The notes under the pieces: generated by a model
Told to the model about the DNA's origin: nothing
Database searches by the model: none
The model's input: only the letters and a program-made list of their open reading frames with translations
Assembly: GCF_964194155.1 (NCBI RefSeq)
Contig: NC_135885.1
Span: forward strand, 116,312,001-116,376,000
Source: Cetorhinus maximus
Taxonomy: Eukaryota
DNA length: 64,000 nucleotides
Reading direction: 5' to 3'
Position numbers and translations under genes: made by a program
Shown: one piece after another, positions 1-64,000 of the stretch
Numbering within the stretch: position 1 is the first letter of the stretch
Layout of the letters: the number at the start of each line of letters is the position of its first letter

Positions 1-31
1 AACCACTGACATTCTGTCCCCTCTTTTCCAG

Positions 32-1520
32 GACAAGGTGGCACACAATAGAAGTGGGCAGAGCAGAACCAGCTGGGTACAAAGATACCTGCATCTCTTT
101 ATCCCTACAGAGGAGATGGTTCTCAGCATTGTGGGGCCCTGGCATTCACCATCACTGAGACTATTGAGGATGACATTATTTTCCTGCCTTATGACATTTC
201 TCAACACCACACTATATCCTCATTCTGTCTACATTATGAACAAACTGCTGATGGTGTGACCATGGACCACTCGCCTTCTATGCCAAACCCCTTCCCTCAC
301 CCCAGCCTTCCCCTTCTGATTTCCTGCTTTTACACATCCAAGAAATGCTGACTGTCCAATCACAGAACACAAGCATGGATAGAGATCAACTGTGCAGCAT
401 TGAAGAAGAGGCTCCATTACCTGACCTGACACTCATAGCCACTAGCTCAGATATTGGCATTACACATACTTTGGAGGCTAGTAAGAGTGTTGGGGGGTCA
501 GCACTTGGTAAGTCATACAGGCATGAGTAGGCTGCCCACCGGAGAACAAGGTTATACTTGCATCATATGCCTGTGAACATATGAAGACGATGGACATTTT
601 TATTTTTTAATAAAGGGACATAGAATATGGACAATTTAGCTTGACAAAATGGACTCCAGGCAAGTCAGGTAACCTTTTTGTGGTTTCTGTGCAGACACAG
701 GGACAGACATGTCTGAGCCTAGCACTGGGAGGTCATTTAAAATGCAAACTACCTATCCAGGTATTGATGGCTACCCCTCTCCATTTAAATTGAAGAGACT
801 TAAAGCAACAATGGTGAGTAAACTTACCAGCCCCACGAGGATGGGATTACAAATAAAAACATTTTGCAGACTAGTCATGGCTGAAATATTGATAGGATAT
901 CAAGCATCCTTCATTGTGTGACAGGTTGCTTAGCCATCAATCCATTTGCCTGGACAGCAGAATCCCCCCCCGAACAGCCTCAATACCTCCTGAACACCCC
1001 CAACCATCGCTCCCCCCCACCGAATGCCCCCAACACCCCCAGACCCCCTCCAACCCCCACTCCCACAGCCTGTGCTGCTGTGAGGCTTGCACTCCATCAC
1101 TGTAGGCATTGGTGGCATCCGCCAGTGGCTATATTAGAAGGGGCCAGGGCACCTAGGTCTCATTCCAGGTGCTCCTTCTCCTCAAGGAGTCAGCCAGGGG
1201 CCCTCGGGCACCCATAGGGATGAGGACCAGCAGCTGGATACTCCGGGGCCATCCATCCAGGTGAATTTGGGAATGTCCGGCCGATCCCAATCCTCTCCGC
1301 CTGTGACTCCATCACCTTCAGCTTCACAGACTGAGCTGGGTGCACATTCCCCACAGCAGGAGGCCCAAAGCAGGCCAGGGCCCTCCAAGTCTTGGCCCAC
1401 CAACAGAGTGCAGCAGTCAGCAGGGCATAGCAGTCGGGGCATAGCAGTCAGCAGCCTCTCTCCATCTTGGCTGTGGATGTCGGGGATGCATCAAGAGGTA
1501 GCGGTACGGTTAGGAAGATA
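32..1520 (+). pseudogene. Harbinger Myb/SANT-like (NAIF1-type) gene, exons 2-3, decayed and interrupted
   Basis: Splice acceptor ctcttttccAG|GACAAGGTGGCACACAATAGA (DKVAHNR), homologous to cAG|GATAAGATAGCCCGCAACAGA (DKIARNRREKDKTGGG) at 36077. Segments 400-490 and 1340-1520 resemble 36420-36510 and 38740-38900. Confidence 0.65.
550..960 (+). mobile_element. LTR-like repeat fragment inserted in the Harbinger element
   Basis: Colinear similarity to 7966-8530 (shared ATGGACAATTT, ACAGACATGTCTG, CTACCCCTCTCCATTT, GATAGGATATCAA blocks). Confidence 0.6.
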
Positions 1521-2149
1521 AAGAAATATTAGGAACACAATGGGAGAGCACAACAGGACACGGGTGTTCACCACATGTATATACTTTCCACTGATGCAAA
1601 TAGAATTGCACCCATTCCACACCTCCCCTCGTAATTGCCTCCTCTGCATGCTGAGCTGTGTTGTGCTCAATCAGATGTCACACAATGTTCACTTCCCCAA
1701 CTTATCACAGATTTTGCATCATGTGCCTCTGGTTAATGTTGTGTGCAGCCATCTCATCACATTATGTGTCCCTTCTCAGTTTATTACCAACATCAGTGAT
1801 GCCTCACCCTCAATGTAAAGTGTGCTTGTACAAGGCGTCTCGTCGACATGCACTGCAGTTCAAGTGATGTTCATTCTTGGCTGTGTAAATGGAGGCTCAT
1901 GTCGTCCCCTGACTCATCTGCATTCTGGAAAGGTGAAGGTATAGTGTAAAAAGAGAGATGTAGATGCACATGGAGAAGGGTATTCGTTCATTGAACTCCA
2001 TGCTGTCTGTCATCCGTGAGGGTTTGAAATCTATAAGCCCATACTCAGAGGTCATGTGCGCTCCTGCCAGCCTTACACGTTGTCAACTCTATGAGTGTAC
2101 ATCGGCTAAGCTGCCCAATAAGCGTGCTCACCTTCCCACTTCAATGTGC

Positions 2150-3100
2150 CAGTGCTCTGTCCTATGCAGGCACAATTTTGTCCTGGGACTCTAAGCTTCA
2201 GCTTTAACTATTTTGCACCTTGGAATTGCCTGCATAGCGCCCACAGGGCTATCGTCAAAAAGGATGCAGTGCTGGCCAATTCATTTGGCTTAGCCTCCCC
2301 TCCCTTAAACACTTGCCGAGTTCAGCGATGTTACATCCATATGGAGATATGCTGCAGTCAATGGAACCATTGAGCATGTTCTCAATGCTCATATGTTAGC
2401 TTGATGGGAAGACAGTGACAAGGGCAGAAATGGGTTAGGAGCGAGGATGTAATGCAGCTGATGTGCTCTTTATTATCAACAGGGTCGTAAAGGCCAGGGC
2501 TGACCATTATGGGAAACCAATGGTGTCACAAAATCAGCTTTTTCATGTCTGTCAGGCAAATGTGTGAAGGTGGTCACAGGTGAAGGAGATGATCTATGTC
2601 CATTGAAAAGTCAGGCTTGCTGGAGCCCTGCATCTCTAACAGAGAATGGAGGGTCTAAATGTAATAGAGATTAAGGTAATGCTGAGGACTGTGTGCTTTG
2701 AACAAGCAATAACACCTGTTGAACATCCTCCCCTGCCTTGACCCAAGTCTAGTATCACCATTGAAGTGACAAATAAGGCATTTTTCCATTGCTGGAGATG
2801 GATCTCCTTGAGGCGCCTTGTCAGACTGAAGGTATACTGCCACAAGTCCGCTGACGACTGCAGTGCAACTCCTGCCTCTTGCGACTGGAATTCTGGAGAG
2901 ACACTTGAAGAGGCAGCACCCTCTGTTCTATGATGCTGGACTGACCAATGTACCCCTGGAAAGAGCCACTTGTGTAGAAGTTAAGAGCAGCAGTGACTTT
3001 CAAAGCCACTGGTAAAGAATGTCCTCCCAATCCCCACAGCGTCAACTCATGAAGAATGTGGCAGATGTCAACCACCAGATCCCTGAACATGTGGAGGCAT
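2150..3100 (-). pseudogene. Harbinger (HARBI1-like) DDE transposase, disrupted
   Basis: ORF 2821-3090 contains LPVALKVTAALNFYTSGSFQG. GSIDC-like motif near 2370 (GAIDCTH consensus). Confidence 0.8.
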
Positions 3101-5504
3101 CAACAACACTGTCTCTTGCTCATCTACAGAAAAGACATGGGCCTTCTGTATGCCCTGAAAGGTGCCTATGCACAGAGTTTCTACGAGCTTCATCCTCTAG
3201 GTCCGGAGGAGTCCCTGCTACCCCTTGCTCATCGGGGTGAAGCTCCTCCCTTTGGTGAGCCTGGCGTCGCTGTAGCACTCTTCTCCGCCTTTCCTCCTGC
3301 CTGCCTGTGATGATGCAGGCAACATTAAATGCACCCTCCATCTTCCTGAAGGCTTCCTCTTGCAGGAACACTGAAAGAAAGCCATGACTGAGCATCAGCC
3401 TCCAAAGGTTCTCTTTCTGTTGCTGACTCATGAGTCACTGTGGGTTCAAGGGTTTGGTTACAGTCTAAGCACATAATAGCCAATACAATCCTGGCCATCG
3501 CGATGACCACTGTCAGTGTCATAGTATCCCACTTTGGCCCCAACTTGCTTCTGTAAGAGACTCTTTCCCAATTCTGGCCTAGAGGACACTCACCTCCCAT
3601 CCGCAATCATATGTCTGAATGCAGCCTACCCCACTCTCCCCCCTGCCACCCACAGTCGCGTCCTTGCTCTGCAGCACATTACAACCCATCTCCGCCTTAC
3701 CACTGGCCTGGTTTATAGAGCTTTGCCTCTGTAACCCCCCTTGAAAGCGAAATGGTGCTGCCTGCGAAACCAGTGGGAGTCCTAAGTGCCACAAGTGCCA
3801 CGTGATGCAAGGTAGGTGAAGAAACTTTAAAGTCAGGAGTGAAGTGCAGGTCACCAGGTACATGTCGCTTATAACTGGTTGTGAATCACGCCGATCTAAT
3901 TTGACGCCTGCCCAGTGTGGGGGCGTGATTCCGCTGAGCTGCCTTCATGGTGAGCATTCATGGTTTCTAATGTAATCAAATGGCATTCCCGACATGGAGC
4001 GGTGGGAAAAGCACACCTCCATTGAGGGCGGGAGCAGACAATAGTAACCTTTTTAATGCTGCCAGGAAACTCACTTGCTCGCTCCTGTGCTATTTTCCCC
4101 TTCTGCCCGCCATTACGCCCACCGTGGCCGGGGACAGAAAATCCTGTCCAATGTTCCAAGTGGTGTGTAAAATGGCTGCTGCACTAAACCTTTGCTTACA
4201 TAAAATGAAATCAGAGGTCACATGAGTATGATAAGCCACTGTATACAAAGATATTTATCCAAACATATACCACCAAATCTGGCACACGGCCAAAACCAGT
4301 ACACAGCTAAAACCAGCCTGCGTCCAAATCCGGCACACAGCTGAACCCAGCACGAAGTGAAAGGATAAGTTACAGGGAATGTTTCAGCACAAAGCCCAAA
4401 TAAAAAAAAACAAGTTACACATATAATCACACCTACAGGCTTACTGACGACTGTAGGTACTTCTTTCCATATGGCTACTTGGATCATCCCACTCATGGCT
4501 GAAGTAGAGACTATCAGAATTTTCAAAGGATTCGTTCTTACATCCATTTTTTGGCATTCTTCCAAAAACATACATGCTCCAATCCACATTGGTGAATGTC
4601 AGTCCTCAGTATCTCTTCTCCTTATTGATGGTCAGTGGATGTCGAGGTCACTTACTTAATGCCTGAGGAGCTTACAGGGTTTACAGTAGCTCATTAATTT
4701 GTGACAGCTGGGAGGTTTCCTTTTCGCAGAACTCTCAAGGCCCGCATCCTTACCTTGGGTGCAGATGTAGCAGAGGCCCCATTCAGCCTGATATCATTGT
4801 TTTTTTCTCAAAAAACAACATAAATGATTCAGATCAGCAAATTTCAGAGAAGTTTCCCCATTAACACTGCTCTCAGATTCTCAAGGCATGCTGGTACAGT
4901 AAATTTAGTCACACTTCAGTATTAACTCATTAAAGCCTGGAAAAACTGTCCTTCCTTAGAATTCCGAGAAGTGTAGAGGAGCACAGGGACCTTGGGAAGT
5001 ATACAGATCTCTGAATTAGGACAGGTAGAATAGGTAGTCAAGAAAGCATACAGGATACTGCCCTTTATTGGACAAGTCTCAGTGTATAAGAGTAAGGAGG
5101 TTATACTAAAACTGTATAAAATACAAGTTAGACTGCCGCTGAGAATACTTGTACAGTTCTGATCACTGCCTTAAGGAAGCATGTGATCATATGAGAGAGG
5201 GAACAGAAATTACAAAATGTTGCCAGGAATGAAGAATTTTAGCTACAAGGAAAGGTTGGATAGGGTAGGGTCATTTTCCTCGGATGAGAGGTAGCTGAGG
5301 TGAGATTTAATTGATGGGTACAATATGATGAGACACTTCTATAGAGTGGATACGAAGGACCTAGTTCCCCCAGCAAAGGATCAATAACCAGGGGCATAGA
5401 TTTAAAGTAATTGGTAGAAGGATTAGAGTAGGGTTGAGAAGTATTTTTTTCACTGAAAGGGTGCTGTAGGTTTGGAACTCACTGTCGGAAAGGGTGGTTG
5501 AATG

Positions 5505-6697
5505 ATAGAACCATAGAAAACTACGGCACAGAAATGGACTATTCAGCAAATCGTGTCTGTACCAGCCAAAAAAGAACATTTTTTAAAAAATCTAGCCGCC
5601 CATTATATTGCCACCTTCCAGCACCTGGTCCATAGCCTTGCAGGTTACAGCACTTCAGGTGATGATCAAGGTACCTCAGATGAGGGTTTCTGTCTCCACC
5701 ACCAAACCAGACAGCAAAGTCCAGACGCCCACCACCCTCTGGGCGAAGAACTTCTTCCTCATTTCCCCTCTAATCTTGCTACCAATCACCTTAAATCTGT
5801 GCCCTTTGTTAATTGACCTCTCCGCTAGGGGAAACAGGTCTTTCCTGTCTGCTCTATCTAGGCTCTTCATAATCTCGTACACCTCAATTAAGTCATCCCT
5901 CAGCCTCCTCTGTTCTAAGGAAAACAACCCTAGCCTATCCAATCTTTCCTCTTGGCTGCAATTTTCAAGCCCTGGCAATATTCTTGTAAATCTCCTCTGC
6001 ACACTCTCCAGAGCAATTATGTCCTTCCTGTAATGTGGCGACCAGAACTGTATACAAAATTCCAGCTGCAGCCTAGCCAACATTTTATACAGTTCCAGCA
6101 TTACATCCCTGCTCTTGTGTTGAAAACCTTGTCCAACAAAGGAAAGCATTTCATATAAAAGCAAAAAACTGCGGATGCTAGAAATCCAAAACAAAAAAAA
6201 ACTGGAAAAACTCAACAGGTCTGGCAGCATCTGCGGAGAGGAACACAGAGGAACTGTGTTCCTCTCCGCAGATGCTGCCAGACCTGCTGAGTTTTTCCAG
6301 GTATTTTTGTTTTTGTTTTGTAAAGCATTTCATATGCTTTTTTCACCATCTTATCCACCTGTTCTGCCACCTTCAGGGACCTATGGAAATGCAATCCAAT
6401 GTTTCTTATTTCCTCTATCCTTCTCAATGTCCTCCCATTTATTGTCTATTCCCTAGCCTTTGTTTGCCCTCCCCAAATGCATTACTTCATACTTCTCTGA
6501 ATTAATTCCATCTGCCACTTTTCCGCCCACTCAACCAAACCATTGATATCATTTTGGAGACAACAGCTTTCCTCTTCACTATCAACTACATGGCTAATTT
6601 TCATGTCATCTGCAAACTTTCCAATCAAGCCCCCTCACATTTAACTCCAAATCATTAATATATACAACAAACAGCAAAGGCCCCAACCCTGAGCCCT
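5505..6697 (-). mobile_element. CR1 LINE 3' portion
   Basis: ORF 5676-6230 includes LYKMLARLQLEFCIQFWSPHYRKDIIALESVQRRFTRILPGL..RRLRDDLIEVY. 3' tail (ttctatgg-type repeat) at 5505-5520. Confidence 0.9.
6157..6321. mobile_element. Palindromic Penelope-like 3'-tail insertion (165 bp)
   Basis: Inverted arms around 6249-6253. Exact 14-bp TSD AAAGCATTTCATAT at 6143-6156 and 6322-6335. Confidence 0.9.
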
Positions 6698-6889
6698 GTG
6701 GTAGAGGCAGAAACTCTCATCACATTTGAAAAAGAAACATGAGGATATATGCACTTGAGGTGCCCTAACCTACAGGGCTCTGGGCAAGCGCTGGAAGGTG
6801 GGATCAGACTACGAAAATGTTTTTCGGCCAGTATGGATACGATGGGCCAAATGGCTTTCTGCTGTGCTATAATCCTTCTATTTTCCTAT

Positions 6890-7068
6890 GAATGGAATTT
6901 CACAGTCCCCTGCCAGTGGGTTTGAAGGTGGGGGAGCTTGTAAAAATGCAGCACATGGTTTGCCCACCTGCACCCCCCACGACCTGTCTCCCATTTTATG
7001 GGGGACGGTGGAGGCGTCGGGCAACCTGCCCACACTTGAACTTATTGAGACCTTTAAGTGGTCAATTA
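6890..7068. mobile_element. Truncated Harbinger-type MITE end
   Basis: Starts GAATGGAATTTC. Similar to the 5' parts of 19911 and 24874 (aaattgagg..cttaagtgg.caatta motif). Confidence 0.5.
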
Positions 7069-7069
7069 C

Positions 7070-7345
7070 AGTTGTCCCTTTATCCATGTTGCTTGTTGCT
7101 TCCTCAAAAGCTCTAATAAATTGGTTAACCATGATTTCCTTTCTCAAAGCCATTTTGACTCTGTCTGATATTATGATTTTCTAATTATCTTCCCACAACC
7201 TCCTTAATAATGAATTCGAGCAATTTCTCAATGACAGTTGTTAGGCTAACTGGCCTATAGTTTACTGCTTTTTGTCTCCCTCCTTTACTGAATAAAGGTA
7301 TTACATTAGCTATTTTCTAATTCACAGGGACCCTTTCAGAATCCT
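7070..7345 (-). mobile_element. Old CR1 RT fragment
   Basis: Reverse complement gives NYRPVSLT (ctataggccagttagcctaac) and FEEATSNMDKG. Confidence 0.7.
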
Positions 7346-8114
7346 AAGGCATGACTTCCTTCCAGATGGAGGCAAAAATCTTGGTCTTAGCCAATTAACA
7401 ACCAGCCGAGCATTATATAACACCTGACAGGAAACAGGCAATAAGAAATATTTGAAGGAATCCAGAGTTACAGTCAGAGGTCCTGTGGTATGTTAACAGT
7501 GATGTTGGTAGGCTGAATTCAGCTTGGAGCATCGACGAACTGTTGTGAGTTCAGAGGCAGGTGTGATGAGTGAATTCCAGAACCTATATGAGGGTAAAGT
7601 ATCAGAAGAGGCATTGATGTGGTATTTTCATGGGAATGAGGAGTTGTACAGAATCAGTTCCAGGATCAGAAAGTGGACGGAGATATTAAAGGATGCCGTA
7701 AAATGCAGAAGCAGCAGTAGTTGGTTCAATTGGCTCAGGCAAGTGATTTTCTGGCCAGGAACAGACTGAAGCTGAACATTCAGTATAACCAGTGGCCAGT
7801 CACAGAGATTTAAATCTCTCAATCTCAAATGTGATGGGGGAAGGGCTGTAAACTGATCGACGATACTTTAAATATTGCAAAAAGCAGCAGATCAGATACA
7901 GGAGTTGGACCTTATGGTAAGCCAGTACTCCGGAGCCCCTGTTGTGTGAAGGTTACAGTGACCCTTGTTACACCTGCATTATATGCCCATGAAGCTATGA
8001 AGCAAATGGACATTTTTACTCCTAAAAGGCAGCATGGAGTATGGACAATTTACCTTGCCAGGATGTACTCCAGGAGATTTTAAAGACACAGGAACAGACA
8101 TGTCTGGATGTATA

Positions 8115-8274
8115 AAAGCAAAATACTGTGGATGCTGGAAATCTGAAACAAAAACAAAAATACCTGGAAAAACTCAGCAGGTCTGACAGCATCTGCGGAG
8201 AGGAATACAGGTGATGTTTTGAGTCCGTATGACTCTTCATCAGAACTAAGGAAATAGAGAAATTGAGGTGAAAT
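8115..8274 (-). mobile_element. 5'-truncated Penelope-like 3' tail with hammerhead motif
   Basis: Exact 15-bp TSD ATGTCTGGATGTATA at 8100-8114 and 8275-8289. Same tail sequence as 6157, 30905, 42048 and 55241. Confidence 0.9.
8210..8247 (-). ncRNA. Minimal type I hammerhead ribozyme, decayed
   Basis: Sense: AGTT CTGATGA A GAGTC ATACG GACTC AAAAC ATC ACC. CUGAUGA and stem II intact; GAAAC mutated to AAAAC. Confidence 0.7.
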
Positions 8275-9054
8275 ATGTCTGGATGTATATCTGGGGAGTT
8301 ACTTAAAATGTAAATGATCTTCCCAGGTGTTGATTGACTACCCCTCTCCATTTCAATTGAGGAGATTTAAATAACATTGGCTGTTAGAATTGCAGGCACC
8401 ATGAAGATGGAAATACAAATAAAGATATTCAGAAGCTATTCATAACTGGACTGTTGATAGGATATCAAATATCCCCCATTGTGTGATAAATTGCTTAACC
8501 TTCATACCAATTGTGTGAACAATAGAAACATTGATACAATGATTAAATGGCAGAAACTGGCTTAAAAAAAACCCTATTAATTGACACCTTGAAACAGCAG
8601 CAAGCAGTCCGGGACAAACAACGGTGAGAGAAGAGATCTCGTGCAGAAAAGAAAGAACCCTGTCAAGAAATTTATTACAGGCAGAGTGTGGTTAATTCTT
8701 TTTATCTGCAAGATATATCTTCACTACAGGAGCTCGTCTACAACTTCAAGTGGGGAAAATTCAGGAACCTGCTGTTGCAATAATAAGCCATTGTGAGTTC
8801 ATCAACAGAAACCTCCAACCACTATCTTTTCTTCAGTGAACTGCAACATTCAGACCGACAACATTTCCAACTACCATCTTGTTGGATCAGTGTAATGGTG
8901 AATTTTGAACTCTTTAAAAAAAAAAATCAGTGCATGTTACCCTTTTCTGTCATTACCTTTTTTTCTGTGTGTCTGTCTTGCATGAATGAAGGAGTGAGTG
9001 CTGCTGTGATTCAGTTTTTGGGTTTTATGAAATACCCAAAAATGGAATCACAGC

Positions 9055-9440
9055 CTTTATGTAACACCCTCAACTTCTATGGAACAGGCTTATTCCAGAT
9101 GGCAGATGTTGACTTCAGGAAAGCCAGTCAATTTTCTGTTCATGTAACCATTAGGCAGGTGTCACATCTCCTTTTGCAAAAAGATGGTTATACATGACCT
9201 TCCAATAGAGGTTGCTGACCTTGAAGAGAAGGCTTTTGGATTTGGTCTCATTACAGAATTTTCACAGTTTAAATATGTAATTGACTGCATACAAATTGCC
9301 CTGCACATGTTTCCTTCAAATCCAGCTATATTTAAAAACAGGGAGAGGTTTCATTCCCTGAGTGTGCAGTAGTTGCATTTGTGATCCCAGGTAGCAGATA
9401 ACAAAGGCTTTGGCCTAGTTTTCTAGGACTAGAAATGATG
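9055..9440 (+). pseudogene. Ancient Harbinger transposase remnant
   Basis: TLNFYGTGLFQ and KYVIDCIQIAL..PSNPAIFKNRERFHSLSVQ match HARBI1-type GVIDCTHIA / NRKGFHSLNVQ motifs. Confidence 0.75.
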
Positions 9441-9649
9441 CTTCTTACTGCATCTGTTCTTTGTATCTGTTTTTCAGATAAAAGGCACATACGATTGAGA
9501 GTAGACTGATGGATTAGATTTTGTCCTGCTTTTAGTGGACAAGCCACACTTGGGCAATTTTCCATATTGTTAAAACTTGATATCTGTTGTGAACAAATAC
9601 TGAAGTCTATAAAGGAATTAAGTGTATTTATCAATGATTAAGGCAATAA

Positions 9650-10150
9650 CACAAAACCAATATGGATTTATTGGAACTCTTTTGAAGATGTAACAGAATT
9701 GGTTAACCATTCTAATGTAATGGATAGTAGATCCAATTTCCACAAGGATGCTTCAGAAAAGACTTATAAAACAGATGATAGGATTAATGGATGATGAATT
9801 GCTTAGACATTAGGGAGAAAAAAGCCAAAGTTCTTCTTTAAGCAAATATCACTTTTTTCATGAGTACTTCTTTGCTAAAGTTAGCATAGATAAGAATTTT
9901 TGTCTCCAAAGAGCAGTAATCAATGGCATTCTAACTGGAGGGTTGTGGCCAGTATAGACAATGCATTTATAAATCATTTTGATAAGGATATTGAACATCC
10001 ATAGCTGCAGAACTTGCCAAATTGCACTAACAGAATGCTCAAAAAAGTTAAAATGCCAACAGCTGTACCAACTGAGTAGCTGGGAGAATATTTAGCGGGT
10101 AATAATTAATTGTGGGAAACCTAAGATAATGCACATTGTATCAACTGCAA
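9650..10150 (+). mobile_element. Highly decayed CR1 RT remnant
   Basis: ttattggaactcttttgaagatgtaaca (LLE.FEDVT) followed by aatttccacaagg (DFQKAFD-like). Confidence 0.5.
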
Positions 10151-11389
10151 CAAATATCATCAAAGGAGGAGGAATATGCTTTCTAAACATGGAGGATGGG
10201 GACAAAAGAGAGATAATTACCTTGATTTTTCAGTTTAGTCGCAAGGAAGAACTGTTGCCACTCATGTGATCTCCACTGCTTGTAACCCATAGCCTTTTAC
10301 TGTTGTGCTGTTGAGGGGGGCCTCATTTAATATTCAGGGTAGGTTTTAGTGGAATTCCCACTCTTGACTAATTTACTGCCTCTGGAAAGAAAGGAAATAC
10401 AGTTTAGCTGCATCATTTACAAGGTTTAAATTAAAGAACCAAAGACACTTAAATTGTGGAAAGAGATAATCCAGAAAACAGCTTGCAATGGCAGAAGGAA
10501 GAATAGTGGTAAAAACCCTCAGGGTATTGTGATGAGTCATAAATGTGTTATTGACAGAGAATGGAGGATTATCCCTTTGGCTGCATGATTGGTAGCTTCA
10601 TTAAAGGATAGTGCAGGCATTGTGTGTAATACGGCATAGATGATCAGTGTCACATGAATGGCAACACAGTGGCCAAGGTGAATCAAATCAAATATGTTAG
10701 TTATTTATTAATTGTGTGTTTAATTATATATGGATGATGGGCATTAACTTGGATTTATTTATGCTCCTATGAATAGGAACAGACTGAAACTTTGGTGTTT
10801 GGGTTAGAGGGTGTGTGTTTATAATTTGTACCTCTGCAAGCAAAAGCTAATAAAGATATATGAAAATTAGGATCCAATTGGGTTGGCTTGGGTTCATGGA
10901 ATAGAACAAAGTCTATTAATGCATCTCTTGAGAAATTGTTAGAAGCATACGGCATTGACTCCCTTACATGTCCTAGCAGCATAATTTAATATTTATAATT
11001 GAACTCATACACTACAAACATTCATAATAATGGAAATATCATAACTCAATGACAGCTGTGCTCTTGAAGCATAAACCATAAAAGCATATCATTTCAGACA
11101 TACAAAGGTCTGATTGTCCAGGTCCTGAATCTAAGCACCAAAAATCAGAGATGCAATTTTAGTCGTTTTTATTCTCACACAGAGTCTCCTCTTCCTTCTC
11201 AAAGCATATGAGTATTATAACAATGTTCAAGAAATTCCTAATTCTCTTGCTGCCAGTGAAATAGCAGCTGTCAGCAAGACAGTTGCAGGGAAGGACTGGG
11301 GAAATACAATAATTTTATTGTTAAAAAATCACCAAACACCAGCAGGAAGGAATACACCAAAGATATTGCAGATGGTAATGTTAAAGCCC

Positions 11390-12460
11390 ACTGAATAAAA
11401 GGGAGGGGCAGTAGCAGCATGGATACAAAGTTGGCTGAATGACAGGAAAAAGACGTTTTTTTCGGACTGGGGGAAAGTACTAAGTCGGGTTTTCCAGGGG
11501 TTAGTATGAGGACTATTGCTTTTCTTGATCTCTATTAATGATCTTGTCTTGTGAGTGCAGGGCACAAATTTCAAAATTTGCAGATGGCACAAAACTCAGA
11601 AGTAACGTGAACTGCGAGAAGAATAGTGATAGGCTTCAAGAGGTCATAGACTTTCTGGTGGAATAAGCAAACACATGGTAGGTGAAATTTAATGCAGCGA
11701 AGTGTGAAAAGATTCATTTTGAAAGGAAGAGTGAGAAAAGACCATATCAAATAAAGGATGCAATTCTAAAGGGGGCGCTGGAGCAGAGGGGCCTGGGGAT
11801 ATATGGGTACAAATTGTTGAAGATGGCAGAACAGGTTGAGAAAGCAGTTAATAAGACCTATGAACTTTTGAGCTTTATCATTAAAGGCATAGAGTACAAA
11901 AGGAAGGAAATTATGGTGAACCTTTATAAAACACTGGTTTGGCCTCAACTGGAGTATTGTCTCCAATTTGGGTTTAGGTGGGATATAAAGGCATTAGACA
12001 GGGTGTAGAAAAGATTTATGGGAATAGAACCAGAGCAAGGGACTTCAGTTATGTGCATAGATTGGAGAAGCTGAGAGAAAAGGATGTTGGATGAGACTTG
12101 AAAGAAGTGTTCAAAATCTTAAGGATTTTGGAAACAGTGATAGGGGAGGAACTGTTTCTCCTGGCAGAAGGGTCAAAAACCAAAGGACACCGATTTAAGG
12201 TGATTGGCAAAAGAACTAGAGGTGACATGAAGAAAAATGTTTTTTACGCAGCAAGTGGTTAGGATCTGACATGCACCGAGTGTCAATATGGTGGAGGCAA
12301 ATTCAATCATGACTTTCAGAAGGGAATTGGATAATTATCTGAATAGAAAAAGAAGTTGCATGGTTATGAGGAAAGGCAGGGGAGTAGGACTATCTGAGTT
12401 ACTCTTGCAGACAGCCAACATGGACATGACGGGCCAAATGACCTCCTTCTCTGCTGTAAC
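11390..12460 (+). mobile_element. CR1 LINE 3' portion
   Basis: ORF 11682-12008 MKFNAAKCEKIHF..LYKTLVWPQLEYCLQF; decayed FADDTKL at 11578; CR1 3'UTR at 12420-12460. Confidence 0.9.
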
Positions 12461-12463
12461 AAT

Positions 12464-12575
12464 GGCAGGGGTTTTCTGGTCCTGCCAAGTGTCAATTGAC
12501 TTTTTGCCGACCCGCCAACTTTTCAGTCCCACCCACAATGGGTCCTGCTGTGGATGCTGCCAGAAAATCCCTGCC
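12464..12575. mobile_element. 112-bp Harbinger-type MITE
   Basis: TIRs GGCAGGGGTTTTCTGG / CCAGAAAATCCCTGCC; flanks AAT/TAT (imperfect 3-bp TSD). Confidence 0.7.
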
Positions 12576-13470
12576 TATGATTCGACGTTTCCCTTAGCCT
12601 GTTATTCTAGAGTGCCTTATCTCATTACCTGAGGGCAAAGGTGGTAGTCTTAAAGTGAAAAATTAGGAGATTGGTGTATGGCCGGCAGCTGGAAATAGTC
12701 AAATCATGGCATATCTCTAGACATTTCTGTGATATTAACTGTTGCACCAATTAATCTGTATTCTCCTTCCAAAAGGAAAAGGTTGCCCACAACCAATAGC
12801 AAAATTGCCATGGGGTAATGAATGGAAACCATCAGGTTATTAAGCAGCCAAAAGCAGGAATCCATTTTGGTCCCTTGACATTGAAAGATGGACAAGTTGG
12901 TGGAGAGCTGCCAGCAGCAGCTTGACAACTATGTGGATTCAGAGATTCCCTTCACTTGTACAGCTGCCCAACAATTGCTTCTTCTAAATCTCATGTGAGA
13001 GGCCAGCCTTTTTATAACCATCCAAGCATCAGCACTCAAAAGAACATGAAGAGACTGAAAAACACTTTTTTCCACAGCAACCAGTTGTGCAATAGCTTCA
13101 CCCACTCCTTCAAGGTACCTCAAGTCATTCCAGATACACCCATTCACTGGATTGCTGGCAGTCAAAATATATCACAAAATGACAAACAAATCACTGGTGA
13201 ATAGCAGAAGGTGCAAAAGAGGGGAAGAGGAGAACCCAGTTTTGTCTCCACGTAAGTGAGAATCAAATGACTGCCCTCAACTAAACCGTCTAAAGACCCA
13301 AACCCTAGGAGCCTATTTTTCAAAAGCCCTCATATCTCATATCCATGTTGTAGAAACAATTTATTTATGTGTATTGGATACAGTAGGTAAGTTGGAGATG
13401 TCCACTATTTGCACCAGTAACATTTTGTTTGCAAGTACACACAGTCCAAGAGGTGTTTGTAGTGACATAG

Positions 13471-14196
13471 GGATTAGATTTTCCCGATTGGGTTGTGCTC
13501 CCGATGTTGGCCACAATACTGGGTCGGGAACCAAGAAGTGATCATGGTGACATCAGTCATGATCTTCCTGGAGACATTAATTTAAGAAGCCGCCTCCAGG
13601 CGCTCTGTCCAATCAAGTATGGTGGGCAGATCAGGGAAGCAGGTGGTCCAATCAGAGGGTTTGCAACAATATCAGGCCAGCAGCCGCAGAGAGAGAGAGG
13701 AGGTGCTGCTGAGGCAGGCAGGATATCACAAGGGCGCCTCAATGTGGCGGATTCTTGGTTGCCTGCAAAGAAGTCAACAAATAAAGAGACCCAAAGTCTG
13801 GAGGTCTTCAAGGGGGAGGAGTTGTGACGGACCAGCTTCTGGTCTATGATCCATGCGACCCCATCACTGGAGAATTGAGCCGCTGGCTTTAATGGCTACA
13901 GTCCTGCGGCCAGGAAACCGCTTGAAATGAGCTGACAGTTTCCGCACATGGCGGGGGCTGCTCCACGGGTGGGAAAGTACCGGCGCTGTGGAAAACTGGC
14001 TCTTAAATGAGGTCTCAGTTGCTTTCATTAGCTGTCCACCTCCCTGGGGCACCAGCCAACCCTGGTCCCAGCTTGTCTCTGGGAAAGGCCCCAGACAAAG
14101 GAATGTCAGACCGCTGTCCTGACTCAGCTCCCTCATCATTTTCCCTGTATCCCCTACCTCTGATCCCATCTCCACAGGGCTGGAAAAAATAAGCCC
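13471..14196. mobile_element. Harbinger-type non-autonomous element (MITE)
   Basis: Ends GGATTAGATTTTCC / GGAAAAAATAAGCCC; GC-rich body; flanks TAG/AAG. Confidence 0.6.
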
Positions 14197-15805
14197 AAGT
14201 TGTCGGGGAAGTTCTCAAGAGAGTCACGCCTTCTGCACTGGTAATTATGACTACTTCCATTGAGGACATGCAAAACACACCCAACAGCAAAGCTTTCAGA
14301 TTTAATTCGGCCTTTTTGGACTGCTGTTTGGCTGAACAGGAACCCAAAGAAGATGATGTCCATTACCACTGGTTTGTAAGGAAGGCGAGCAGATATCTTT
14401 GCCACTCAACATAAAGACATTGCTGCAACCTGCTTCCACTCGTCTAATGCCAACATATGGAGGAAATTTCTACATGGGCCTGGTCTCTTTCCAAGAACAA
14501 TTTACAGCCAGGAGTTGGCATTTTAGGGCAATGAATCATTGAGAATAGTGTTACCTTAGTTTTAGGAGATTGCTGCAGAAGTGCCTGAGATACTTTTCTT
14601 TCAACTTTCTGTGGATCACATATCAGTAAGTTTAGAACAATTATTAGTAAGAAACTAAGCAGAAGAGGTAGTCATGACTTTGGGAAGGAGAAGTAAAGTT
14701 GCATAACTTGCTGTGACAAGTAAAGCTGAAAATTGTCAGCCAAAGTATTATTGTCCTTTATTATGCTGCAGAATATGACGCCTTTTTCCTCATAGTAATA
14801 TAGTGAGATGACTTATTCCTGAAAGGGCCAAACACTGGGGAATAAGTGAGAGGATGTCCTTAGTATGAAATGGCCTATTATGAAAGCCATGGTTGATCTT
14901 GTTTGGAAGCGGTTGCAGGCTATTTAATGTTAGTTTTCTCAAGCAACTGGCAATGACTTCCTAACTGGTTCTTTACTATCTGGTGAGGGAGGGCTTCATT
15001 CATTGCCACTGCTTTATCTTTCTCAGCATCACCTAGGAAGACTAACTCTTTCTGGTCTGCATAGTTTTGAAAGATGCAAAAGGCACCAATTATTCTTGAT
15101 AAATTTGCTGGGCTGTAGCACTGGTGAATGCTAAGGCATCATTTTACCTGTGCTTCACATGGAGATTGCATGCCGGAGAGTCATTATCAGGTAAGGCTGG
15201 AGGGGGTATCCTCCATTTCCAAGCAATCAACCCAAAACTGTTCAGTGCAAGTGCAAGTTAAGTGTTGATGATCAGAAGTGTCATGGAAACACATTTGGTA
15301 ATAAGCAAGATCTAGTAGTTGCATTTACATGTTAGCAGCATATTAATAGAATATTAAAATTCAGGAGATCCTAATGCAGATGTATTGAGCTCCAGCACAT
15401 ACAGTCAGTACCTAGGCAATTCTTCTTGCTGGATGAAAGCTAACTGTTTGATTCTCTTTGCTTTGAGGGGTCTAGAGAAGGGTAAAAATTGTCTGGCCGG
15501 CCTGAATAGAACATCTGTCACCTTCTTGAAGTGCTGCTGCATAGCAGAATGATATATGTGACTGAGGTCACCCAAGGATGCCTAGTGGCATAAAAATTCA
15601 GTTAGTGACAAAGCTGTTCCCTTCATTGAAGTAGGCTGCATGACTGTTGACAGTAGCTGGCATAACTTAATAATAACCTCTGGCCAGAAGCACAGCATTC
15701 TACTGCATTGCCTCACCGAAAATCAAAGTGAAAGCTCCAAAATTTGTAAGCTATGTGGAGTGACTGGCATGCTGGCAACAAACATCTTCTTGAATCTGAG
15801 TCTAC

Positions 15806-16493
15806 GAGCTGAATTTTCCCAGCCCCAGGGTGGTGGGCTTGGAGGTAAGGGGGCTGGAAAAATTGCAGGAAGTCATGTTGAGATGGCTCCCCAATATATT
15901 ATTGGTGCCAGGGAAGTTTTCTAGGGATGGGCAGGTATATGGATCAGTAGCCCATATGACAGAGGTGGGCAGCCAATTTATATAATTTGAAGCCCTAATT
16001 AAGGGTGATTTTGCAGCCTCACCAGCATTTTGCTGGTGGAGGAGCTGCCCCTTGCCACCAGAGGAGGCTGCCTGCTTAATGGAGATACTGCCACAAGGCA
16101 GTCAGGGGATGATCAGAGCCAGGAAGCTCCAGCCCCAAAGAGGGGCATTGGGCATCAAAGGCTGTCCTGTGGCCCCAACAATCCAAGCAGATGGGATCCC
16201 TTCTGCTACCTTACCCCCCCAAACAATAATTTATATTTATGCCTCCGAGGGCATTTTCAGGGGATGCCAGGGCTCTGGAGCTGCTGACTCTTCTGATTGG
16301 AGACAGAGGAGCTGGGGAAACAACTGGGAGCCACATTGATACAGCTTAATAGCACAGCAAGCACAGAGACAGCCAATTAGGAGGCCACCTCCTGGTAATT
16401 AGCTCGACTAGCATGTCTCCTGGTGAACACCGGCTCGGGAGCGCCATTTGGTTTAGAGGCTGGAGTCCCAAAGCCTGCAGGGAAAACCTTCCC
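15806..16493. mobile_element. Harbinger-type non-autonomous element (MITE)
   Basis: Ends GAGCTGAATTTTCCC / GGGAAAACCTTCCC; TSD not recognisable. Confidence 0.55.
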
Positions 16494-16774
16494 TTGGCTC
16501 TTCAAACTAATCTCTTCCACAGCTGCTTTTCCTTCTCTTGATACCACTGCAATCGACTGATTTCCCACAGCTCCTCATTGAAATCTTTCAGCCTTTCTAA
16601 AGGTCGCAAAAAGAATCATAATTATTTGCAGAGGGAGACAAGTGCAAGATAAAAAATGAAGCAGAAGGGTGAAACGAAAGCTCATGGACTCCCACAGCTA
16701 TGTGACTTCCTCACATTCTGCTTCCTGTAAGGACTCAATTCCCAGTTTCCCTGTCACCATTGCATCTGTTTAAT

Positions 16775-18930
16775 GCAGAGGTCAATGAGCCCTTGAGACA
16801 GCTGCTGAGACAGGGTCAACAGTGGTGCTGGAATGCAGACCAGCAAGATGCTTTCAAAAGGATTAAACATCTTTAAATCTCTTCTGAAATCTTAGCACAT
16901 TACAACCCAGAATTACTGGCCATGGTAGCAGCAGATGCATGGTCTACAGGCCTGGTAGCGGTACTATTTCAAGTGCAAAAAGACAGCAAGCATAGACCAG
17001 TCTACTATGCCGCCAGGTCATGGACAGAAATGGAACAACGATACACCATGATAGAAAAAGAAGCTTTGGAAGTAACATGGGGATTTGAAAAATTTTCAGA
17101 TTATGTTATGGGATTGTGTTTCAAAATTAAAACAGGTTATAAACCACTAGTCACCCTTCTGAACATGATTCTGATGTCACCCAGAATCCAATAGTTCAGA
17201 TTAAGATTGATGAGATACAACTCCATCACAGAGTGTGTGCAAGGAAAATGTCAAACAACAGTGGACACACTGTCACGAATACCATCAGAAGGAACTGAAC
17301 AAGAGGACTTAGACTTTATCGAGGAGGTTGAAGTATATATATCCTTAATCACTCAGTTCTTACTAGCTACTGCAAGAAAATTGCAGGAAATAAGGCAAGC
17401 CCAGAAACAGGATGAAGAATGTCTTCAAATCCAAGAATATCGTCTGGAAGAATGGTCAGACTATATCCCTAGGAATCCGATACTACACTAATATTTTGAT
17501 CAGCGCAAGCGCCTCACTGTCATTGACGACTTACTAGTCTCGAATGAGAAAATAGTCATAGTGAGCGCCCTTCAGTTTGCATCCTACACAGGCTTCACCA
17601 AGGACATTAGGAATTACAAAGTGACATGCAAGGGCATAGCAATTAGTCCGGTGGCCAGGTATTACTAGTGCAATAGAGCAAATGATTTCTAACTGTATTA
17701 CTTGTGCCGTAAACAGCCTGGAACAAAAAGAACCACTATTACTTTAATCCTTTCCATTGAGGCTGTGGAAGCACCTGGGAATGGACTTATTTGACGATAG
17801 TGGAAAACCTTCTTTATTGTTATTGATTATTCACGGTGGATTGAAGTAAACTGACTGCAGAGTATCACAGCAGAAGCAGTCATTCAATCCCTCAAGATAA
17901 TTTATTCAACACAGGGCATTCTGGACGTTGTAGTGTCTAATAATGGGCTACATTTTACAAATGAGCAATTCCAAAATTATGCAAAAGAATGTGGCTTTCT
18001 TCATGTAACCAGTTCACCTCACTAACCTCATGCAAATGGACAAGCGGAGAGTGGGGCAGAAACCATTGAAGAGTTATTAAAGAAAAATGAAGAACTTAAT
18101 CTAGCTCTTCTGAGTTATCGATCCTCACCACTACAGAATGGTTTCTCATGATTGGAGTTACTAATGGGTAGGAGATTGAGAACACAGCTTCTATCTCTAA
18201 TACAAAAACTTAATCCTAACATCACCATGAATGACCACGAGAGGATAACACAGCGTGAGGAAGAACAGAGAAACAACCAGGCTCAGAACTTTAAATCACA
18301 GGCATCGAGCACATGTCACCAGTGCTGAAGCCTGTGGAGAGAATATGGGTTTGAGACTAATAGAGGGAAGGTACAATCAATGCAAAAACTCCACAACCAA
18401 GATCGTACAGGGTTGACACGAGCCAGAGTATCATAAGGAGAAACCTCAGCACCTTAATATCCTTGAAAAGAAAGCCAATAGAAGCTTGGGCTTAGATCCT
18501 GAAGAAGAGGAAAGACCTACTACAAGCTCTGCAGTCACCCAGGAGATGAATATCCACACTGACAGAAGGGAGAGTACGGAGTATCCTTGACCTCAAAACG
18601 AGATCAGAATGAGACGAGGGAGATTGGTCAAGGCACCTCAGAGGCTAATCCTGTGAAGTCATAGACTTTGTGGGGGAGATGTAGGAGGATGTAAATGTGA
18701 TAGTGATAATGATTCGGGGGGAGATGTAGAGTAAAGAGTCAACATCAGAAGCATACGTGATACTGATGTAATAATGTCAGGTCACATGACTGAGCAGTAA
18801 GAGAGACCTGGAACAGGGCAGACGATCTTACCTCATTTGGAGGTCCAAATTTTTAAATACTTCAAATGTGTAAATATGTATTTGCTATAGATAAATAGTT
18901 CTGGTTAAAATAACTATGGACTCAAGCAGC
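16775..18930 (+). mobile_element. Gypsy LTR retrotransposon pol (RNase H-integrase), PPT and 3' LTR, decayed
   Basis: RNase H VAADAWSTGL..VYYAARSWTEMEQRYTMIEKEAL; integrase motifs (LHQGH, VVSNNG, TSSPH..ANGQAE); polypurine tract GGGGGGAGA followed by TGTAG at about 18725. Confidence 0.85.
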
Positions 18931-19877
18931 ATATATTTGGGATATTAGCCAATCCCCAAACCATGTCTAAACAGCTACCACACAATAAAACAGATAAGGT
19001 TCCCCTCGTTCTCACTGTCCACCCCACTGGCATCCATATTCAATATATCATCCTCTGCCGTTTCCACCACAACCAGTTTGATGGCACCACCAAACACATC
19101 TTCCCCTCCCCTCCCTTTCAACATTCCACAGGGACTGTTGCCTCCATGATACCCTGCTCCACTCCTTAGTCACCTCCAACACCCATCCCTTTCCTATAGC
19201 TCCTCTTTATACAAGTGCAGGAGATGCAACACCTGCCCTTTTCCTTCCCTCCCCCTTCTCACCATTTAAGTTTCCAAACACACTTTCCAGCTGAAACAGC
19301 GATTTACTTGTACTCCTTTCAATACTGTATTTACTACTCACAATGTGGTCTCCTCTACACCTCAGGGACCAAATACAGACTTGGTGACCACTTTATGGAA
19401 CACCTTCTTTCAGTGGCAAGCACAGCCCTGAGTTTCCTGTAGCTTGTCAGTCCAATTCTATATCTTACTCCCACTCTGACCTTTCTGTCCTTGGCCTGCT
19501 ACAGTGTTCCAATGAAACTCAACTCACCTTTAGACTTTATCGCCTTCAGAACTCAGCATCAAGTTCAACAATTTGACATCATAAACTCTGCCCCCATTTT
19601 GTTTTACATTTTTTCTGGTTCGATTTTTTTTCTCTCATCTTTTTGGATTCCTTTACCTTGCATTTGATGGCTACGATACTACTATTCACACCTCATCCCA
19701 ACACATCTTTTGTATCTTTATTTCTCCCATTACCCTTCCTTTGGCTTTTGTATAATGATATCTTTTGGCCATTTAATCTGTCCTTCACTCCACCCTATCA
19801 CAGGCCTTTCCTTTTGTTACGTTTCTGCCCTCCAACCTTTCACTTGCTCAAAATCTACAGCACTTCGGATTTTCCTT

Positions 19878-19910
19878 AGTTCTGATGAAAGGTCATAGAC
19901 CTGAAACATT
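19878..19910 (+). ncRNA. Minimal hammerhead ribozyme of PLE, disrupted at its cleavage triplet
   Basis: AGTT CTGATGA A AGGTC ATA GACCT GAAAC ATT; the 3' strand GTT AACT is found at 21193 after the inserted MITE. Confidence 0.8.
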
Positions 19911-21192
19911 GGATGGAATTTAATGCTGTCCTCTTTGGTGAGTTTGATGGCAGGGGCAATTATTTCTCACTTAAGGGCCTCATCCTGCTAATGTTGTAAA
20001 GTGCGGGACTCACCATGTGGGGAACATGACAAGCAAACTCATGCGGAAGATTGGGGGGCCCGCTGAGAGCCACAGCCCTGGCCTTTCTGTACAAATCCCT
20101 CTCCCATGACCCCAATCCTATGACCCCATCCCGCCAATCCTGCCAAAATCACCTATGGCCTGGGATCTAGTGACAATACTAATGTAAGAACTTACGGTCC
20201 TGAATAAATTTTAAAAAAAAACTCTCATCTAAGTGGGTATTTCTGCATTTTGCAGGATTTTCGAAGCGGCATTGATTGCCTCTTTTTCTAAACACTTTGA
20301 CCTCTGAACAGTCTTCAGAAACAGCACAGTCACTTAGTTCAGGCTGCCTTCTTCAGATTCCTGAGTTATTAGGTGGTGTCCTGTGCACACCCTTATCTCC
20401 CAAGTCTTTAGAAAAGACCAAGATATGACCCTCAGCAAGATCTAAACCAAAAAACTGACCTCGAGCAGGATGACGAACAGGGTAGGTGGTAACCACCTTG
20501 ATGTTTGGAGTACCTGTCCTGTATCCATTGGTCAGAGTAGTTCCAATAAGGCAATTGATACTGGGTACGCTATCAGGCCCCCCCAAAAAAGGGTTTATAT
20601 GGGGAGGTCCTGCTGAGGGATCGTATACTGCTGAGGTACGGCTGAGGTGCTGGTGAGGTGGCAGTGCTCTTTGTGCAGCTGTCTTCTTCAGATGGAAGAT
20701 TGATCAGAGGAGAAGGAGGAAAATTGAGACATTGAGAGAAGAGTTTCCTAACACTTCGACTAGAGAACGGAATGCTGTTATCACAAGCTGTTACGGGTGG
20801 TATGCTTTTTTTCTGTCTAATTAGCTAAAGTATCGTATATGAACTGTTGTTTCTTAATAAACACAATAAACTATCTTAAAATTACATACGAATAGTCAAC
20901 TGCCTATGTAGGTATCTGTGGACCCGAATCCAGAAGTCTTACACTAAGCCTTGGGTGGGTGTAACATTGGCAGCAACTGCCTCCTCCCTAGTGGCACTGA
21001 TGTTCAATGTGGCTGCCGGCATCCCTCAGCAGGTGGGACTTTGGCCCCCAAGGTACTTGATTCCGGGAAAGGCCCGCCACTGTCCAATTAAGTGCCTGAA
21101 TGGCACTTAATTTGGCGTGCCTTCCTAAAAGAGGCAACACGGGGCTCTCGCCAGCTGGGCTAGGCCCCCGTTGCTTCCATTAAATACTGCCT
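19911..21192. mobile_element. Harbinger-type MITE containing a solo LTR
   Basis: Ends GGATGGAATTTAATG / CATTAAATACTGCCT; TSD ATT/GTT (CpG-decayed GTT); same family as 24874-25563. Confidence 0.8.
20183..20966 (+). mobile_element. Solo LTR (about 784 bp)
   Basis: TGTAAG...GTAACA termini, AATAAA signals near 20856-20870, interrupts the MITE. TSD not clear. Confidence 0.6.
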
Positions 21193-21225
21193 GTTAACTC
21201 TTCACATAGGCTGCCCAACCTGTAT

Positions 21226-22337
21226 GGAATAAAAGGGACAGTAGCAACGTGGATGCAAAATTGGCTGAAAAATAGGAAGTAGAGAGTAATGGTCAATGGA
21301 TATTTTTTGGGATGGAGGAAGGTTTGTAGCAGAGTTCCCCAGGGCTTGTTATTGGGATCCTTGCTTTTCCTGATATATATTAATGATTTGATCTTGGTGT
21401 GCAGGGGACAGTTTCAAAGTTTGTGGATAATAAGAAGCTTGGGACTGTTGTGAACTGCGAGGAGGATGGTGTGGAACTTCAAGAGGACATAGACAAGTTG
21501 GTGGGGTGGGCAGATAGGTGGCAGATGAAGTTCAATGCTGAGAAGTGTGAGGTGATGCACTTTGGTAGGAAAAACATGGACAGACAAAATAAAATAAAGG
21601 GTGGAATTTTGAAGGGGATGCAAGAGCAGAAAGACCTGGGTGTATATGTACATAGATCATTGAAGGTGGCAGGACAATTGGAGAGAGCAGTTAATAAAGC
21701 ACATCATATCCTGGGCTTTATTAATAAGGGCATCAAGTACAAGAGCTGGGAGGTTATACTGAATTTATATAAGACACTTGTTAGACCTGAGCTGGAGTAT
21801 TGTGTACAGTTCTGGCTGCCACACTATAGGAAAGATATGAACACATTGGAGAAAGTGCAGAAGAGGTTTACAAGAATGGCTCCAGGGATTAGAAACTTCA
21901 GCTATGAGGATAGATTGGAGATATTGGGACTGTTCTCCTTGGAGTGAAGAAGGCCAAGAGGGGATTTGATAGAGATGTTCAAAATCATGAGGGGGCTGGA
22001 CAGATTTGATAGGGAGAAGTTGTTCCTGCTCACAAAAGGATCAAGAACGAGAGGGCACAGATTTAAAGTGATTTGCAAAAGAAATAAATGTGACGTGAGA
22101 AAAAACTTTTTCAGACAGCGAGTGGTTCGGGTTTGGAATGCACTGCCTGGAAATGTGGTGGAGGCAGGTTCAATAGAGGCATTCAAGAGGGCATTAGATG
22201 ATTATTTAAATAGAAACAATGTGCAGGGGTATGGGGAAAAGGCGGGCAATGGCACTAAGTCATAATGCTCATTTGGACAGCTGGTGCAGACACGATGGGC
22301 TGAATGGCCTCCTTCTCTGCTGTTAAAATTCTGTGAT
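21226..22337 (+). mobile_element. CR1 LINE 3' portion, relatively young
   Basis: ORFs 21399-21947 and 21966-22265 encode the CR1 ORF2 C-terminus; 7-bp TSD CCTGTAT at 21219-21225 and 22338-22344. Confidence 0.92.
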
Positions 22338-23619
22338 CCTGTATTTCCAGTATTTCTGTTTTTATTTCTAAAATTCAGGAGAATGCACAAGAAATGGCTT
22401 TCGTATTAGCGTGTATTTTGTTTTCAGTTGCTGTTAAGGTTAATATGCAAAGTAACTACTCTGAACAATATAAAGCATTATGTGAGAACAGTCTTGTTTA
22501 TCCATCAAATAAATACATGCATATTTTAACTATTTTATATCAACAAATATCCCAGTAGGCACTGCTTAATATTAAACGTAAATCTGTTGTTTTTTGCGGT
22601 GTCACTAAATCAAGATTTTGCCACAATGCCATTTTTGTTTGGCATTATGCAAGGAAAATATAAAGCCACATGTGGATTCTCTTAGTGACAGAGGTTCTGA
22701 TTATAAAGGTGGAGACAAGTATGGTCTGGCAAGCCCTGAAGTGGACGGTGAACCTAGGGAGCCACTATCCGCAAGCTCAGACCCCCGCACCGCCCCCCAC
22801 CCCCCGCCACCATCCGCCCCGACTAATACTGCTGTCTGGTCCCATCCATCTCTATAAAGGTTTCCCAAGATAAAGAGCCAAGTTCTAATGACACAGAATG
22901 CCTGTTCTACCTTCCGGATTTTCTCATATTTGAGTGGAAGAGTGCAAGTTTGAGGTTAATAATCAGTAAACATCATCTAACATACCTCCTTTTTTTGTTA
23001 GCACTTTAGCAATATCTGCATATTAGAAATGCCTTTGCATTCCTGGCATGCATCATTGCCAAGGCAGTGCGTGATTGATTGCACCAGGCAACAAGTCAGT
23101 CATCATTTGTTGCAGCAAAAGCTGCAACCACTATCCTCCCCCCACCCACCCCACTCAGAAGTACTCGGAGCTGAACCCAAACATTTAAATGAGCCTGAGT
23201 TCGGAAGATCTACTGGCAGAAGTCTTGCCTGGAACGCTTCCAACAAGAATCTTGCCAAAGCTGAACAATTAGGCCATCCATTGTTTATCGATGTCTAAAA
23301 TGAATAAAAACAAGTAGAGGAAGGGTAGATTTACTGTACAGAGAAAGTGTATATAATGAGATTTAGGAGGTGTGTCCTTGATGGCTTTACACAGCAAAAC
23401 TGGAAGATGGGATGAACAGAGAAATGAGGTTATGTTCTGGAAACCTCTTGCTTCTAAGAAATATTCCACAACATGTCATGCTGATAGTTGTTTCTTAAAG
23501 CAATCAATGGGAAACTTTAAGAAACAGAATAAGTTGCCAAGGATCAAACCTAAAAAAGGCTTGGAAATGACATAGCTACAAATAGGTAGAGGAAGAGATG
23601 CTGAAAATGCAGAGAAGTA

Positions 23620-23900
23620 GCTTCTTTCTGTAGATAGGTTTGATTCAGTAAGCCAGTAAAATGGCCAAGATGGATAACAAGATCTGAACAATGCAGAAGT
23701 GCTTCAGGCTTATTAGATAAGAGAGAAAAATATATATTTTTGATGGCTGAGGAAATGGAAGATATGTTATGCTCTTTTAAACTGTTCAAGATTGATGGAG
23801 TTTTTATGAGACAGTATAAGCACAATTCAGAAAATACTTTATAATCTACAGAAAAATTATATTTGAAAGAGCTAAATTCAGTCAAAGGAAGTTTAGAACT
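23620..23900 (+). pseudogene. Gypsy gag remnant
   Basis: Frameshifted translation WPRWITRSEQCRSASGL..LMAEEMEDMLCSF..YETV..QFRKYF..IIFERAKFSQR resembles the gypsy gag consensus WPKWIRRFERFRIASGL / RNVIFERAKFNQR. Confidence 0.7.
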
Positions 23901-23904
23901 AGAC

Positions 23905-24170
23905 ATCTAGAATAAAGTCTCAGAATAAGGGATAAATCATTTAGAACTGAGATAAGGAGAAACTTTTCACTCAAATGATTATGAATCTTGGACTTCTCTA
24001 CAGCAGTCATTGAATATATTTAAGGCAGAGGTCGATAGATTTCAAGACATTAAAGGAATCAAGGGACATGGGCGGTGCTAGAAGAGGAGTTGAGTTAGAA
24101 GATCAGCCATGATTTTAATAAATGGAGCTGGCTCAAAGGGCCAAATGGCCTACTCCTGCTCCTCTTACCT
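23905..24170 (+). mobile_element. CR1 3' end fragment
   Basis: tttagaactgagataagg..gggccaaatggcctactcctgctcct tail, as at 59560-59810. Confidence 0.75.
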
Positions 24171-24873
24171 GAGCCATATTGAGTGATGTCTCAGAAGCAC
24201 ATAGCCCCATCGATGGGTGTTGGCCTGGTCTGCTCCTGGTAAGCAGAGAATTGAAGGTGGAAAGGTTCGAGGAAGGGATGGCTGGAGGGATCTACTCAAG
24301 GCACACCAGGTTTGACTACAGCCCCTGGGTCCCTGTCAGTTACGTGAATGCTATGTCCAAACCTGATAACAGCGGCTGAACCTGCACAGATGCAGGTAAT
24401 CCAATCCGTGCCTAGCCCTTCAAGGGCTCCACAACACTGAGATTGTCTGCCATGGACAACTAATGCATCAGAGCAGCAAAGCCATCAGGCTGCCCCCACA
24501 CTCCAGCTGAGGGAGGAGCACAGTTGACGGACCCAGAAGTGAAAGGGCACCGAGTTGTGCAAAGGGTTTCAAGGGATTGCATTTTTCTCAATTATGGCAC
24601 AGTGTGTTTGATTTGTCCTCTGACCATATGTTTGATTCCTTATTATGCAAAAACCTGGCTGTATGCAGCTTTTGACAGCTACAGATGGTTTTGCCCATTA
24701 CTGATTTCAAAGACGTTGGTCTCTAACACATAAAAGCTGGTTGTCTAGAAGCAGAAAAAGGTTTAAAATTAATCAAAAACAGGAAACAAGCATGGTTAAA
24801 AGCTGTGCTTAGCTTTTATGTGAAATCAGAACTCTAGAGAAATTTTATGTTATAGGAAAAACTTGAAGAAATC

Positions 24874-25563
24874 GAGCAGAATTTAATGCCCTCCCCCGAG
24901 GTGAATTTGGACGTGGGGAGGGCATTTAATTGGGCGGTGGGGGGCAGCCTTTCTCCCTTTGCCAAAATTAAGTCTGGGGTGGGAAGGATTCTGGACAGCC
25001 TTCCTGACCCTTCCCAACTTGCTAAATTGAGGTCATTTGGTGGGTAATTAATGCCCACTTAAGGGTCCATCCCACCACCACTGTTGCCATACAGAGAACC
25101 TGAATAGAAAATCCTGCGGGTTGCTTATCGGATCCTGGTAGGGGTTAGGAGGGGGATTGAGGTGTCCCTCATTGTCAGGGACCTGGCATCACTTTCTGCT
25201 GACCATTTCTGTTGACACCCCTTCCCCCCTTGCCAGTGACCTCGAACCTGCGACCTGCATCCCACCCTCACTGGGATCCAGCACTGATCCTCGGCTTCTT
25301 GGCGCAGTGCCATCAGCAGCCACAACACCTCCTTGGCACTCATGAGCACTGAGGGCTGTTGGCCTCTGATTGGCCGATGACTCTTGGCAGATGGGACTTC
25401 TGCCCTGAGGTCCTTGATCCTGGGGAAGGCCTTCCACTGGCCAGTAAAGTGCCTGAGTGGCACTTAATGTGGTGGGCCTTCCCTAAAAGAGGCAACGCTA
25501 CGCTCTCACTAGCTTTGCAGCCAGAAGGCGAGGCCCCTTTCTCCTCTCCATTAAACACTGCCC
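24874..25563. mobile_element. Harbinger-type MITE
   Basis: Ends GAGCAGAATTTAATG / CATTAAACACTGCCC; exact 3-bp TSD ATC (24871-73, 25564-66). Confidence 0.85.
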
Positions 25564-25934
25564 ATCATGCCTGGGATATGAAGATAAGGGACTGATATGC
25601 TTTTAAAAAGCATTAATTCACTTGGTCTAAATGAACTTAAGTGTTTGAAAAGCTGTGAGAAAGAACACAAACTGAAGTTGATTAACGATAATGTCTTTGT
25701 AAGGTGGGGAGAAATGAACAGACATGTTTCATTTATATGCTTTGTCGGATGGATACTGTCTTTAATTCGCCAAACAACTGTTTAAGGAGTCAGAAATGTA
25801 AGTAACTTGAATTGTTTTATTATGGTAATTAAATACATGTGTGTGTTCAGGAAAGATAGACTGATAAAGATCTTCCAACAGCCTCAAGGAATGGAAAAAG
25901 TTTTAAACATATGTTCATCATCAAGGAATGTCTA

Positions 25935-26665
25935 ATATCACAGATGACTGTATCGGTGCTGTTTCCTGCTCTTGCCCAGAACTGGAAAACGTCTTCAACT
26001 TTGCTTCAAATTTCCATCACCCTTCCCTCACCTTCACTTGGCCCATATCTCTGACACTTCCCTTCCCTTCCTCAACTAATTTGTCTCCATTTCTGGGGAC
26101 TGTCTACTGATATTCATTATAAGCTCACCAGCTCTTGCAGTTGCCTGGACTACACTTGCTCACATTCTGCTTCTTGTAAGGACTCCATTCCATTCTCCGA
26201 TTTTTTCTGTCTACACTGCATCTGTTCTGATGATCTCCCTTTTTCCTCAGCCCTTCAGAGTGGTTGGCAGGGCTCTCAACTGCATCCAATCCATTTCTGT
26301 ACTTCTGCTCTCACTCATTCCCCTCCCACCCAGAACTGTGATAGACTCTCCATTGTCCTCATTTTACCCCCCCCACCAGCCTCCACATTCGAAGGATTAT
26401 CCTCCACCATTTCTGCCACCTCCAGCAAGTTGCCACCACCAAAAAATACCTTCCCCCTCCCCTGTCAGCATTCCAAAGGGACCGTTCCCTCTGTGAGATC
26501 CTGGTCCACTTCTCAATCACCCCAACACATCATCACCTACCCATGGCACCTTCCCATGCAATCACAGGAGGTGTAACATTTGCCCTTTTACCTCCTCTCT
26601 CTTCACCATCCAAGGCCCCAAACATTCCTCCCAGGCGAAGCAGTGATTTACTTGTACTTCTTTCT
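25935..26665 (+). mobile_element. Penelope-like RT/linker fragment
   Basis: ITDDCIGAVSCSCPELENVFNFASNFH (YIDD motif); SHSASCKDSIP; TFPCNHRRCNICPF linker motif. Confidence 0.8.
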
Positions 26666-26899
26666 GGTTAAACAAACAAGTAGGCCACAGATTATCAGTG
26701 GGAACAATGCATTCACTACCTCTGCCAAGCTGGGGTTTAGTTAGGGAAAACTATTGGAGGGGCTTCTGGGCAGAGGGCACCTGGATCAAGACCCCCAACC
26801 CCCTCCCTGTTAAATCTGAATGGCAGTGGGATGAGGCCTTGGGATGAGCATTAATTGCCTACTTAAGGATCTCAATTGAGTCAAGGGTGGGAAACACAC

Positions 26900-27560
26900 A
26901 CAATGTCCACAGGTCCCTGAAGGTGGCAGGACAGGTGGATAATGTGGTAAAGAAAGCATATGGAATGCTTTCCTTTATTGGGTGAGGTATTGAATACAAA
27001 AGCAGGGATGTAATGCTGGTTAGGCCATAGCTGGAATTTTGTGTTCTGGTCACCACATCACAGGGAAGGACATAATTGCTCTGGACTGAGTGCAGAGAAG
27101 ATTTATAAGAATGTTGCCAGGGCTTGAAAATTACAGCAATAAGGAAAGATTGGATAGACTAGGGTTGTTTTCCTTAGAACATAGGAGACTGAGGGATGAC
27201 CTAATTGAGGTGTACAAAATTACGAGGGGCCTAGATAGGGTAGATAGTAAAGACTTGTTTCCCTCAATTACCAAGGGGCATAGATTTAAGGTGATTGGTA
27301 AAAGGATTAGCTGGGACATGAGGATAAACTTTTTCACCTAGAGGGGCACCTGGAATTCACTGCCTAACTCGGCGGTTGAGGGTGAAACACTCAACTCATT
27401 TAAAAGGTACTTGGGTCTGCATCTGAAATGCTGTAACCTGCAAGACAACGGACCAGGTGCTGGAAAGTGGGATTAAAATGAGCGGCAAGTTTCTTTTTCA
27501 TCTTTTACTGGTCGGCACAGACATGATGGGCTGAATGGCCTTGTAACTTTTCTATGGCTC
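26900..27560 (+). mobile_element. CR1 LINE 3' portion
   Basis: ORF 27090-27341 QRRFIRMLPGLENYSNKERLDRLGLFSLE; 3'UTR gatgggctgaatggcc. Confidence 0.88.
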
Positions 27561-27574
27561 CCTAGCGTTCATAA

Positions 27575-28150
27575 AATTGCTTTCCTGCCCACTGATGTTA
27601 GATTAACTGGCCTATATTATCTCATTTCCTCTCTTCCTCTTTTCTTAAATTGTGGGGCTATGTTTGCTATCTTCTAATCCTTGGCAACTGTTCTAGAATC
27701 TAAGGAGTCCTGGGATTTCAAATGAATGCAGCCAATTTGTCTACAATTCCCTCTTTTAAAAGTCTAGGATACAGGTCACCAGGTCCAGGGGATTTGTCAC
27801 CACTTAGGGCAATCAATTTCTCCAGTATTATTTCTAATACTGATTCAACCTTAGCGGACTCGCCCATCACACTTAGGTAGTTTGCTTTGCTTCGATTTAA
27901 GACCCTTCTTTCAGAATTAACTAAATCTATAGGAAAACTAAAGTTCTCCCTGATTACTGTCTAAACTGTATTACATATCTATCTATTTTCCTGATGTATG
28001 CTGTGCCCACAAACTACTTAAGGGGCCTGTTAATTATTCATACCAATATTTTCTGCCTCTTGCTCTTTCTTAGCTTCACCCAAACTGATTCAACTTCTTT
28101 GATTTCCTGAGCTAAGGTGCTTTCTCTCCAATGTCTCTATCCCATCCATT
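27575..28150 (-). mobile_element. Old CR1 fragments (RT N-terminus and endonuclease)
   Basis: Reverse complement encodes YRPVNLT, KSPGPG and TVIRENF-like motifs. Confidence 0.6.
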
Positions 28151-28159
28151 ATTACCTTT

Positions 28160-30085
28160 TTCTTTTATTCATTCAAGGGATGTGGGTGTTGTTGGCTAAG
28201 CCAGCATTTATTGCCCATTCCTAATCGAGAAGGTCGTGGTGAACTGCCTTCTTGGACCACTGGAGTCCATGTGGTGTAGGTATACCTACAGTGCTGTTAG
28301 GGAGGGAGTTCCAGAACTTTGACCAGTAACAGTGAAGGAACGGCAATATATTTCCAAGTCAGGATGGTGAGTGGCTTGGAGGGGAACTTGCAGGTAGCGG
28401 TGTTCTCATGTGTCCTCTGTCCTTGTCCTTCTAGATGGCAGTGGTCGTGGGTTTGGAAGGTGCTGCCTAAGGAGGCTTGGTGAGTTCCTGCAGTGCATCT
28501 TGTAGATGGTACACACAGCTGTCATTTTGTATTGGTGGTAGAGGGAGTGAATGTTTGTGGATGGGGTACAAATCAAGTTGCCTGCTTTGTCCTGCGTGGT
28601 GTCAAGCTTCTTGAACATTGTTGAAGCTGCACTCATCCAGGCAAGTGGAGAGTGTTCCATCATACTCCTGACTTGTGCCTTGTAAATGGTGGACAGGCTT
28701 TGTGGAGACAAGAGGTGAGTTTCTTGTCGCAGGATTCCGAGCCTCTAAGCTGCTCTTATAGCCACAGTATTTATATGGTTAGTCCAGTTCATTTTCTGAT
28801 CAATGGTAACCCCCAGGATGTTGATAGTGGGGGATTTAGCAATGGTAATGCCATTGAATGTCAAGGGATGATGCTTAGATTCTCTCTTGTTGGAGGTGGT
28901 CATTGCCTGGCATTTGTGTGGCACGAATGTTACTTGCCACTTGCCAGCCCAAGCCTGGATATTGTCCAGGTCTTGCTGCATTTGGACACAGACTGCTTCA
29001 GTATCTGAGGAGTCACGAATGGTGCTGAACCTTGTGCAATCATCAGTGAACATCCCCACTTCTGACCTTATGATGGAAGGAAGGTCATTGATGAATTGAT
29101 GAAGGTCAAGATGAAGATGATTGGGCCTAGGACACTGCCCTGAGGAACTCCTGAGGGATGTGCTGGAAGTGAGGTGATTGACCTCCAACAACCACAACCA
29201 TCGTCCTTCTTGCTAGGTATGACTCCAGTCAGTGAAGAGTTTTCCCCCTGTTTACAAATGACTCCAGATTTGCTAGGGTTCTTTGATGCCATACTCTGTC
29301 AAATGCTGTCTTGATGTCAAGGGCAATCCTCTCAACTTGTTCTTGGAATTCATCTCTTTTTGTCCATACTTGAACCAAGGCTGTAATGAGGTCAGCAGCT
29401 GAGCGATCCTGGTGGAACCCAAACTAAGCATCAGTGAACAGGTTATTGCTAAACAAGTGCCGCTTGATAGCACTGTAGGTGACCCCTTCCACCACTTTAC
29501 TGATAATGGGGCGGTAATTGGCTGGATTGGATTTGTCCCACTTTTTGTGTACAGGACATACCTAAACAATTTTCCACATTACTGGGTAGATGCCAGTGTT
29601 GTAGCTGTCCTTGAACAGCTTGGCTAGGGATGCGGCAAGTTTTGGAGCACAAGTCTCTGGTACTGTTACTGAAAGATTGACAGGGCCTTTGCAGTATACC
29701 ATGCCTTCAGCTGTTTCTTGATAGCATGTGGAGTGAATCGAATTGGCTGAAGACTGGCACCTGTGATGCTGGTGACCTCAGGAGGAGGCCAGGATGTATC
29801 ATCCATTTGGCACTTCTGGCTGAAGATTCTTGTAAAGGCTTCAGCCTTATCTTTTGCACTGATGTGCTAGGCTCCCAATCATTGAGGGTGGGATATTTGT
29901 GGAGCCTGCCTCTCCAGTGAGTTGTGAATGGTGGTGGATTATTAAACAACCAGATGTGGAAAGACTGCAGAGTTTAGATCTGATCCATTGGTTGCGGGAT
30001 CGCTTAGTTCTGTCTATCGCTTGCTGTTTGGTACGCAAGTAGTCCTGAGTTGTAGCTTCACCAGGTTGACACCTCATTTTTAGGG
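28160..30085 (-). mobile_element. Second LINE family (CR1/L2 group), RT to 3' end
   Basis: GVPQGSVLGP, FINDLPSIIRSEVGMFTDDCT, IYKAQVRSMMEHSPLAW; 3' tail ..cacatccc..gaatgaataaaa at 28160-28190. Confidence 0.9.
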
Positions 30086-30087
30086 GG

Positions 30088-30331
30088 AAGGCATTTGTAT
30101 TGTGACTGGACTAGTAATCCAGAGATGCAGTGTAATGCTCTGGGGACCTGGGTTCTAATCCCACCATGGAATTAAAAGACTAATTGTAATGACTCACTGG
30201 GGATAGTGCACTGTAATAGTGGGGCTTGATATTACAGTGCACTATCCCCAGTGAGTCATTACAATTAGTCTTTTAATTCCATGGTAGGATTAGAACCCAG
30301 GTCCCCAGAGCATTACACTGCATCTCTGGAT
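30088..30331. repeat. tRNA-derived SINE head duplicated as a near-perfect 102-bp-arm palindrome
   Basis: Arms 30117-30218 and 30230-30331 with one mismatch seen and an 11-nt loop; contains B-box-like GGGTTCTAATCCC. Confidence 0.85.
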
Positions 30332-30334
30332 ATA

Positions 30335-33300
30335 AACTTCAAAGTGTTGAAGAGACAACAACAATGCTAGAGTTTTTTTTCTACTGTAGAGTACATCCAC
30401 CGATATTGATTTAGTTTGTTGGAAAAGTACCCCACTGGCTTCTCTATCCCTAATTTATCATCTTGTAATTGAGCTGCACCTACCCCCAAGTCACTGGCAT
30501 CAACCGCCATTTTAAAAGGTTTAGTAAAGTCAGGGGTGGTCAACACAGGTTCATTTATTAAGATTGCCTTCAGCTTTTCAAAGGCTGCTTGGCATTCAGC
30601 CGACCATACCACTTATGCCTGTTTTCTTAACAAATTGGTCAGAGGTACAGCTATGGTGCTGAAATTAGGCACAAAGTTCCTATAAAACCCACACATTCCC
30701 CAAAACCTCATAATTTCTCATTTGATTTTAGGAATGGGCAATTCTATTTGGGTGTTCACTTTTGATGTTTTCGGCAACGCCTGCCGTTGTCCGACAATGT
30801 GACCTAGGTAAGTTACTCTTGCTTTTGCAAATTCGCTTTAGGCCAGATGTATGACCAAGCCCACTAACTGCAATTGCTTAAATAGGTCCTGTAAATGCTT
30901 AGATAGAAGCAAAATACTGCAGATGCTGGAAATCTGAAACAAAAACAAAAAATGCTAAAAAAACTCAGCAGGTCTGACAGCATCTGTGGAGAGAAAGACA
31001 GAGTTAATGTTTCCAGTCTGTATGACTCTTCAAAAGAGTAACACGGACTCGAAACGTTAACTCTGTCTTTCTCTCCACAGATGCTGTCAGACCTGCTGAG
31101 TTTTTCCTGCATTTTTCATTTTTGTCCTCTAGATGCTTTACATGCTCTTCCCATGTGTTACTATATATGACAACAGCATCTTAATAAACCACCCAGTTAG
31201 GTACTTCAGCTACGATTCAATTCAAATGTCTCTGGAATGTAGCTGGGGTGTTTTTAAACCCAAATGACATGACGAGACATTGATATAATCCACTTGGTGT
31301 AACAAAGGCGGATATTTCTTTAGCCTTTGATGTTAATGGCACTTGCCAATACGCCTTCAATAGGTCAATTTTAGAAAGAAATGACGCACTGCCCACCCTA
31401 TCGATGCAATCCTCTAGCCGAGGAATCGGATACAAATCTGTCCTCGTTACTATATTCACTTTCTGGTAGTCTATACAAAATCTAGTGGATCCATCCGGCT
31501 TAGGAGCCAACATGACCGGTGAGCTCTAGCTGCTTTGACTAGGCTTGATCAATTTATTTTCCAGCATATATTTGATCTCTGTTTCTAAAAGAGCTCGCTT
31601 TTCTGGGCTCAACCGATGCAGATGTTTTATCGGCACTGCGTCTCCTACGTCCACATCATGTTTAGTTAATGTAGTACATCCAGGTGTATCCCTACAATTT
31701 TCCTTATACTTCCTAAGTAACCTTATTAAATCTTCTTGTGGTCCTTCCTCTAAATGTGAGAACACAGTGTCAAACAGTCCCATTATTTTCGTATTGGCTA
31801 GTTGAATTGTAGGTGGTTCACTTTGTGTGCTGTCTACTTCTCCTTCTAACTGACTTCTACTGTTTTTGGCATCCTCCACTACTCCTACCATCATCTCCTC
31901 TGCAATAATACTGCTTCAACATGTTTATGCGACATAACCGTTTCTTCTTCCTATGTTCAGGAGTATCTATCAGGTAAGGCACTGCACTAACTCTCCTAAC
32001 TATCTTCTAGGGGCCACTGAATTTCGCTTTCAGGGGTTCACCTGCAAAGATAACAATACCAACACTTTGTCCCCTGTTTGGGAGGTTCTAGTTGTAGCAT
32101 GTTTGTCTGCCCATTCTTTCATTTTGGCTTGGGAAATTTTTGAATGCTCTCCTGCTACTTTACATGCCCCTGTGAGACTTTCTAGAAACATGGACACATA
32201 ATCCAACATGGAGGATTCTTCTTTCGGCTTCAGGAACTTTCCTTTAATCAAGTTTAATGGATCTCTTTTTCTCATGATCGCAGATCAATTCAAATGGACT
32301 AAATCCAGTAGATTCACTAGGAGAATCTCTGGTATCGAACAGTAAGAAATCTAATCATTTGCCCCAATCCTTTGGGTATTCATGGCAATAGGTCATAATC
32401 ATGGTTTTGAGAGTCTGATCGAATCTCTCCAAAGCTCCCTGTGTCTGTGGGTGATAAGCGGTAGACTTTAGTTGTTTGATACCCAAATTGCTGATTATAT
32501 GCTGGAAAATCTTAGGCATGAAGTTCAAACCTTGATAAGATTGTATTTCAATTGGTAGGCCATAAGGAATGAAAAACTGAGTTAACTTTTCTACTACCAC
32601 CTTCCTGTAATTGCCCTTAAAGGAATAACTTCTGGAAATCGTGTGATCATATCCATGATTGTAAGGATATATTGATGTCCTGCTTTTGTTTTGGGTAATG
32701 GCCCTACACAATCTACTAATACCCGACTGAATGATTCTTCAAAAAACTGGTATAGGTATTAAAGGTGCTGGTTTGATTACATGTTAGAGTTTACTTACTG
32801 CCTGACATGTATGACATCCTTACAAAATGGTGCTGGTTTGATTGCATGTTGGGGTTTAGCTACTCCCTGACATGTATGACATGCCTTGCAAAATTGCACT
32901 ATGAGCATATTAAGTCTTGGCCAGGTAAAATGCCTGTTTATCGATGCTTGGGTTTTCTGTATTCCTACATGTCCCGCCATTGGGATTTCATGTGCTACTT
33001 GCAATATCTCCTTAAAATATTTGGGCAGTATCACTGTCTGATGAACAACCATCCATTCCTCATCCACAGGTCTGATGGGGGTGATGGGAGAAAGGGTGTC
33101 TCCACTTCCTCATCAGAACTCTGTTTTTAAGCTCTCCGGAACTCCTTCAGCCTCAGCTTCAGTGTGAGCTGACTGTGCTAACTTGTTTAACTCTGGATCT
33201 GCTTTCTGAGCCTCAATTAAGGAAGACGTGCCAAACACTTCCTTTGAATTATCCTCATCCTTAAAGGAAGTTTTGGCTACTCTAACACCTGCTCATGGTA

Positions 33301-35030
33301 CTACTTTGACCTCTGGTAATGGACTTTGTTCAGCCATTGCTCTGGTCACCACACACGATGGAAAAATACCAGGAACTTGTCCTTGTGACTGCTGTCTCTT
33401 TAGCCTCTCTCGGACTTTCTGTAATTATGGGTGAAGCTATAACCTTCACTCCTGCCAAATCATTCCCCAGGAGTAAATCAACTCCATCCTAGGGTAATTT
33501 CTTAACTACTCCTACAACCACTGATGTAAGCAACAAATCAAATTCCAATTACACTTTGTACAATGGGACCAGGATATACTCTCCACTTATCCCATTTACC
33601 AATACTTTAGCTTTCATTGAACTCTCCGGAGGTAAAACTAGGTTCTTCTCCTGTGTCTCTTAATATAGTTATGGGTTTAGCTGCATCATTTGATGAAAAA
33701 GGGGTTATCTTCCCTTTAGACAAAAACCCTTTATATCTCTCATCTACTTTATTCACTTCACCTGCATTCACAGCGGTGTTTACCTCCAGACCCTTTTGTA
33801 GTTAAAGCTACAATTTGATCCGTGGCGTTTTCTTTTTGAGTTCCCTTTTCAGAATCACCCTTACGAATCCCAATAAGTCCCATTGGCTTCCCTCCCAACT
33901 TCCAGCATTCTGAGCGAATGTGTCCCACTTTGTTACAGTGGAATTTCATTTCCACTCTCAGTACCTTCCTTCCCGATCTGAGGAGGAGATCTGAAGGTAT
34001 TCCCAGCTATCCATTCTTTACCCTGGCTACTTGCCTCCCTTTCATTCTCCCACTTTCTATCCTTTTCAAATTTATGGGGGTGATGGAAAAGAAGTTTGGT
34101 TTTATGGATCAGCTCATAATCATCAGCCATTACTGCTGCCTGTCTGGCAGTTGGAACCCTTTGGCCTTCAACATGGGTTCTTGTTACAGAAGGTAGGGAA
34201 TTTTTCAATTCTTCCAAGAGAATGGTCTCTCTGAGAACTTCATAGGTGGTTTCAACTCCTAATGCTCATATCCACCTGTCAAAGCTGTTTTGCTTAAGTC
34301 GTTCAAATTCAATGTACGTTTGTCCAGGCTGTTTCCTTAAATTTCAAAACTTTTGTCTATATGCTCAGGAACCAACTCATATGCACTCAAAATGGCCTTT
34401 TTCACCACATCATAATCCCTAGAAACCTCCTCTGACATTGAGGCATAAATTTCCTGTGCTCTACCTGTCAATTTGCTCTGCATGGGCAATGTCCAGTTTT
34501 CCTTTGGTCAATTCACCTGTTTAACTATCTTCTCAAATGAAATAACGAATGCTTCAACATCTCTGTCTTCAAATTTTGGAAGAACTTGTACAAATTTAAA
34601 TATCTCCCCACTGGATTCTGATTTGGACATAAATCCTGCCTCACCTCCTGGTGTCTCATTTTTAACTGCCAGAATTCTAAGCTGGAACTCTCTTTTTTCT
34701 CTTCTCCTTTTCTAACTTCGCCATTTCTAATTCCCTTTCTTGTTTTCTTTCTCTCTCCTGCCTTTCTGCCTGTTGCCTTTGAAATGCTCCCTCTCTTTCC
34801 TTCTCTTTTTCTTTCTGTGCCCTTTCTTTTTCTGCTGCCTCTAGCTCCATTTTTTTTATTTGCATTTGAATTTGAATTTCAGCCCATTCCAATGAACCAT
34901 CCCCTGGAGAACTCAGTCTCTCAGGTATTCCTTCCAGTTTTAAATGCTGTGCCATCTCTTCAATTATCTCTGCCTTCCTAGCTTTGGCAGGCAATCCTAT
35001 TCTTAATTTACTTACTGAAGAAATCACATC
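30335..35030 (-). mobile_element. Gmr1-like gypsy retrotransposon internal region (gag-PR-INT-RT-RH), no LTRs seen
   Basis: gag (VPKFEDRDVEAF..KLTGRAQE; knuckle HCNKVGHIRSEC); protease ILRDTG near 33655; integrase HEIPMAGH..CHTC and STAYHPQTQGALERF (33067-32355); RT RFCIDYQKVN..YPIPRLEDC (31513-31217); RNase H MAVDASDLGVGA (30612-30367). Confidence 0.92.
30905..31123. mobile_element. Palindromic Penelope-like tail insertion in Gmr1 RT
   Basis: Inverted arms centred near 31032 within the hammerhead; imperfect TSD GTCCTGTAAATGCTT / GTCCTCTAGATGCTT. Confidence 0.85.
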
Positions 35031-35034
35031 TTAC

Positions 35035-35250
35035 TTGAATGTGACACAGGTAAACTATCCCTGCTCATTCTCCTTGACCTCTCTGCAGCTTTTGACCTAA
35101 TTGACCCCAAAATCTGCTCCAATGCCTCTCAACTGTCATCCGACTGGGTGGGATTACACTTCATTCTTATCCCTCCTGTCCTAATCTGCAATGGCAACTC
35201 TTTTCACTTCTACAGTGTTGGCTCTGGTGACCCCAAGGATCTGCCTTTGG
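35035..35250 (+). mobile_element. L2 LINE RT fragment
   Basis: LSLLILLDLSAAFD and decayed G.PQGS motif. Confidence 0.7.
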
Positions 35251-35251
35251 C

Positions 35252-35326
35252 TTAAAACAAAAGCAGCAAGTGCTGGAAATACTTAGCAGATCTGGCAGCG
35301 GCTGTGGAGAGAGGAACAGAGTTAAT
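35252..35326 (-). mobile_element. Penelope-like tail, cut by the large Harbinger (continues at 45062-45090)
   Basis: gctggaaatacttagcagatctggcagc..gagaggaacagagttaat | agc attttgagtc..atgact matches the tail consensus gagttaacgtttcgagtc..atgactc. Confidence 0.7.
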
Positions 35327-35593
35327 GGACAGAATTTTCTGTTTTGTAGACTAAGTACAGTGGTGGGCAGGAAAATCGGTGTGATTCCCATTGGGCAGCA
35401 GGGTGCATGACCTTCCACCTTTCAGCTCATTAATTATGCATCAAATCACATGGGTCTGCAGTGATTTATCTGCTCTGCTGTTACCTCATGGGGTAAAATA
35501 TGTCCTGGTGCATATGTAAACAGCACCGGCATACACATGTATTCACTGCAGTCCAGGTGTGTTGGGCACTTCTTCAGAGCAGTAGCCAAAAGA

Positions 35594-38500
35594 ATGAAAC
35601 CCTCCGCTCCACGGTTCAGTAATGCCTTCCTGGATTCTCCTCCACACTGCCCAGGAAAGACAAGAGGTCCTCTCACCTTGGGATGGGAGAAGGAGGCCCT
35701 CGCACCTGACTATGCTGGCCTGAGAGGGGGTTGCCAGAGAGGTCAGTAGCTGTGCCAAACAAAAAAGGACTGTCCTGCAGTTCAGGAAGAGAATGAATGA
35801 TCTGATCGACTCTGATCTACGCACTCCAAACTCTCACTCTCTTAAGGGCATCAGGCAGTCTAATGGTTAGAGTCCACAGGGATATCATACAGTATCAGCA
35901 GATGGGACAGCAGCACTGATTGTCTGCCAGCCACTTTACCATCTCATCATGTAAGGTCCTGCACAAACGTCTTTAGCCCGTACTGATGAGGGCGCAGCAC
36001 ACACAGCAGACATGCATGCTTCTGAAATGCTCTTTTAGCTGTAGTGCTCACAGTCAATCCAACTATCTGTATGCAGGATAAGATAGCCCGCAACAGAAGG
36101 GAGAAGGACAAGACCGGAGGTGGGACCCCAGAGTAGCGGGACCTCTCTACCTTTGCGGACAAGGTGGCTGAGTTAGCTGGTGAAGACAGAGATTGTTCCT
36201 CTGCGTAAGGTGAAATTAGCCTCCCCCAACAAGTGAGGATGCATCCTGTATAGATTGACAACATGCAGACACTGAATTTGCATGATATATAATGTAGGAG
36301 ACTGCCTAGTCAATCACTAATTCTCTCTTCTCCTGATTCCTCGTACCAGTAAGAAATGGCAGAAGATGAGGTCCAGCCCCAGCCCCCAGACCACCGCCAA
36401 TGAGGTTGCTGAAGATCCATTTATAGAAGAGCTGTCACTATATTCACCTGCACACTCCACCAGCGCAGATACACACACCTTGGTTGGCCCTAGTTCAAGA
36501 GTAGGCTTGGGTTCACTTGGTTGGTGATCACCTCCCAGACACGTGTCTACAACAGACGGAGGCATTGACAGCTGAGGTCGCTGACTCTTGGAGGACTGCT
36601 GGGCCCCGCGGAATCTGAGTCCGATGATGAGCCTCTGCAATTGGCCTTCAGAGACATGTTGGAGATGCAAAGACGGGAGGGGGAACATCAGGCAGAGCTT
36701 TTAGAGGCCATCACCAGACTTGAATGAAGGATGGAGAAGTCTGCCACGTCCTGTCTGATGTCATAGCTCCAGCATACGAGCACATCGAACTCTCCATTGG
36801 AAGAAGGGCAGCAGCCTTGGAGACCCAGGACCAGCAGAATGCACAGTTTCTACCAGATTTGCACTCGGGTCTGCACTACATCACTCAAGCCATGCGTACA
36901 TTCCAGCTACATTCCAGCATTGGCTAGGCAAGAGGGGGATGGGGCACCTCGATCCCCCCAGATGCTTTTTCTCCTCAAGGAGTCAGGGAGGGGACCTTGG
37001 GCACCTAAAATGAGGAAGGGTGTCAGCTGGACAACTCGGGACCATCCACCCAGGAGTCCCCTAGGTTGACTTGGTGTTCCAAATCCCCCCTGCCTGTGAT
37101 CTCATCAATTCCAGCAGGCCAAGCCCTGCACCTTTTTTTCTTATTCACTCATGGGATGTGGGCTTTGCTGGCTGGGCCAGCATTTATTGCCCATCCCTAA
37201 TTGCCCTTCTTGAACCGCTGCAGTCCATGTGGTGTGGGTACACCCACAGTGCTGTTAGGAAAGGGGTTCCAGGATTTTGACCCAGTGACAGTGAAGGAAC
37301 AGTGATATATTTCCAAGTCAGGATGGTGTGTAGTTTGGAGGGAATCTTTGATGTGGTGGTGTTCCATGCATCTGCTGCCCTTGTCCTTCTAGATGGTAGC
37401 AGTCATGGGTTTGGATGATGCTGTCGAAGGAGCCTTGGTGAGTTCCTGCATCTTGTAGATGGTACACACTGCTGCCACTGTTAGTCGGTGATGGAGGGAG
37501 TGATTGTTTGTGGATGTGGTGCCAATCAAGTGGTCTGCTTTGCCCTGGATGGTGTCAAGCTTCTTGAGTGTTATTGGAACTGCACTCACCCAGGCAAGTA
37601 GAGAGTATTCCATCACACTCGTGACTTGTGCCTTGCAGATGGTGGACATGCTTTGGGGAGTCAGGAGGTGAGTTACTCACTGCAGGATTCCTAGCCTTTG
37701 ACCTGCTCTTGTAGCCACAGTATTTATATGGCTAGTCCAGTTCAGTTTCTGGTTGAGCGTAACCCCCAGGATGTTGATCGTGGGGAATTCAGCAATGGTA
37801 ATGCCATTGAATGTTAAGGGGCAATGGTTAGACTCTTGCTTGTTGGAAATTGTCATTGCTTGGCACTTTTGTGTGGCACAAATGTTACTTGTCACTTGCC
37901 AGCCCAAGCCTGGATATTGTGCAGGTTTTGCTGCATTTGGACATGGACTGTTTCAGTATCTGAGGCGTCATGAGTAGCGCTGAACATTGAGCAATCATCA
38001 GCAAACATCCCCATTTCTGACCTTATGATGTAAGGGAAGTCATTGATGAAGCAGCTGAAGATGGTTGGGCCTAAGACACTACCCTGAGGAACCCCTGCAG
38101 TGATATACTTGAACTGAGACGATTGACCTCCAACAACCACAACCATCTTCCTTTGTGCTAGATATGACTCCAACCAGCAGAGAGTTTTCCCCCTGTTCCA
38201 TTGACTCCAATTTTGCTAGGTCTCCTTGATGCTACACTCGGTCAAATGCTTGATGTCAAGGGGAGTCACTCTTACCTCACCTCTGGAGTTCAACTCTTTT
38301 GTCCATGCTTGAACCAAGGTAATATGGTTAAGAGCTGAGAGACCCTGGCGGAACCCAAACTGACTGTCAGTGAGCACGTTATTGCTAAGCAAGTGCCACT
38401 TGATAGCATTGTTGATGACCATTTGCTGATGGTCCACTGTAGACCGATGGGGCAGTAATTGGTTGCGTTGGATTTGTTCTGCTTTTTGTATATAGGACAT

Positions 38501-38900
38501 ACCTGGACAATTTTCCACATTACTGGGTAGATGCCAATGTTTTATCTGTACTGAAACAGCTTGGCTAGGGGCACAGTAAGTTCTGGAGCACAAGTCTTCA
38601 ATACTATTGCACTAATATTGTCAGGGCACAAAGCCTTTGCAGTGTTCAGTGCCTCCCAGTTGTTTCTTGATATCATGTCGTGAGTCGAATTGGCTGAAGA
38701 CTGGCATCTGTGATACTGGGACCGAGACGGATGTCAATGTTCAGTCCCAGAGCAGGAGACCCTGAGCAGGCTGGGACCCTCCAGGTCTCAGGCCCTCAGA
38801 CAACGCGTGTGAATTTAATTTCAGACAACAGTGCATAGCTGTCAGCAGGCTGCCTCCATCTCTGCTGTGGATGTCAGGGCTGCACCAAGGCGATAGTGTG
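35594..38900 (+). pseudogene. Harbinger Myb/SANT-like DNA-binding protein gene, multi-exon, disrupted
   Basis: KPSAPRFSNA..EVSSCAKQKRTVLQFRKRMNDLI (exon 1); acceptor at 36076 then DKIARNRREKDKTGGGTP; last exon split by a LINE. Confidence 0.8.
37132..38730 (-). mobile_element. CR1/L2-group LINE (same family as 28160-30085)
   Basis: ITAGVPQGSVLGPTIFSCFIND..MFADDCS; ICKAQVTSVMEYSLLAW; same 3' tail at 37132-37200. Confidence 0.9.
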
Positions 38901-40569
38901 TGACAAAATTAAAAGTTCAGAAAGCACTATGGTGGCATGGATGATCAATCACTATATATAAATTTCACCTTTGAAAATGTATTTTGGTTTTATCCCTGAG
39001 TCACAGGTGCTGAATGATTCTTTGATGTGATGCAATATCCCGCATTAATTCAAGGGTGCAAAGTGGCCCCCCACCCCGATGAACTCACCCCTGTCCCTCC
39101 GTTCCGTGAAGTCTCACTCAATCTCATCTCAGTCAATCGCCTTTAGTTCCAGATTCTCAACATAAGCAAAGGCACTTCCAACATGAGAATGATGGTTGGA
39201 CAATGTGCATGTAAGCCTTACAACTGAGGATGACATTCTGTGACTTCATGTGAATTGTTCTTGCTAGGCTAGTGATTATCCTGATGCTGTAGCTTTGAAG
39301 TCTGTTCTGTGTGCATGTCTCATGAACCACGCCAAAGTCTTTTCACCCACGTCCAATTTGCAATGGCCTTCATTTTATGATTGTGAGGTTTTGGTTAAAG
39401 TCTTAATCATCGTTGAGCACCATAGCCTTTCATGACTCTTTGCAACATTATTTCATTAAGGCAGAACAGTACTCCTTCATTAGTTCCCATAATCCCCATG
39501 CATGAGCGATGGAAGTTGTTTCCAGTTATTGACATTTGAAATGTCTGCTGCACGGAAATTGTGTGTGTGATGTCAGTGGTGTGTGCTCACCCTGATGATG
39601 CTGGCCAATGACCTCTGAGAATGCTGCTCTGCTTCTGAATGGCTGCCTATCGCTGCTTGACAGAATTCCTATGTTGGGTTACAGAATGCCAATTGATATC
39701 GATTTCCTGACATGATAGTGTAGTCAGTGTCTTAGACTTTATAGCAAATATTGACCTTTGTGATATGGACAGTGTCGAGAACTGTAATGATATGAAAACA
39801 ATGCTCCAGAGCATCTCCTGAGTGCTCAACTGTATCTATGAGGGGAATAAGTTAGCTTTGACTGCTGTGTCAAAAGTGACTGGGCCACATCTCTCCTAGA
39901 TGCCAAGGCAATGGAGGACGTGAACTTGGGAAGCTTCCAAAAAAAGCAGGGTAATGAGATTTTGTCAATAATCACACAATGCTACTGCTGAACCACTCTG
40001 TGAGTATGATGCTAACATCACTCGCAGGTTTGAGTCCGTGCTGTCATATGACAGATTACTGCGCCTGATGTCCGATGTCTTCCTGTATCAGGATGCGGCC
40101 TTTGCATTAATCATGCATGACAGCTAGCATTTGTAGAGATGGTGCTGTCAGGATGTAGCTCCATCTTCAGACCGACAAGTGATAACAAATGACATCTGAT
40201 GTCCCTATTTAAGCTGTCTAACTGAGCTCCTTTAACACTGGCATGAGTGCTTTGATATGTGCAGTAGCGTTTATGCTTCTTGAAGGCTGCCATGGCCAAT
40301 GAATTTTTCGCACCATGGTTGAAAGGACTGCTCTATGGCTAATTGTTTAGGTGTGAGCACTGGTGGAGTATTATCCCAATACACAGCGGCCACATGCTCC
40401 CTCAGATACTGCGCCTTCCAAGGATGACCCCATCGTTAAGAGTTGGAGGTGTCTTATGCTTCTTCCATTCTCATTTGGAGATTTACCTTTTGTGAGATGC
40501 TGAAAATGACAATGAAGGTCTTGTTATCTCCCCTGCATCGATGTGTGAAGAGGACTGAACTCGTAGCAC

Positions 40570-41620
40570 CTTACTCCACCTTAAATCTTGTCACCATGAA
40601 GTTGTCATGGCATGTCTTCTGCATCGTCTCCGTGCAGTGGCATCCTCATTTGCTCCTCTGAATCCTCACCCTCCTCAAAGTCACCCCTTCAACATCCTCC
40701 TCTTCAATGAGATGTGCAGCTCATCCATGTCTCCATGTGGCAACTCATCCCCCTTTTGCAGCGCTAAGTTGTGCAAGGCACAGCAAAAAATGATGATGCG
40801 GGGCACCCTCAGTGGTGAGCACTGGAGAGCCCTGCCTAAACGGTCCAAGCATCTAAAATGCATCTTTAAGAGGCCAATAGCCTGCTCTACTAACACCCTT
40901 GTGGCTGAATGTTTTCCATGGATGGTGAACGGGCATCACTAGCTACGTCTTTAGGTGGCAGGCTTTATCACCAAGGAACCAACCCTCCATGCACGGAGGG
41001 CCCTCAAAGATCTGTGGCTCCTGCAAGTGACTCAACATATAAGAGTCATGGGAGCTCCCAGAGTATCTAGCATAAACATGCATGATCTGCTTGGTGTGAT
41101 CACAGATGAGCTGGATGTTGAGAGAGTGAAATACTTTTCTATTAGTGAATTGCACAGTCTGTTGCCAGGGAGCTCTGAAGGCCACATGCAGGCAGCAGAT
41201 GATGCCCTGCACTTGCAGGAAGCCTGGGAGCACAGCGAATCCCACAGCTCTGGCAGCCTGGCTTGCGTAATCCATGGTGAACAAGACTTAATGATAAGCT
41301 TTATTGGAAAGGGCATCGGTCACGCCCTTTATGCCGACTGTGAGATTCCGCAAAGGTCCCGAGTGCAGCCCTGGAAGGATCCACTGGTAAAAAAGTTGAG
41401 TGAGATGGTAACATTTGCAAAAGTCAGTTCGTGCCTTCAGAGAGCAACTGGCATTGGACTGCCTCCAAGTCCATGCGGCATCAGATCCTCACGGAGAATT
41501 GGGCAAATGTGAGCCAACACATCCCTAGTCAAGTGAGGGCATCTACAGCACTGTCCTTTCAGTCATCTCAAGGTATGAGCTGCGTCTTCTGTAGACCCTT
41601 GGTCGTGCCAAACATCTCCG
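40570..41620 (-). pseudogene. Harbinger (HARBI1-like) DDE transposase, frameshifted
   Basis: NFFTSGSFQG; VQGIICCLHVA; NRKVFHSLNIQLICD; YSGSSHDS; FLGDKAC; VEQAIGLLKMHFRCLD; CCALHNLA. Confidence 0.92.
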
Positions 41621-42153
41621 TTGATTTGATCCCTCTTCGTAAGCATCTGGATCTTACTGGCACTAGTTCCTCAGGTCGATGGTGTTCCTTGAGCTATGCC
41701 AAATGGCGACAGGCCCTTCTTCTCCTCACTCGCATCAAAGCTATCAAGAAGGCAGCACTGCCTGCAGCTTGCATTCTCCACTCCTCCTTGTACCTCTGAA
41801 GAATAGATTTGAGACATCATTGCACCTTCCCCTTGAATGCTCTATCACTATCTCCAATCTAGGAAGCCAATGTCCTTCCCTCAGTCTATGGCATCCCCAG
41901 GCCACCTCTGCAGCTGAAGCACATCCTGAAGGTCCACAGGTGGCTGAGCATCCCTCTCTGACATGACTGTGCCTTAACAAAGAGGCTCTTGATCAGGGTG
42001 CATACACTTATGTGCGGTAACCCTCAGTCAGCCTATTTTTAACTTACACAAATATAAAAACAAAAAACTACTGCGGATGCTGGAAATCCAAAACAAAAAC
42101 AGAATTACCTGGAAAAACTCAACAGGTCTGGCAGCATCGGCGGAGAAGAAAAG

Positions 42154-42192
42154 AGTTGACGTTTCAAGTCCTCATGACCCTTCAACAGAACT
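42154..42192 (-). ncRNA. Minimal hammerhead ribozyme variant
   Basis: Sense AGTT CTGTTGA A GGGTC ATGAG GACTT GAAAC GTC AACT: stem I AGTT/AACT, stem II, palindromic ACGT, GUC triplet. Confidence 0.75.
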
Positions 42193-43384
42193 GAGCAATA
42201 TCGGAAGAAGGGTGAAATATAAGCTGGTTTAAGGTGGGGGGGGAGAGAAGTTGGGGGGGAGGTGGGGGTGGTTGTAGGGACAAGCAAGCAGAGAAAGGAG
42301 CAGATAATCAAAAGATGTTACAGATAAAGGAACAAAGAGGTGTTGAAGGTGGTGATATTATCTAAATGAATGTGCTAATTAAGAATGGATGGCAGGACAC
42401 TCAAGGTACAGCTCTAGTGGGGGTGGGGTGGAAAGACTGACAGGGCATTACAGGTATAGATTTAAAAATAATGGAAATAGGTGGGAAAAGAAAAATCTAT
42501 ATAAATTATTGGAAAAAACAAAAGGGAGGGGGAAGAAACGGAAAGGGGGTGGGGATGGAGGACGGAGTTCAAGATCTAAAGTTGTTGAATTCAATATTCA
42601 GTCCGGAAGGCTGTAAAGTGCTTAGTCGGAAGATGAGGTGCTGTTCCTCCAGTTTGTGTTGGGCTTCACTGGAACATTGCAGCAAGCCAAGGACAGACAT
42701 ATGTGGGCAAGAGAGCAGGGTGGAGTATTAAAATGGCAAGCGACAGGGAGGTTTGGGTCTTTCTTGCGGACAGACTGCAGGTGTTCTGCAAAGCGGTCGC
42801 CCAGTTTACGTTTGGTCTCTCCAATGCAGAAGACCTGCATTGGGAGCAACGGGCCACCCTGCTCTCTTGCCCACATATGTCTGTCCTTGGCTTGCTGCAG
42901 TGTTCCAGTGAAGCCCAACGCAAACTGGAGGAACAGCACCTCGTCTTCTGACTAGGCACTTTACAGCCTTCCAGACTGAATATTGAATTCAACAACTTTA
43001 GATCTTGAACTCCCCCCTCCATCCCCACCCCCTTTCCGTTTCTTCCCCCTCCCTTTTGTTTTTTCCAATAATTTATATAGATTTTTCTTTTCCCACCTAT
43101 TTCCATTATTTTTAAATCTATACCTGTAATGCCCTGTCAGTCATTCCACCCCACCCCCACTAGAGCTGTACCTTGAGTGTCCTGCCATCCATTCTTAATT
43201 AGCACATTCTCTTAGATAATATCACCACCTTCAACACCTCTTTGTTCCTTTGTCTATAACATCTCTTGATTATCTGCCCCTATCACTGCTTGCTTGTCTC
43301 TACAACCACCCCCCCTCCAACTTCTTTCCCCCCACCACCCCACCTTAAACCAGCTTATATTTCACCCTTCTCCTGATATTGCTC

Positions 43385-43423
43385 AATTCTGTTGAAGGGT
43401 CATGAGGACTCGAAATGTCAACT
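43385..43423 (+). ncRNA. Minimal hammerhead ribozyme variant (second arm)
   Basis: AATT CTGTTGA A GGGTC ATGAG GACTC GAAAT GTC AACT. Confidence 0.7.
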
Positions 43424-45174
43424 CTTTTCTTCTCCGCCGATGCTGCCAGACCTGCTGAGTTTTTCCAGGTAATTCTGTTTTTATTTTTAACTTACCTTCA
43501 TTAACCTAGACACTAACTTAGCCTTGTACTAATGTCATGACTGTGAGCATTGTGCCCTGTAAGCCATGACCATTGAAATGAGAGTATCGAGGTTTGTAGT
43601 GTGCATGTAGCTTCAGTCCAGCAGCTGTGGCACTTGATTGTTTGATCCTCCTTCCCATTTTACATATCTCTGGCAGGGACAGGTGCCCAATCAGATCTCA
43701 TCGAATGTAGCACCAAATCTTAATGGATTGCTGCATGAATGCAAACCATGAGTGAATGTGCTATAGTCCTTCAATGGGCATTTGATCCACAAAAACAGTA
43801 CTCAACTGAGACTTGTAATTCATGTCTTGAGCACATAATTATTATGTTGCCCCTTCAATTGTCCCAAAATTGTATTCGGGAACTCCTCCCAATTGCCTTG
43901 AGATCCCTCACATATCATTTTTTTCACATATCTTTTTCCAGCTGCGGCATTGCTGGTTAAGGGCGAAGATGGTGCTGTTATATTTTGTGAACGCCACCAA
44001 TACCTTCCCATCTCCCCCGGTCACCACAACTTCCTCCCATTCTCCTCCACTGTCACCATTTCCTAATTCCCATCCCTCCTGTAACTATTCAGCCTCCCCC
44101 GTTACCCTTGACCCCATCGTTGTGCACATGGATATCCCTGTGCACCCCCCATTCCCTTCAACGTTGATGTCCCCATGCTATTTGTTGATCTCATCCCTCC
44201 CTTTTTTGAGGCCGCCTACACTCTCGCTTTCAGATACCCATCCCATGAGACCTACTGAATACAGATGCCTCCCATCAATGTTACTATACCCCCTGTTTGC
44301 CAAACCACACAACCAAATGCCTTGTTTCACTGACCACACCCTGTGCATGACTGTCACTGCCCAGCAAGGCCCTCCCCTACTCAGGGCCAGGATCAAGACA
44401 TGCGTGCCGTGCAGAGCCCTCTAACATGTCCTGCACAGCCCCAGGTCAATCTGTTATAGCTGCCCCCGACAACGTGGTCTCAGTCCCAGGACAGTCCCTG
44501 ACTCCTCTTTGAACAGTCTTATAAATCTTGCCCCTGGACAGTCTTTCACTACTCCACCCCTCCTCACCAGTCATGCCTCTTCCCCCCTTCCCTCTCATGT
44601 TCCACTGGCCCAACGCCAGTCATGCCTCCATCTTCCCCCTTTCCCTCTGGTGTTGTCTGACAGGCACCAGCCTTGATGCAGAATCGGAGAAGCACTGAAA
44701 TATCGCAGCACCACTGTTAAAGGTAGACAAAAGTAGCGTCTGCATGCCTCAAAGCTGTCGATGAAGTAAGGCTCACCAGGCGCACGCCACTTAAATAGAG
44801 TCATGAAACAGACCGTTCAAATTATCTGCTGGCTGGGCACTTAAATTGGAGGGGAATGGGAGCACTCATGAGATGCAAGTGAATGCAAATGTGGTTCCTG
44901 ACATAGGTCAGCAGGAAAGTCTTTAATCCACCATCAAAGTCGGGAGAACAAATTCCAAACTGATTTCCTGAAGGCAGGAAACTGACTTTTGCAAACGTTG
45001 CAAAGTTTCTGCCCCCACCAGCCACGATTCTGGCCACTACCAAGAGCAGAAAATTCCACTCAGCATTTTGAGTCAAATATGACTTTTCTTTAATTCTTTT
45101 TTAAATCTCATTTTAATGTTCATTTTTACAGATTAGTGTGACCATCCTTCCTTCTTGCTTCTAGTGGGAACATG

Positions 45175-46875
45175 TTTAAGAACAAAAGAGCATAAAACCC
45201 TAAGAAATAAGAGCAGGAGTAGAACATATAGCCTCTTTGAGCCTGCTGCACGTGTATATATTTATGATCATAGCTAATCTTTTGCCTCAAATCCATTTTC
45301 CACATTCCTTTATTCCCTGAGAGAGTAACAATTTATCTATCCCAGCCTTGAATGTATTCCACAATGGAGTATCCTCAAACATCTGGGGCAGAGAATTCCA
45401 AAGATTCACAACCCTCTGAATGAGAAAAATTCTCCTAATCTCAGTGATAAACAATCGATCCCTTAACGATGCTCTAGATTCTCCAGCCAAGTGAAATGAC
45501 CTCTGTGTCTATCCTGTCAAGGACCTTCAGAATCTTATGTTTCAATGAGATCATCTCTTATTCTTCTAAACTTTGGAGAGTATTGATCCAATTAACCACC
45601 CCCTCATCCCAGGAACCAAAAGAGTAAACCTTCACTGTACTGCCTCCACGCCAAGACCAAAATTCCACACATTACTCCAGGTATGGCTGCGTGCAGTTGG
45701 AGCAGGACTTTCTTCTTTTTCTACTCAGTCCCTTGGCAATAAAGACCAACATGCCATTTGCTTTCCTAGCTACATGCTGTACCTGCTTGCTAACTTTCTG
45801 TCTCTTTGAACATCAACATTTAAGTTTCACACCTTTTACAAAAAAATGTTTTTTCTTATTCTTATTACAAATAAAGGAAAAACCAGTTCAAAATTTTCAA
45901 ATCCCAGTAAAAATCGGTATTACTGATACCAGTAATACAGGAGTTCCATTTTAAGGTATACAGGACCGATTTTGGGGAGTGAATAGCTTCACCCTTCCTC
46001 ATATTATACTCTATCTGCTACCTTGTTTCCCATTCGCTCAATCTATCCATATCTCTTTGCAGCCTCATTGTATCTTTCTCACAGCTTACATTCCCACCTA
46101 GTTTTGTACCATCAGAAAACTTGGGGCAGAATTTTTAGGTGGGCAGTTGGGCGCGATCGGCTGGCCCGGGGAACGGACCACCAACTGCGATCGGCCCCCG
46201 AACGCGATTTCAAGCTGGCTGGCCAATTAATGGCCAGCCAGCATGAAACGTGCACTGAGAAGCTCAGCACTGCCGGGGTGGGGGCAGGAAGAGGGCGGGC
46301 GCTGACGTGCGCGCGGGCGCAAGCGAGCACCAACAGAGAGCTGCTTCAGGGTGCTGATGACCTGAAAAATCCTCAAATAAAGTTTTGAAAAGCAGAAAAA
46401 ATGTCCAAGCATCCCAAACAGGCATCTGAAAATGCTGTCCACCAATTTTAATTTTTAATTTTATTTCATCATGGAAACCTCATCCCGCCCTTGGATGAAG
46501 TTTCATGAAAAATGTAAAGTCTGCCTGGCCGATTTGCCCATCCACCAACCGTAAGGTTGGATGGGCGACATAAAATTAAGGACAATTGCACTGTTAATGA
46601 CCTGAATTGGCCTCTTAATTGTCGGTGGGCGCGCTTCCAACTTCTGCACGACCCGCCAACCGTAATATTGCGCAAGCGCGGGATGACGTCGGGACACTTG
46701 CCTGATGTCATGTTACGCGGTTTCACTCCGGATTGGGTCGGGCGTGCGCCCACCTGCCCGAGCTAATAATTCTGCCCTTGGCTACATTACTCTCAGTCTC
46801 TTTGTCTAAGTCATTGCAAATAGTTGAAGTGAGCACTGTTCTTTGCTGCACTCTACCAGTTAAAGCCTGCTAATG
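45175..46875 (-). mobile_element. CR1 LINE 3' portion interrupted by a MITE
   Basis: ORF 45287-45490 QRVVNLWNSLPQ; 3' tail aagaaataagagcaggagtag at about 45200; KFSDGTKLG split at 46121. Confidence 0.8.
46124..46777. mobile_element. Young Harbinger-type MITE (654 bp)
   Basis: TIRs GGGCAGAATTTTTAG / CTAATAATTCTGCCC; exact TSD TTG (46121-23, 46778-80); CpG-rich. Confidence 0.9.
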
Positions 46876-46884
46876 TGCAAATGT

Positions 46885-47035
46885 GTCTGTTGCGGTTCAG
46901 TGGGTGGCATTCATGCCTCTGCATCACAAGGTTGTGAGTTTGAGTGCCATTCCAGAAACTTGAGCACAGAATCTATGCACACACTTCCATTGCTGTGCTG
47001 GGGTAATGCTGCACTGTCAAAGGTGCCATCTTTCA
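46885..47035 (+). mobile_element. tRNA-derived SINE 5' part (SacSINE1/DeuSINE-like)
   Basis: ggttcagtgggtggcattcatgcctctgcatcacaaggttgtgagtttgagt.. followed by gctgcactgtcaaaggtgccatcttt. Confidence 0.6.
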
Positions 47036-47720
47036 AGGCTGAGTTGGACAGATTTTTGATCTACAAGGGAATCAGGGGTTATGAGGGACAGGCAGGAAAA
47101 TAGATTTAAGGCCACAATCAGATCAATCATGATCTTATTAAATGGTAGATCAGGCTCGAGAGACTGAATGGCCTACTCCTGCTCCTATTTCTTATGATCT
47201 CACGATATTATAAATGTGTCCTGTTCGTTAACCATTCCTTTATCAATTAATATATTAGCCACAACTCCATGGGACCTTATCTTACATATTAATCTTTTGT
47301 GTGGCATCTTATCAAATGCTTTTGGATTTCCAATTATATTACATCTACTGGCTCTCCTTTATCTACCCTATTACCCTAGTTGTGTTCTCAAAAATCTCCA
47401 ATGAATTTGTCAATCATGATTTCCCTTTTGAAAAACCAAGATTACTCTATCTGATCATATTATGATTTTCTAAGTGGATTGTTAAGGCCTCCTTAATAAT
47501 AGATTCCAGCATTTTCTTGATGACAAATGGAAGTCTGTAACTGTCTGTTTTCCCTCGTTCTCCTTTCTTTAATAGCACTGTTACATTAGTTTTGAACAGG
47601 TTTGGATATTTCTCATTGTGAACTGCTCAATTTGTCAATTCTTTATTCCAGTCATGTGGATTAATTCCCTTTTTCATCGAACTGAAATTGGATTTTTCTC
47701 CCCCAGTCAAATATTTTTAT
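47035..47720. mobile_element. CR1 3' tail (+, 47035-47200) and old CR1 RT fragment (-, 47215-47720)
   Basis: gaatggcctactcctgctcctatt tail; reverse complement KAFDKMPHKRL. Confidence 0.7.
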
Positions 47721-47740
47721 CTTCAAACATTCCCCTTTAG

Positions 47741-48919
47741 TAGTACAGAACTTGGGTATTGCTGAAAAAAGAGACAATTTTTGGTTGAAACTTTGCCACT
47801 TGCACTCATCAGGACAGTTTGCAAGAAAATACCAGCGTAAGGGGAAACAATATATTTATACTGTATGTGAAGAGGGTGCTGATTAGGTAGCAAATGGACC
47901 CTGATTAGTAGAGGCATTGCCATGGAGAATGCTCTAGTTGATGATGACTGATAGTTAACTGCCAAGCATTGTTGGAATTTGAACCAGGCAACTTGACACT
48001 GATTGGTCAAGACATTGCCCTGGGGAATGAACCAGCCAATAGCTGTCACTTATTTAGTTTAGCTGAAACAGGTGCAATGTGTGTACATGTTCTTTCTATT
48101 TGCAAAGAACACAAGGCCCTGTGTATTAATAAATGTAGCTTCCAGTACACGCAAATGTGCCGCACTACAAACACAACTGACAATCTTAAATTGGTTATCA
48201 GCGTAATTCTTAGCACACTGAGGATTATTTGGCAAATGTCCATTCTCAGAGTCACATCTATTTTTTGACACTGTGTTTTGAGTTTTGCAAGCACCGGGCT
48301 GATTGAGTATGGTCTATGCCTTGCCTGTTGTGAACAGCAGCTGAGACATGTTGTTTGATACAAACCATCAGTTCTTGGGACATATGGCCTACATACCCAG
48401 CATCACACTGGCACTGGCATTCATACACCACATTATTCATTTGTGTGATAGGCAGGATGTCTTTTTAGCTTGACAGCAGCAATCTGTTAGTGGTGAATAC
48501 CACTCGTGTTGCTACTGCATAGTAGCAGCGTGAAACAGCAAACTTTACCTGTTGCTCAAATGTTTGAGATACCTTGCCCTCCTGGGATAAGTTGAGGTAG
48601 ACCGGGCAATTTTCAGGGCCGAATGGTCTTAGTGATGGTCTTAGGCCTGTTCATCAGTTTGCGTGATATACAGCGCACAATGATCTGATCAGAGCAGCCA
48701 CTATCCTGCAGGGTGTCTTTGATGTGCCCTATTTCAGCATCAAGCTTGCATGATGAGCAAATGGCCCAGACCCCATTTATGAGGTTCAGTCCACTTGTCA
48801 ACCAATCAGCACTCTCTTCACATACAGTATAAATATGTTGTTTCCTCAGACACTGGTATTTTCTTGTGAATTGGCCTGATGAGTGCAACACAAAAAGACT
48901 CTTCTTTCAGCAATACTCA
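47741..48919 (-). mobile_element. Second Penelope-like family: GIY-YIG end plus inverted copy of its 3' tail
   Basis: NVVYECQCQCDAGYVGH..CIKQHV and LRVLEATFI; 48787-48919 is an inverted copy of about 47750-47900; hammerhead-like CTGATGAGTGCAA in both (47783-47816 minus, 48872-48900 plus); imperfect TSD ATTCCCCTT / ATTTCCCTT. Confidence 0.82.
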
Positions 48920-49182
48920 TTTCCCTTAAACTTACCAATGTTTATATCAAACCTAATTATGTTATGGTGACTGTTTCTTAAATGTTCTCCTACCCCTAGA
49001 TTGACTAATTATCCTGTTCATTTCTTACAATGATATCCATCACTGCCTCCTTCATTATTAGCTTAAAAGCACATTGATACAGAAAGCAATCCTCAACACA
49101 ATATAGAAACCCTTACCCCTTCATTGCTACTTGCATTAAAACCAATATTATTAATTGTTGTTCCACATTTTTCTCTAAGCAA

Positions 49183-49810
49183 GGGAGTTTCCCCAATGCC
49201 CTGGCCAACATTTATCCCTTAACCCAATATCAGTAAAACATGGATAGATTGGAGAAGCTAGGGCCTGGTTTCCTTGGCGAAGAGACGATTAAGAGAGATT
49301 TGATAGAGGTGTTCAAATTGTGAGGGGTCTGGACGGAGTTGATAGGGAGCAACTGTTCCCATTGGCAGAAAGATCAAGAACCAAAGGACACCAATTCATG
49401 GTGATCAGCAAAAGAACCAAAGAGGACATGAGGAAAAACTTTTTTATGCAGTGAGTGGTTCGGATCTGGAATGCACTGCCTGAGAGCGTGGTGGAGGCAG
49501 ATCCAATTATGGCTTTCAAAAAAGAATTGGATAATTATCTGAAGTGAAAAAAAATTCCAGGGCTATGGGCAAAAGGCAGGAGATTGGGATTGGGTGAGTT
49601 GTTTCTTCAGAGAGAGAGAAAACAAGTACAACGGGCTGAATGGCTGCCTTTTAGTGCTGTAACTATTCAATGAAAACATATTTTCTAATTATGATTATAC
49701 TGATACTTGGGGGATCCTGCTATGTGTAAATTGACTGCTGTTTGTCCTATATTACAACAGACTGCACTTCAAAAATACATAATTACCAGTAAAGCACTTT
49801 GGGAAAGGTG
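49183..49810 (+). mobile_element. DeuSINE (SacSINE1/AmnSINE1-type) Deu domain and tail, split by a CR1 3' fragment (49241-49672)
   Basis: cctggccaacatttatccct.aacc and tgctatgtgtaaattgactgctg..attacaacag..cacttcaaaa..taaagcactttggg; AAAACA duplicated around the CR1 piece. Confidence 0.75.
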
Positions 49811-50207
49811 CTTAATGAAAACAAGTGTTTTTCTTTATTTGTCTGTGCATCTCTTGTTCTATTTTGATTCCAGTAATTAGTGGGCTAAAGTATATTACTA
49901 CAAGAGCAAAAGTTCTATCCTTATTATTGAACTCTCTCCCTAGAGACTGGTAACTTTTAAAAAGAAATTCAAACTTGCAGTTAATAGCTGAAAGAATAAC
50001 ATGACAAGATTCCACATTTTAAGACTTTTACTGTAACACCAGACTAAAAATACTTTTGACTGAACAGTATTTTTGTAGGCATTCTAAACATGAAACCACA
50101 GAACAGAACTTGTGATAGAACCAAAAAAATGCACTATCAGGTATACATTACACGACATTTTAAGTAGACATTAATTTCTCCCAGAACGAACCCAAAACAA
50201 TTTTTAT

Positions 50208-50233
50208 CTCTCTCTCTCTCTCTCTCTCTCTCT
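50208..50233. repeat. (CT)n microsatellite
   Basis: Direct observation. Confidence 0.95.
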
Positions 50234-50759
50234 AATATTCTGTGATGTTTTGGGAAAGACTGTAACCAGATCTTTACAATGTCTTCCTCTGCAACCTGCC
50301 CCATTGCAGCGTGAATCACTTGGGCCTTGTATCCAGTTAGAAATGCTGATTAGGTATTCTTTAAACCCCAACTTATCCTATCCTGAAATCAAATGGATAG
50401 TTCAAGGTATACCCTTTTACAATCTGACAATTTTAATGCTTCCCTGGGACATGGCAATCCATAGTCTGTCTCTTGACCCCACAGCTGCCTTTGCCAATGT
50501 CTGCAAGTGTGAATACCTTATATCTTCATCCCAGTAGAATCTAGGCCTTCCTTTAACCTTTAACCTTCTTCACCCAGACCTGTTATCAGGCAGACTTCAG
50601 TGCAGGCCACATGATTCCCTTCCTTTTACCCTAAATTTAAAAAACGGTCACAAACCATAATAATCTTATGAACCTCATAACTGTAACACTTGGCACAGAC
50701 TTTTGATTGCATCAATTCCATATTTACAATCAGTTCATATCAATTCCTCACCCATTCTT

Positions 50760-50930
50760 TTAGACAGTTGTTAGGCAAAGGAATCAAAGATTATCAGGGG
50801 TATATGGGAATGTGGAATTCAAAACATAAACAGATCAGATGTGATCTCATTGAATGGCAGAGCAGGCTCGAGGGGCCAAATGGCCTACTTCTGCTCTTAT
50901 TTCTTATGTTCGTATGTATGTTCGTAGTAT
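50760..50930 (+). mobile_element. CR1 3' tail
   Basis: gagcaggctcgaggggccaaatggcctacttctgctcttatttcttatgttcgtatg. Confidence 0.75.
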
Positions 50931-51222
50931 AGCATGCAAACCTCGGCATTGAACTTGATGACTGGAAAATCAGCCACAACGTGAATTGGACACTCTGGCC
51001 TTTACATCAAATTGTTTGTTCCAAATTCCCCATCAAGGAGCATGAAGAGGTCTCAGAGTTTTACACAGAGCTTGAAGCCCATTCATTCTAGTGTGAAAGT
51101 TGTGGTCAACTCCATGACAGTGCTTACAGGCATGTGCATGATGTAGTGTTTGGTGGCCAATGTCTCAGCTTCCATTGCAGCACAAGCAGAAGCCCGAGTG
51201 CTGCAGTGAAAGCTGAGATTGA

Positions 51223-52230
51223 GGGCGGAATCATCCCAGAATTTCAGTAAGCGCAGTAGCAGGCGTAAAAATGATGTTTTACCTGCTGGCCACAATGGCA
51301 GGTTTTCGTGCTGTATCGTCTGCTTCCTGCCTCATTAATTATGCACTCCGGGTGCCATATCTAAGCTGCAGCCATACATACAGTTCTCAATGCTGTCAGT
51401 CCAGGACTGCTCCCGTGAAGACGTGGCCCTGAATGTTGGGATGAGTTCAGTGACCCGTCACTGGAATGCCTTTTGGAGGCCCGCCGTGATGTTCTCTGCC
51501 CCTGCTCTGACCACAGGAGGTTCAGCAAACCCACCACCCCAGCTTGGGAGGTGGTAGCAGCAGTGGTCAGTGCCAATGCTGCACAGAAGAGGTTGGTCAT
51601 CCTGTGCAGAAAGAGGATGAATGATCTCATCTGTGCCGCCAGGGTAAGGCAACCATCTCATCACTCTGAACTCACACACTCACAAGGCCATCACACATTC
51701 ACTGGCATCTCACTCACTGCCAGCTCAAGGGACATCACCACTCACTCTCTCACACACACCCTTACATCACCATCTGGTCTCATCTCCTCTGAAGACTGCC
51801 TCCTCAGCCCTCGAGGCCACTTGCACAGATCAACATGTGCCTCCACTCACACCCTGGACACTCCCCTCCCCAGTACAGCCCTTGCCCTGCAGCCTCTTCC
51901 CTTCCTTGCCTGAGGCCACTTCTCCCCTTTCCCCAAGCAAGCCCTAAGGCTGCAGCCAATGAAAAGCCACCCCCGCCTTACAGCTGATCTGGTAGGCAGA
52001 GACCTGCCCGTTAGTCCCCCTAAAAGTCATGTGGTGCTGCCTGCAAAGCTTGGTGCTGATGATCGCAAGTGCAGCCTGAAGCAAGGTAGGCAAACAAACC
52101 TCGAAGTCCTGAGCAAAGTGCAGGTGCACGTTGCTTATGTACAGTTGTGAAACACGTCGGCGTGCAATCCCGCTGACGTGCCCAGATGATCCAGCGTGGG
52201 GGGATAACTCTAGTGAGCAAGGCTTATAAG
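51223..52230 (+). mobile_element. Harbinger-derived element with Myb/SANT exon 1 (right end not located)
   Basis: Starts GGGCGGAATCATCCC; FSDPSLECLLEARRDVL..AWEVVAAVVSANAAQKRLVILCRKRMNDLICAAR then donor GTAAGG at 51644; subterminal ctcattaattatgca shared with 35426. Confidence 0.8.
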
Positions 52231-54624
52231 CCTACAACTGCTCATGGGCATCCTGCAAGGCAAGGCGGTCTGCAGTCTTCCCCAATGAAAAGCAGAAGCC
52301 TTCCACCAATCATGCTGCTGCCACAAGGGTAGAACTGTGAAGAAACATTAAGCCAGGCAAAGGCAACTGCAAGATTGGCACTGAAGAAATGTACAAGTGT
52401 GATTAGCTGACTTTGTAAGGAGTATTGAATGGCTTGTTGGATAAGTTGATTTGGAATTGTTGTTTTGAGGGAGATTTTATTTCAACATTGTGGTCAAAAG
52501 GATACTGTGATGGTCAGCGACAGGGAAAAGATTAAGTGTGGGACTGTTGTAGAATGGTTGTGTTCCATGGAACCAAAGCCAAACAAGGTGATCACGAACA
52601 GGATGGCCAGAAAAGGGCTGTGCTGGTTATCTCTTCCCTTCCTCGTGCTCCACTTCTTTTGTACTCCTTCGCCTCCTCATGTTCCTCAGCTGATTGCTGT
52701 TTCCTTGGTTACAAAGGCTGTGCCCTCACGATGGTAAGGTGATACAGGACACAGTGGACCATGAAACATCTGAAGACATGTTCTGACAATTACTGCTGGG
52801 CTCCTCCTGTGTGGTCCAGGCAGCAGAACAATTGCCTGAGCACTCCAATTACCTGCTCTATCATGTTTTGTCTGTGAACATTATATCTGGTTCTCATTAT
52901 ACATGTGCTGACTACATAACTGGGTTGCATATTGGAACCACAAAAGTGAAAAGGCCCTTTTCACCCAACAGCTACCCTCTAGTTGATGAGATGTTTCACA
53001 TACTGAGGGAACAGTGGACTGGTGCAGAATAAAGGCACCATGTCACCTGCCAAGATAACGGGCATGCATCTGCATGATATACTGTGCGTTGTTGTGCACC
53101 ACCTGCGCATTCATGGAGTGCAAGCCTTTGAATTTGCAGCACGTTTCAGTATTTAGATCAGGGTGACCAACCATTATTTATTTTATGGGATTGTCTTGTA
53201 ATTGAGCCCATTGTCCCATAACCTGGCCGCATGCATCCAGGGCGCTGTTTTTCCTGTAATTTAGACCTTTACATCTTATGCATGCCGAGTACCTGCTCTA
53301 CCCCCATTTGCCCTGTCTCACAGCCCTGGCCCTCCCCACCACCCCCCCCCACCACCCCACCCCCACAGCTCTAAAAGCAGAGCGCCCCCACCTGTCCCAT
53401 CCTCACTATTCTAGTGGACCATCATGCCAGTATGTCCCTTCATCTCGTCCATGAGACTTACTCACCCTGATTTAGAAATGACACCTGCGGAGCCACAAGT
53501 GTGCAGTTAATAGCACCCTGCACCATGAGGAAGTCATGTGCATGCTTCACCAGCTTGTCTCCAGTCAGAGAGAAGGCAAGGAACTTTCTTCTCATGGGAT
53601 GAATCAGTTACATCCCTAATGAACCTGGAAAGCTGTTAAAATAAATTGTCTGCTCCAACAAGGCAGGATCCCTACACACAAAGATTTAAGCCACTGTCAG
53701 TGCCTTCCCTGCCCTGCACTGAAAGTGTAGGTCTACTTTCAAAAGGTGGCAGATTTCCAGAAGCAACTTCTTTGTAAAACAAAGTCACCTCTTGCACTGC
53801 TCCTGGCTTAGGTTGAGGTAAGAGAAATGCTCCCAGAAAACACTGGTTAGGTAAGGCCCATTGCTGATAGCCCCTACCCCTACCCCACTATGGGAGCAGT
53901 TGGTCCTCTTTTTTTACTCCCTGTGCTCCATCTCCCTTTTGAGCTGCAGCCAAGGTGAATTCGAGTACAGCACTTATGACTGGGAGAAAGTGGTCTGACC
54001 AGGACCCTTGAAAAAAATCCGAGGTCTTCTCCCTGTGTGGCACAACTTCGTGTTAGCTTCACCAACTTTAAACAACTCTACAAAACATAAAGCACTTCTG
54101 AAAACTTTGAAAGCACCAGTAGAAATTAACCAGAAAAATATCTGAAAGTAGTAGATGAGCCTTTTAAATAGTGCTGGTGGACTGAGTAGCAGGGGTGATC
54201 CTTCCTGCTTCAAAATGTGTGCTTAGCCGTGTCTGTTTAAGAGAGAGCATTAGCTGGAGTGATGAAGTCAAAGATGGCAGCGCTAGTGCCAAATCAGTAT
54301 TGGACACTGACTGACATCGCACTCCGTCTACTCTGTAGACTCCCAGCACACACTCCAAACACCCAGGCTTGCTGACCTCCCTAAAATGGCACCTGCGTGA
54401 GCCACGCTAGAAGTGTGCACGCATTGTTCAAATACCATTTTGGAACCAAAACAGTGCTGAAACTAGGAACCATGAGCTGATTATTCATGAAGGTTTGCAT
54501 ACCCAAAGTGATTAATCCTTTTTAGTTTACAGATGCTGATCTACTTGCTGTGTTTTTCCAGTTTTTTTTTTCAGATTTCTAGTATTTTCAGTTTTTTCTC
54601 TATGTTTATTCTGACCATTTATTT

Positions 54625-54760
54625 ATGAGAACATTTTCTGCAGCACTTTCTGACATAACAACATTGATTCTACTCTAATACACGATTCAGTGGATATGAA
54701 GTAGTTTGAGATGTCCTGGCTGATTTGATGAAGTGCCACATAAACGCAAGTTCTTTTTTT
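54625..54760 (+). mobile_element. Decayed DeuSINE 3' tail
   Basis: acataacaaca..gtttgagatgtcctgg..ataaacgcaagttcttt resembles the tail at 49740-49810. Confidence 0.5.
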
Positions 54761-55240
54761 TTTACAGCTTAACACTTAAACTAATTTTTGCTGACTAAAT
54801 TTTATAGAATGTGATTGTATCCTGTCCCAATATGTAACATTTTATTGGCGTGCATATCATGTTTGACTTGATCAATGATTTAATAAAGTAAATCAGAGGA
54901 TTCAATGGATGTGATTTCCTCTTCATGTTCATAGTTCAAAATTAGGGACTCTTTCATTTTAGTTTTGTAAACATTTTTACACAAATCTCCATTCTTTGTG
55001 GGGCAGTCCTCATCTTTACTCCCTTGTGAGGTAACAGAGGTTCTGTTGTTCTCTGCATCCAACATTATTTTTCAAATCAGGTTAATTTTCTAGGTTGTTT
55101 AAGTCAGCATATGCCAATATATACTTGACTAGGCCTTTTGAAGCCTTTAATTTCAACTTTCCTTTCAATAAATTGATTCATTAATTCATTACTCCATTTT
55201 GACATTTGGACTAACTGAACAACAGAGTACATATCAATAT

Positions 55241-56059
55241 AAAAACAGAATTACCTGGAAAAACTCAGCAGGTCTGGCAGCATCGGTGGAGAAGAAATCA
55301 GTTAACGTTTCGAGTCCCCACGACCCTTCGGCAGAACTGAGTATAGTTAGGAGAGAGGTGAAATATAAGCTGGTCTAAGGTGGGGGGGCGGGGGGAGAGA
55401 GAAGTTGAGGGTGGGGTGATTGTGGGGATAAGTAAGAGGTGATAGGAGCAGATAATCAAAAGATGTCACAGACAAAAGGATCAAAGAGGTGTTGAAGGTG
55501 GTGATATTATCTAAGAAAAGTGCTAATTAAGAATGGAAGGCAGAATACTCAAGGTACAGCTCTAGTGGGGGTGGGGTGGAAAGACTAACAAAGTTTTAGT
55601 TTTAGATTTAAAAATAATGGAAATAGGTGGGAAAAGAAGAATCTATATAAATTATTGAAAAAAAGGGGGGAGGGGGGAGAAACGGGGTGGGGATGGGGGG
55701 AGGGGGAGTTTAAGATCTAAAGTTGTTGAATTCAATATTCAGCCCGGAAGGCTGTAAAGTGCCTAGTCGGAAGATGAGGTGCTGTTCCTCCAGCTTGCGT
55801 TGGGCTTCACTGGAACAATGCAGCAAGCCAAGGACAGACATGTGGGCAAGAGAACAGGGTGGAGTGTTAAAATGGCAAGCGATAGGGAGGTTTGGGTCTT
55901 TCTTGTGGACAGACCGCAGGTGTTCTGCAAAGCGGTCGCCCAGTTTGCGTTTGTAGAGGAGACCACATTGGGAGCAACGAATGCAACTTTAACTTTCCAG
56001 GTAATTCTGTTTTTGTTTTGGATTTCCAGCATCCGCAGTAGCTTTTAGCTTTTCGTTTT
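55241..56059 (-). mobile_element. Penelope-like 3' fragment with short inverted tail at its 5' junction
   Basis: Same family as 42048-43481; IRCSQCGLL..KRKLGDRFAEHLRSVHKKDPNLPIACHFN; inverted tail 55994-56059; exact 13-bp TSD TACATATCAATAT (55228-55240, 56060-56072). Confidence 0.92.
55300..55338 (-). ncRNA. Minimal hammerhead ribozyme variant
   Basis: Sense AGTT CTGCCGA A GGGTC GTGGG GACTC GAAAC GTT AACT. Confidence 0.7.
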
Positions 56060-56369
56060 TACATATCAATATGGCCTCTCTCAACATTAGCTAGCATTGA
56101 AAACATAAGCCATATTAATTCTGAAAGGTCAAATAGATGCTAATTAATTTGTATTATTATTATTTGTTTCTTAACTCACCAATGGAAGTAAATTAGATTT
56201 TAAAGTGCAAAAAATAGAAGAATTCATTATAATTGTTCAGTGAGGAAGTTTTATATAAAATTAATGGCAGAAACTCTCATGGGGCCCACTGATGGCCATG
56301 ACTAAATTCATGATAAGCACTTTTATGACACAAAGCTCCACACTGAGAGCTCCAACATGTAAGGTCTAC

Positions 56370-59300
56370 TCTCTGGGTGACCAAGGATGGGAATGAAACA
56401 TCCAGGGGTATTCAATATTTAGGAAGGACAGACAAATAGGGAAAGGAGATGGGGTAGCATTGTTAGTAAGGAAGGAAATCAATGTAATAGTGAGGAAGGA
56501 TATTGGCTCAGAAAATCATGATGTGGAATCTGTTTGGGTGGAGTTGCTGGGGGTTGTCTATAGGCCCCCAAACAGTAATGGAGTTGTAAGGGAAGGCATT
56601 AAGCAGGAAATTAGAGACGTATGCAGTAAGGGTACAACTGTAATCATGGGTGACTTTAATCTACATGTAGATTGGACAACCAAACTAGCAATAATGCTGT
56701 GGAGGAGAATTTCCTTGAGAGTGTATGTGATGGTTTTTTAGACTAACACGTTTAGGAACCAACTAGAGAGCAGGCTATCCTAGACTAGGTATTGTGCAAT
56801 GAGAAAGGATTAATTAACAGTCTTGTTGTGCGGGGTCCCTTGGGGAAGAGTGACAATAAAATGATAGAACTGTTCATTAGGATGGAGAGTGAAGAAATTG
56901 AATCCAAAACTAGGGTCCTGAATCTAAATAAAGGGAACTACGAGGGTATGAGACTCGAGTTGGCAATGATGGATTGGGGAACCTTACTACAAGGCTTGAC
57001 AATAGATAGGCAATGGCTAATATTTGAGGAACATATGTATGAATTACAACAATTATTCATTCCTGCCTAACGCAAAAATAAAACAGGAAAGGTGGCTCAA
57101 CCATGGCTTGCAAAATAAATTAGGGATACTATTAGATCCAAAGAGGAGACATATACAATTGTCACAAAAAGGAGCAGTTTAGAATTCAGCAAAAGTGGAC
57201 AGAAAGATTGATCAAGAAAATGGAGTATGAGAGTAAACTTGCAAGGAACATAAAAACTGACTGTAAAAGCTTCTATAAATATGTGAAGAGAAAAAAATTA
57301 GCAAAGACAAACATAGGTCCCTTAAAGTCAGAAAGGGCGGAAATTATAATGGGGAACAGAGAAATGGCAGAAGAATTTAACACATTTTGGTTCTGTCTTT
57401 ACAAAAGAGGACACAAATAATTTCCTAGAAATGTTAGGGAACCAAGTGTCTAGTGAAAGGGAGGAATTGAAGAAAACCAGTATTGGTAAAAAAATGGCGC
57501 TAGAGAAATTAATGGGATTAAAGGCTGAGAAATCCCCAGGGCCTGATAATCTACATCCCAGAGTACTAAAGGAAGTGACCCTGGAAATATTGGATGCATT
57601 GGCGGTCATGTTCCAAAATTCTATCGACTCTGGAGCAGTTCCTACAGATTGGAGGGTGGCAAATGTAACCCCACTATTTAAAAAACGAGGGAGAGAAAAA
57701 ACAGAGGCCAGGATTTTCCCCTTGGCGATTTGAGGGCGGGGCCCGCTTGCTGAGGGGAAAATGGCGCGGGATGATGTTGGGAGGAATCCCCGACGTCATC
57801 CCGGGCCATTTAAATCTTAAGGAAGGCGGGCGGACAGCGAAATCAGCTGTTCGCCCTCCGGCCTGTCAATGGCCAATTAAGGCCATTGACAGGTTCATTA
57901 AGATAGTTAAATGCCCTGCCCAACCAACCTTAAGGCTGGCGGGCAGGCCAGGAACCTCAGTGGGCTCCAGATTATTAATGAAACTTCATCCACTGGCGAG
58001 ATGAAGTTTCATAGTTTCATTACCATTTTGTAAAACTTTAATAAATTTTAAGTGTTTACTATTAACATGTCCCATCTCATGTGACATTGTCACATGAGGG
58101 GGACATGATAATAATTTTAAAATGTCTCTATTTTTTGACTTTACTTACCTTTCACTAAACTCCCTGAGACAGGACTTTGTCTCAGAGAGCAGTGCGCTCT
58201 TTCGCGTGCATGTGCGACAGATGGGGAACCCCTCCACCCCCCCGCACAGGAAGTGCATTGCGCTTCCTGTTGGGCAGGCCGCTGGGCGGGCCTAAATTGG
58301 CCTGCCCACTCAAAATGGCGGCGGGCCCTGTTTTGGCAGGAGGGTTCGGCTGCCCGCCCGCCGCCGAGCCGGTGGGGCCCACCTGCCAGCCAAGGGCTAA
58401 ATTCTGCCCAGAGAATTACAGACCAGTTAGCCTAACGTCAGTAGTCGGGAAAATGCTAGAGTCTATTATAAAAGAGAACAGATAAAAGATAAACAGAACA
58501 CTTGGAAAACATTAACGGGATTAGACAATGTCAACATGGGTTTATGAAAAGGAAATTGTGCTTAACTAAACTACTGGAGATTTTTGAGGATGTAACTAGT
58601 AGAATAGATAAGGGAGAACCAGTGGATGTGGTGTATTTGGATTTCAAGAAGGCTTTTGATAAGGTCCCACATAAGATGCTAGTGGGCAAAATTAAAGCAC
58701 ATGGGATTAGGGGTAATATACTGGCATGGATTGAGAATTGGTTGATAGACCAGAAACAGAGAGTGGGAATAACTGGGTCTTTTTCCGGGTAGCAGGTGGT
58801 AACTAGTGGTGTATTGCAAGTATCAGTGCTTGGGCCCCAGCTATTCACGATATACATAAATGACTTGAATGATTAAACCAAATGCAATATTTCCAAGTTT
58901 GCTGACGACACAAAACTGGGCGGGGTTGTGAGTTGTGAGGAGGATGCAAGGAAGCTTCAGGGTGATTTAGGCAAGTCATGTGTGTGGGCGAACACATGGC
59001 AGATGCAGTATAACGTGGATAAATGTGAAGTTATATGCTTCAGTGTGAAAAACAGAAAGGCAGAGTATTATTTAAATGGTGATATATTGGGAAACGAAAA
59101 TAAGGGATCTGGATGTCCTTGCTCACCAGTCAATGAAAGTAAATAAGAAGGTGCAGTAAGCAATTAGGAAGGTGAATGGTATGTTGGCCTTCATTGCAAA
59201 AGGATTTGAGTTCAGAAGTAGGGATGTCTTACTTCAGTTATACGGGACCTTAGTGAGACCACACCTGGAGTATTGTGTGCAGTTTTGGTTTCCCTAACAA

Positions 59301-59815
59301 AGAAAGGATATACTTGCCATAGAGGGAGTGCAGCAAAGGTTCACTAGTCTGATACCGGGGATGGCAGGACTGTTGTGTGAGGAGAGATTGGTTTGACTGG
59401 GCCTGTATTCACTAGAGTTTAGAAGAGTGAGAGGGGATCTAATTGAAAAGTATAAAATTCTAACAGTGCTAGGCAGACTGGATGCAGGGAGGATGTTTCC
59501 CCTGGTTGGGGAGTATAGAACCAGGGACCACGGTCTCAGGATACAGGGCAGGCCATTTAGGACTGAGATGAGGAAAAATTTCCTCACTCAGAGGGTGGTC
59601 AACCTGTGGAATTCTCTACCACAGAAGGCTGAAGGGTCACTGAGTATATTCAAGCAAGAAATTGATACCTTTTTGGATATTAGGGGCATCATGGTGTATG
59701 GGGAAAAAACTGGAATATGGTGTTGAGATGGAGGATCAGCCATGATTATATTGAATGGTGGAGCAGGCTCGAAGGGCCGAATGGTCCACTCTTGCTCCTA
59801 GTTTCTATGCTTCTC
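56370..59815 (+). mobile_element. CR1 LINE, nearly entire ORF2 (APE endonuclease + RT) and 3'UTR, with stops
   Basis: GYSIFRKDR, GVVYRPPN, VIMGDFN, KSPGPDNLHPRVLKE, YLDFKKAFDKVPH, FADDTKLG, QRVVNLWNSLP. Confidence 0.95.
57706..58409. mobile_element. Young Harbinger-type MITE (704 bp) in CR1 ORF2
   Basis: TIRs GGCCAGGATTTTCCCCTTGGC / GCCAAGGGCTAAATTCTGCCC; exact TSD AGA (57703-05, 58410-12); removing it restores REKT-ENYRPVSLT. Confidence 0.92.
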
Positions 59816-59964
59816 TGCATAGGGCCCGGCTGATTACCATCGATTTTCTTTTGCAGAAAAGATAATTTTGCCCTAGTTTTCCTACATTTCGAATGAGCCA
59901 TAAAATGTTGTTTCTTTATGAAATACCTTCTGGATTCCCTTCGTCTTTCTCCTGTAGGTTCTTA

Positions 59965-60180
59965 AACAGCCCCTTCAGCCACCAAAGCCCCAAGTTCTGG
60001 AATTCTCTAACTAACTAAACCTCCCACCTCTCTACCTCGCTTTAGAAAGCACCTTAAAACCCATCTAAGCGTTTGGTTATCTGAGCTATCTCCTTATTTG
60101 GGTTTCTGTCAAAGTTTGCTTTATAATACTCCTGTGAAGCACCTCGGGATGATGTATGATATTTAAGGTGCTATGTAACC
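59965..60180 (+). mobile_element. L2 LINE 3' end
   Basis: ccttcagc..aagttctggaattc..cttaaaaccc..ctcctgtgaagcacctcggga..aaggtgctat, typical of an L2 tail. Confidence 0.6.
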
Positions 60181-61322
60181 ACATGTCAGCTTTTGGATGC
60201 AAGGAGTGTATCATAACTTATTTAAAATTGATTTTTTTTAAAAATAAGGCAATAATTTAAAACAAGTTCATCTATTACTCATTGTGCACGTAGTAAGGCC
60301 TTTTTTATTTTAAACATTGTTTTTGTTTAACTACGCGTTGTTTAGTAGAAAAGATTTATAAATAAAATCAACAAATTTGAACCAGGTAGTGTTGGAGCCC
60401 CAGCGTCTGAGGAAAATTGGCACTAATGGAGTGAAAATGGCTTTATTCTTATTCTAAGTCCCATTTGACAGGCTTGGAGATTTATTTGTAATTTACCGAC
60501 AGTGGAATCAAAGCAATTCTGTTACACAGCCAGCTTTCATTATGAGAACGGTGTGATTTATGTGTGTTAACCCATTACCTCAAAAGACAGATAATATGTT
60601 AAATAAGGATAAAGACTCCATAAGAAATGGATTTCTTAATCCAACCGAGTGTTGAAACCTCACCACTTCTGTAAATAAGTGTTACCATAACTCATCTTAT
60701 TCTAGGGTGGTTCCTTATAACCATTCTTTCAGCTTCAATTACACAGTAATTCCTGGGCTGTGACCTTGGAGTTTTTCCTCAAGCAACAGCTTCAGCTATA
60801 ATACAAATCAGAGCGCAGCACCCTGGGCAATCATTGCAACCAAACACAACTGAATTCATGTCGGACATTCTAATGGCTTCATCAATACAAATTTCAACAT
60901 TTGGCACTTTTTAGATAGTGAAGGTCAGAAGGAGTATGCCTTCTTGTGCTGTTATTTTATTTGTCAGAACTCAGGTTCACAACTGGTGTGTAAGAAAGTT
61001 GTAAGACAAAACGCCTGCCTGCCCTTACCCCTCCACCTCAACCACCACCACATACAGCATTTAAAAGCCATTTTTAGTAGTGGCTGTAGAATTTTGAGTG
61101 CTGTAATATCAACATTGTGAACCCTTGAGGCTGTGCCTTCCATTTGGTTCTGAAGAATGCTTGTTAGGGTATTTCAAATTAGTAGCACAAATGACTAGTA
61201 CAACAACATGGTCAATTGTAAGCAGTTAAGGGAAACATCCCTTGAATCAACAAGAATGTTTCACTTTATTTCATATGCAGAGAATGAGTCTGACAATTAC
61301 TACCCCTTTCTAAAGATCTGCA

Positions 61323-61793
61323 AAGCCTGATTTTAACTGGGGCCAAGGTTTGAATGTGGGTACGGCAGGGCAAGTGTCAGGCTTGACCCAGCTCATAAGG
61401 CCTCCCCATCATGTTAACTTCTGAGCCTCATCAAAATATGTTAAGCCCAACTCCTACCAAGTCTGATGTCAAGGATGTGGTACTGATGGTTAGAAGTGGG
61501 AGAGTGCGGCAAGAGGCTGAGGTTACAAATTCTTGGGATCAGTGCCTGGTCTTTGGGTGGGTGAATGGACGATCGGTGATTGCAATTAAGGGAGATAAAT
61601 ATGGGGTCCTCTTTTCTTTCTGGCACCTGGAGGAGTGCCTCTGCTTTTCTCGGCCAACAAGGAATTGTTTAAAAGATATGTTCCCCTTAACTGCCTGGCC
61701 CTGTTCCAGGACTGCTGCTCTGTCGTGTACAGAATCCGTGGTGAGACCAGCACTGAACACCAAATGCAGTTGTCTGGAGTTAAAATTGGGGTC
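61323..61793. mobile_element. Old MITE-like element
   Basis: Ends AAGCCTGATTTTAACT / AGTTAAAATTGGGGTC. Confidence 0.5.
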
Positions 61794-63224
61794 TAAATCA
61801 GATCCCATTTTTTGAACTTAAATGAGATCCATGTCTCCCTGCTTTGACAAAATTGCTGGCTGGCCTGAACGTATCTGTTATAATGACATGTGGTTCCAGG
61901 CCAGCAAAGATCAGTTGAGTAGGTCATGGCAAGGAAGTCAACCTCTCATGTGGCCTATTTTCACTGGGCACAAGGATTTTAAAATAAGGGCCACAGTTTT
62001 AAATAATTTGATTCAATTTAATATCCTGCTTTTTCTGTTCTCAATATATGTTCACTTTTCTTCCCTAAATACCTGCTTTCTTATCTTGAAAGCAGTTAAT
62101 TTTGAAAGAATTTTGTCAAATTATTAATTGCTGATAGCATTGTTGGGGAAACACGCTACAAAGAGTTACTGAGCTTGACAATATAAAGGAGTTGAAATAA
62201 CATATGCACACACCATCGAAGCAACAAAGGTTAATGACTGCAGCATAAAATGTACTGTTGCTGACATCAGGGGCCATTGCTTAATGTGTACATATGACAT
62301 TCATGTCCTTGTTATTTTATTGCAGCTGTTCACTATCAGCAACCAGCAGTGTGGCGGCTCCCTTTTTTTGACTCAATATGTAGCTGCAGACTGCCCAAAT
62401 TATCGAAGCACCGCAGGTTAATGACTACACCACAGAAAATAATGTCGGTGAAATTAGAGGCAAATATTTAATGCTTTCAAAGCAATATCCTTTGCCTTTG
62501 GGGAAATGCTTGTAGCAGTACTCAAATTTCCTCCCTGGTTTGTTAGCATTAGACTCTACCAAGGATTGGAATTGTACCAGTGTGCTCCAGGGAAATATTG
62601 ACAGTTCCCAGTTTGGATAAGGCAGCATACTTTTAAGTGGGGGTGGGAGGAAACGAAGAAAACTGGGTCAATTGATTTATTTACTTTATACTGTCTTCAT
62701 TTCATGGCTTTAGTCCTGTGTTTTTGAGGTACTTTTAGGTGTTTTCTATTAAAATTATACTATTAAGTATAATCAGAATAATTGTTTTTTCACTTTTTAA
62801 AAAAATATCTTTTAGTTACAAGAGCTCTGAAAGATACCAATGATAATAATGCATCCTTCAATTTTGTCATGTTGCTGATGCCCCTGTTGTGAAGGGACTC
62901 ACTGCAGGATTCAGTGAGACAGAGTCCATTTTAATGATAGGTTTAGAAAGAGGTTTTTTCAGCCCCAGTGCTATGTCACATTGATATTAGTTGAGAATGA
63001 AGTCAGTTTGTCAATGACTTGACATTCATCCAACCGACAGATTGGACCTTATAGCAAATAGCCAGGGAGCTGAGGCTAAGATTCTATAAATTTCAGATTT
63101 GACAGATTTCCTGATTATCAGTAACAATACCTTATGGTATTGCTGACCTAGGATTGTGAGATATTTCTTGCTGTCCTAGCTCATTGGGAATACTGACTTG
63201 GCCTGTTGTTAGGCACTATTTTGC

Positions 63225-63630
63225 ATAGAATCACATAAAACTTTACAGCACAGAAACAATCCATTCAACCAAGCTGGTCTATGTCAGAGTTTAAATCCCA
63301 CAATAACCTCCTCCCAACCTACCTCATCTAATTCTAACATTTATCAACATGTACTACACTTCTACTCCTTTCTGCCTCATGTGATTATCTCGCTTTCCCT
63401 TAAATGCATTTGTACTATTCAATAGAACTACTCTTTGTGGATAGCAAGATTCACTTTCTAACCATTCTCTGCGTAAAGAATGTTTCCCTTGAATTCCATA
63501 TTGAATTTATCAATGGCTATCTTGTATATATGCCCCCCTATTTTTGGTCTACCCCACAAGTAAAAATATATTCTCCAAGTTTACCCTATCAAACCTTTTT
63601 ATAATTTTCAGTATCGCTATAAAGTCAGCC
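63225..63630 (-). mobile_element. Old CR1 3' end
   Basis: catagaatcacataaaactttacagcacagaaacaatccattc tail; reverse complement TQRMVRK. Confidence 0.65.
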
Positions 63631-64000
63631 CTGAGTGGGAATTGGGAGTTGAGAGATGAGAGATGTCACAATCCTGCCACCTACCCAGCAGTGTCCACCT
63701 ACACTACTTTCATCTAGTGGAGACAGGGATGACCCGGAGTCGAGGATGCTGCCTTGGCATCTGGCCCAAGGTGGAGTTGAGGTGAACCAATGCCGCGGTG
63801 ACCAGGTTAAAAGGCCCTACCTCCGTTTGCTGAGACACTGCCTCTTAAAAGCTTGTAAATGTTTCAAAATAAACAAGCTCACACTCCTCTTGACAGCTGT
63901 GTCAACAAAACTTGCTGAACAAAATCCATTAGTGGGTTAAAGGCAGTCAAGCATTCATAATGACATTCCACTGAATAACAGTATACATGCCCCCTGCTGA

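Follow-up and report, generated by a model that had tools for sequence, protein, structure and literature searches.

Harbinger MITE insertions concentrate at the predicted cleavage triplet of a Penelope hammerhead in Cetorhinus maximus, probably through a chance match of DNA motifs

In a 64,000-nucleotide stretch of the Cetorhinus maximus genome (assembly GCF_964194155.1, contig NC_135885.1, positions 116,312,001 to 116,376,000, forward strand; the window), a Penelope hammerhead motif is interrupted by a Harbinger-type transposon at the triplet where the ribozyme is predicted to cut. The question raised by this locus is whether the motif is a preferred Harbinger target and, if so, whether the ribozyme has any part in the preference. 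Searches were extended from the window to the whole 3.99-Gb assembly. At least several hundred independent MITE insertions were found to lie at this one hammerhead triplet, and the highly probable reason is that the letters of the ribozyme (GAAAC-GTT-AACTCT) happen to resemble, as DNA, the Harbinger target motif. The features of the locus are given below (window coordinates, strand, description, basis).

18993..19526, + strand: decayed 3' end of a Penelope-like element ORF (GIY-YIG endonuclease region); homology to other loci
19564..19910, + strand: Penelope pLTR up to the hammerhead; 72-76% identity to pLTR stretches in L191, L254 and L040
19878..19910, + strand: putative 5' part of a minimal type I hammerhead, from the stem I 5' strand to the first triplet copy; sequence, with the architecture described in the available part of PMC4209133
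19878-81, + strand: stem I 5' strand AGTT; sequence
19882-88, + strand: core CTGATGA; sequence
19889, + strand: single extra A; sequence
19890-902, + strand: stem II AGGTC-ATA-GACCT; sequence
19903-07, + strand: GAAAC; sequence
19908..19910, + strand: left target-site duplication ATT (decayed GTT); sequence and empty sites
19911..21192, no strand assigned: non-autonomous Harbinger element (MITE), TIRs 19911-19925 and 21178-21192; family copies L002-L030 and TIR type
20183..20943, + strand: solo LTR of an LTR retroelement, 761 bp, TGTAAGA...TCTTACA; copies elsewhere and ends
21193..21195, + strand: right target-site duplication GTT, the predicted GUU cleavage triplet; sequence
21196..21222, + strand: stem I 3' strand AACT (21196-99) and a short, internally deleted Penelope tail remnant; sequence and other tails
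21227..22329, + strand: fragment, presumably LINE-type, later or neighbouring, after the Penelope tail; 68% identity to window 11393-12463

The window hammerhead (19878-19910) reads AGTT-CTGATGA-A-AGGTC-ATA-GACCT-GAAAC-ATT, with the core CUGANGA, GAAA, UH and stems I and II. It lies in a pLTR behind an ORF end (18993-19526) assigned to the GIY-YIG type by homology. That region shares 66-72% identity, over 400-550 bp, with numerous other loci translating to C-x-x-C and YCIxCSQCGxLYIGET, a stretch taken here to be the GIY-YIG motif; its own reading frames are broken, and a Pfam search of it returned no match. The palindrome at 15.2-16.2, which replaces helix III, was ACGT in 36 of the 100 empty cores listed and a decay form in most others; in the left half of the window hammerhead it has become ACAT. 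No Rfam model matched the window hammerhead at E<=1, so the call is based on sequence features and on the description in the available part of PMC4209133. Empty hammerhead sites, from the genome list and from window copies, read GAAAC-GTT-AACTCT, and a single triplet was therefore duplicated at the window insertion. The left copy, ATT, is attributed to CG>CA decay and the CCT at the right end of the element to CG>TG decay; to judge from the G retained on the right, the triplet was probably still GTT when the element entered. Since stem I (AGUU/AACU) places the predicted cut after GUU, it is the predicted cleavage triplet that was duplicated. The sequence-only reading had described GAAAC, ATT, a 1.28-kb MITE with a nested LTR and GTT-AACT in that order, and this was confirmed (element 1,282 bp, LTR 761 bp). 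Its identification of the duplicated 3-mer with the GUU at the predicted cleavage site was also borne out, ATT/GTT being a decayed GTT duplication.

With the nested LTR removed the MITE is 517 bp long. Its ends, GGATGGAATTTAATG / CATTAAATACTGCCT, are decayed versions of the family TIR GGGCNGAATTT and were missed by a generic repeat finder. The 517 bp (below ~800 bp) presumably have no coding capacity of their own, and 40 matches to the family were scored. Duplications in the family are of 3 bp, with identical 3-mers in 16 of 40 raw TIR pairs and a one-base difference in 13. A GGGCNGAATTT-type end was located ~1 kb (1.05 kb) upstream of DDE_Tnp_4 in 20/20 transposase loci examined; the genome search for DDE_Tnp_4 gave 76,312 first-look candidates, 150 of them scored. 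The far ends of autonomous elements were examined in two cases. One of these, L339 (250-4638), is a 4.4-kb autonomous element with both TIRs and a CTA/CTA duplication, and is tied to the window MITE by TIR type. Its transposase ORF matches DDE_Tnp_4 (E 3e-42), and a stop-free piece of a second, broken ORF matches Myb_DNA-bind_5 (Myb/SANT; E 1.7e-5). Short TIRs starting with G, a 3-bp duplication and a 4.4-kb partner with DDE transposase and Myb/SANT are shared with PIF/Harbinger elements of the PHIS superfamily as described in the available parts of PMC4482050 and PMC9179366; by these features the window element is classified as a Harbinger-type MITE. Two further Harbinger MITEs lie in the window (46124-46777 and 57706-58409), with exact 3-bp duplications (TTG and AGA) at consensus-like targets. 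The nested solo LTR has TG...CA ends and a 4-bp duplication, CTAA (20179-82, 20944-47). Forty other copies were scored among 1,101 candidates, and a primer-binding-like stretch after or a polypurine run before the LTR was seen at copies elsewhere.

Exact left junctions, in which a hammerhead end is joined to a TIR, numbered 794 genome-wide (405+389), and ~27 of 30 fetched junction loci were judged by eye to have hammerhead context. Right junctions numbered 585. A TIR within 0-30 bases of the core anchor was found 223 times genome-wide, against ~13 expected at the genome-mean rate. By eye, 76 of 100 listed core-plus-TIR matches were at the triplet, 16 lay six bases further along, at AAC-TCT-GTT, and the remaining 8 were at other positions; for 100 listed right junctions the counts were ~78, 17 and 5 (both histograms cover the first 100 places listed, on the first contigs only). 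Using 17,948 hammerhead cores as denominator, strict occupancy was 0.91% at the triplet and 0.19% at the second site, an enrichment of 320-420-fold and 67-88-fold over a genome mean calculated from 222,052 TIR-pattern matches after subtraction of 59,822 control matches and of the contribution of a look-alike repeat. With decayed TIRs included, 3 verified and 3 possible filled sites were found among 100 listed cores. Reversed-sequence controls of the junction searches yielded 0 matches but did not keep the TIR, and denominators and the LTR site described below were used instead. The left 8-mer GAAACATT was ~1.35% filled in hammerheads (range 0.7-3.4%, on a denominator of 7 sites in 980 kb) vs 0.11% elsewhere, which indicates that the right flank matters. 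Along the Penelope tail there is a peak at GAAAC^GTT^AAC, ~12-fold over other sites with the same 8-mer, as the sequence-only reading had anticipated.

These MITEs are not specific to hammerheads. Only an estimated ~1-2% of MITE ends are at hammerheads, with 98-99% elsewhere; a single hammerhead-triplet element (2 ends) was present among 240 unselected strict ends, and 0 of 100 GGGCTGGATTTT ends were at the hammerhead triplet. A GGGCTGGATTT-ended family dedicated to hammerheads was considered and rejected: it made up ~16 of 100 in the junction list, yet none of 100 ends of this type from the whole genome lay at the triplet. At one locus (L036), a pair of hammerheads within 3 kb of each other, one on either strand, have both been hit at the triplet, by MITEs that differ (706 and 137 bp).

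The general target was derived as a weight matrix. LINE/SINE look-alikes contaminated the initial matrix, which was replaced by a filtered version (158 ends) and then by one from a strict pattern (271 ends, all non-hammerhead). The final matrix gave approximately A-A-N-A-C / N-W-N / G-T-N-T-T, with A or T at the middle triplet base in 74% of the 271 ends. The duplication is NWN (commonest ATT, TAT, ATG, AAT and CAA), unlike the PIF/Harbinger duplications in the available parts of PMC4482050 and PMC9179366, where it is TWA, CWG, ANT or TNA alone. When four empty hammerhead copies were scanned, the two observed peak triplets ranked first and second in all four. The ATT form scored 220-fold, the GTT form 43-fold and the second site 54-74-fold. 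For the hammerhead triplet, the 43-220-fold predicted is to be compared with 320-420 observed, and the matrix ranks the second site over the GTT form, though insertions at the triplet are about fivefold more numerous; the matrix was built from decayed flanks, in which G after C is under-counted.

A second hotspot was found in a 255-bp LTR-like repeat (698 copies) with the site GGAAAC-ATT-AAGTTT, whose core letters GAAAC-ATT-AA are those of the decayed hammerhead. Among the first 100 of the 698 copies, 24 were filled, 11 of them with a strict TIR. This was the highest occupancy seen in the analysis and is ~10-fold that of the hammerhead triplet per copy, for repeats that may differ in age. One filled copy (L342) has a clean ATT/ATT duplication, and the repeat accounts for 8 of 100 listed GAAACATT-plus-TIR matches. 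Some copies have a hammerhead-like run, CTGCAGA, upstream; it varies among 8 copies, and no A6, stem I, palindrome or workable hammerhead was found in those 8. That a site sharing these core letters is hotter without any ribozyme is the best evidence for a preference directed at DNA sequence. At ~5,000-fold observed, the matrix is >10-fold short here (rough hand estimate). Since a simple matrix of independent positions under-predicts both sites, the true preference presumably includes a cooperative or shape term (GAAAC-WTT-AA) common to the hammerhead and the ribozyme-free LTR site. Next to the LTR hotspot, the opposite strand of the repeat has an AATAAA resembling a poly(A) signal (genome-wide; L341-L343, L268, L302, L039, L211, L113). 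Two flanks before GAAACATT plus TIR each occurred twice (C1:79874343 and C1:135198762; C1:25379111 and C1:76545234), which suggests more repeat-borne hotspots.

The CpG state of the target was then compared between filled sites (CG 7, CA 42, TG 12, TA 7) and empty sites (36, 25, 16 and 3; p=1.4e-5). Neutral decay after insertion is expected to yield CA and TG evenly; CA:TG was 42:12 at left junctions, 43:11 at right junctions and 25:16 at empty sites. In 30 curated insertion pairs chosen without regard to GTT or to the integrity of the core, G was present on neither side in 18 and retained in 12. The CA excess at both junctions and the 18 pairs without G suggest that about half of the hammerhead insertions entered copies in which GTT had already decayed to ATT and GUU was lost.

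These data bear directly on the idea that the ribozyme or the Penelope machinery guides insertion, with the Harbinger transpososome drawn to the point of cleavage by a nick, an R-loop or an extruded hairpin. Guidance would account for a peak exactly on the predicted scissile triplet and for an occupancy two- to tenfold over the simple matrix, and stem II does provide a short inverted repeat adjoining the triplet. It is nevertheless improbable: the fuller LTR site has no hammerhead, the decayed ATT form is favoured by insertions, and the neighbouring site, which has no catalytic meaning, also peaks as the matrix predicts. The claim of the sequence-only reading that the ribozyme sequence is a preferred Harbinger target is upheld for the site but not for a link to the ribozyme as such, given the LTR site, the targets already without GUU and the location of most ends elsewhere.

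The count could also reflect copying and not targeting, if a few Penelope-plus-MITE composites had been amplified by retrotransposition. Of 52 end pairs identified automatically, visual inspection removed 13 that were false or lay outside hammerheads; the 39 retained include the 30 above. A single MITE family supplied 11 of the 52 raw pairs, and two near-identical neighbouring pairs were present in the junction lists, as copying would produce. However, the 39 curated pairs range from 101 to 1,964 bp, belong to many unrelated families and occur in both orientations, which argues that the insertions are independent; the hosts belong to at least two Penelope subfamilies, and even the largest MITE family at the triplet is present in both orientations with 67-89% pairwise identity. 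Copying is therefore largely refuted and is the least probable of the alternatives. Selection, by which insertions would be retained or favoured because the host benefits from a silenced ribozyme or because repeats offer safe sites for insertion, is only slightly less remote. Insertion into a dead repeat is, as a matter of general knowledge, likely to be harmless, but a safe-harbour effect cannot yield a single-triplet peak within one element, most of the 4-Gb genome is equally neutral, and GUU was already gone from about half of the targets.

The hotspot is real and striking, and its best explanation is that a sequence preference already known for Harbinger encounters a matching site in a high-copy repeat. 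According to this chance-match explanation, the transposase complex would read ~8 bases either side of the triplet, and CpG decay of the hammerhead palindrome from ACGT to ACAT would improve the match, so that dead ribozyme copies would be better targets than live ones. The MITEs would then be neutral passengers in hammerhead copies that were mostly inert beforehand.

The effect of insertion on the ribozyme was considered separately. Its destruction, as proposed in the sequence-only reading, is possible but goes beyond what the sequence shows. The element separates the first GUU from stem I, and the duplication sets a second GUU before AACU. Although the simple stem I contact is broken, the duplicated triplet and paired TIRs could leave a hammerhead-compatible arrangement. 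It is possible, but unlikely, that insertion rebuilds the ribozyme: C15.2 would pair with the G of the second copy, the TIR helix past a 3-nt bulge would act as helix III, and a dimer-dependent motif would become a self-cleaving monomer. Weak cleavage after addition of helix III to a single minimal motif is described in the available part of PMC4209133. If such completion works, a DNA transposon would create active ribozymes by insertion, and ribozymes completed in this way would have been present at hundreds of loci when these arose. In only 3 of the 39 copies, L268 and L257 among them, were core, stem I and the two helix III pairs all preserved. In none of these three was the hammerhead the predicted minimum fold, its cost being 3.1, 11.3 and 17.5 kcal/mol, and TIR pairing was 0.8-1.0 in 5 of 8 folded copies. 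Neither these full-feature counts nor the folding of natural loci gave any indication that completed ribozymes were selected for. The window copy costs 11.3 kcal/mol and its TIRs do not pair; with decayed TIRs and a nested LTR, it is very likely dead.

The minimal Penelope hammerhead, as described in the available parts of PMC4209133 and PMC6155905, lacks helix III, has a palindromic CG and an extra base after A9, and is thought to act as a dimer. The motif here resembles the metazoan pLTR hammerheads in the available part of PMC4209133 in the absence of helix III, the palindromic 15.2-16.2, the extra base, the short stem I and the thousands of lone copies, and differs in that 10.1-11.1 is readable as A-U or, with two unpaired bases, as G-C. 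That part of PMC4209133 makes no mention of transposon insertion at the motif, and no report of Harbinger insertion at hammerheads was found in the literature searched (subscription journals, Repbase reports and supplements aside). Zebrafish Harbinger3_DR has the palindromic target AAACACCWGGTCTTT (PMC3016246, available part). Shared with it are the 3-bp duplication, an A-rich left flank ending in AC, a right flank starting with GT and hotspots set by primary sequence; unlike it, the motif here is looser, the strongest sites are the asymmetric GAAAC-WTT-AA, and the hotspots lie within other high-copy repeats. The available part of PMC9179366 gives no Harbinger in elephant shark, against the 76,312 first-look DDE_Tnp_4 candidates here (150 scored).

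The hotspot offers a clean example from nature in which one transposon family has exploited the same nucleotide position of a different element hundreds to thousands of times. Two abundant repeats, with up to ~1/4 of copies occupied, provide a data set for vertebrate Harbinger target rules, in which the asymmetric GAAAC-WTT-AA outperforms prediction from a palindromic consensus. They also serve as a warning that an exact coincidence of insertion and catalytic position need not be functional.

Other repeats were noted in the window. Inverted pairs of Penelope tails form long palindromes at 6179-6322, 30939-31125 and 42090-43487 and gave spurious Rfam microRNA matches. A 215-bp near-perfect palindrome (95%) lies at 30117-30331, and 28154-29777 and 37130-38723 are 1.6-kb direct copies with 80% identity.

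Follow-up and report, generated by a model that had tools for sequence, protein, structure and literature searches.

Repeated Harbinger insertion at one triplet of a PLE hammerhead motif in Cetorhinus maximus

In the genome of Cetorhinus maximus, Harbinger transposons with GGGYRGAATTTT ends have entered PLE tails many times, in independent events, at the GTT triplet of a hammerhead motif, most likely because the transposase of these Harbingers prefers a palindrome of about 15 bp that is matched at this spot. The repeated landing is best explained by a spot that spells the preferred DNA, rather than by Harbingers seeking the ribozyme. A symmetric transposase complex would read both half-sites and make a 3-nt staggered cut. 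The insertion triplet coincides with the triplet predicted for self-cleavage, likely because the catalytic core contains a conserved GAAAC that makes a good half-site. The hot spot for nested insertion is real, belongs to a known kind and is not ribozyme-specific; same-nucleotide nesting in abundant repeats, taken alone, is no evidence of element-to-element targeting.

Two interrupted PLE tails in one window

The window, that is the whole stretch of 64,000 nt that was analysed, holds two PLE tails split by Harbingers, with the following features.

35252 to 35326, minus strand: terminal-repeat tail of a PLE, the 3' part that follows the predicted hammerhead cleavage site (nhmmer, tail model positions 29-104, E 6.5e-17)
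35324-35326: target duplication copy AAT (on the plus strand), at the end of this 3' part
35327 to 45061: decayed two-gene-type Harbinger, about 6.7 kb without nested inserts, with 13-bp TIRs GGACAGAATTTTC and GAAAATTCCACTC and colinear relatives that share both ends (64-79% identity)
35600 to 36250, plus strand: likely Myb/SANT-like second-gene remnant, judged from by-eye resemblance and position
37126 to 38745 (about), minus strand: fragment of a CR1-type LINE, nested in the Harbinger and inserted later than it (RVT_1, E 1.4e-11 at 37892-38215)
40943 to 41287, minus strand: Harbinger DDE transposase fragment (Pfam DDE_Tnp_4, E 3.9e-08, above the curated cut-off)
42048 to 43481 (about): nested fold-back PLE stub with two tails in inverted arms and a GIY-YIG C-terminal remnant
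45062 to 45090, minus strand: 5' part of the tail interrupted at 35326, holding a decayed version of the hammerhead core and stem II, with the second duplication copy AGC at 45062-45064
19874 to 19910, plus strand: another PLE tail, covering the hammerhead core and stem II, with duplication copy ATT at its end (19908-19910)
19911 to 21192: non-autonomous Harbinger-type element of a different family, about 1.3 kb, TIR GGATGGAATTTAATG
21193 to 21235, plus strand: continuation of this PLE tail, decayed, opening with duplication copy GTT (21193-21195)

An earlier note on this DNA had proposed that the larger Harbinger interrupts an antisense PLE tail, and both junctions are found as described: the tail runs to GAGTT AAT (35326), the Harbinger begins with GGACAGAATTTTC at 35327 and closes with GAAAATTCCACTC at 45061, and the tail resumes as AGC ATTTTGAGTC..ATGACT from 45062. 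From 45062, a segment of 34 nt matches the PLE tail in the expected register, with a score equalled by 0.17% of 20,000 random genomic 34-mers, and the empty site obtained by rejoining the two parts of the tail reaches 78.4 bits (tail model positions 5-103) versus 58.1 bits for the left part alone. Both duplication copies, AAT and AGC, are altered relative to AAC, again as the note had it; the mismatches in the duplications are transitions, mostly at CpG positions.

The two ends of the 35327-45061 element belong to one family, and neither of the two outcomes that would have spoken against the note occurred. Among 20 relatives located through the left end, seven have a matching right end within 9.9 kb, and six of these seven carry a 3-bp duplication with at most one mismatch; the same holds for 108 of the 135 bracket-paired Harbinger elements. 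The TIRs start with G and are present in the relatives, and their 13 bp are shorter than the 25-50 bp usual in PIF/Harbinger elements (PMC9179366). The element had been called a 9.7-kb autonomous-type element; it has this length only through the later insertion of the LINE and of the PLE stub, both missing from the relatives, and its transposase is split into pieces. The nested LINE, which we take to be a CR1, is 81-89% like window positions 28494-29686, and the stub, bounded by a 14-bp direct repeat (42034-42047 and 43482-43495), is 80-83% identical to the PLE in locus L115. The region 35600-36250 is conserved among the relatives, and a Pfam search of four fragments from the window and four from relatives gave no match.

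At the second site, the right end of the 19911-21192 element is 80% like window positions 25387-25514. Since blastn finds no match at E<=1 between this element and the one at 35327-45061, the two Harbingers are assigned to different families, and both duplicate the GTT of a PLE hammerhead, in agreement with the note. With an estimated genome-wide occupancy by Harbinger of 1.5-2.4% of PLE tails, two occupied sites among the 8-12 tails of one window have p of about 0.006-0.03, which is uncommon, yet a genome of 4 Gb should contain many such windows.

The host repeat is represented in L115 by a PLE with a 682-aa ORF, in which RVT_1 (E 1.4e-06) and GIY-YIG (E 3.7e-04) both score slightly below cut-off, and with a matching tail at both flanks of the ORF; GIY-YIG scores above cut-off in a second locus, L176. 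The tail site is estimated at 300,000-400,000 copies in the genome. By sequence, the tail has the features of a minimal type I hammerhead, namely the core boxes CUGANGA and GAAA, stem II, a palindromic 15.2-16.2 and a helix I fixing N-U-H, and the Harbinger duplication is exactly the N-U-H triplet that this register predicts to be cleaved. Among 65 regex-matched cores, AGTT (20) or AGCT (15) stands before the core, opposite AACT after the triplet, and CGTT occurs in 22 and CGTC in 9. An Rfam scan of the window returned no hammerhead family match, but only chance hairpin matches.

The hot spot and its prediction from non-PLE insertions

Across the genome, several Harbinger families, in both orientations and each with its own duplication, occupy the same triplet. 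Among the 100 matches listed between Harbinger junctions and the PLE tail, classed by eye, 64 fall clearly at GTT, 23 clearly at a second peak 6 bp away and five at minor tail positions, which are not raised; counted from the other side (n=59, also by eye), 31 junctions are at GTT, 24 at the neighbour site and four elsewhere. Other positions of the hammerhead core are rarely hit. A TWA duplication centred in GTTAAC was considered and rejected, given that TTA/TAA fits one row among the 100 listed and one of the 59, and the duplication lies on GTT. The triplet is hit at about 200-350 times the random rate. Genome-average denominators give 346x (95% CI 276-427), a local density of elements raised 1.75-fold (13 exact ends in 376 kb) would bring this to about 200x, and the Harbinger ends in loci not selected for PLE give 190-270x. 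In these loci about 2% of ends (7/339) are at the hammerhead triplet and about 98% elsewhere, and of the 29 other copies of the left end of the 35327-45061 family none is in a PLE hammerhead; most insertions of these Harbingers are therefore outside this target.

The position is predicted by insertions that have nothing to do with PLEs. We built a 15-bp palindromic target model on 142, later 275, non-PLE Harbinger ends, whose flanks give the half-site (A/T/G)(A/G)A(A/C/G)(A/T)(C/T), followed by a 3-bp duplication with a loose preference for A/T at its centre. Averaged over 157 intact tails, the model puts GTT on top (36x), followed by the site 6 bp away (34x), which are the two peaks observed. 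A further site, some 40 bp beyond the hammerhead and named beforehand, took about 27 of 34 junctions in one count and 12 of 19 in another. In a CR1 LINE used as control, the two predicted positions, nominally 55x and 79x, took 18 of 18 junctions (one pair looks duplicated), and these hot spots are 6 bp apart, as in PLE. Furthermore, a near-ideal site in an unrelated repeat accounts for 30 among the 100 GAAAC-flank junctions listed (blast confirmed 11 of the 30 loci), which for about 64,000 copies (6 in 376 kb of random regions) corresponds to approximately 125-250x, about as hot as the PLE triplet. Non-PLE insertions with both flanks fall in-sample in sites covering 0.11% of positions in 21 of 59 cases. 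Outside PLE, the GAAAC half-site is 21-fold enriched and the right half-site AGAGTT 3.5x, under the 5.7x of the model; the strengths of the two half-sites are uncorrelated (rho -0.13, p 0.33, n=59). The preference is extended and symmetric and predicts hot spots, as expected for a palindromic target. The "recurrent targeting" of one element by another suggested earlier thus holds as recurrence at the same nucleotide, genome-wide, and is overstated as targeting, since the large majority of ends are elsewhere and a model built without PLE predicts the position.

The model is too low for the height of the GTT peak. It gives 36x raw and about 70x after an approximately 2-fold compression, versus the 200-350x observed, leaving a residual excess of about 3-fold; on the same anchored copies GTT exceeds the outside site about 7-fold (86 versus 12), against about 2.3-fold in the model. 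Conversely, it is too high for the minor tail sites at positions 26, 39 and 90, which are rarely hit. For the CR1 and other-repeat controls, the observed level is at most about the predicted one. All these comparisons are between repeats and Harbingers that are not age-matched. A sharper model, raised to a power of 1.25 or 1.5, was discarded, the predicted peak rising only to 49-54x. The remainder would likely derive from DNA shape or from a non-additive reading of overlapping palindromes.

CpG decay of the target and alternative explanations

An A is present in both duplication copies at 12 of 22 occupied sites, and the corresponding CA state in 26 of 157 intact tails (odds ratio 4.7-6.1, Fisher p 0.003 and 0.0002), where the model predicts 4.1; measured against background, the ATT effect is 2.4-4-fold. 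Tails whose CpG had apparently decayed before insertion (GTT to ATT) are about 5-fold over-represented among occupied ones, as the model predicts. Deamination of the ACGT palindrome of the hammerhead to ACAT would improve the target about 4-5 fold, so that methylation-driven decay of one element may build better landing sites for another; no precedent for such sites was found in the open-access literature searched.

A reading to which we assign a small probability is that sequence sets the position and a PLE-specific boost acts at GTT through accessible chromatin, a terminal-repeat-bound protein or an RNA-DNA hybrid formed by self-cleaved PLE RNA, whose 5' end would lie right after the duplication. 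The 3-fold residual, the excess over prediction at PLE sites that the CR1 and other-repeat controls do not share, and the coincidence with the predicted cleavage triplet are in line with it. However, insertions in the largest family have no orientation bias (6 versus 11), the minor tail positions are not elevated, the preferred copies are CpG-decayed and have lost the 15.2-16.2 palindrome, and the ratio of GTT to the neighbour site shifts from 2.8 to 1.3 with the anchor, which points to PLE subfamily sequence. It is quite improbable that a PLE-specific mark, for instance a hybrid of the cleaved RNA or a terminal-repeat protein, steers Harbingers beyond primary sequence to the exact self-cleavage position; if true, one mobile element would actively disable the ribozyme of another and the 3-fold excess would be accounted for.

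We regard as very unlikely that insertions are kept, rather than made, more often at GTT, under selection that favours the disruption of self-cleaving motifs, for instance those in introns. Such selection would not single out one nucleotide and leave other core positions rarely hit, other repeats and positions beyond the ribozyme have hot spots of equal type, and already-decayed copies are favoured; moreover, in the parts of Cervera and De la Pena (2014, PMC4209133) considered here, metazoan PLE pLTRs carry minimal hammerheads whose single motifs have no detectable cleavage, although an insertion that parts helix I from the core would, to judge from its position, inactivate the motif. The extrusion of cruciforms by fold-back PLE pairs, drawing in the transposase, is rejected as highly improbable: an inverted partner lies within 250 bp of 44 of 116 (38%) intact tails, but no more often at occupied GTT sites (8/22, Fisher p=1) and at neither window site. 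Finally, one ancient insertion spread as a composite or by segmental duplication has a negligible probability and is also rejected, as the MITEs of about 680 bp that make up 17 of the 22 paired insertions average about 76% identity and occur in both orientations, at least five further groups or singletons are at the GTT site, and the neighbour site has copy-private changes in both duplications (AAA/AAA, ATA/ATA, TGA/TGA), indicating insertion into already diverged hosts.

Comparison with known systems

Dada and Pokey are target-specific DNA transposons, found almost exclusively in their target. Like the Harbingers described here, they hit a single nucleotide of a multicopy, RNA-coding sequence again and again; they differ in being near-exclusive to it, whereas the hammerhead takes about 2% of Harbinger ends. 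In the elephant shark no Harbingers were found, and a check of other cartilaginous fish was asked for (PMC9179366); the C. maximus genome holds hundreds of thousands of Harbinger ends.

The motif resembles the PLE minimal hammerheads described in PMC4209133 in its core boxes, the extra base before G10.1, the G10.1-C11.1 pair, the palindromic 15.2-16.2 and the 4-bp helix I. The insertion of a DNA transposon into the motif, present in this genome, goes unmentioned in parts 1-2 of 4 of that text. Single-nucleotide hot spots of nested transposable elements are known in human (Levy, Schwartz, Ast 2010, PMC2836564), where, in the text considered, insertions also stack at specific host positions, largely through integration motifs in the host consensus; that study differs in covering human elements only, and the words harbinger, CpG and deamination are absent from its main text. 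For the P element, the portion of Linheiro and Bergman (2008, PMC2577343) used here presents a staggered-cut palindromic target model, in which the motif predicts hot spots, local spacing and the absence of strand bias, all three found here; the superfamily and the duplication length are different, and those insertions are experimental, with no post-insertion decay. The C. maximus insertions form a natural and very large data set on Harbinger target choice: by estimate, several thousand independent events have hit one nucleotide of a repeat with a known ancestral sequence.

A similar target preference is described for zebrafish Harbinger3_DR, highly specialised for a 15-bp palindrome (Sinzelle et al. 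2008, as cited in PMC3016246). On that account, both have a 3-bp duplication within a palindrome of about 15 bp, and the half-sites of its consensus AAACACCWGGTCTTT fit the preference measured here. Unlike in Harbinger3_DR, the central triplet is here weakly constrained (middle A/T, no fixed CWG or TWA), and the preference is common to many families of one TIR type.

Two Harbinger insertions in the window

On the plus strand, an antisense tail of a Penelope-like element (PLE), that is, its terminal-repeat end with a hammerhead motif, reaches GAGTT AAT at 35326 and picks up again to the right of a large Harbinger element as AGC ATTTTGAGTC. The two Harbingers compared are:

35327-45061, large Harbinger element, TIR GGACAGAATTTTC at the start and GAAAATTCCACTC at the end
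19911-21192, comparison element, flanks ATT and GTT

With the register fixed, the resumed segment outscores 99.8% of random 34-mers, and the tail-model score rises from 58 to 78 bits once the two tail parts are rejoined, so that the broken tail described in the earlier note is borne out. A minus-strand DDE_Tnp_4 fragment lies in the large element. The two ends of the element do belong to one Harbinger family, since sequence downstream of the left end was taken from 20 relatives and in 7 of them holds a matching right end at most 9.9 kb away. These seven are colinear with the window copy apart from two gaps, corresponding to a LINE fragment (RVT_1) and to a fold-back PLE stub flanked by a 14-bp repeat of its own. 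Nor did blastn match the comparison element to the large one, in agreement with the claim that the second Harbinger is a different one. Each of these two insertions retains G in one duplication copy, and therefore both probably went in at GTT.

The nesting is reciprocal: at 42034-43495 the PLE stub, with its 14-bp flanking repeat, lies in a Harbinger that lies in a PLE tail, and therefore PLE activity spans the Harbinger wave. Longer PLE copies at 42143-42189 and 43380-43430 show a CUGUUGA core variant (A6 to U) and a GUC triplet. Tail-to-tail inverted pairs of PLE tails occupy 6162-6321 and 30910-31126, where the Rfam scores reflect chance miRNA-like hairpins, and an LTR-retrotransposon remnant (31217-34265, minus strand) matches RVT_1, an integrase zinc-binding domain and, weakly, SCAN.

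The PLE tail and recurrence across the genome

The tail is a PLE terminal repeat, because at one locus of the same genome (L115) it flanks an ORF with RT plus GIY-YIG of 682 aa; this young copy (L115:6556-8601, minus strand) has no stop in that frame and is bracketed by inverted tails. The tail motif (CUGANGA, stem II, GAAAC GUU and a 4-bp helix I) agrees with the minimal hammerheads described in PMC4209133. A GUC variant keeps the same register (9 of 65 cores), so the duplicated triplet, hereafter the GTT site, is the predicted cleavage triplet. The density of tail copies spanning the site is 0.077 per kb across arbitrary regions totalling 376 kb and 0.109 per kb in chromosome 1 loci, which extrapolates to about 300,000-435,000 in the 4.0-Gb genome.

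A search for a 16-nt tail anchor followed by an exact TIR within 30 nt returned 134 matches, against 0 in the control. Among the 100 matches listed, classed by eye, 64 clear and 4 ambiguous cases fell on the GTT site, 23 clear and 4 ambiguous on a neighbouring site 6 bp away, and 5 at other positions; on the other side, the 59 junctions divided into 31, 24 and 4. With ~79,000 exact TIR ends and ~25,000 anchors as genome-mean denominators, the GTT site is enriched 346-fold over uniform; ~200-fold is safer, because arbitrary chromosome regions contain exact ends at ~1.75 times the genome-mean density (13 in 376 kb). When unselected ends are used, the estimate is 190-270-fold (7 of 339). By an extrapolation with wide error, GTT-site insertions number ~7,000, about 2% of tails. 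They are independent, since they involve several Harbinger families, both orientations and copy-private duplications. One tail (L044) was apparently hit twice: next to a Harbinger at the neighbouring site come AGAGTTAAT and a further TIR-like start, at the GTT site.

Target preference and CpG decay

The recurrent targeting of PLEs proposed earlier thus stands as same-nucleotide recurrence genome-wide, but the hammerhead is no dedicated target: the left end of the large-element family was located in 29 other copies, none of them in a hammerhead, and only 7 of the 339 unselected ends are at the GTT site. Flanks of ends picked by TIR alone reveal a half-site in which position -7 is A, -5 is A/T and -4 is C/T. 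In a first target model (142 ends), a site ~40 bp outside the hammerhead shared top rank with the GTT site. After this prediction, two junction counts placed about 27 of 34 and, respectively, 12 of 19 at the outside site. A larger model (275 ends, with PLE flanks and 27 recurrent flanks excluded from training) ranked the GTT site first and the neighbouring site second on the mean over 157 real tail copies. In a LINE control picked for similar predicted target strength, 18 of 18 junctions fell at the two predicted positions, likewise 6 bp apart. A GAAAC-flank search built to exclude PLE gave 265 junctions and, among the 100 matches listed, 30 lay in one unrelated repeat with a near-ideal site, estimated at ~64,000 copies (6 matches in 376 kb). 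Outside repeats, the GAAAC half-site is enriched 21-fold (model 20) and AGAGTT 3.5-fold (model 5.7; 15 of 24 rows non-PLE).

The unrelated repeat is seen at L141:5415-5524, L245, L258, L259, L319 and L327. Two independent Harbingers (L108:3886; L131, minus strand, 2731) entered a SINE-like 3' tail at the same position, although just one of the half-sites there fits the model (G at -4). Within a ~680-bp MITE family (L110, L137, L144, L168, L089, L197) there are TIR-like sequences whose flanks recur; they are either remnants of internal TIRs or the mark of a hot spot for self-insertion.

In 157 intact tails the CG of the site reads CG in 77, TG in 33 and CA in 26. Among 22 occupied sites for which both ends are present, 12 have A in each of the two duplication copies and just 2 have TG; the sense-side rows (by eye, n=31; CA 20, TG 4, CG 4, other 3) are concordant with this CA predominance. 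Because separate decay after insertion would rarely put A in both duplications, about half of the insertions probably entered copies that had turned to ATT beforehand; the target model scores ATT copies 4 times above GTT.

Residual excess and known systems

The predicted GTT-site enrichment is 36-fold raw and ~70-fold after a compression correction (estimated from 59 pairs; 4 nested, PLE or recurrent ones were set aside), against 200-350-fold observed, an excess of ~3-fold beyond the model. The neighbouring and outside sites are within ~2-fold of prediction (density-corrected), which the LINE control does not exceed. The excess is likely to come from model noise, repeat age, subfamily differences and DNA shape; a PLE-specific factor could also contribute. 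The ratio of GTT site to neighbouring site is 2.8 with one anchor versus 1.3 with the other. Fold-back partners do not account for the excess. The strong nested-insertion hot spot is real and mostly follows from a mechanism already known, to which CpG decay adds a twist; a modest excess goes beyond this explanation.

The open-access literature searched showed no report of Harbingers inserted in PLE hammerheads. The Harbinger features used are those given in PMC9179366. In human, hot spots of nested elements have already been accounted for by motifs (PMC2836564), and a palindromic target is enough to predict where hot spots lie, how they are spaced and the absence of strand bias (PMC2577343). 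Harbinger3_DR prefers a 15-bp palindrome (PMC3016246), whereas the plant preference is TAA (PMC5738225), unlike the preference measured here.

Follow-up and report, generated by a model that had tools for sequence, protein, structure and literature searches.

How does a single insertion come to hold two copies of the same retroelement, joined head to head, with both 3' ends facing outward? This question is raised by the insert at 42048-43481 of the window, a 64,000-nt stretch of the Cetorhinus maximus genome (NC_135885.1, positions 116,312,001 to 116,376,000 of the forward strand). The insert is 1434 nt long and is composed of two 5'-truncated copies of an EN+ Penelope-like element (PLE), flanked by an exact 14-bp target-site duplication (TSD; left copy 42034-42047, right copy 43482-43495). 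The left arm (42048-42851, minus strand) comprises the end of the ORF, the 3' region and the end of the pLTR, with a long tail outermost, and the right arm (42854-43481, plus strand) is a shorter 5'-truncated copy with a short tail. The element is therefore read from opposite strands in the two arms, minus on the left and plus on the right, and both of its 3' ends point outward. Beyond the CTGGAAAAAC landmark, the left arm extends 61 nt and the right arm 13 nt; the extension exclusive to the left arm (42048-42089, minus strand) points to a distal start site, and the short tail of the right arm to a proximal one. Alignment of 42090-42723 with 42854-43487 (640 columns, 93.9% identity), together with the match between the TSD copies, confirmed the 1.43-kb insert, the ~630-bp inverted arms and the exact 14-bp TSD described in the initial annotation, as well as its view that both outer ends are the 3' end of the element and start at different tail positions.

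The 130-nt centre consists of the unmirrored inner continuation of the left arm (42724-42851, minus strand) and a 2-nt filler without microhomology at the head-to-head junction (42852-42853). This spacer had been described as GIY-YIG-coding; it does contain the second half of the GIY-YIG core, but only that half and frameshifted, and none of its reading frames scored in a Pfam search. A minimal hammerhead-like motif with the core CUGUUGA, lacking A6, and ACGU at stem III is visible by eye in the pLTR at 42154-42192 (minus strand), and direct reading of the sequence also locates a second, decayed motif, in which ACGT has become ATGT, at 43385-43423 (plus strand); an Rfam scan of the window returned no match at the gathering score. 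Both arms carry a private 2-bp insertion present in 0/44 other contexts. The copy is defunct and of some age, its arms having diverged by 3.4% at non-CpG sites.

Judged by its sequence, the element is an EN+ PLE. A longer copy, L039, has a 581-aa open frame with RVT_1 (E 1.1e-6) and GIY-YIG (E 6e-4) matches, both just under the curated cut-offs, arranged as RT followed by a C-terminal GIY-YIG endonuclease in a single ORF. The window arms are 93-94% identical to the PLE family of this type. The L039 frame also contains a CxxC between the two halves of the GIY-YIG core and downstream histidines, as read by eye without a reference alignment, and a CX4CxxC in the RT-EN linker upstream of that core. 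A CxxC inside the EN core is a PLE feature and a CX2-5CxxC linker motif marks Neptune/Nematis (PMC8557442); the main PLE family looks Neptune/Nematis-type, belonging to one or other of these two clades. The optional 30-40 bp tail, the inverted truncated copy and the TSD, which are marks of EN+ PLEs, are all present. Among the fetched loci (longest, ~2.9 kb), no full-length copy was found; direct pLTRs or partial tandems would be expected around a full ORF. The exact 40-nt tail pattern gave 20,460 matches in the 3.99-Gb genome and its reversed control gave 0. Two-armed PLE palindromes can be taken for MITEs or fold-back elements; reading the family as a MITE or non-autonomous mini-element was rejected because the inner ends vary between copies.

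The insertion itself is supported by an empty site in a related organism. In a 514-nt contig (run X1, depth 6.79), bases 168-508 correspond to the left flank and bases 1-181 to the right one, the two matches being assigned to one record from equal length, depth and strand. It carries the 14-bp target once, indicating a true insertion with a true duplication. In a chance control of the TSD finder, at least 11 bp were returned for 3/300 shuffled flank pairs.

The same geometry had been reported at four further loci in the window and was recovered at each, but an exact TSD is found at only two of them. A short pair of a related, older PLE lineage at 6157-6321 has its long tail on the left, its short tail on the right and an exact 14-bp TSD, and a non-nested pair at 55241-56059 joins a long arm with the short tail to a ~65-nt arm with the long tail within an exact 13-bp TSD. 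The old short pair at 30905-31123 has only a degenerate TSD candidate (13/15 matching). The pair at 47740-48917, with a degenerate TSD (10/12) and a tail on the left arm only, had been assigned to an unrelated family; it does belong to a different, second PLE family, but not to an unrelated class of element, since it has a GIY-YIG-like stretch and a hammerhead-like core, with a palindrome at stem III. A Pfam search of seven second-family frames gave nothing meaningful.

The window also contains a PLE stub at 8115-8274 (single arm, long tail, exact 15-bp TSD) and older PLE fragments at 35254-35327, 18988-19526 and 25953-26660, which are 69-78% identical to the main PLE family. A near-perfect palindrome at 30117-30331 (102-nt arms, 99%, 11-nt loop) lacks a PLE tail, and a search around it found no TSD; its outer part presumably resembles a tRNA-derived SINE head, and it is probably a recent local inverted duplication that arose via another route. 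A small imperfect palindrome at 58052-58112 is flanked by 8-bp repeats, and other repeat families form additional, diverged inverted pairs at 45186-50916, 5062-6142 and 6329-11864.

The sample comprised the window plus 258 loci, with 30 second-family loci kept apart. Similarity searches and extensions supplied 120 loci biased to young copies (90 from searches and 31 from extensions, partly overlapping), and the others were 10-kb stretches chosen arbitrarily (49) and the loci, 88 in number, in which the first 100 tail-pattern matches on contig C1 lie. Deduplication by flanks left 89 head-to-head candidates, of which 77 with a TSD of at least 11 bp were kept and 12 dropped. Two classes of outer end emerged in this sample, long (45-67 nt from the landmark) and short (0-28 nt). 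The second PLE family shows the same two end classes with closer spacing. The TSD is 14 bp in 44/77 pairs and 13-15 bp in 62/77.

The two classes are combined almost without exception: 76/77 TSD-bounded pairs are long+short, one is short+short and none is long+long, as against 50% long+short under independent choice (P 1e-21). Three of the 12 candidates dropped for a TSD below 11 bp look same-class. The sole short+short pair (L255:485-722) has an exact 14-bp TSD. Single arms with a TSD occur in either class (22 short and 15 long, n = 37), indicating that both start sites prime in vivo; with both sites usable alone, roughly every second pair should be same-class if each arm chose its site independently. 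A TSD of at least 11 bp is retained by 41/44 pairs and 13/31 singles. In the positional sample, 65/102 pattern signatures (100 matches, two counted twice) lie in paired arms, suggesting that about half of the insertions are pairs. In 27/76 pairs the short-tail arm extends inward beyond its partner by more than 20 nt, so that neither arm contains the other, and in 13/76 it is the long-tail arm that extends further; in the remaining 36/76 the arms end within 20 nt of each other, and these pairs are nearly perfect palindromes. Beyond 60 nt, longer short-tail arms number 18 versus 9, an excess that is not significant (P 0.12).

The target is dyad-symmetric, with the same base preference on both strands. 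At exact 14-bp sites, a purine stands 3 nt left of the TSD in 40/41 and a pyrimidine 3 nt right of it in 40/41, against a background of ~50% for each; TSD-adjacent positions, which are biased by TSD calling, were ignored. A is found at -7 in 27/41 target sites and T at +7 in 20/41, which suggests a wider palindromic nuclease preference.

The arms of a pair are also closely related to each other. Subfamily sites are discordant within pairs at 41/555 positions (7%), compared with 33% after shuffling, and rare variants recur in both arms in 18/244 cases, compared with 0.3%. An 8-site haplotype is common to both arms in 26/29 informative pairs, where 22.4 mixed pairs (~7 shared) were expected. Five haplotypes overlap in arm divergence. 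Such sharing points to one source, not necessarily to one molecule, and two same-locus RNAs or conversion fit equally well. Mixed haplotypes are found in 3/29 pairs, clearly in L094 and more weakly in L267 and L091. The head-to-head pair L094:540-1645 has an exact 15-bp TSD and arms differing at 5/8 sites, with the mixing spanning the whole arm, and is the best candidate for a two-template insertion. From one RNA, mixed pairs would require template switching or later conversion.

Coupling between the inner ends of the two arms is seen in the 41 pairs of the positional sample (rho 0.71), and in 30 short pairs the median inner-end difference is 8 nt versus 25 nt when permuted. Because of a reference mismatch at position 142, inner ends placed by BLAST tie at 141, which somewhat inflates this coupling; refined inner ends still look coupled, the permutation figures referring to the BLAST-based ones. 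Equal synthesis length, with an offset of +38, was rejected as the cause, as near-equal pairs centre on 0. In both pairs and singles, 5' truncation points cluster over the hammerhead motif (reference 113-150) and at a G-run (185-216). Among the 45 scored junctions (8/53, in the G-run, being left unscored), 9 have microhomology of 1-4 nt, where the chance of at least 1 nt is 41%, 6 are blunt and 30 carry insertions. Of these insertions, 13 are of 1-4 bases and 17 of at least 5, and for 6/17 of the latter a template of 6 nt or more lies nearby, as a raw count. The insertions at L042, L059, L115, L072 and L242 and at L007, L024 and L236 contain an inner piece, inverted or otherwise rearranged, that has no second tail, or show further template jumps from arm to arm.

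These patterns are best accounted for by programmed twin priming, to which we give a probability of roughly 0.55 and in which both nicks prime at two fixed sites ~38 nt apart, usually on one RNA. One nuclease specificity, probably that of a protein dimer, would make both nicks, as suggested by the ~14-bp duplication and the same preference on both strands. The RNA has two U-rich places, and all arms start at one or the other; each nick would prime at one of these sites, each site being used once. The enzyme starting from the distal site would then follow and displace the cDNA begun at the proximal site, a step proposed because the overlap takes up most of the arm length and the two arms largely carry the same source variants. 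The two cDNA ends would be joined by end-joining, perhaps sometimes by snap-back, in keeping with junctions that are mostly small insertions or blunt. If one priming failed, a single arm of either tail class would be left, and the hammerhead would likely be a passenger in the priming step.

The use of one RNA with two once-used sites would explain the 76/77 rule as well as the variants common to both arms and the coupling of their inner ends, at the cost of a hypothetical strand displacement. Dual priming is the firm part, supported by the symmetric nicks, the two sites usable alone and the non-nested pairs. The proposal in the initial annotation that cDNAs are primed from both nicks and joined centrally thus gains support from non-nested arms, the dyad target and short-tail-only insertions, and from the in vitro activity of PAc described below. 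The fully specified scheme, in which a dimer of the enzyme cuts the target symmetrically with a 14-nt stagger, both ends are primed on one RNA and the trailing enzyme displaces the first cDNA, has in our judgement somewhat less than an even chance of being right. Against the one-RNA reading stand the 3/29 mixed pairs, the one short+short pair and the 36/76 palindromes that are compatible with fold-back. Later central deletion may have caused some of the non-nesting, and snap-back may join the near-perfect palindromes.

The involvement of two RNAs can be conceived in more than one form. Two RNAs acting independently fail on the 76/77 rule, and the arms mostly share a haplotype and even private variants. 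An asymmetric protein dimer with one RNA per subunit, one subunit using the distal and the other the proximal site, the RNAs usually coming from the same locus and the ribozyme having no role, is a tentative and rather unlikely alternative. It makes strand displacement unnecessary and, best of the readings, explains the 3/29 mixed pairs directly; the shared variants fit if one source dominates in a germ cell, and a dimer is predicted for PAc (PMC11167929). However, it needs an unexplained built-in asymmetry to give 76/77 whereas the target preference is symmetric, and the coupled inner ends follow from it less naturally. Genomes do not separate one molecule from one source.

More doubtful is self-priming or fold-back, in which the first arm, as antisense RNA or cDNA, would be the template for the second, whose tail would be lost during resolution, and later central deletions would produce the asymmetric copies. 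Fold-back on antisense RNA is the published interpretation (PMC3846280). The near-equal inner ends in 36/76 pairs, the small median difference in the 30 short pairs (8 versus 25 nt permuted) and the private variants common to both arms would agree with it, and it does not conflict with programmed twin priming if its role is to join two cDNAs that have already been primed. Fold-back alone predicts nested arms, yet 27/76 pairs are not nested, 18 of them by more than 60 nt. It also predicts many short+short pairs, and this version fails because short-tail priming is common (22/37 singles) yet short+short is nearly absent (1/77). Moreover, it cannot yield mixed haplotypes, the short ends are as ragged as the long ends (0-28 versus 45-67 nt), unlike a nuclease cut, and microhomology at only 9/45 scored junctions also argues against it. 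The counts therefore disfavour the antisense self-priming of PMC3846280.

The initial annotation had further suggested a ribozyme-paired intermediate, in which the two nicks are primed by two RNAs whose minimal hammerheads pair with each other at their ACGU palindromes. Minimal PLE hammerheads have been proposed to act as dimers, with low activity in vitro (PMC4209133). The palindrome is present at stem III in both PLE families of the window, the 3/29 mixed pairs exist, and 41/136 arms end at positions 113-150, within or just 5' of the motif, where they may mark an RNA start or a stall. A symmetric RNA dimer, however, predicts ~50% same-class pairs, in contrast to the 1/77 seen. The predicted cut, which by the hammerhead consensus rule we take to lie between 42158 and 42157, is passed by 125/136 arms, indicating that the templates were uncut or re-ligated there, and only 5/136 arms stop at it. 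At core position 6, 64 of the 83 arms counted have U, 19 have C and none has A, and an A6C hammerhead is reported to be low in activity (PMC3088659). In addition, hammerhead catalytic mutants leave PAc insertion in vitro unchanged, although pairing itself lay outside that test (PMC11167929), and Naiad PLEs without canonical hammerheads still form inverted units (PMC8557442). Co-folding of two RNA copies did not give the ACGU-paired form, a weak and uninformative result. The ribozyme-paired two-RNA idea is without support and is very improbable.

There is almost no chance that the insert is an assembly artefact or a product of two independent neighbouring insertions: among the matches listed, no contig of the same species label spans the site or its junctions, which proves nothing, but the arms differ by 6% and in length, a single TSD surrounds both, the relative carries the empty site, and the first 100 exact tail matches on contig C1 include 21 head-to-head neighbours (within 3.5 kb) against 1 tail-to-tail and 2 same-strand.

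The layout itself is already known. In Adineta vaga, Pen2a and a Pen2 derivative have an inverted pLTR next to them, a tail of 31 bp on one side only and a TSD, and head-to-head is the most frequent PLE arrangement, for which antisense self-priming was proposed (PMC3846280). The same inverted-unit scheme has been given for all PLE clades (PMC8557442), and opposite-strand hammerhead pairs 100-700 bp apart have been reported (PMC4209133). The units described here match the canonical EN+ PLE units in being head to head with a one-sided 30-40 bp tail and one TSD (PMC3846280, PMC8557442), and the TSD mode of 14 bp, versus 8-10 bp in the rotifer examples (PMC3846280), is no difference in kind. What is added here are the counts: the strict long+short pairing, the 14-bp mode, the dyad target and the shared haplotypes.

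The closest biochemical parallel is PAc, a Poseidon-clade PLE of Anolis carolinensis, in contrast to the main PLE family, which looks Neptune/Nematis-type. In TPRT in vitro, PAc cuts and extends both strands (PMC11167929). Like the main PLE family, it has two internal start sites that bound the tail downstream of the hammerhead, and its hammerhead cleavage is dispensable (PMC11167929). In the available text of that paper, the two sites are not tied to the two nicks and the inverted units are not explained, and PAc shows no start-site difference between strands in vitro, which argues against a site-per-nick reading (PMC11167929).

A second parallel is L1 twin priming, from which the initial annotation had set this mechanism apart. 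Since one of the two start sites here lies internal to the other, the process resembles L1 twin priming and is not different in kind. In L1, a single RNA serves both nicks, the second of them priming at an internal position, and the products overlap once the 3'-primed cDNA has been extended past that position (bioRxiv 10.1101/2024.08.27.596794). Set against this criterion of both nicks on one RNA, 26/29 PLE pairs have the same source, which in genomes does not prove a single molecule. Product lengths correlate in both systems (R 0.76 in L1, bioRxiv 10.1101/2024.08.27.596794; rho 0.71 in PLE pairs). The L1 second site is spurious and far inside, with overlaps in 17% and a median of 22 bp (bioRxiv 10.1101/2024.08.27.596794), whereas the PLE second site is fixed ~38 nt from the first and the overlap is near-complete over the arm; unlike the microcomplementarity of L1, PLE junctions mostly carry small insertions.

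In the literature searched, no statement of strict long+short pairing or of PLE twin priming was found, though earlier work (Arkhipova 2006; Evgen'ev and Arkhipova 2005) and the PMC11167929 supplements may bear on it; the available parts of PMC9977147 and bioRxiv 2026.07.22.740005 contain nothing on inverted units. The origin of the PLE inverted units and one-sided tails has been called unresolved (PMC8557442, PMC3846280).

In summary, this study deals with a known architecture and makes a modest mechanistic gain. The counts provide a sharp test for the PAc in vitro system, namely whether there is one start site per nick, and whether on the same RNA or not. With >20,000 exact tails and about half of the insertions two-armed, these palindromes matter for repeat annotation. 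If programmed twin priming is true, a single process would account for both the one-sided tail and the inverted pLTR of PLEs and would directly yield about half of all insertions.
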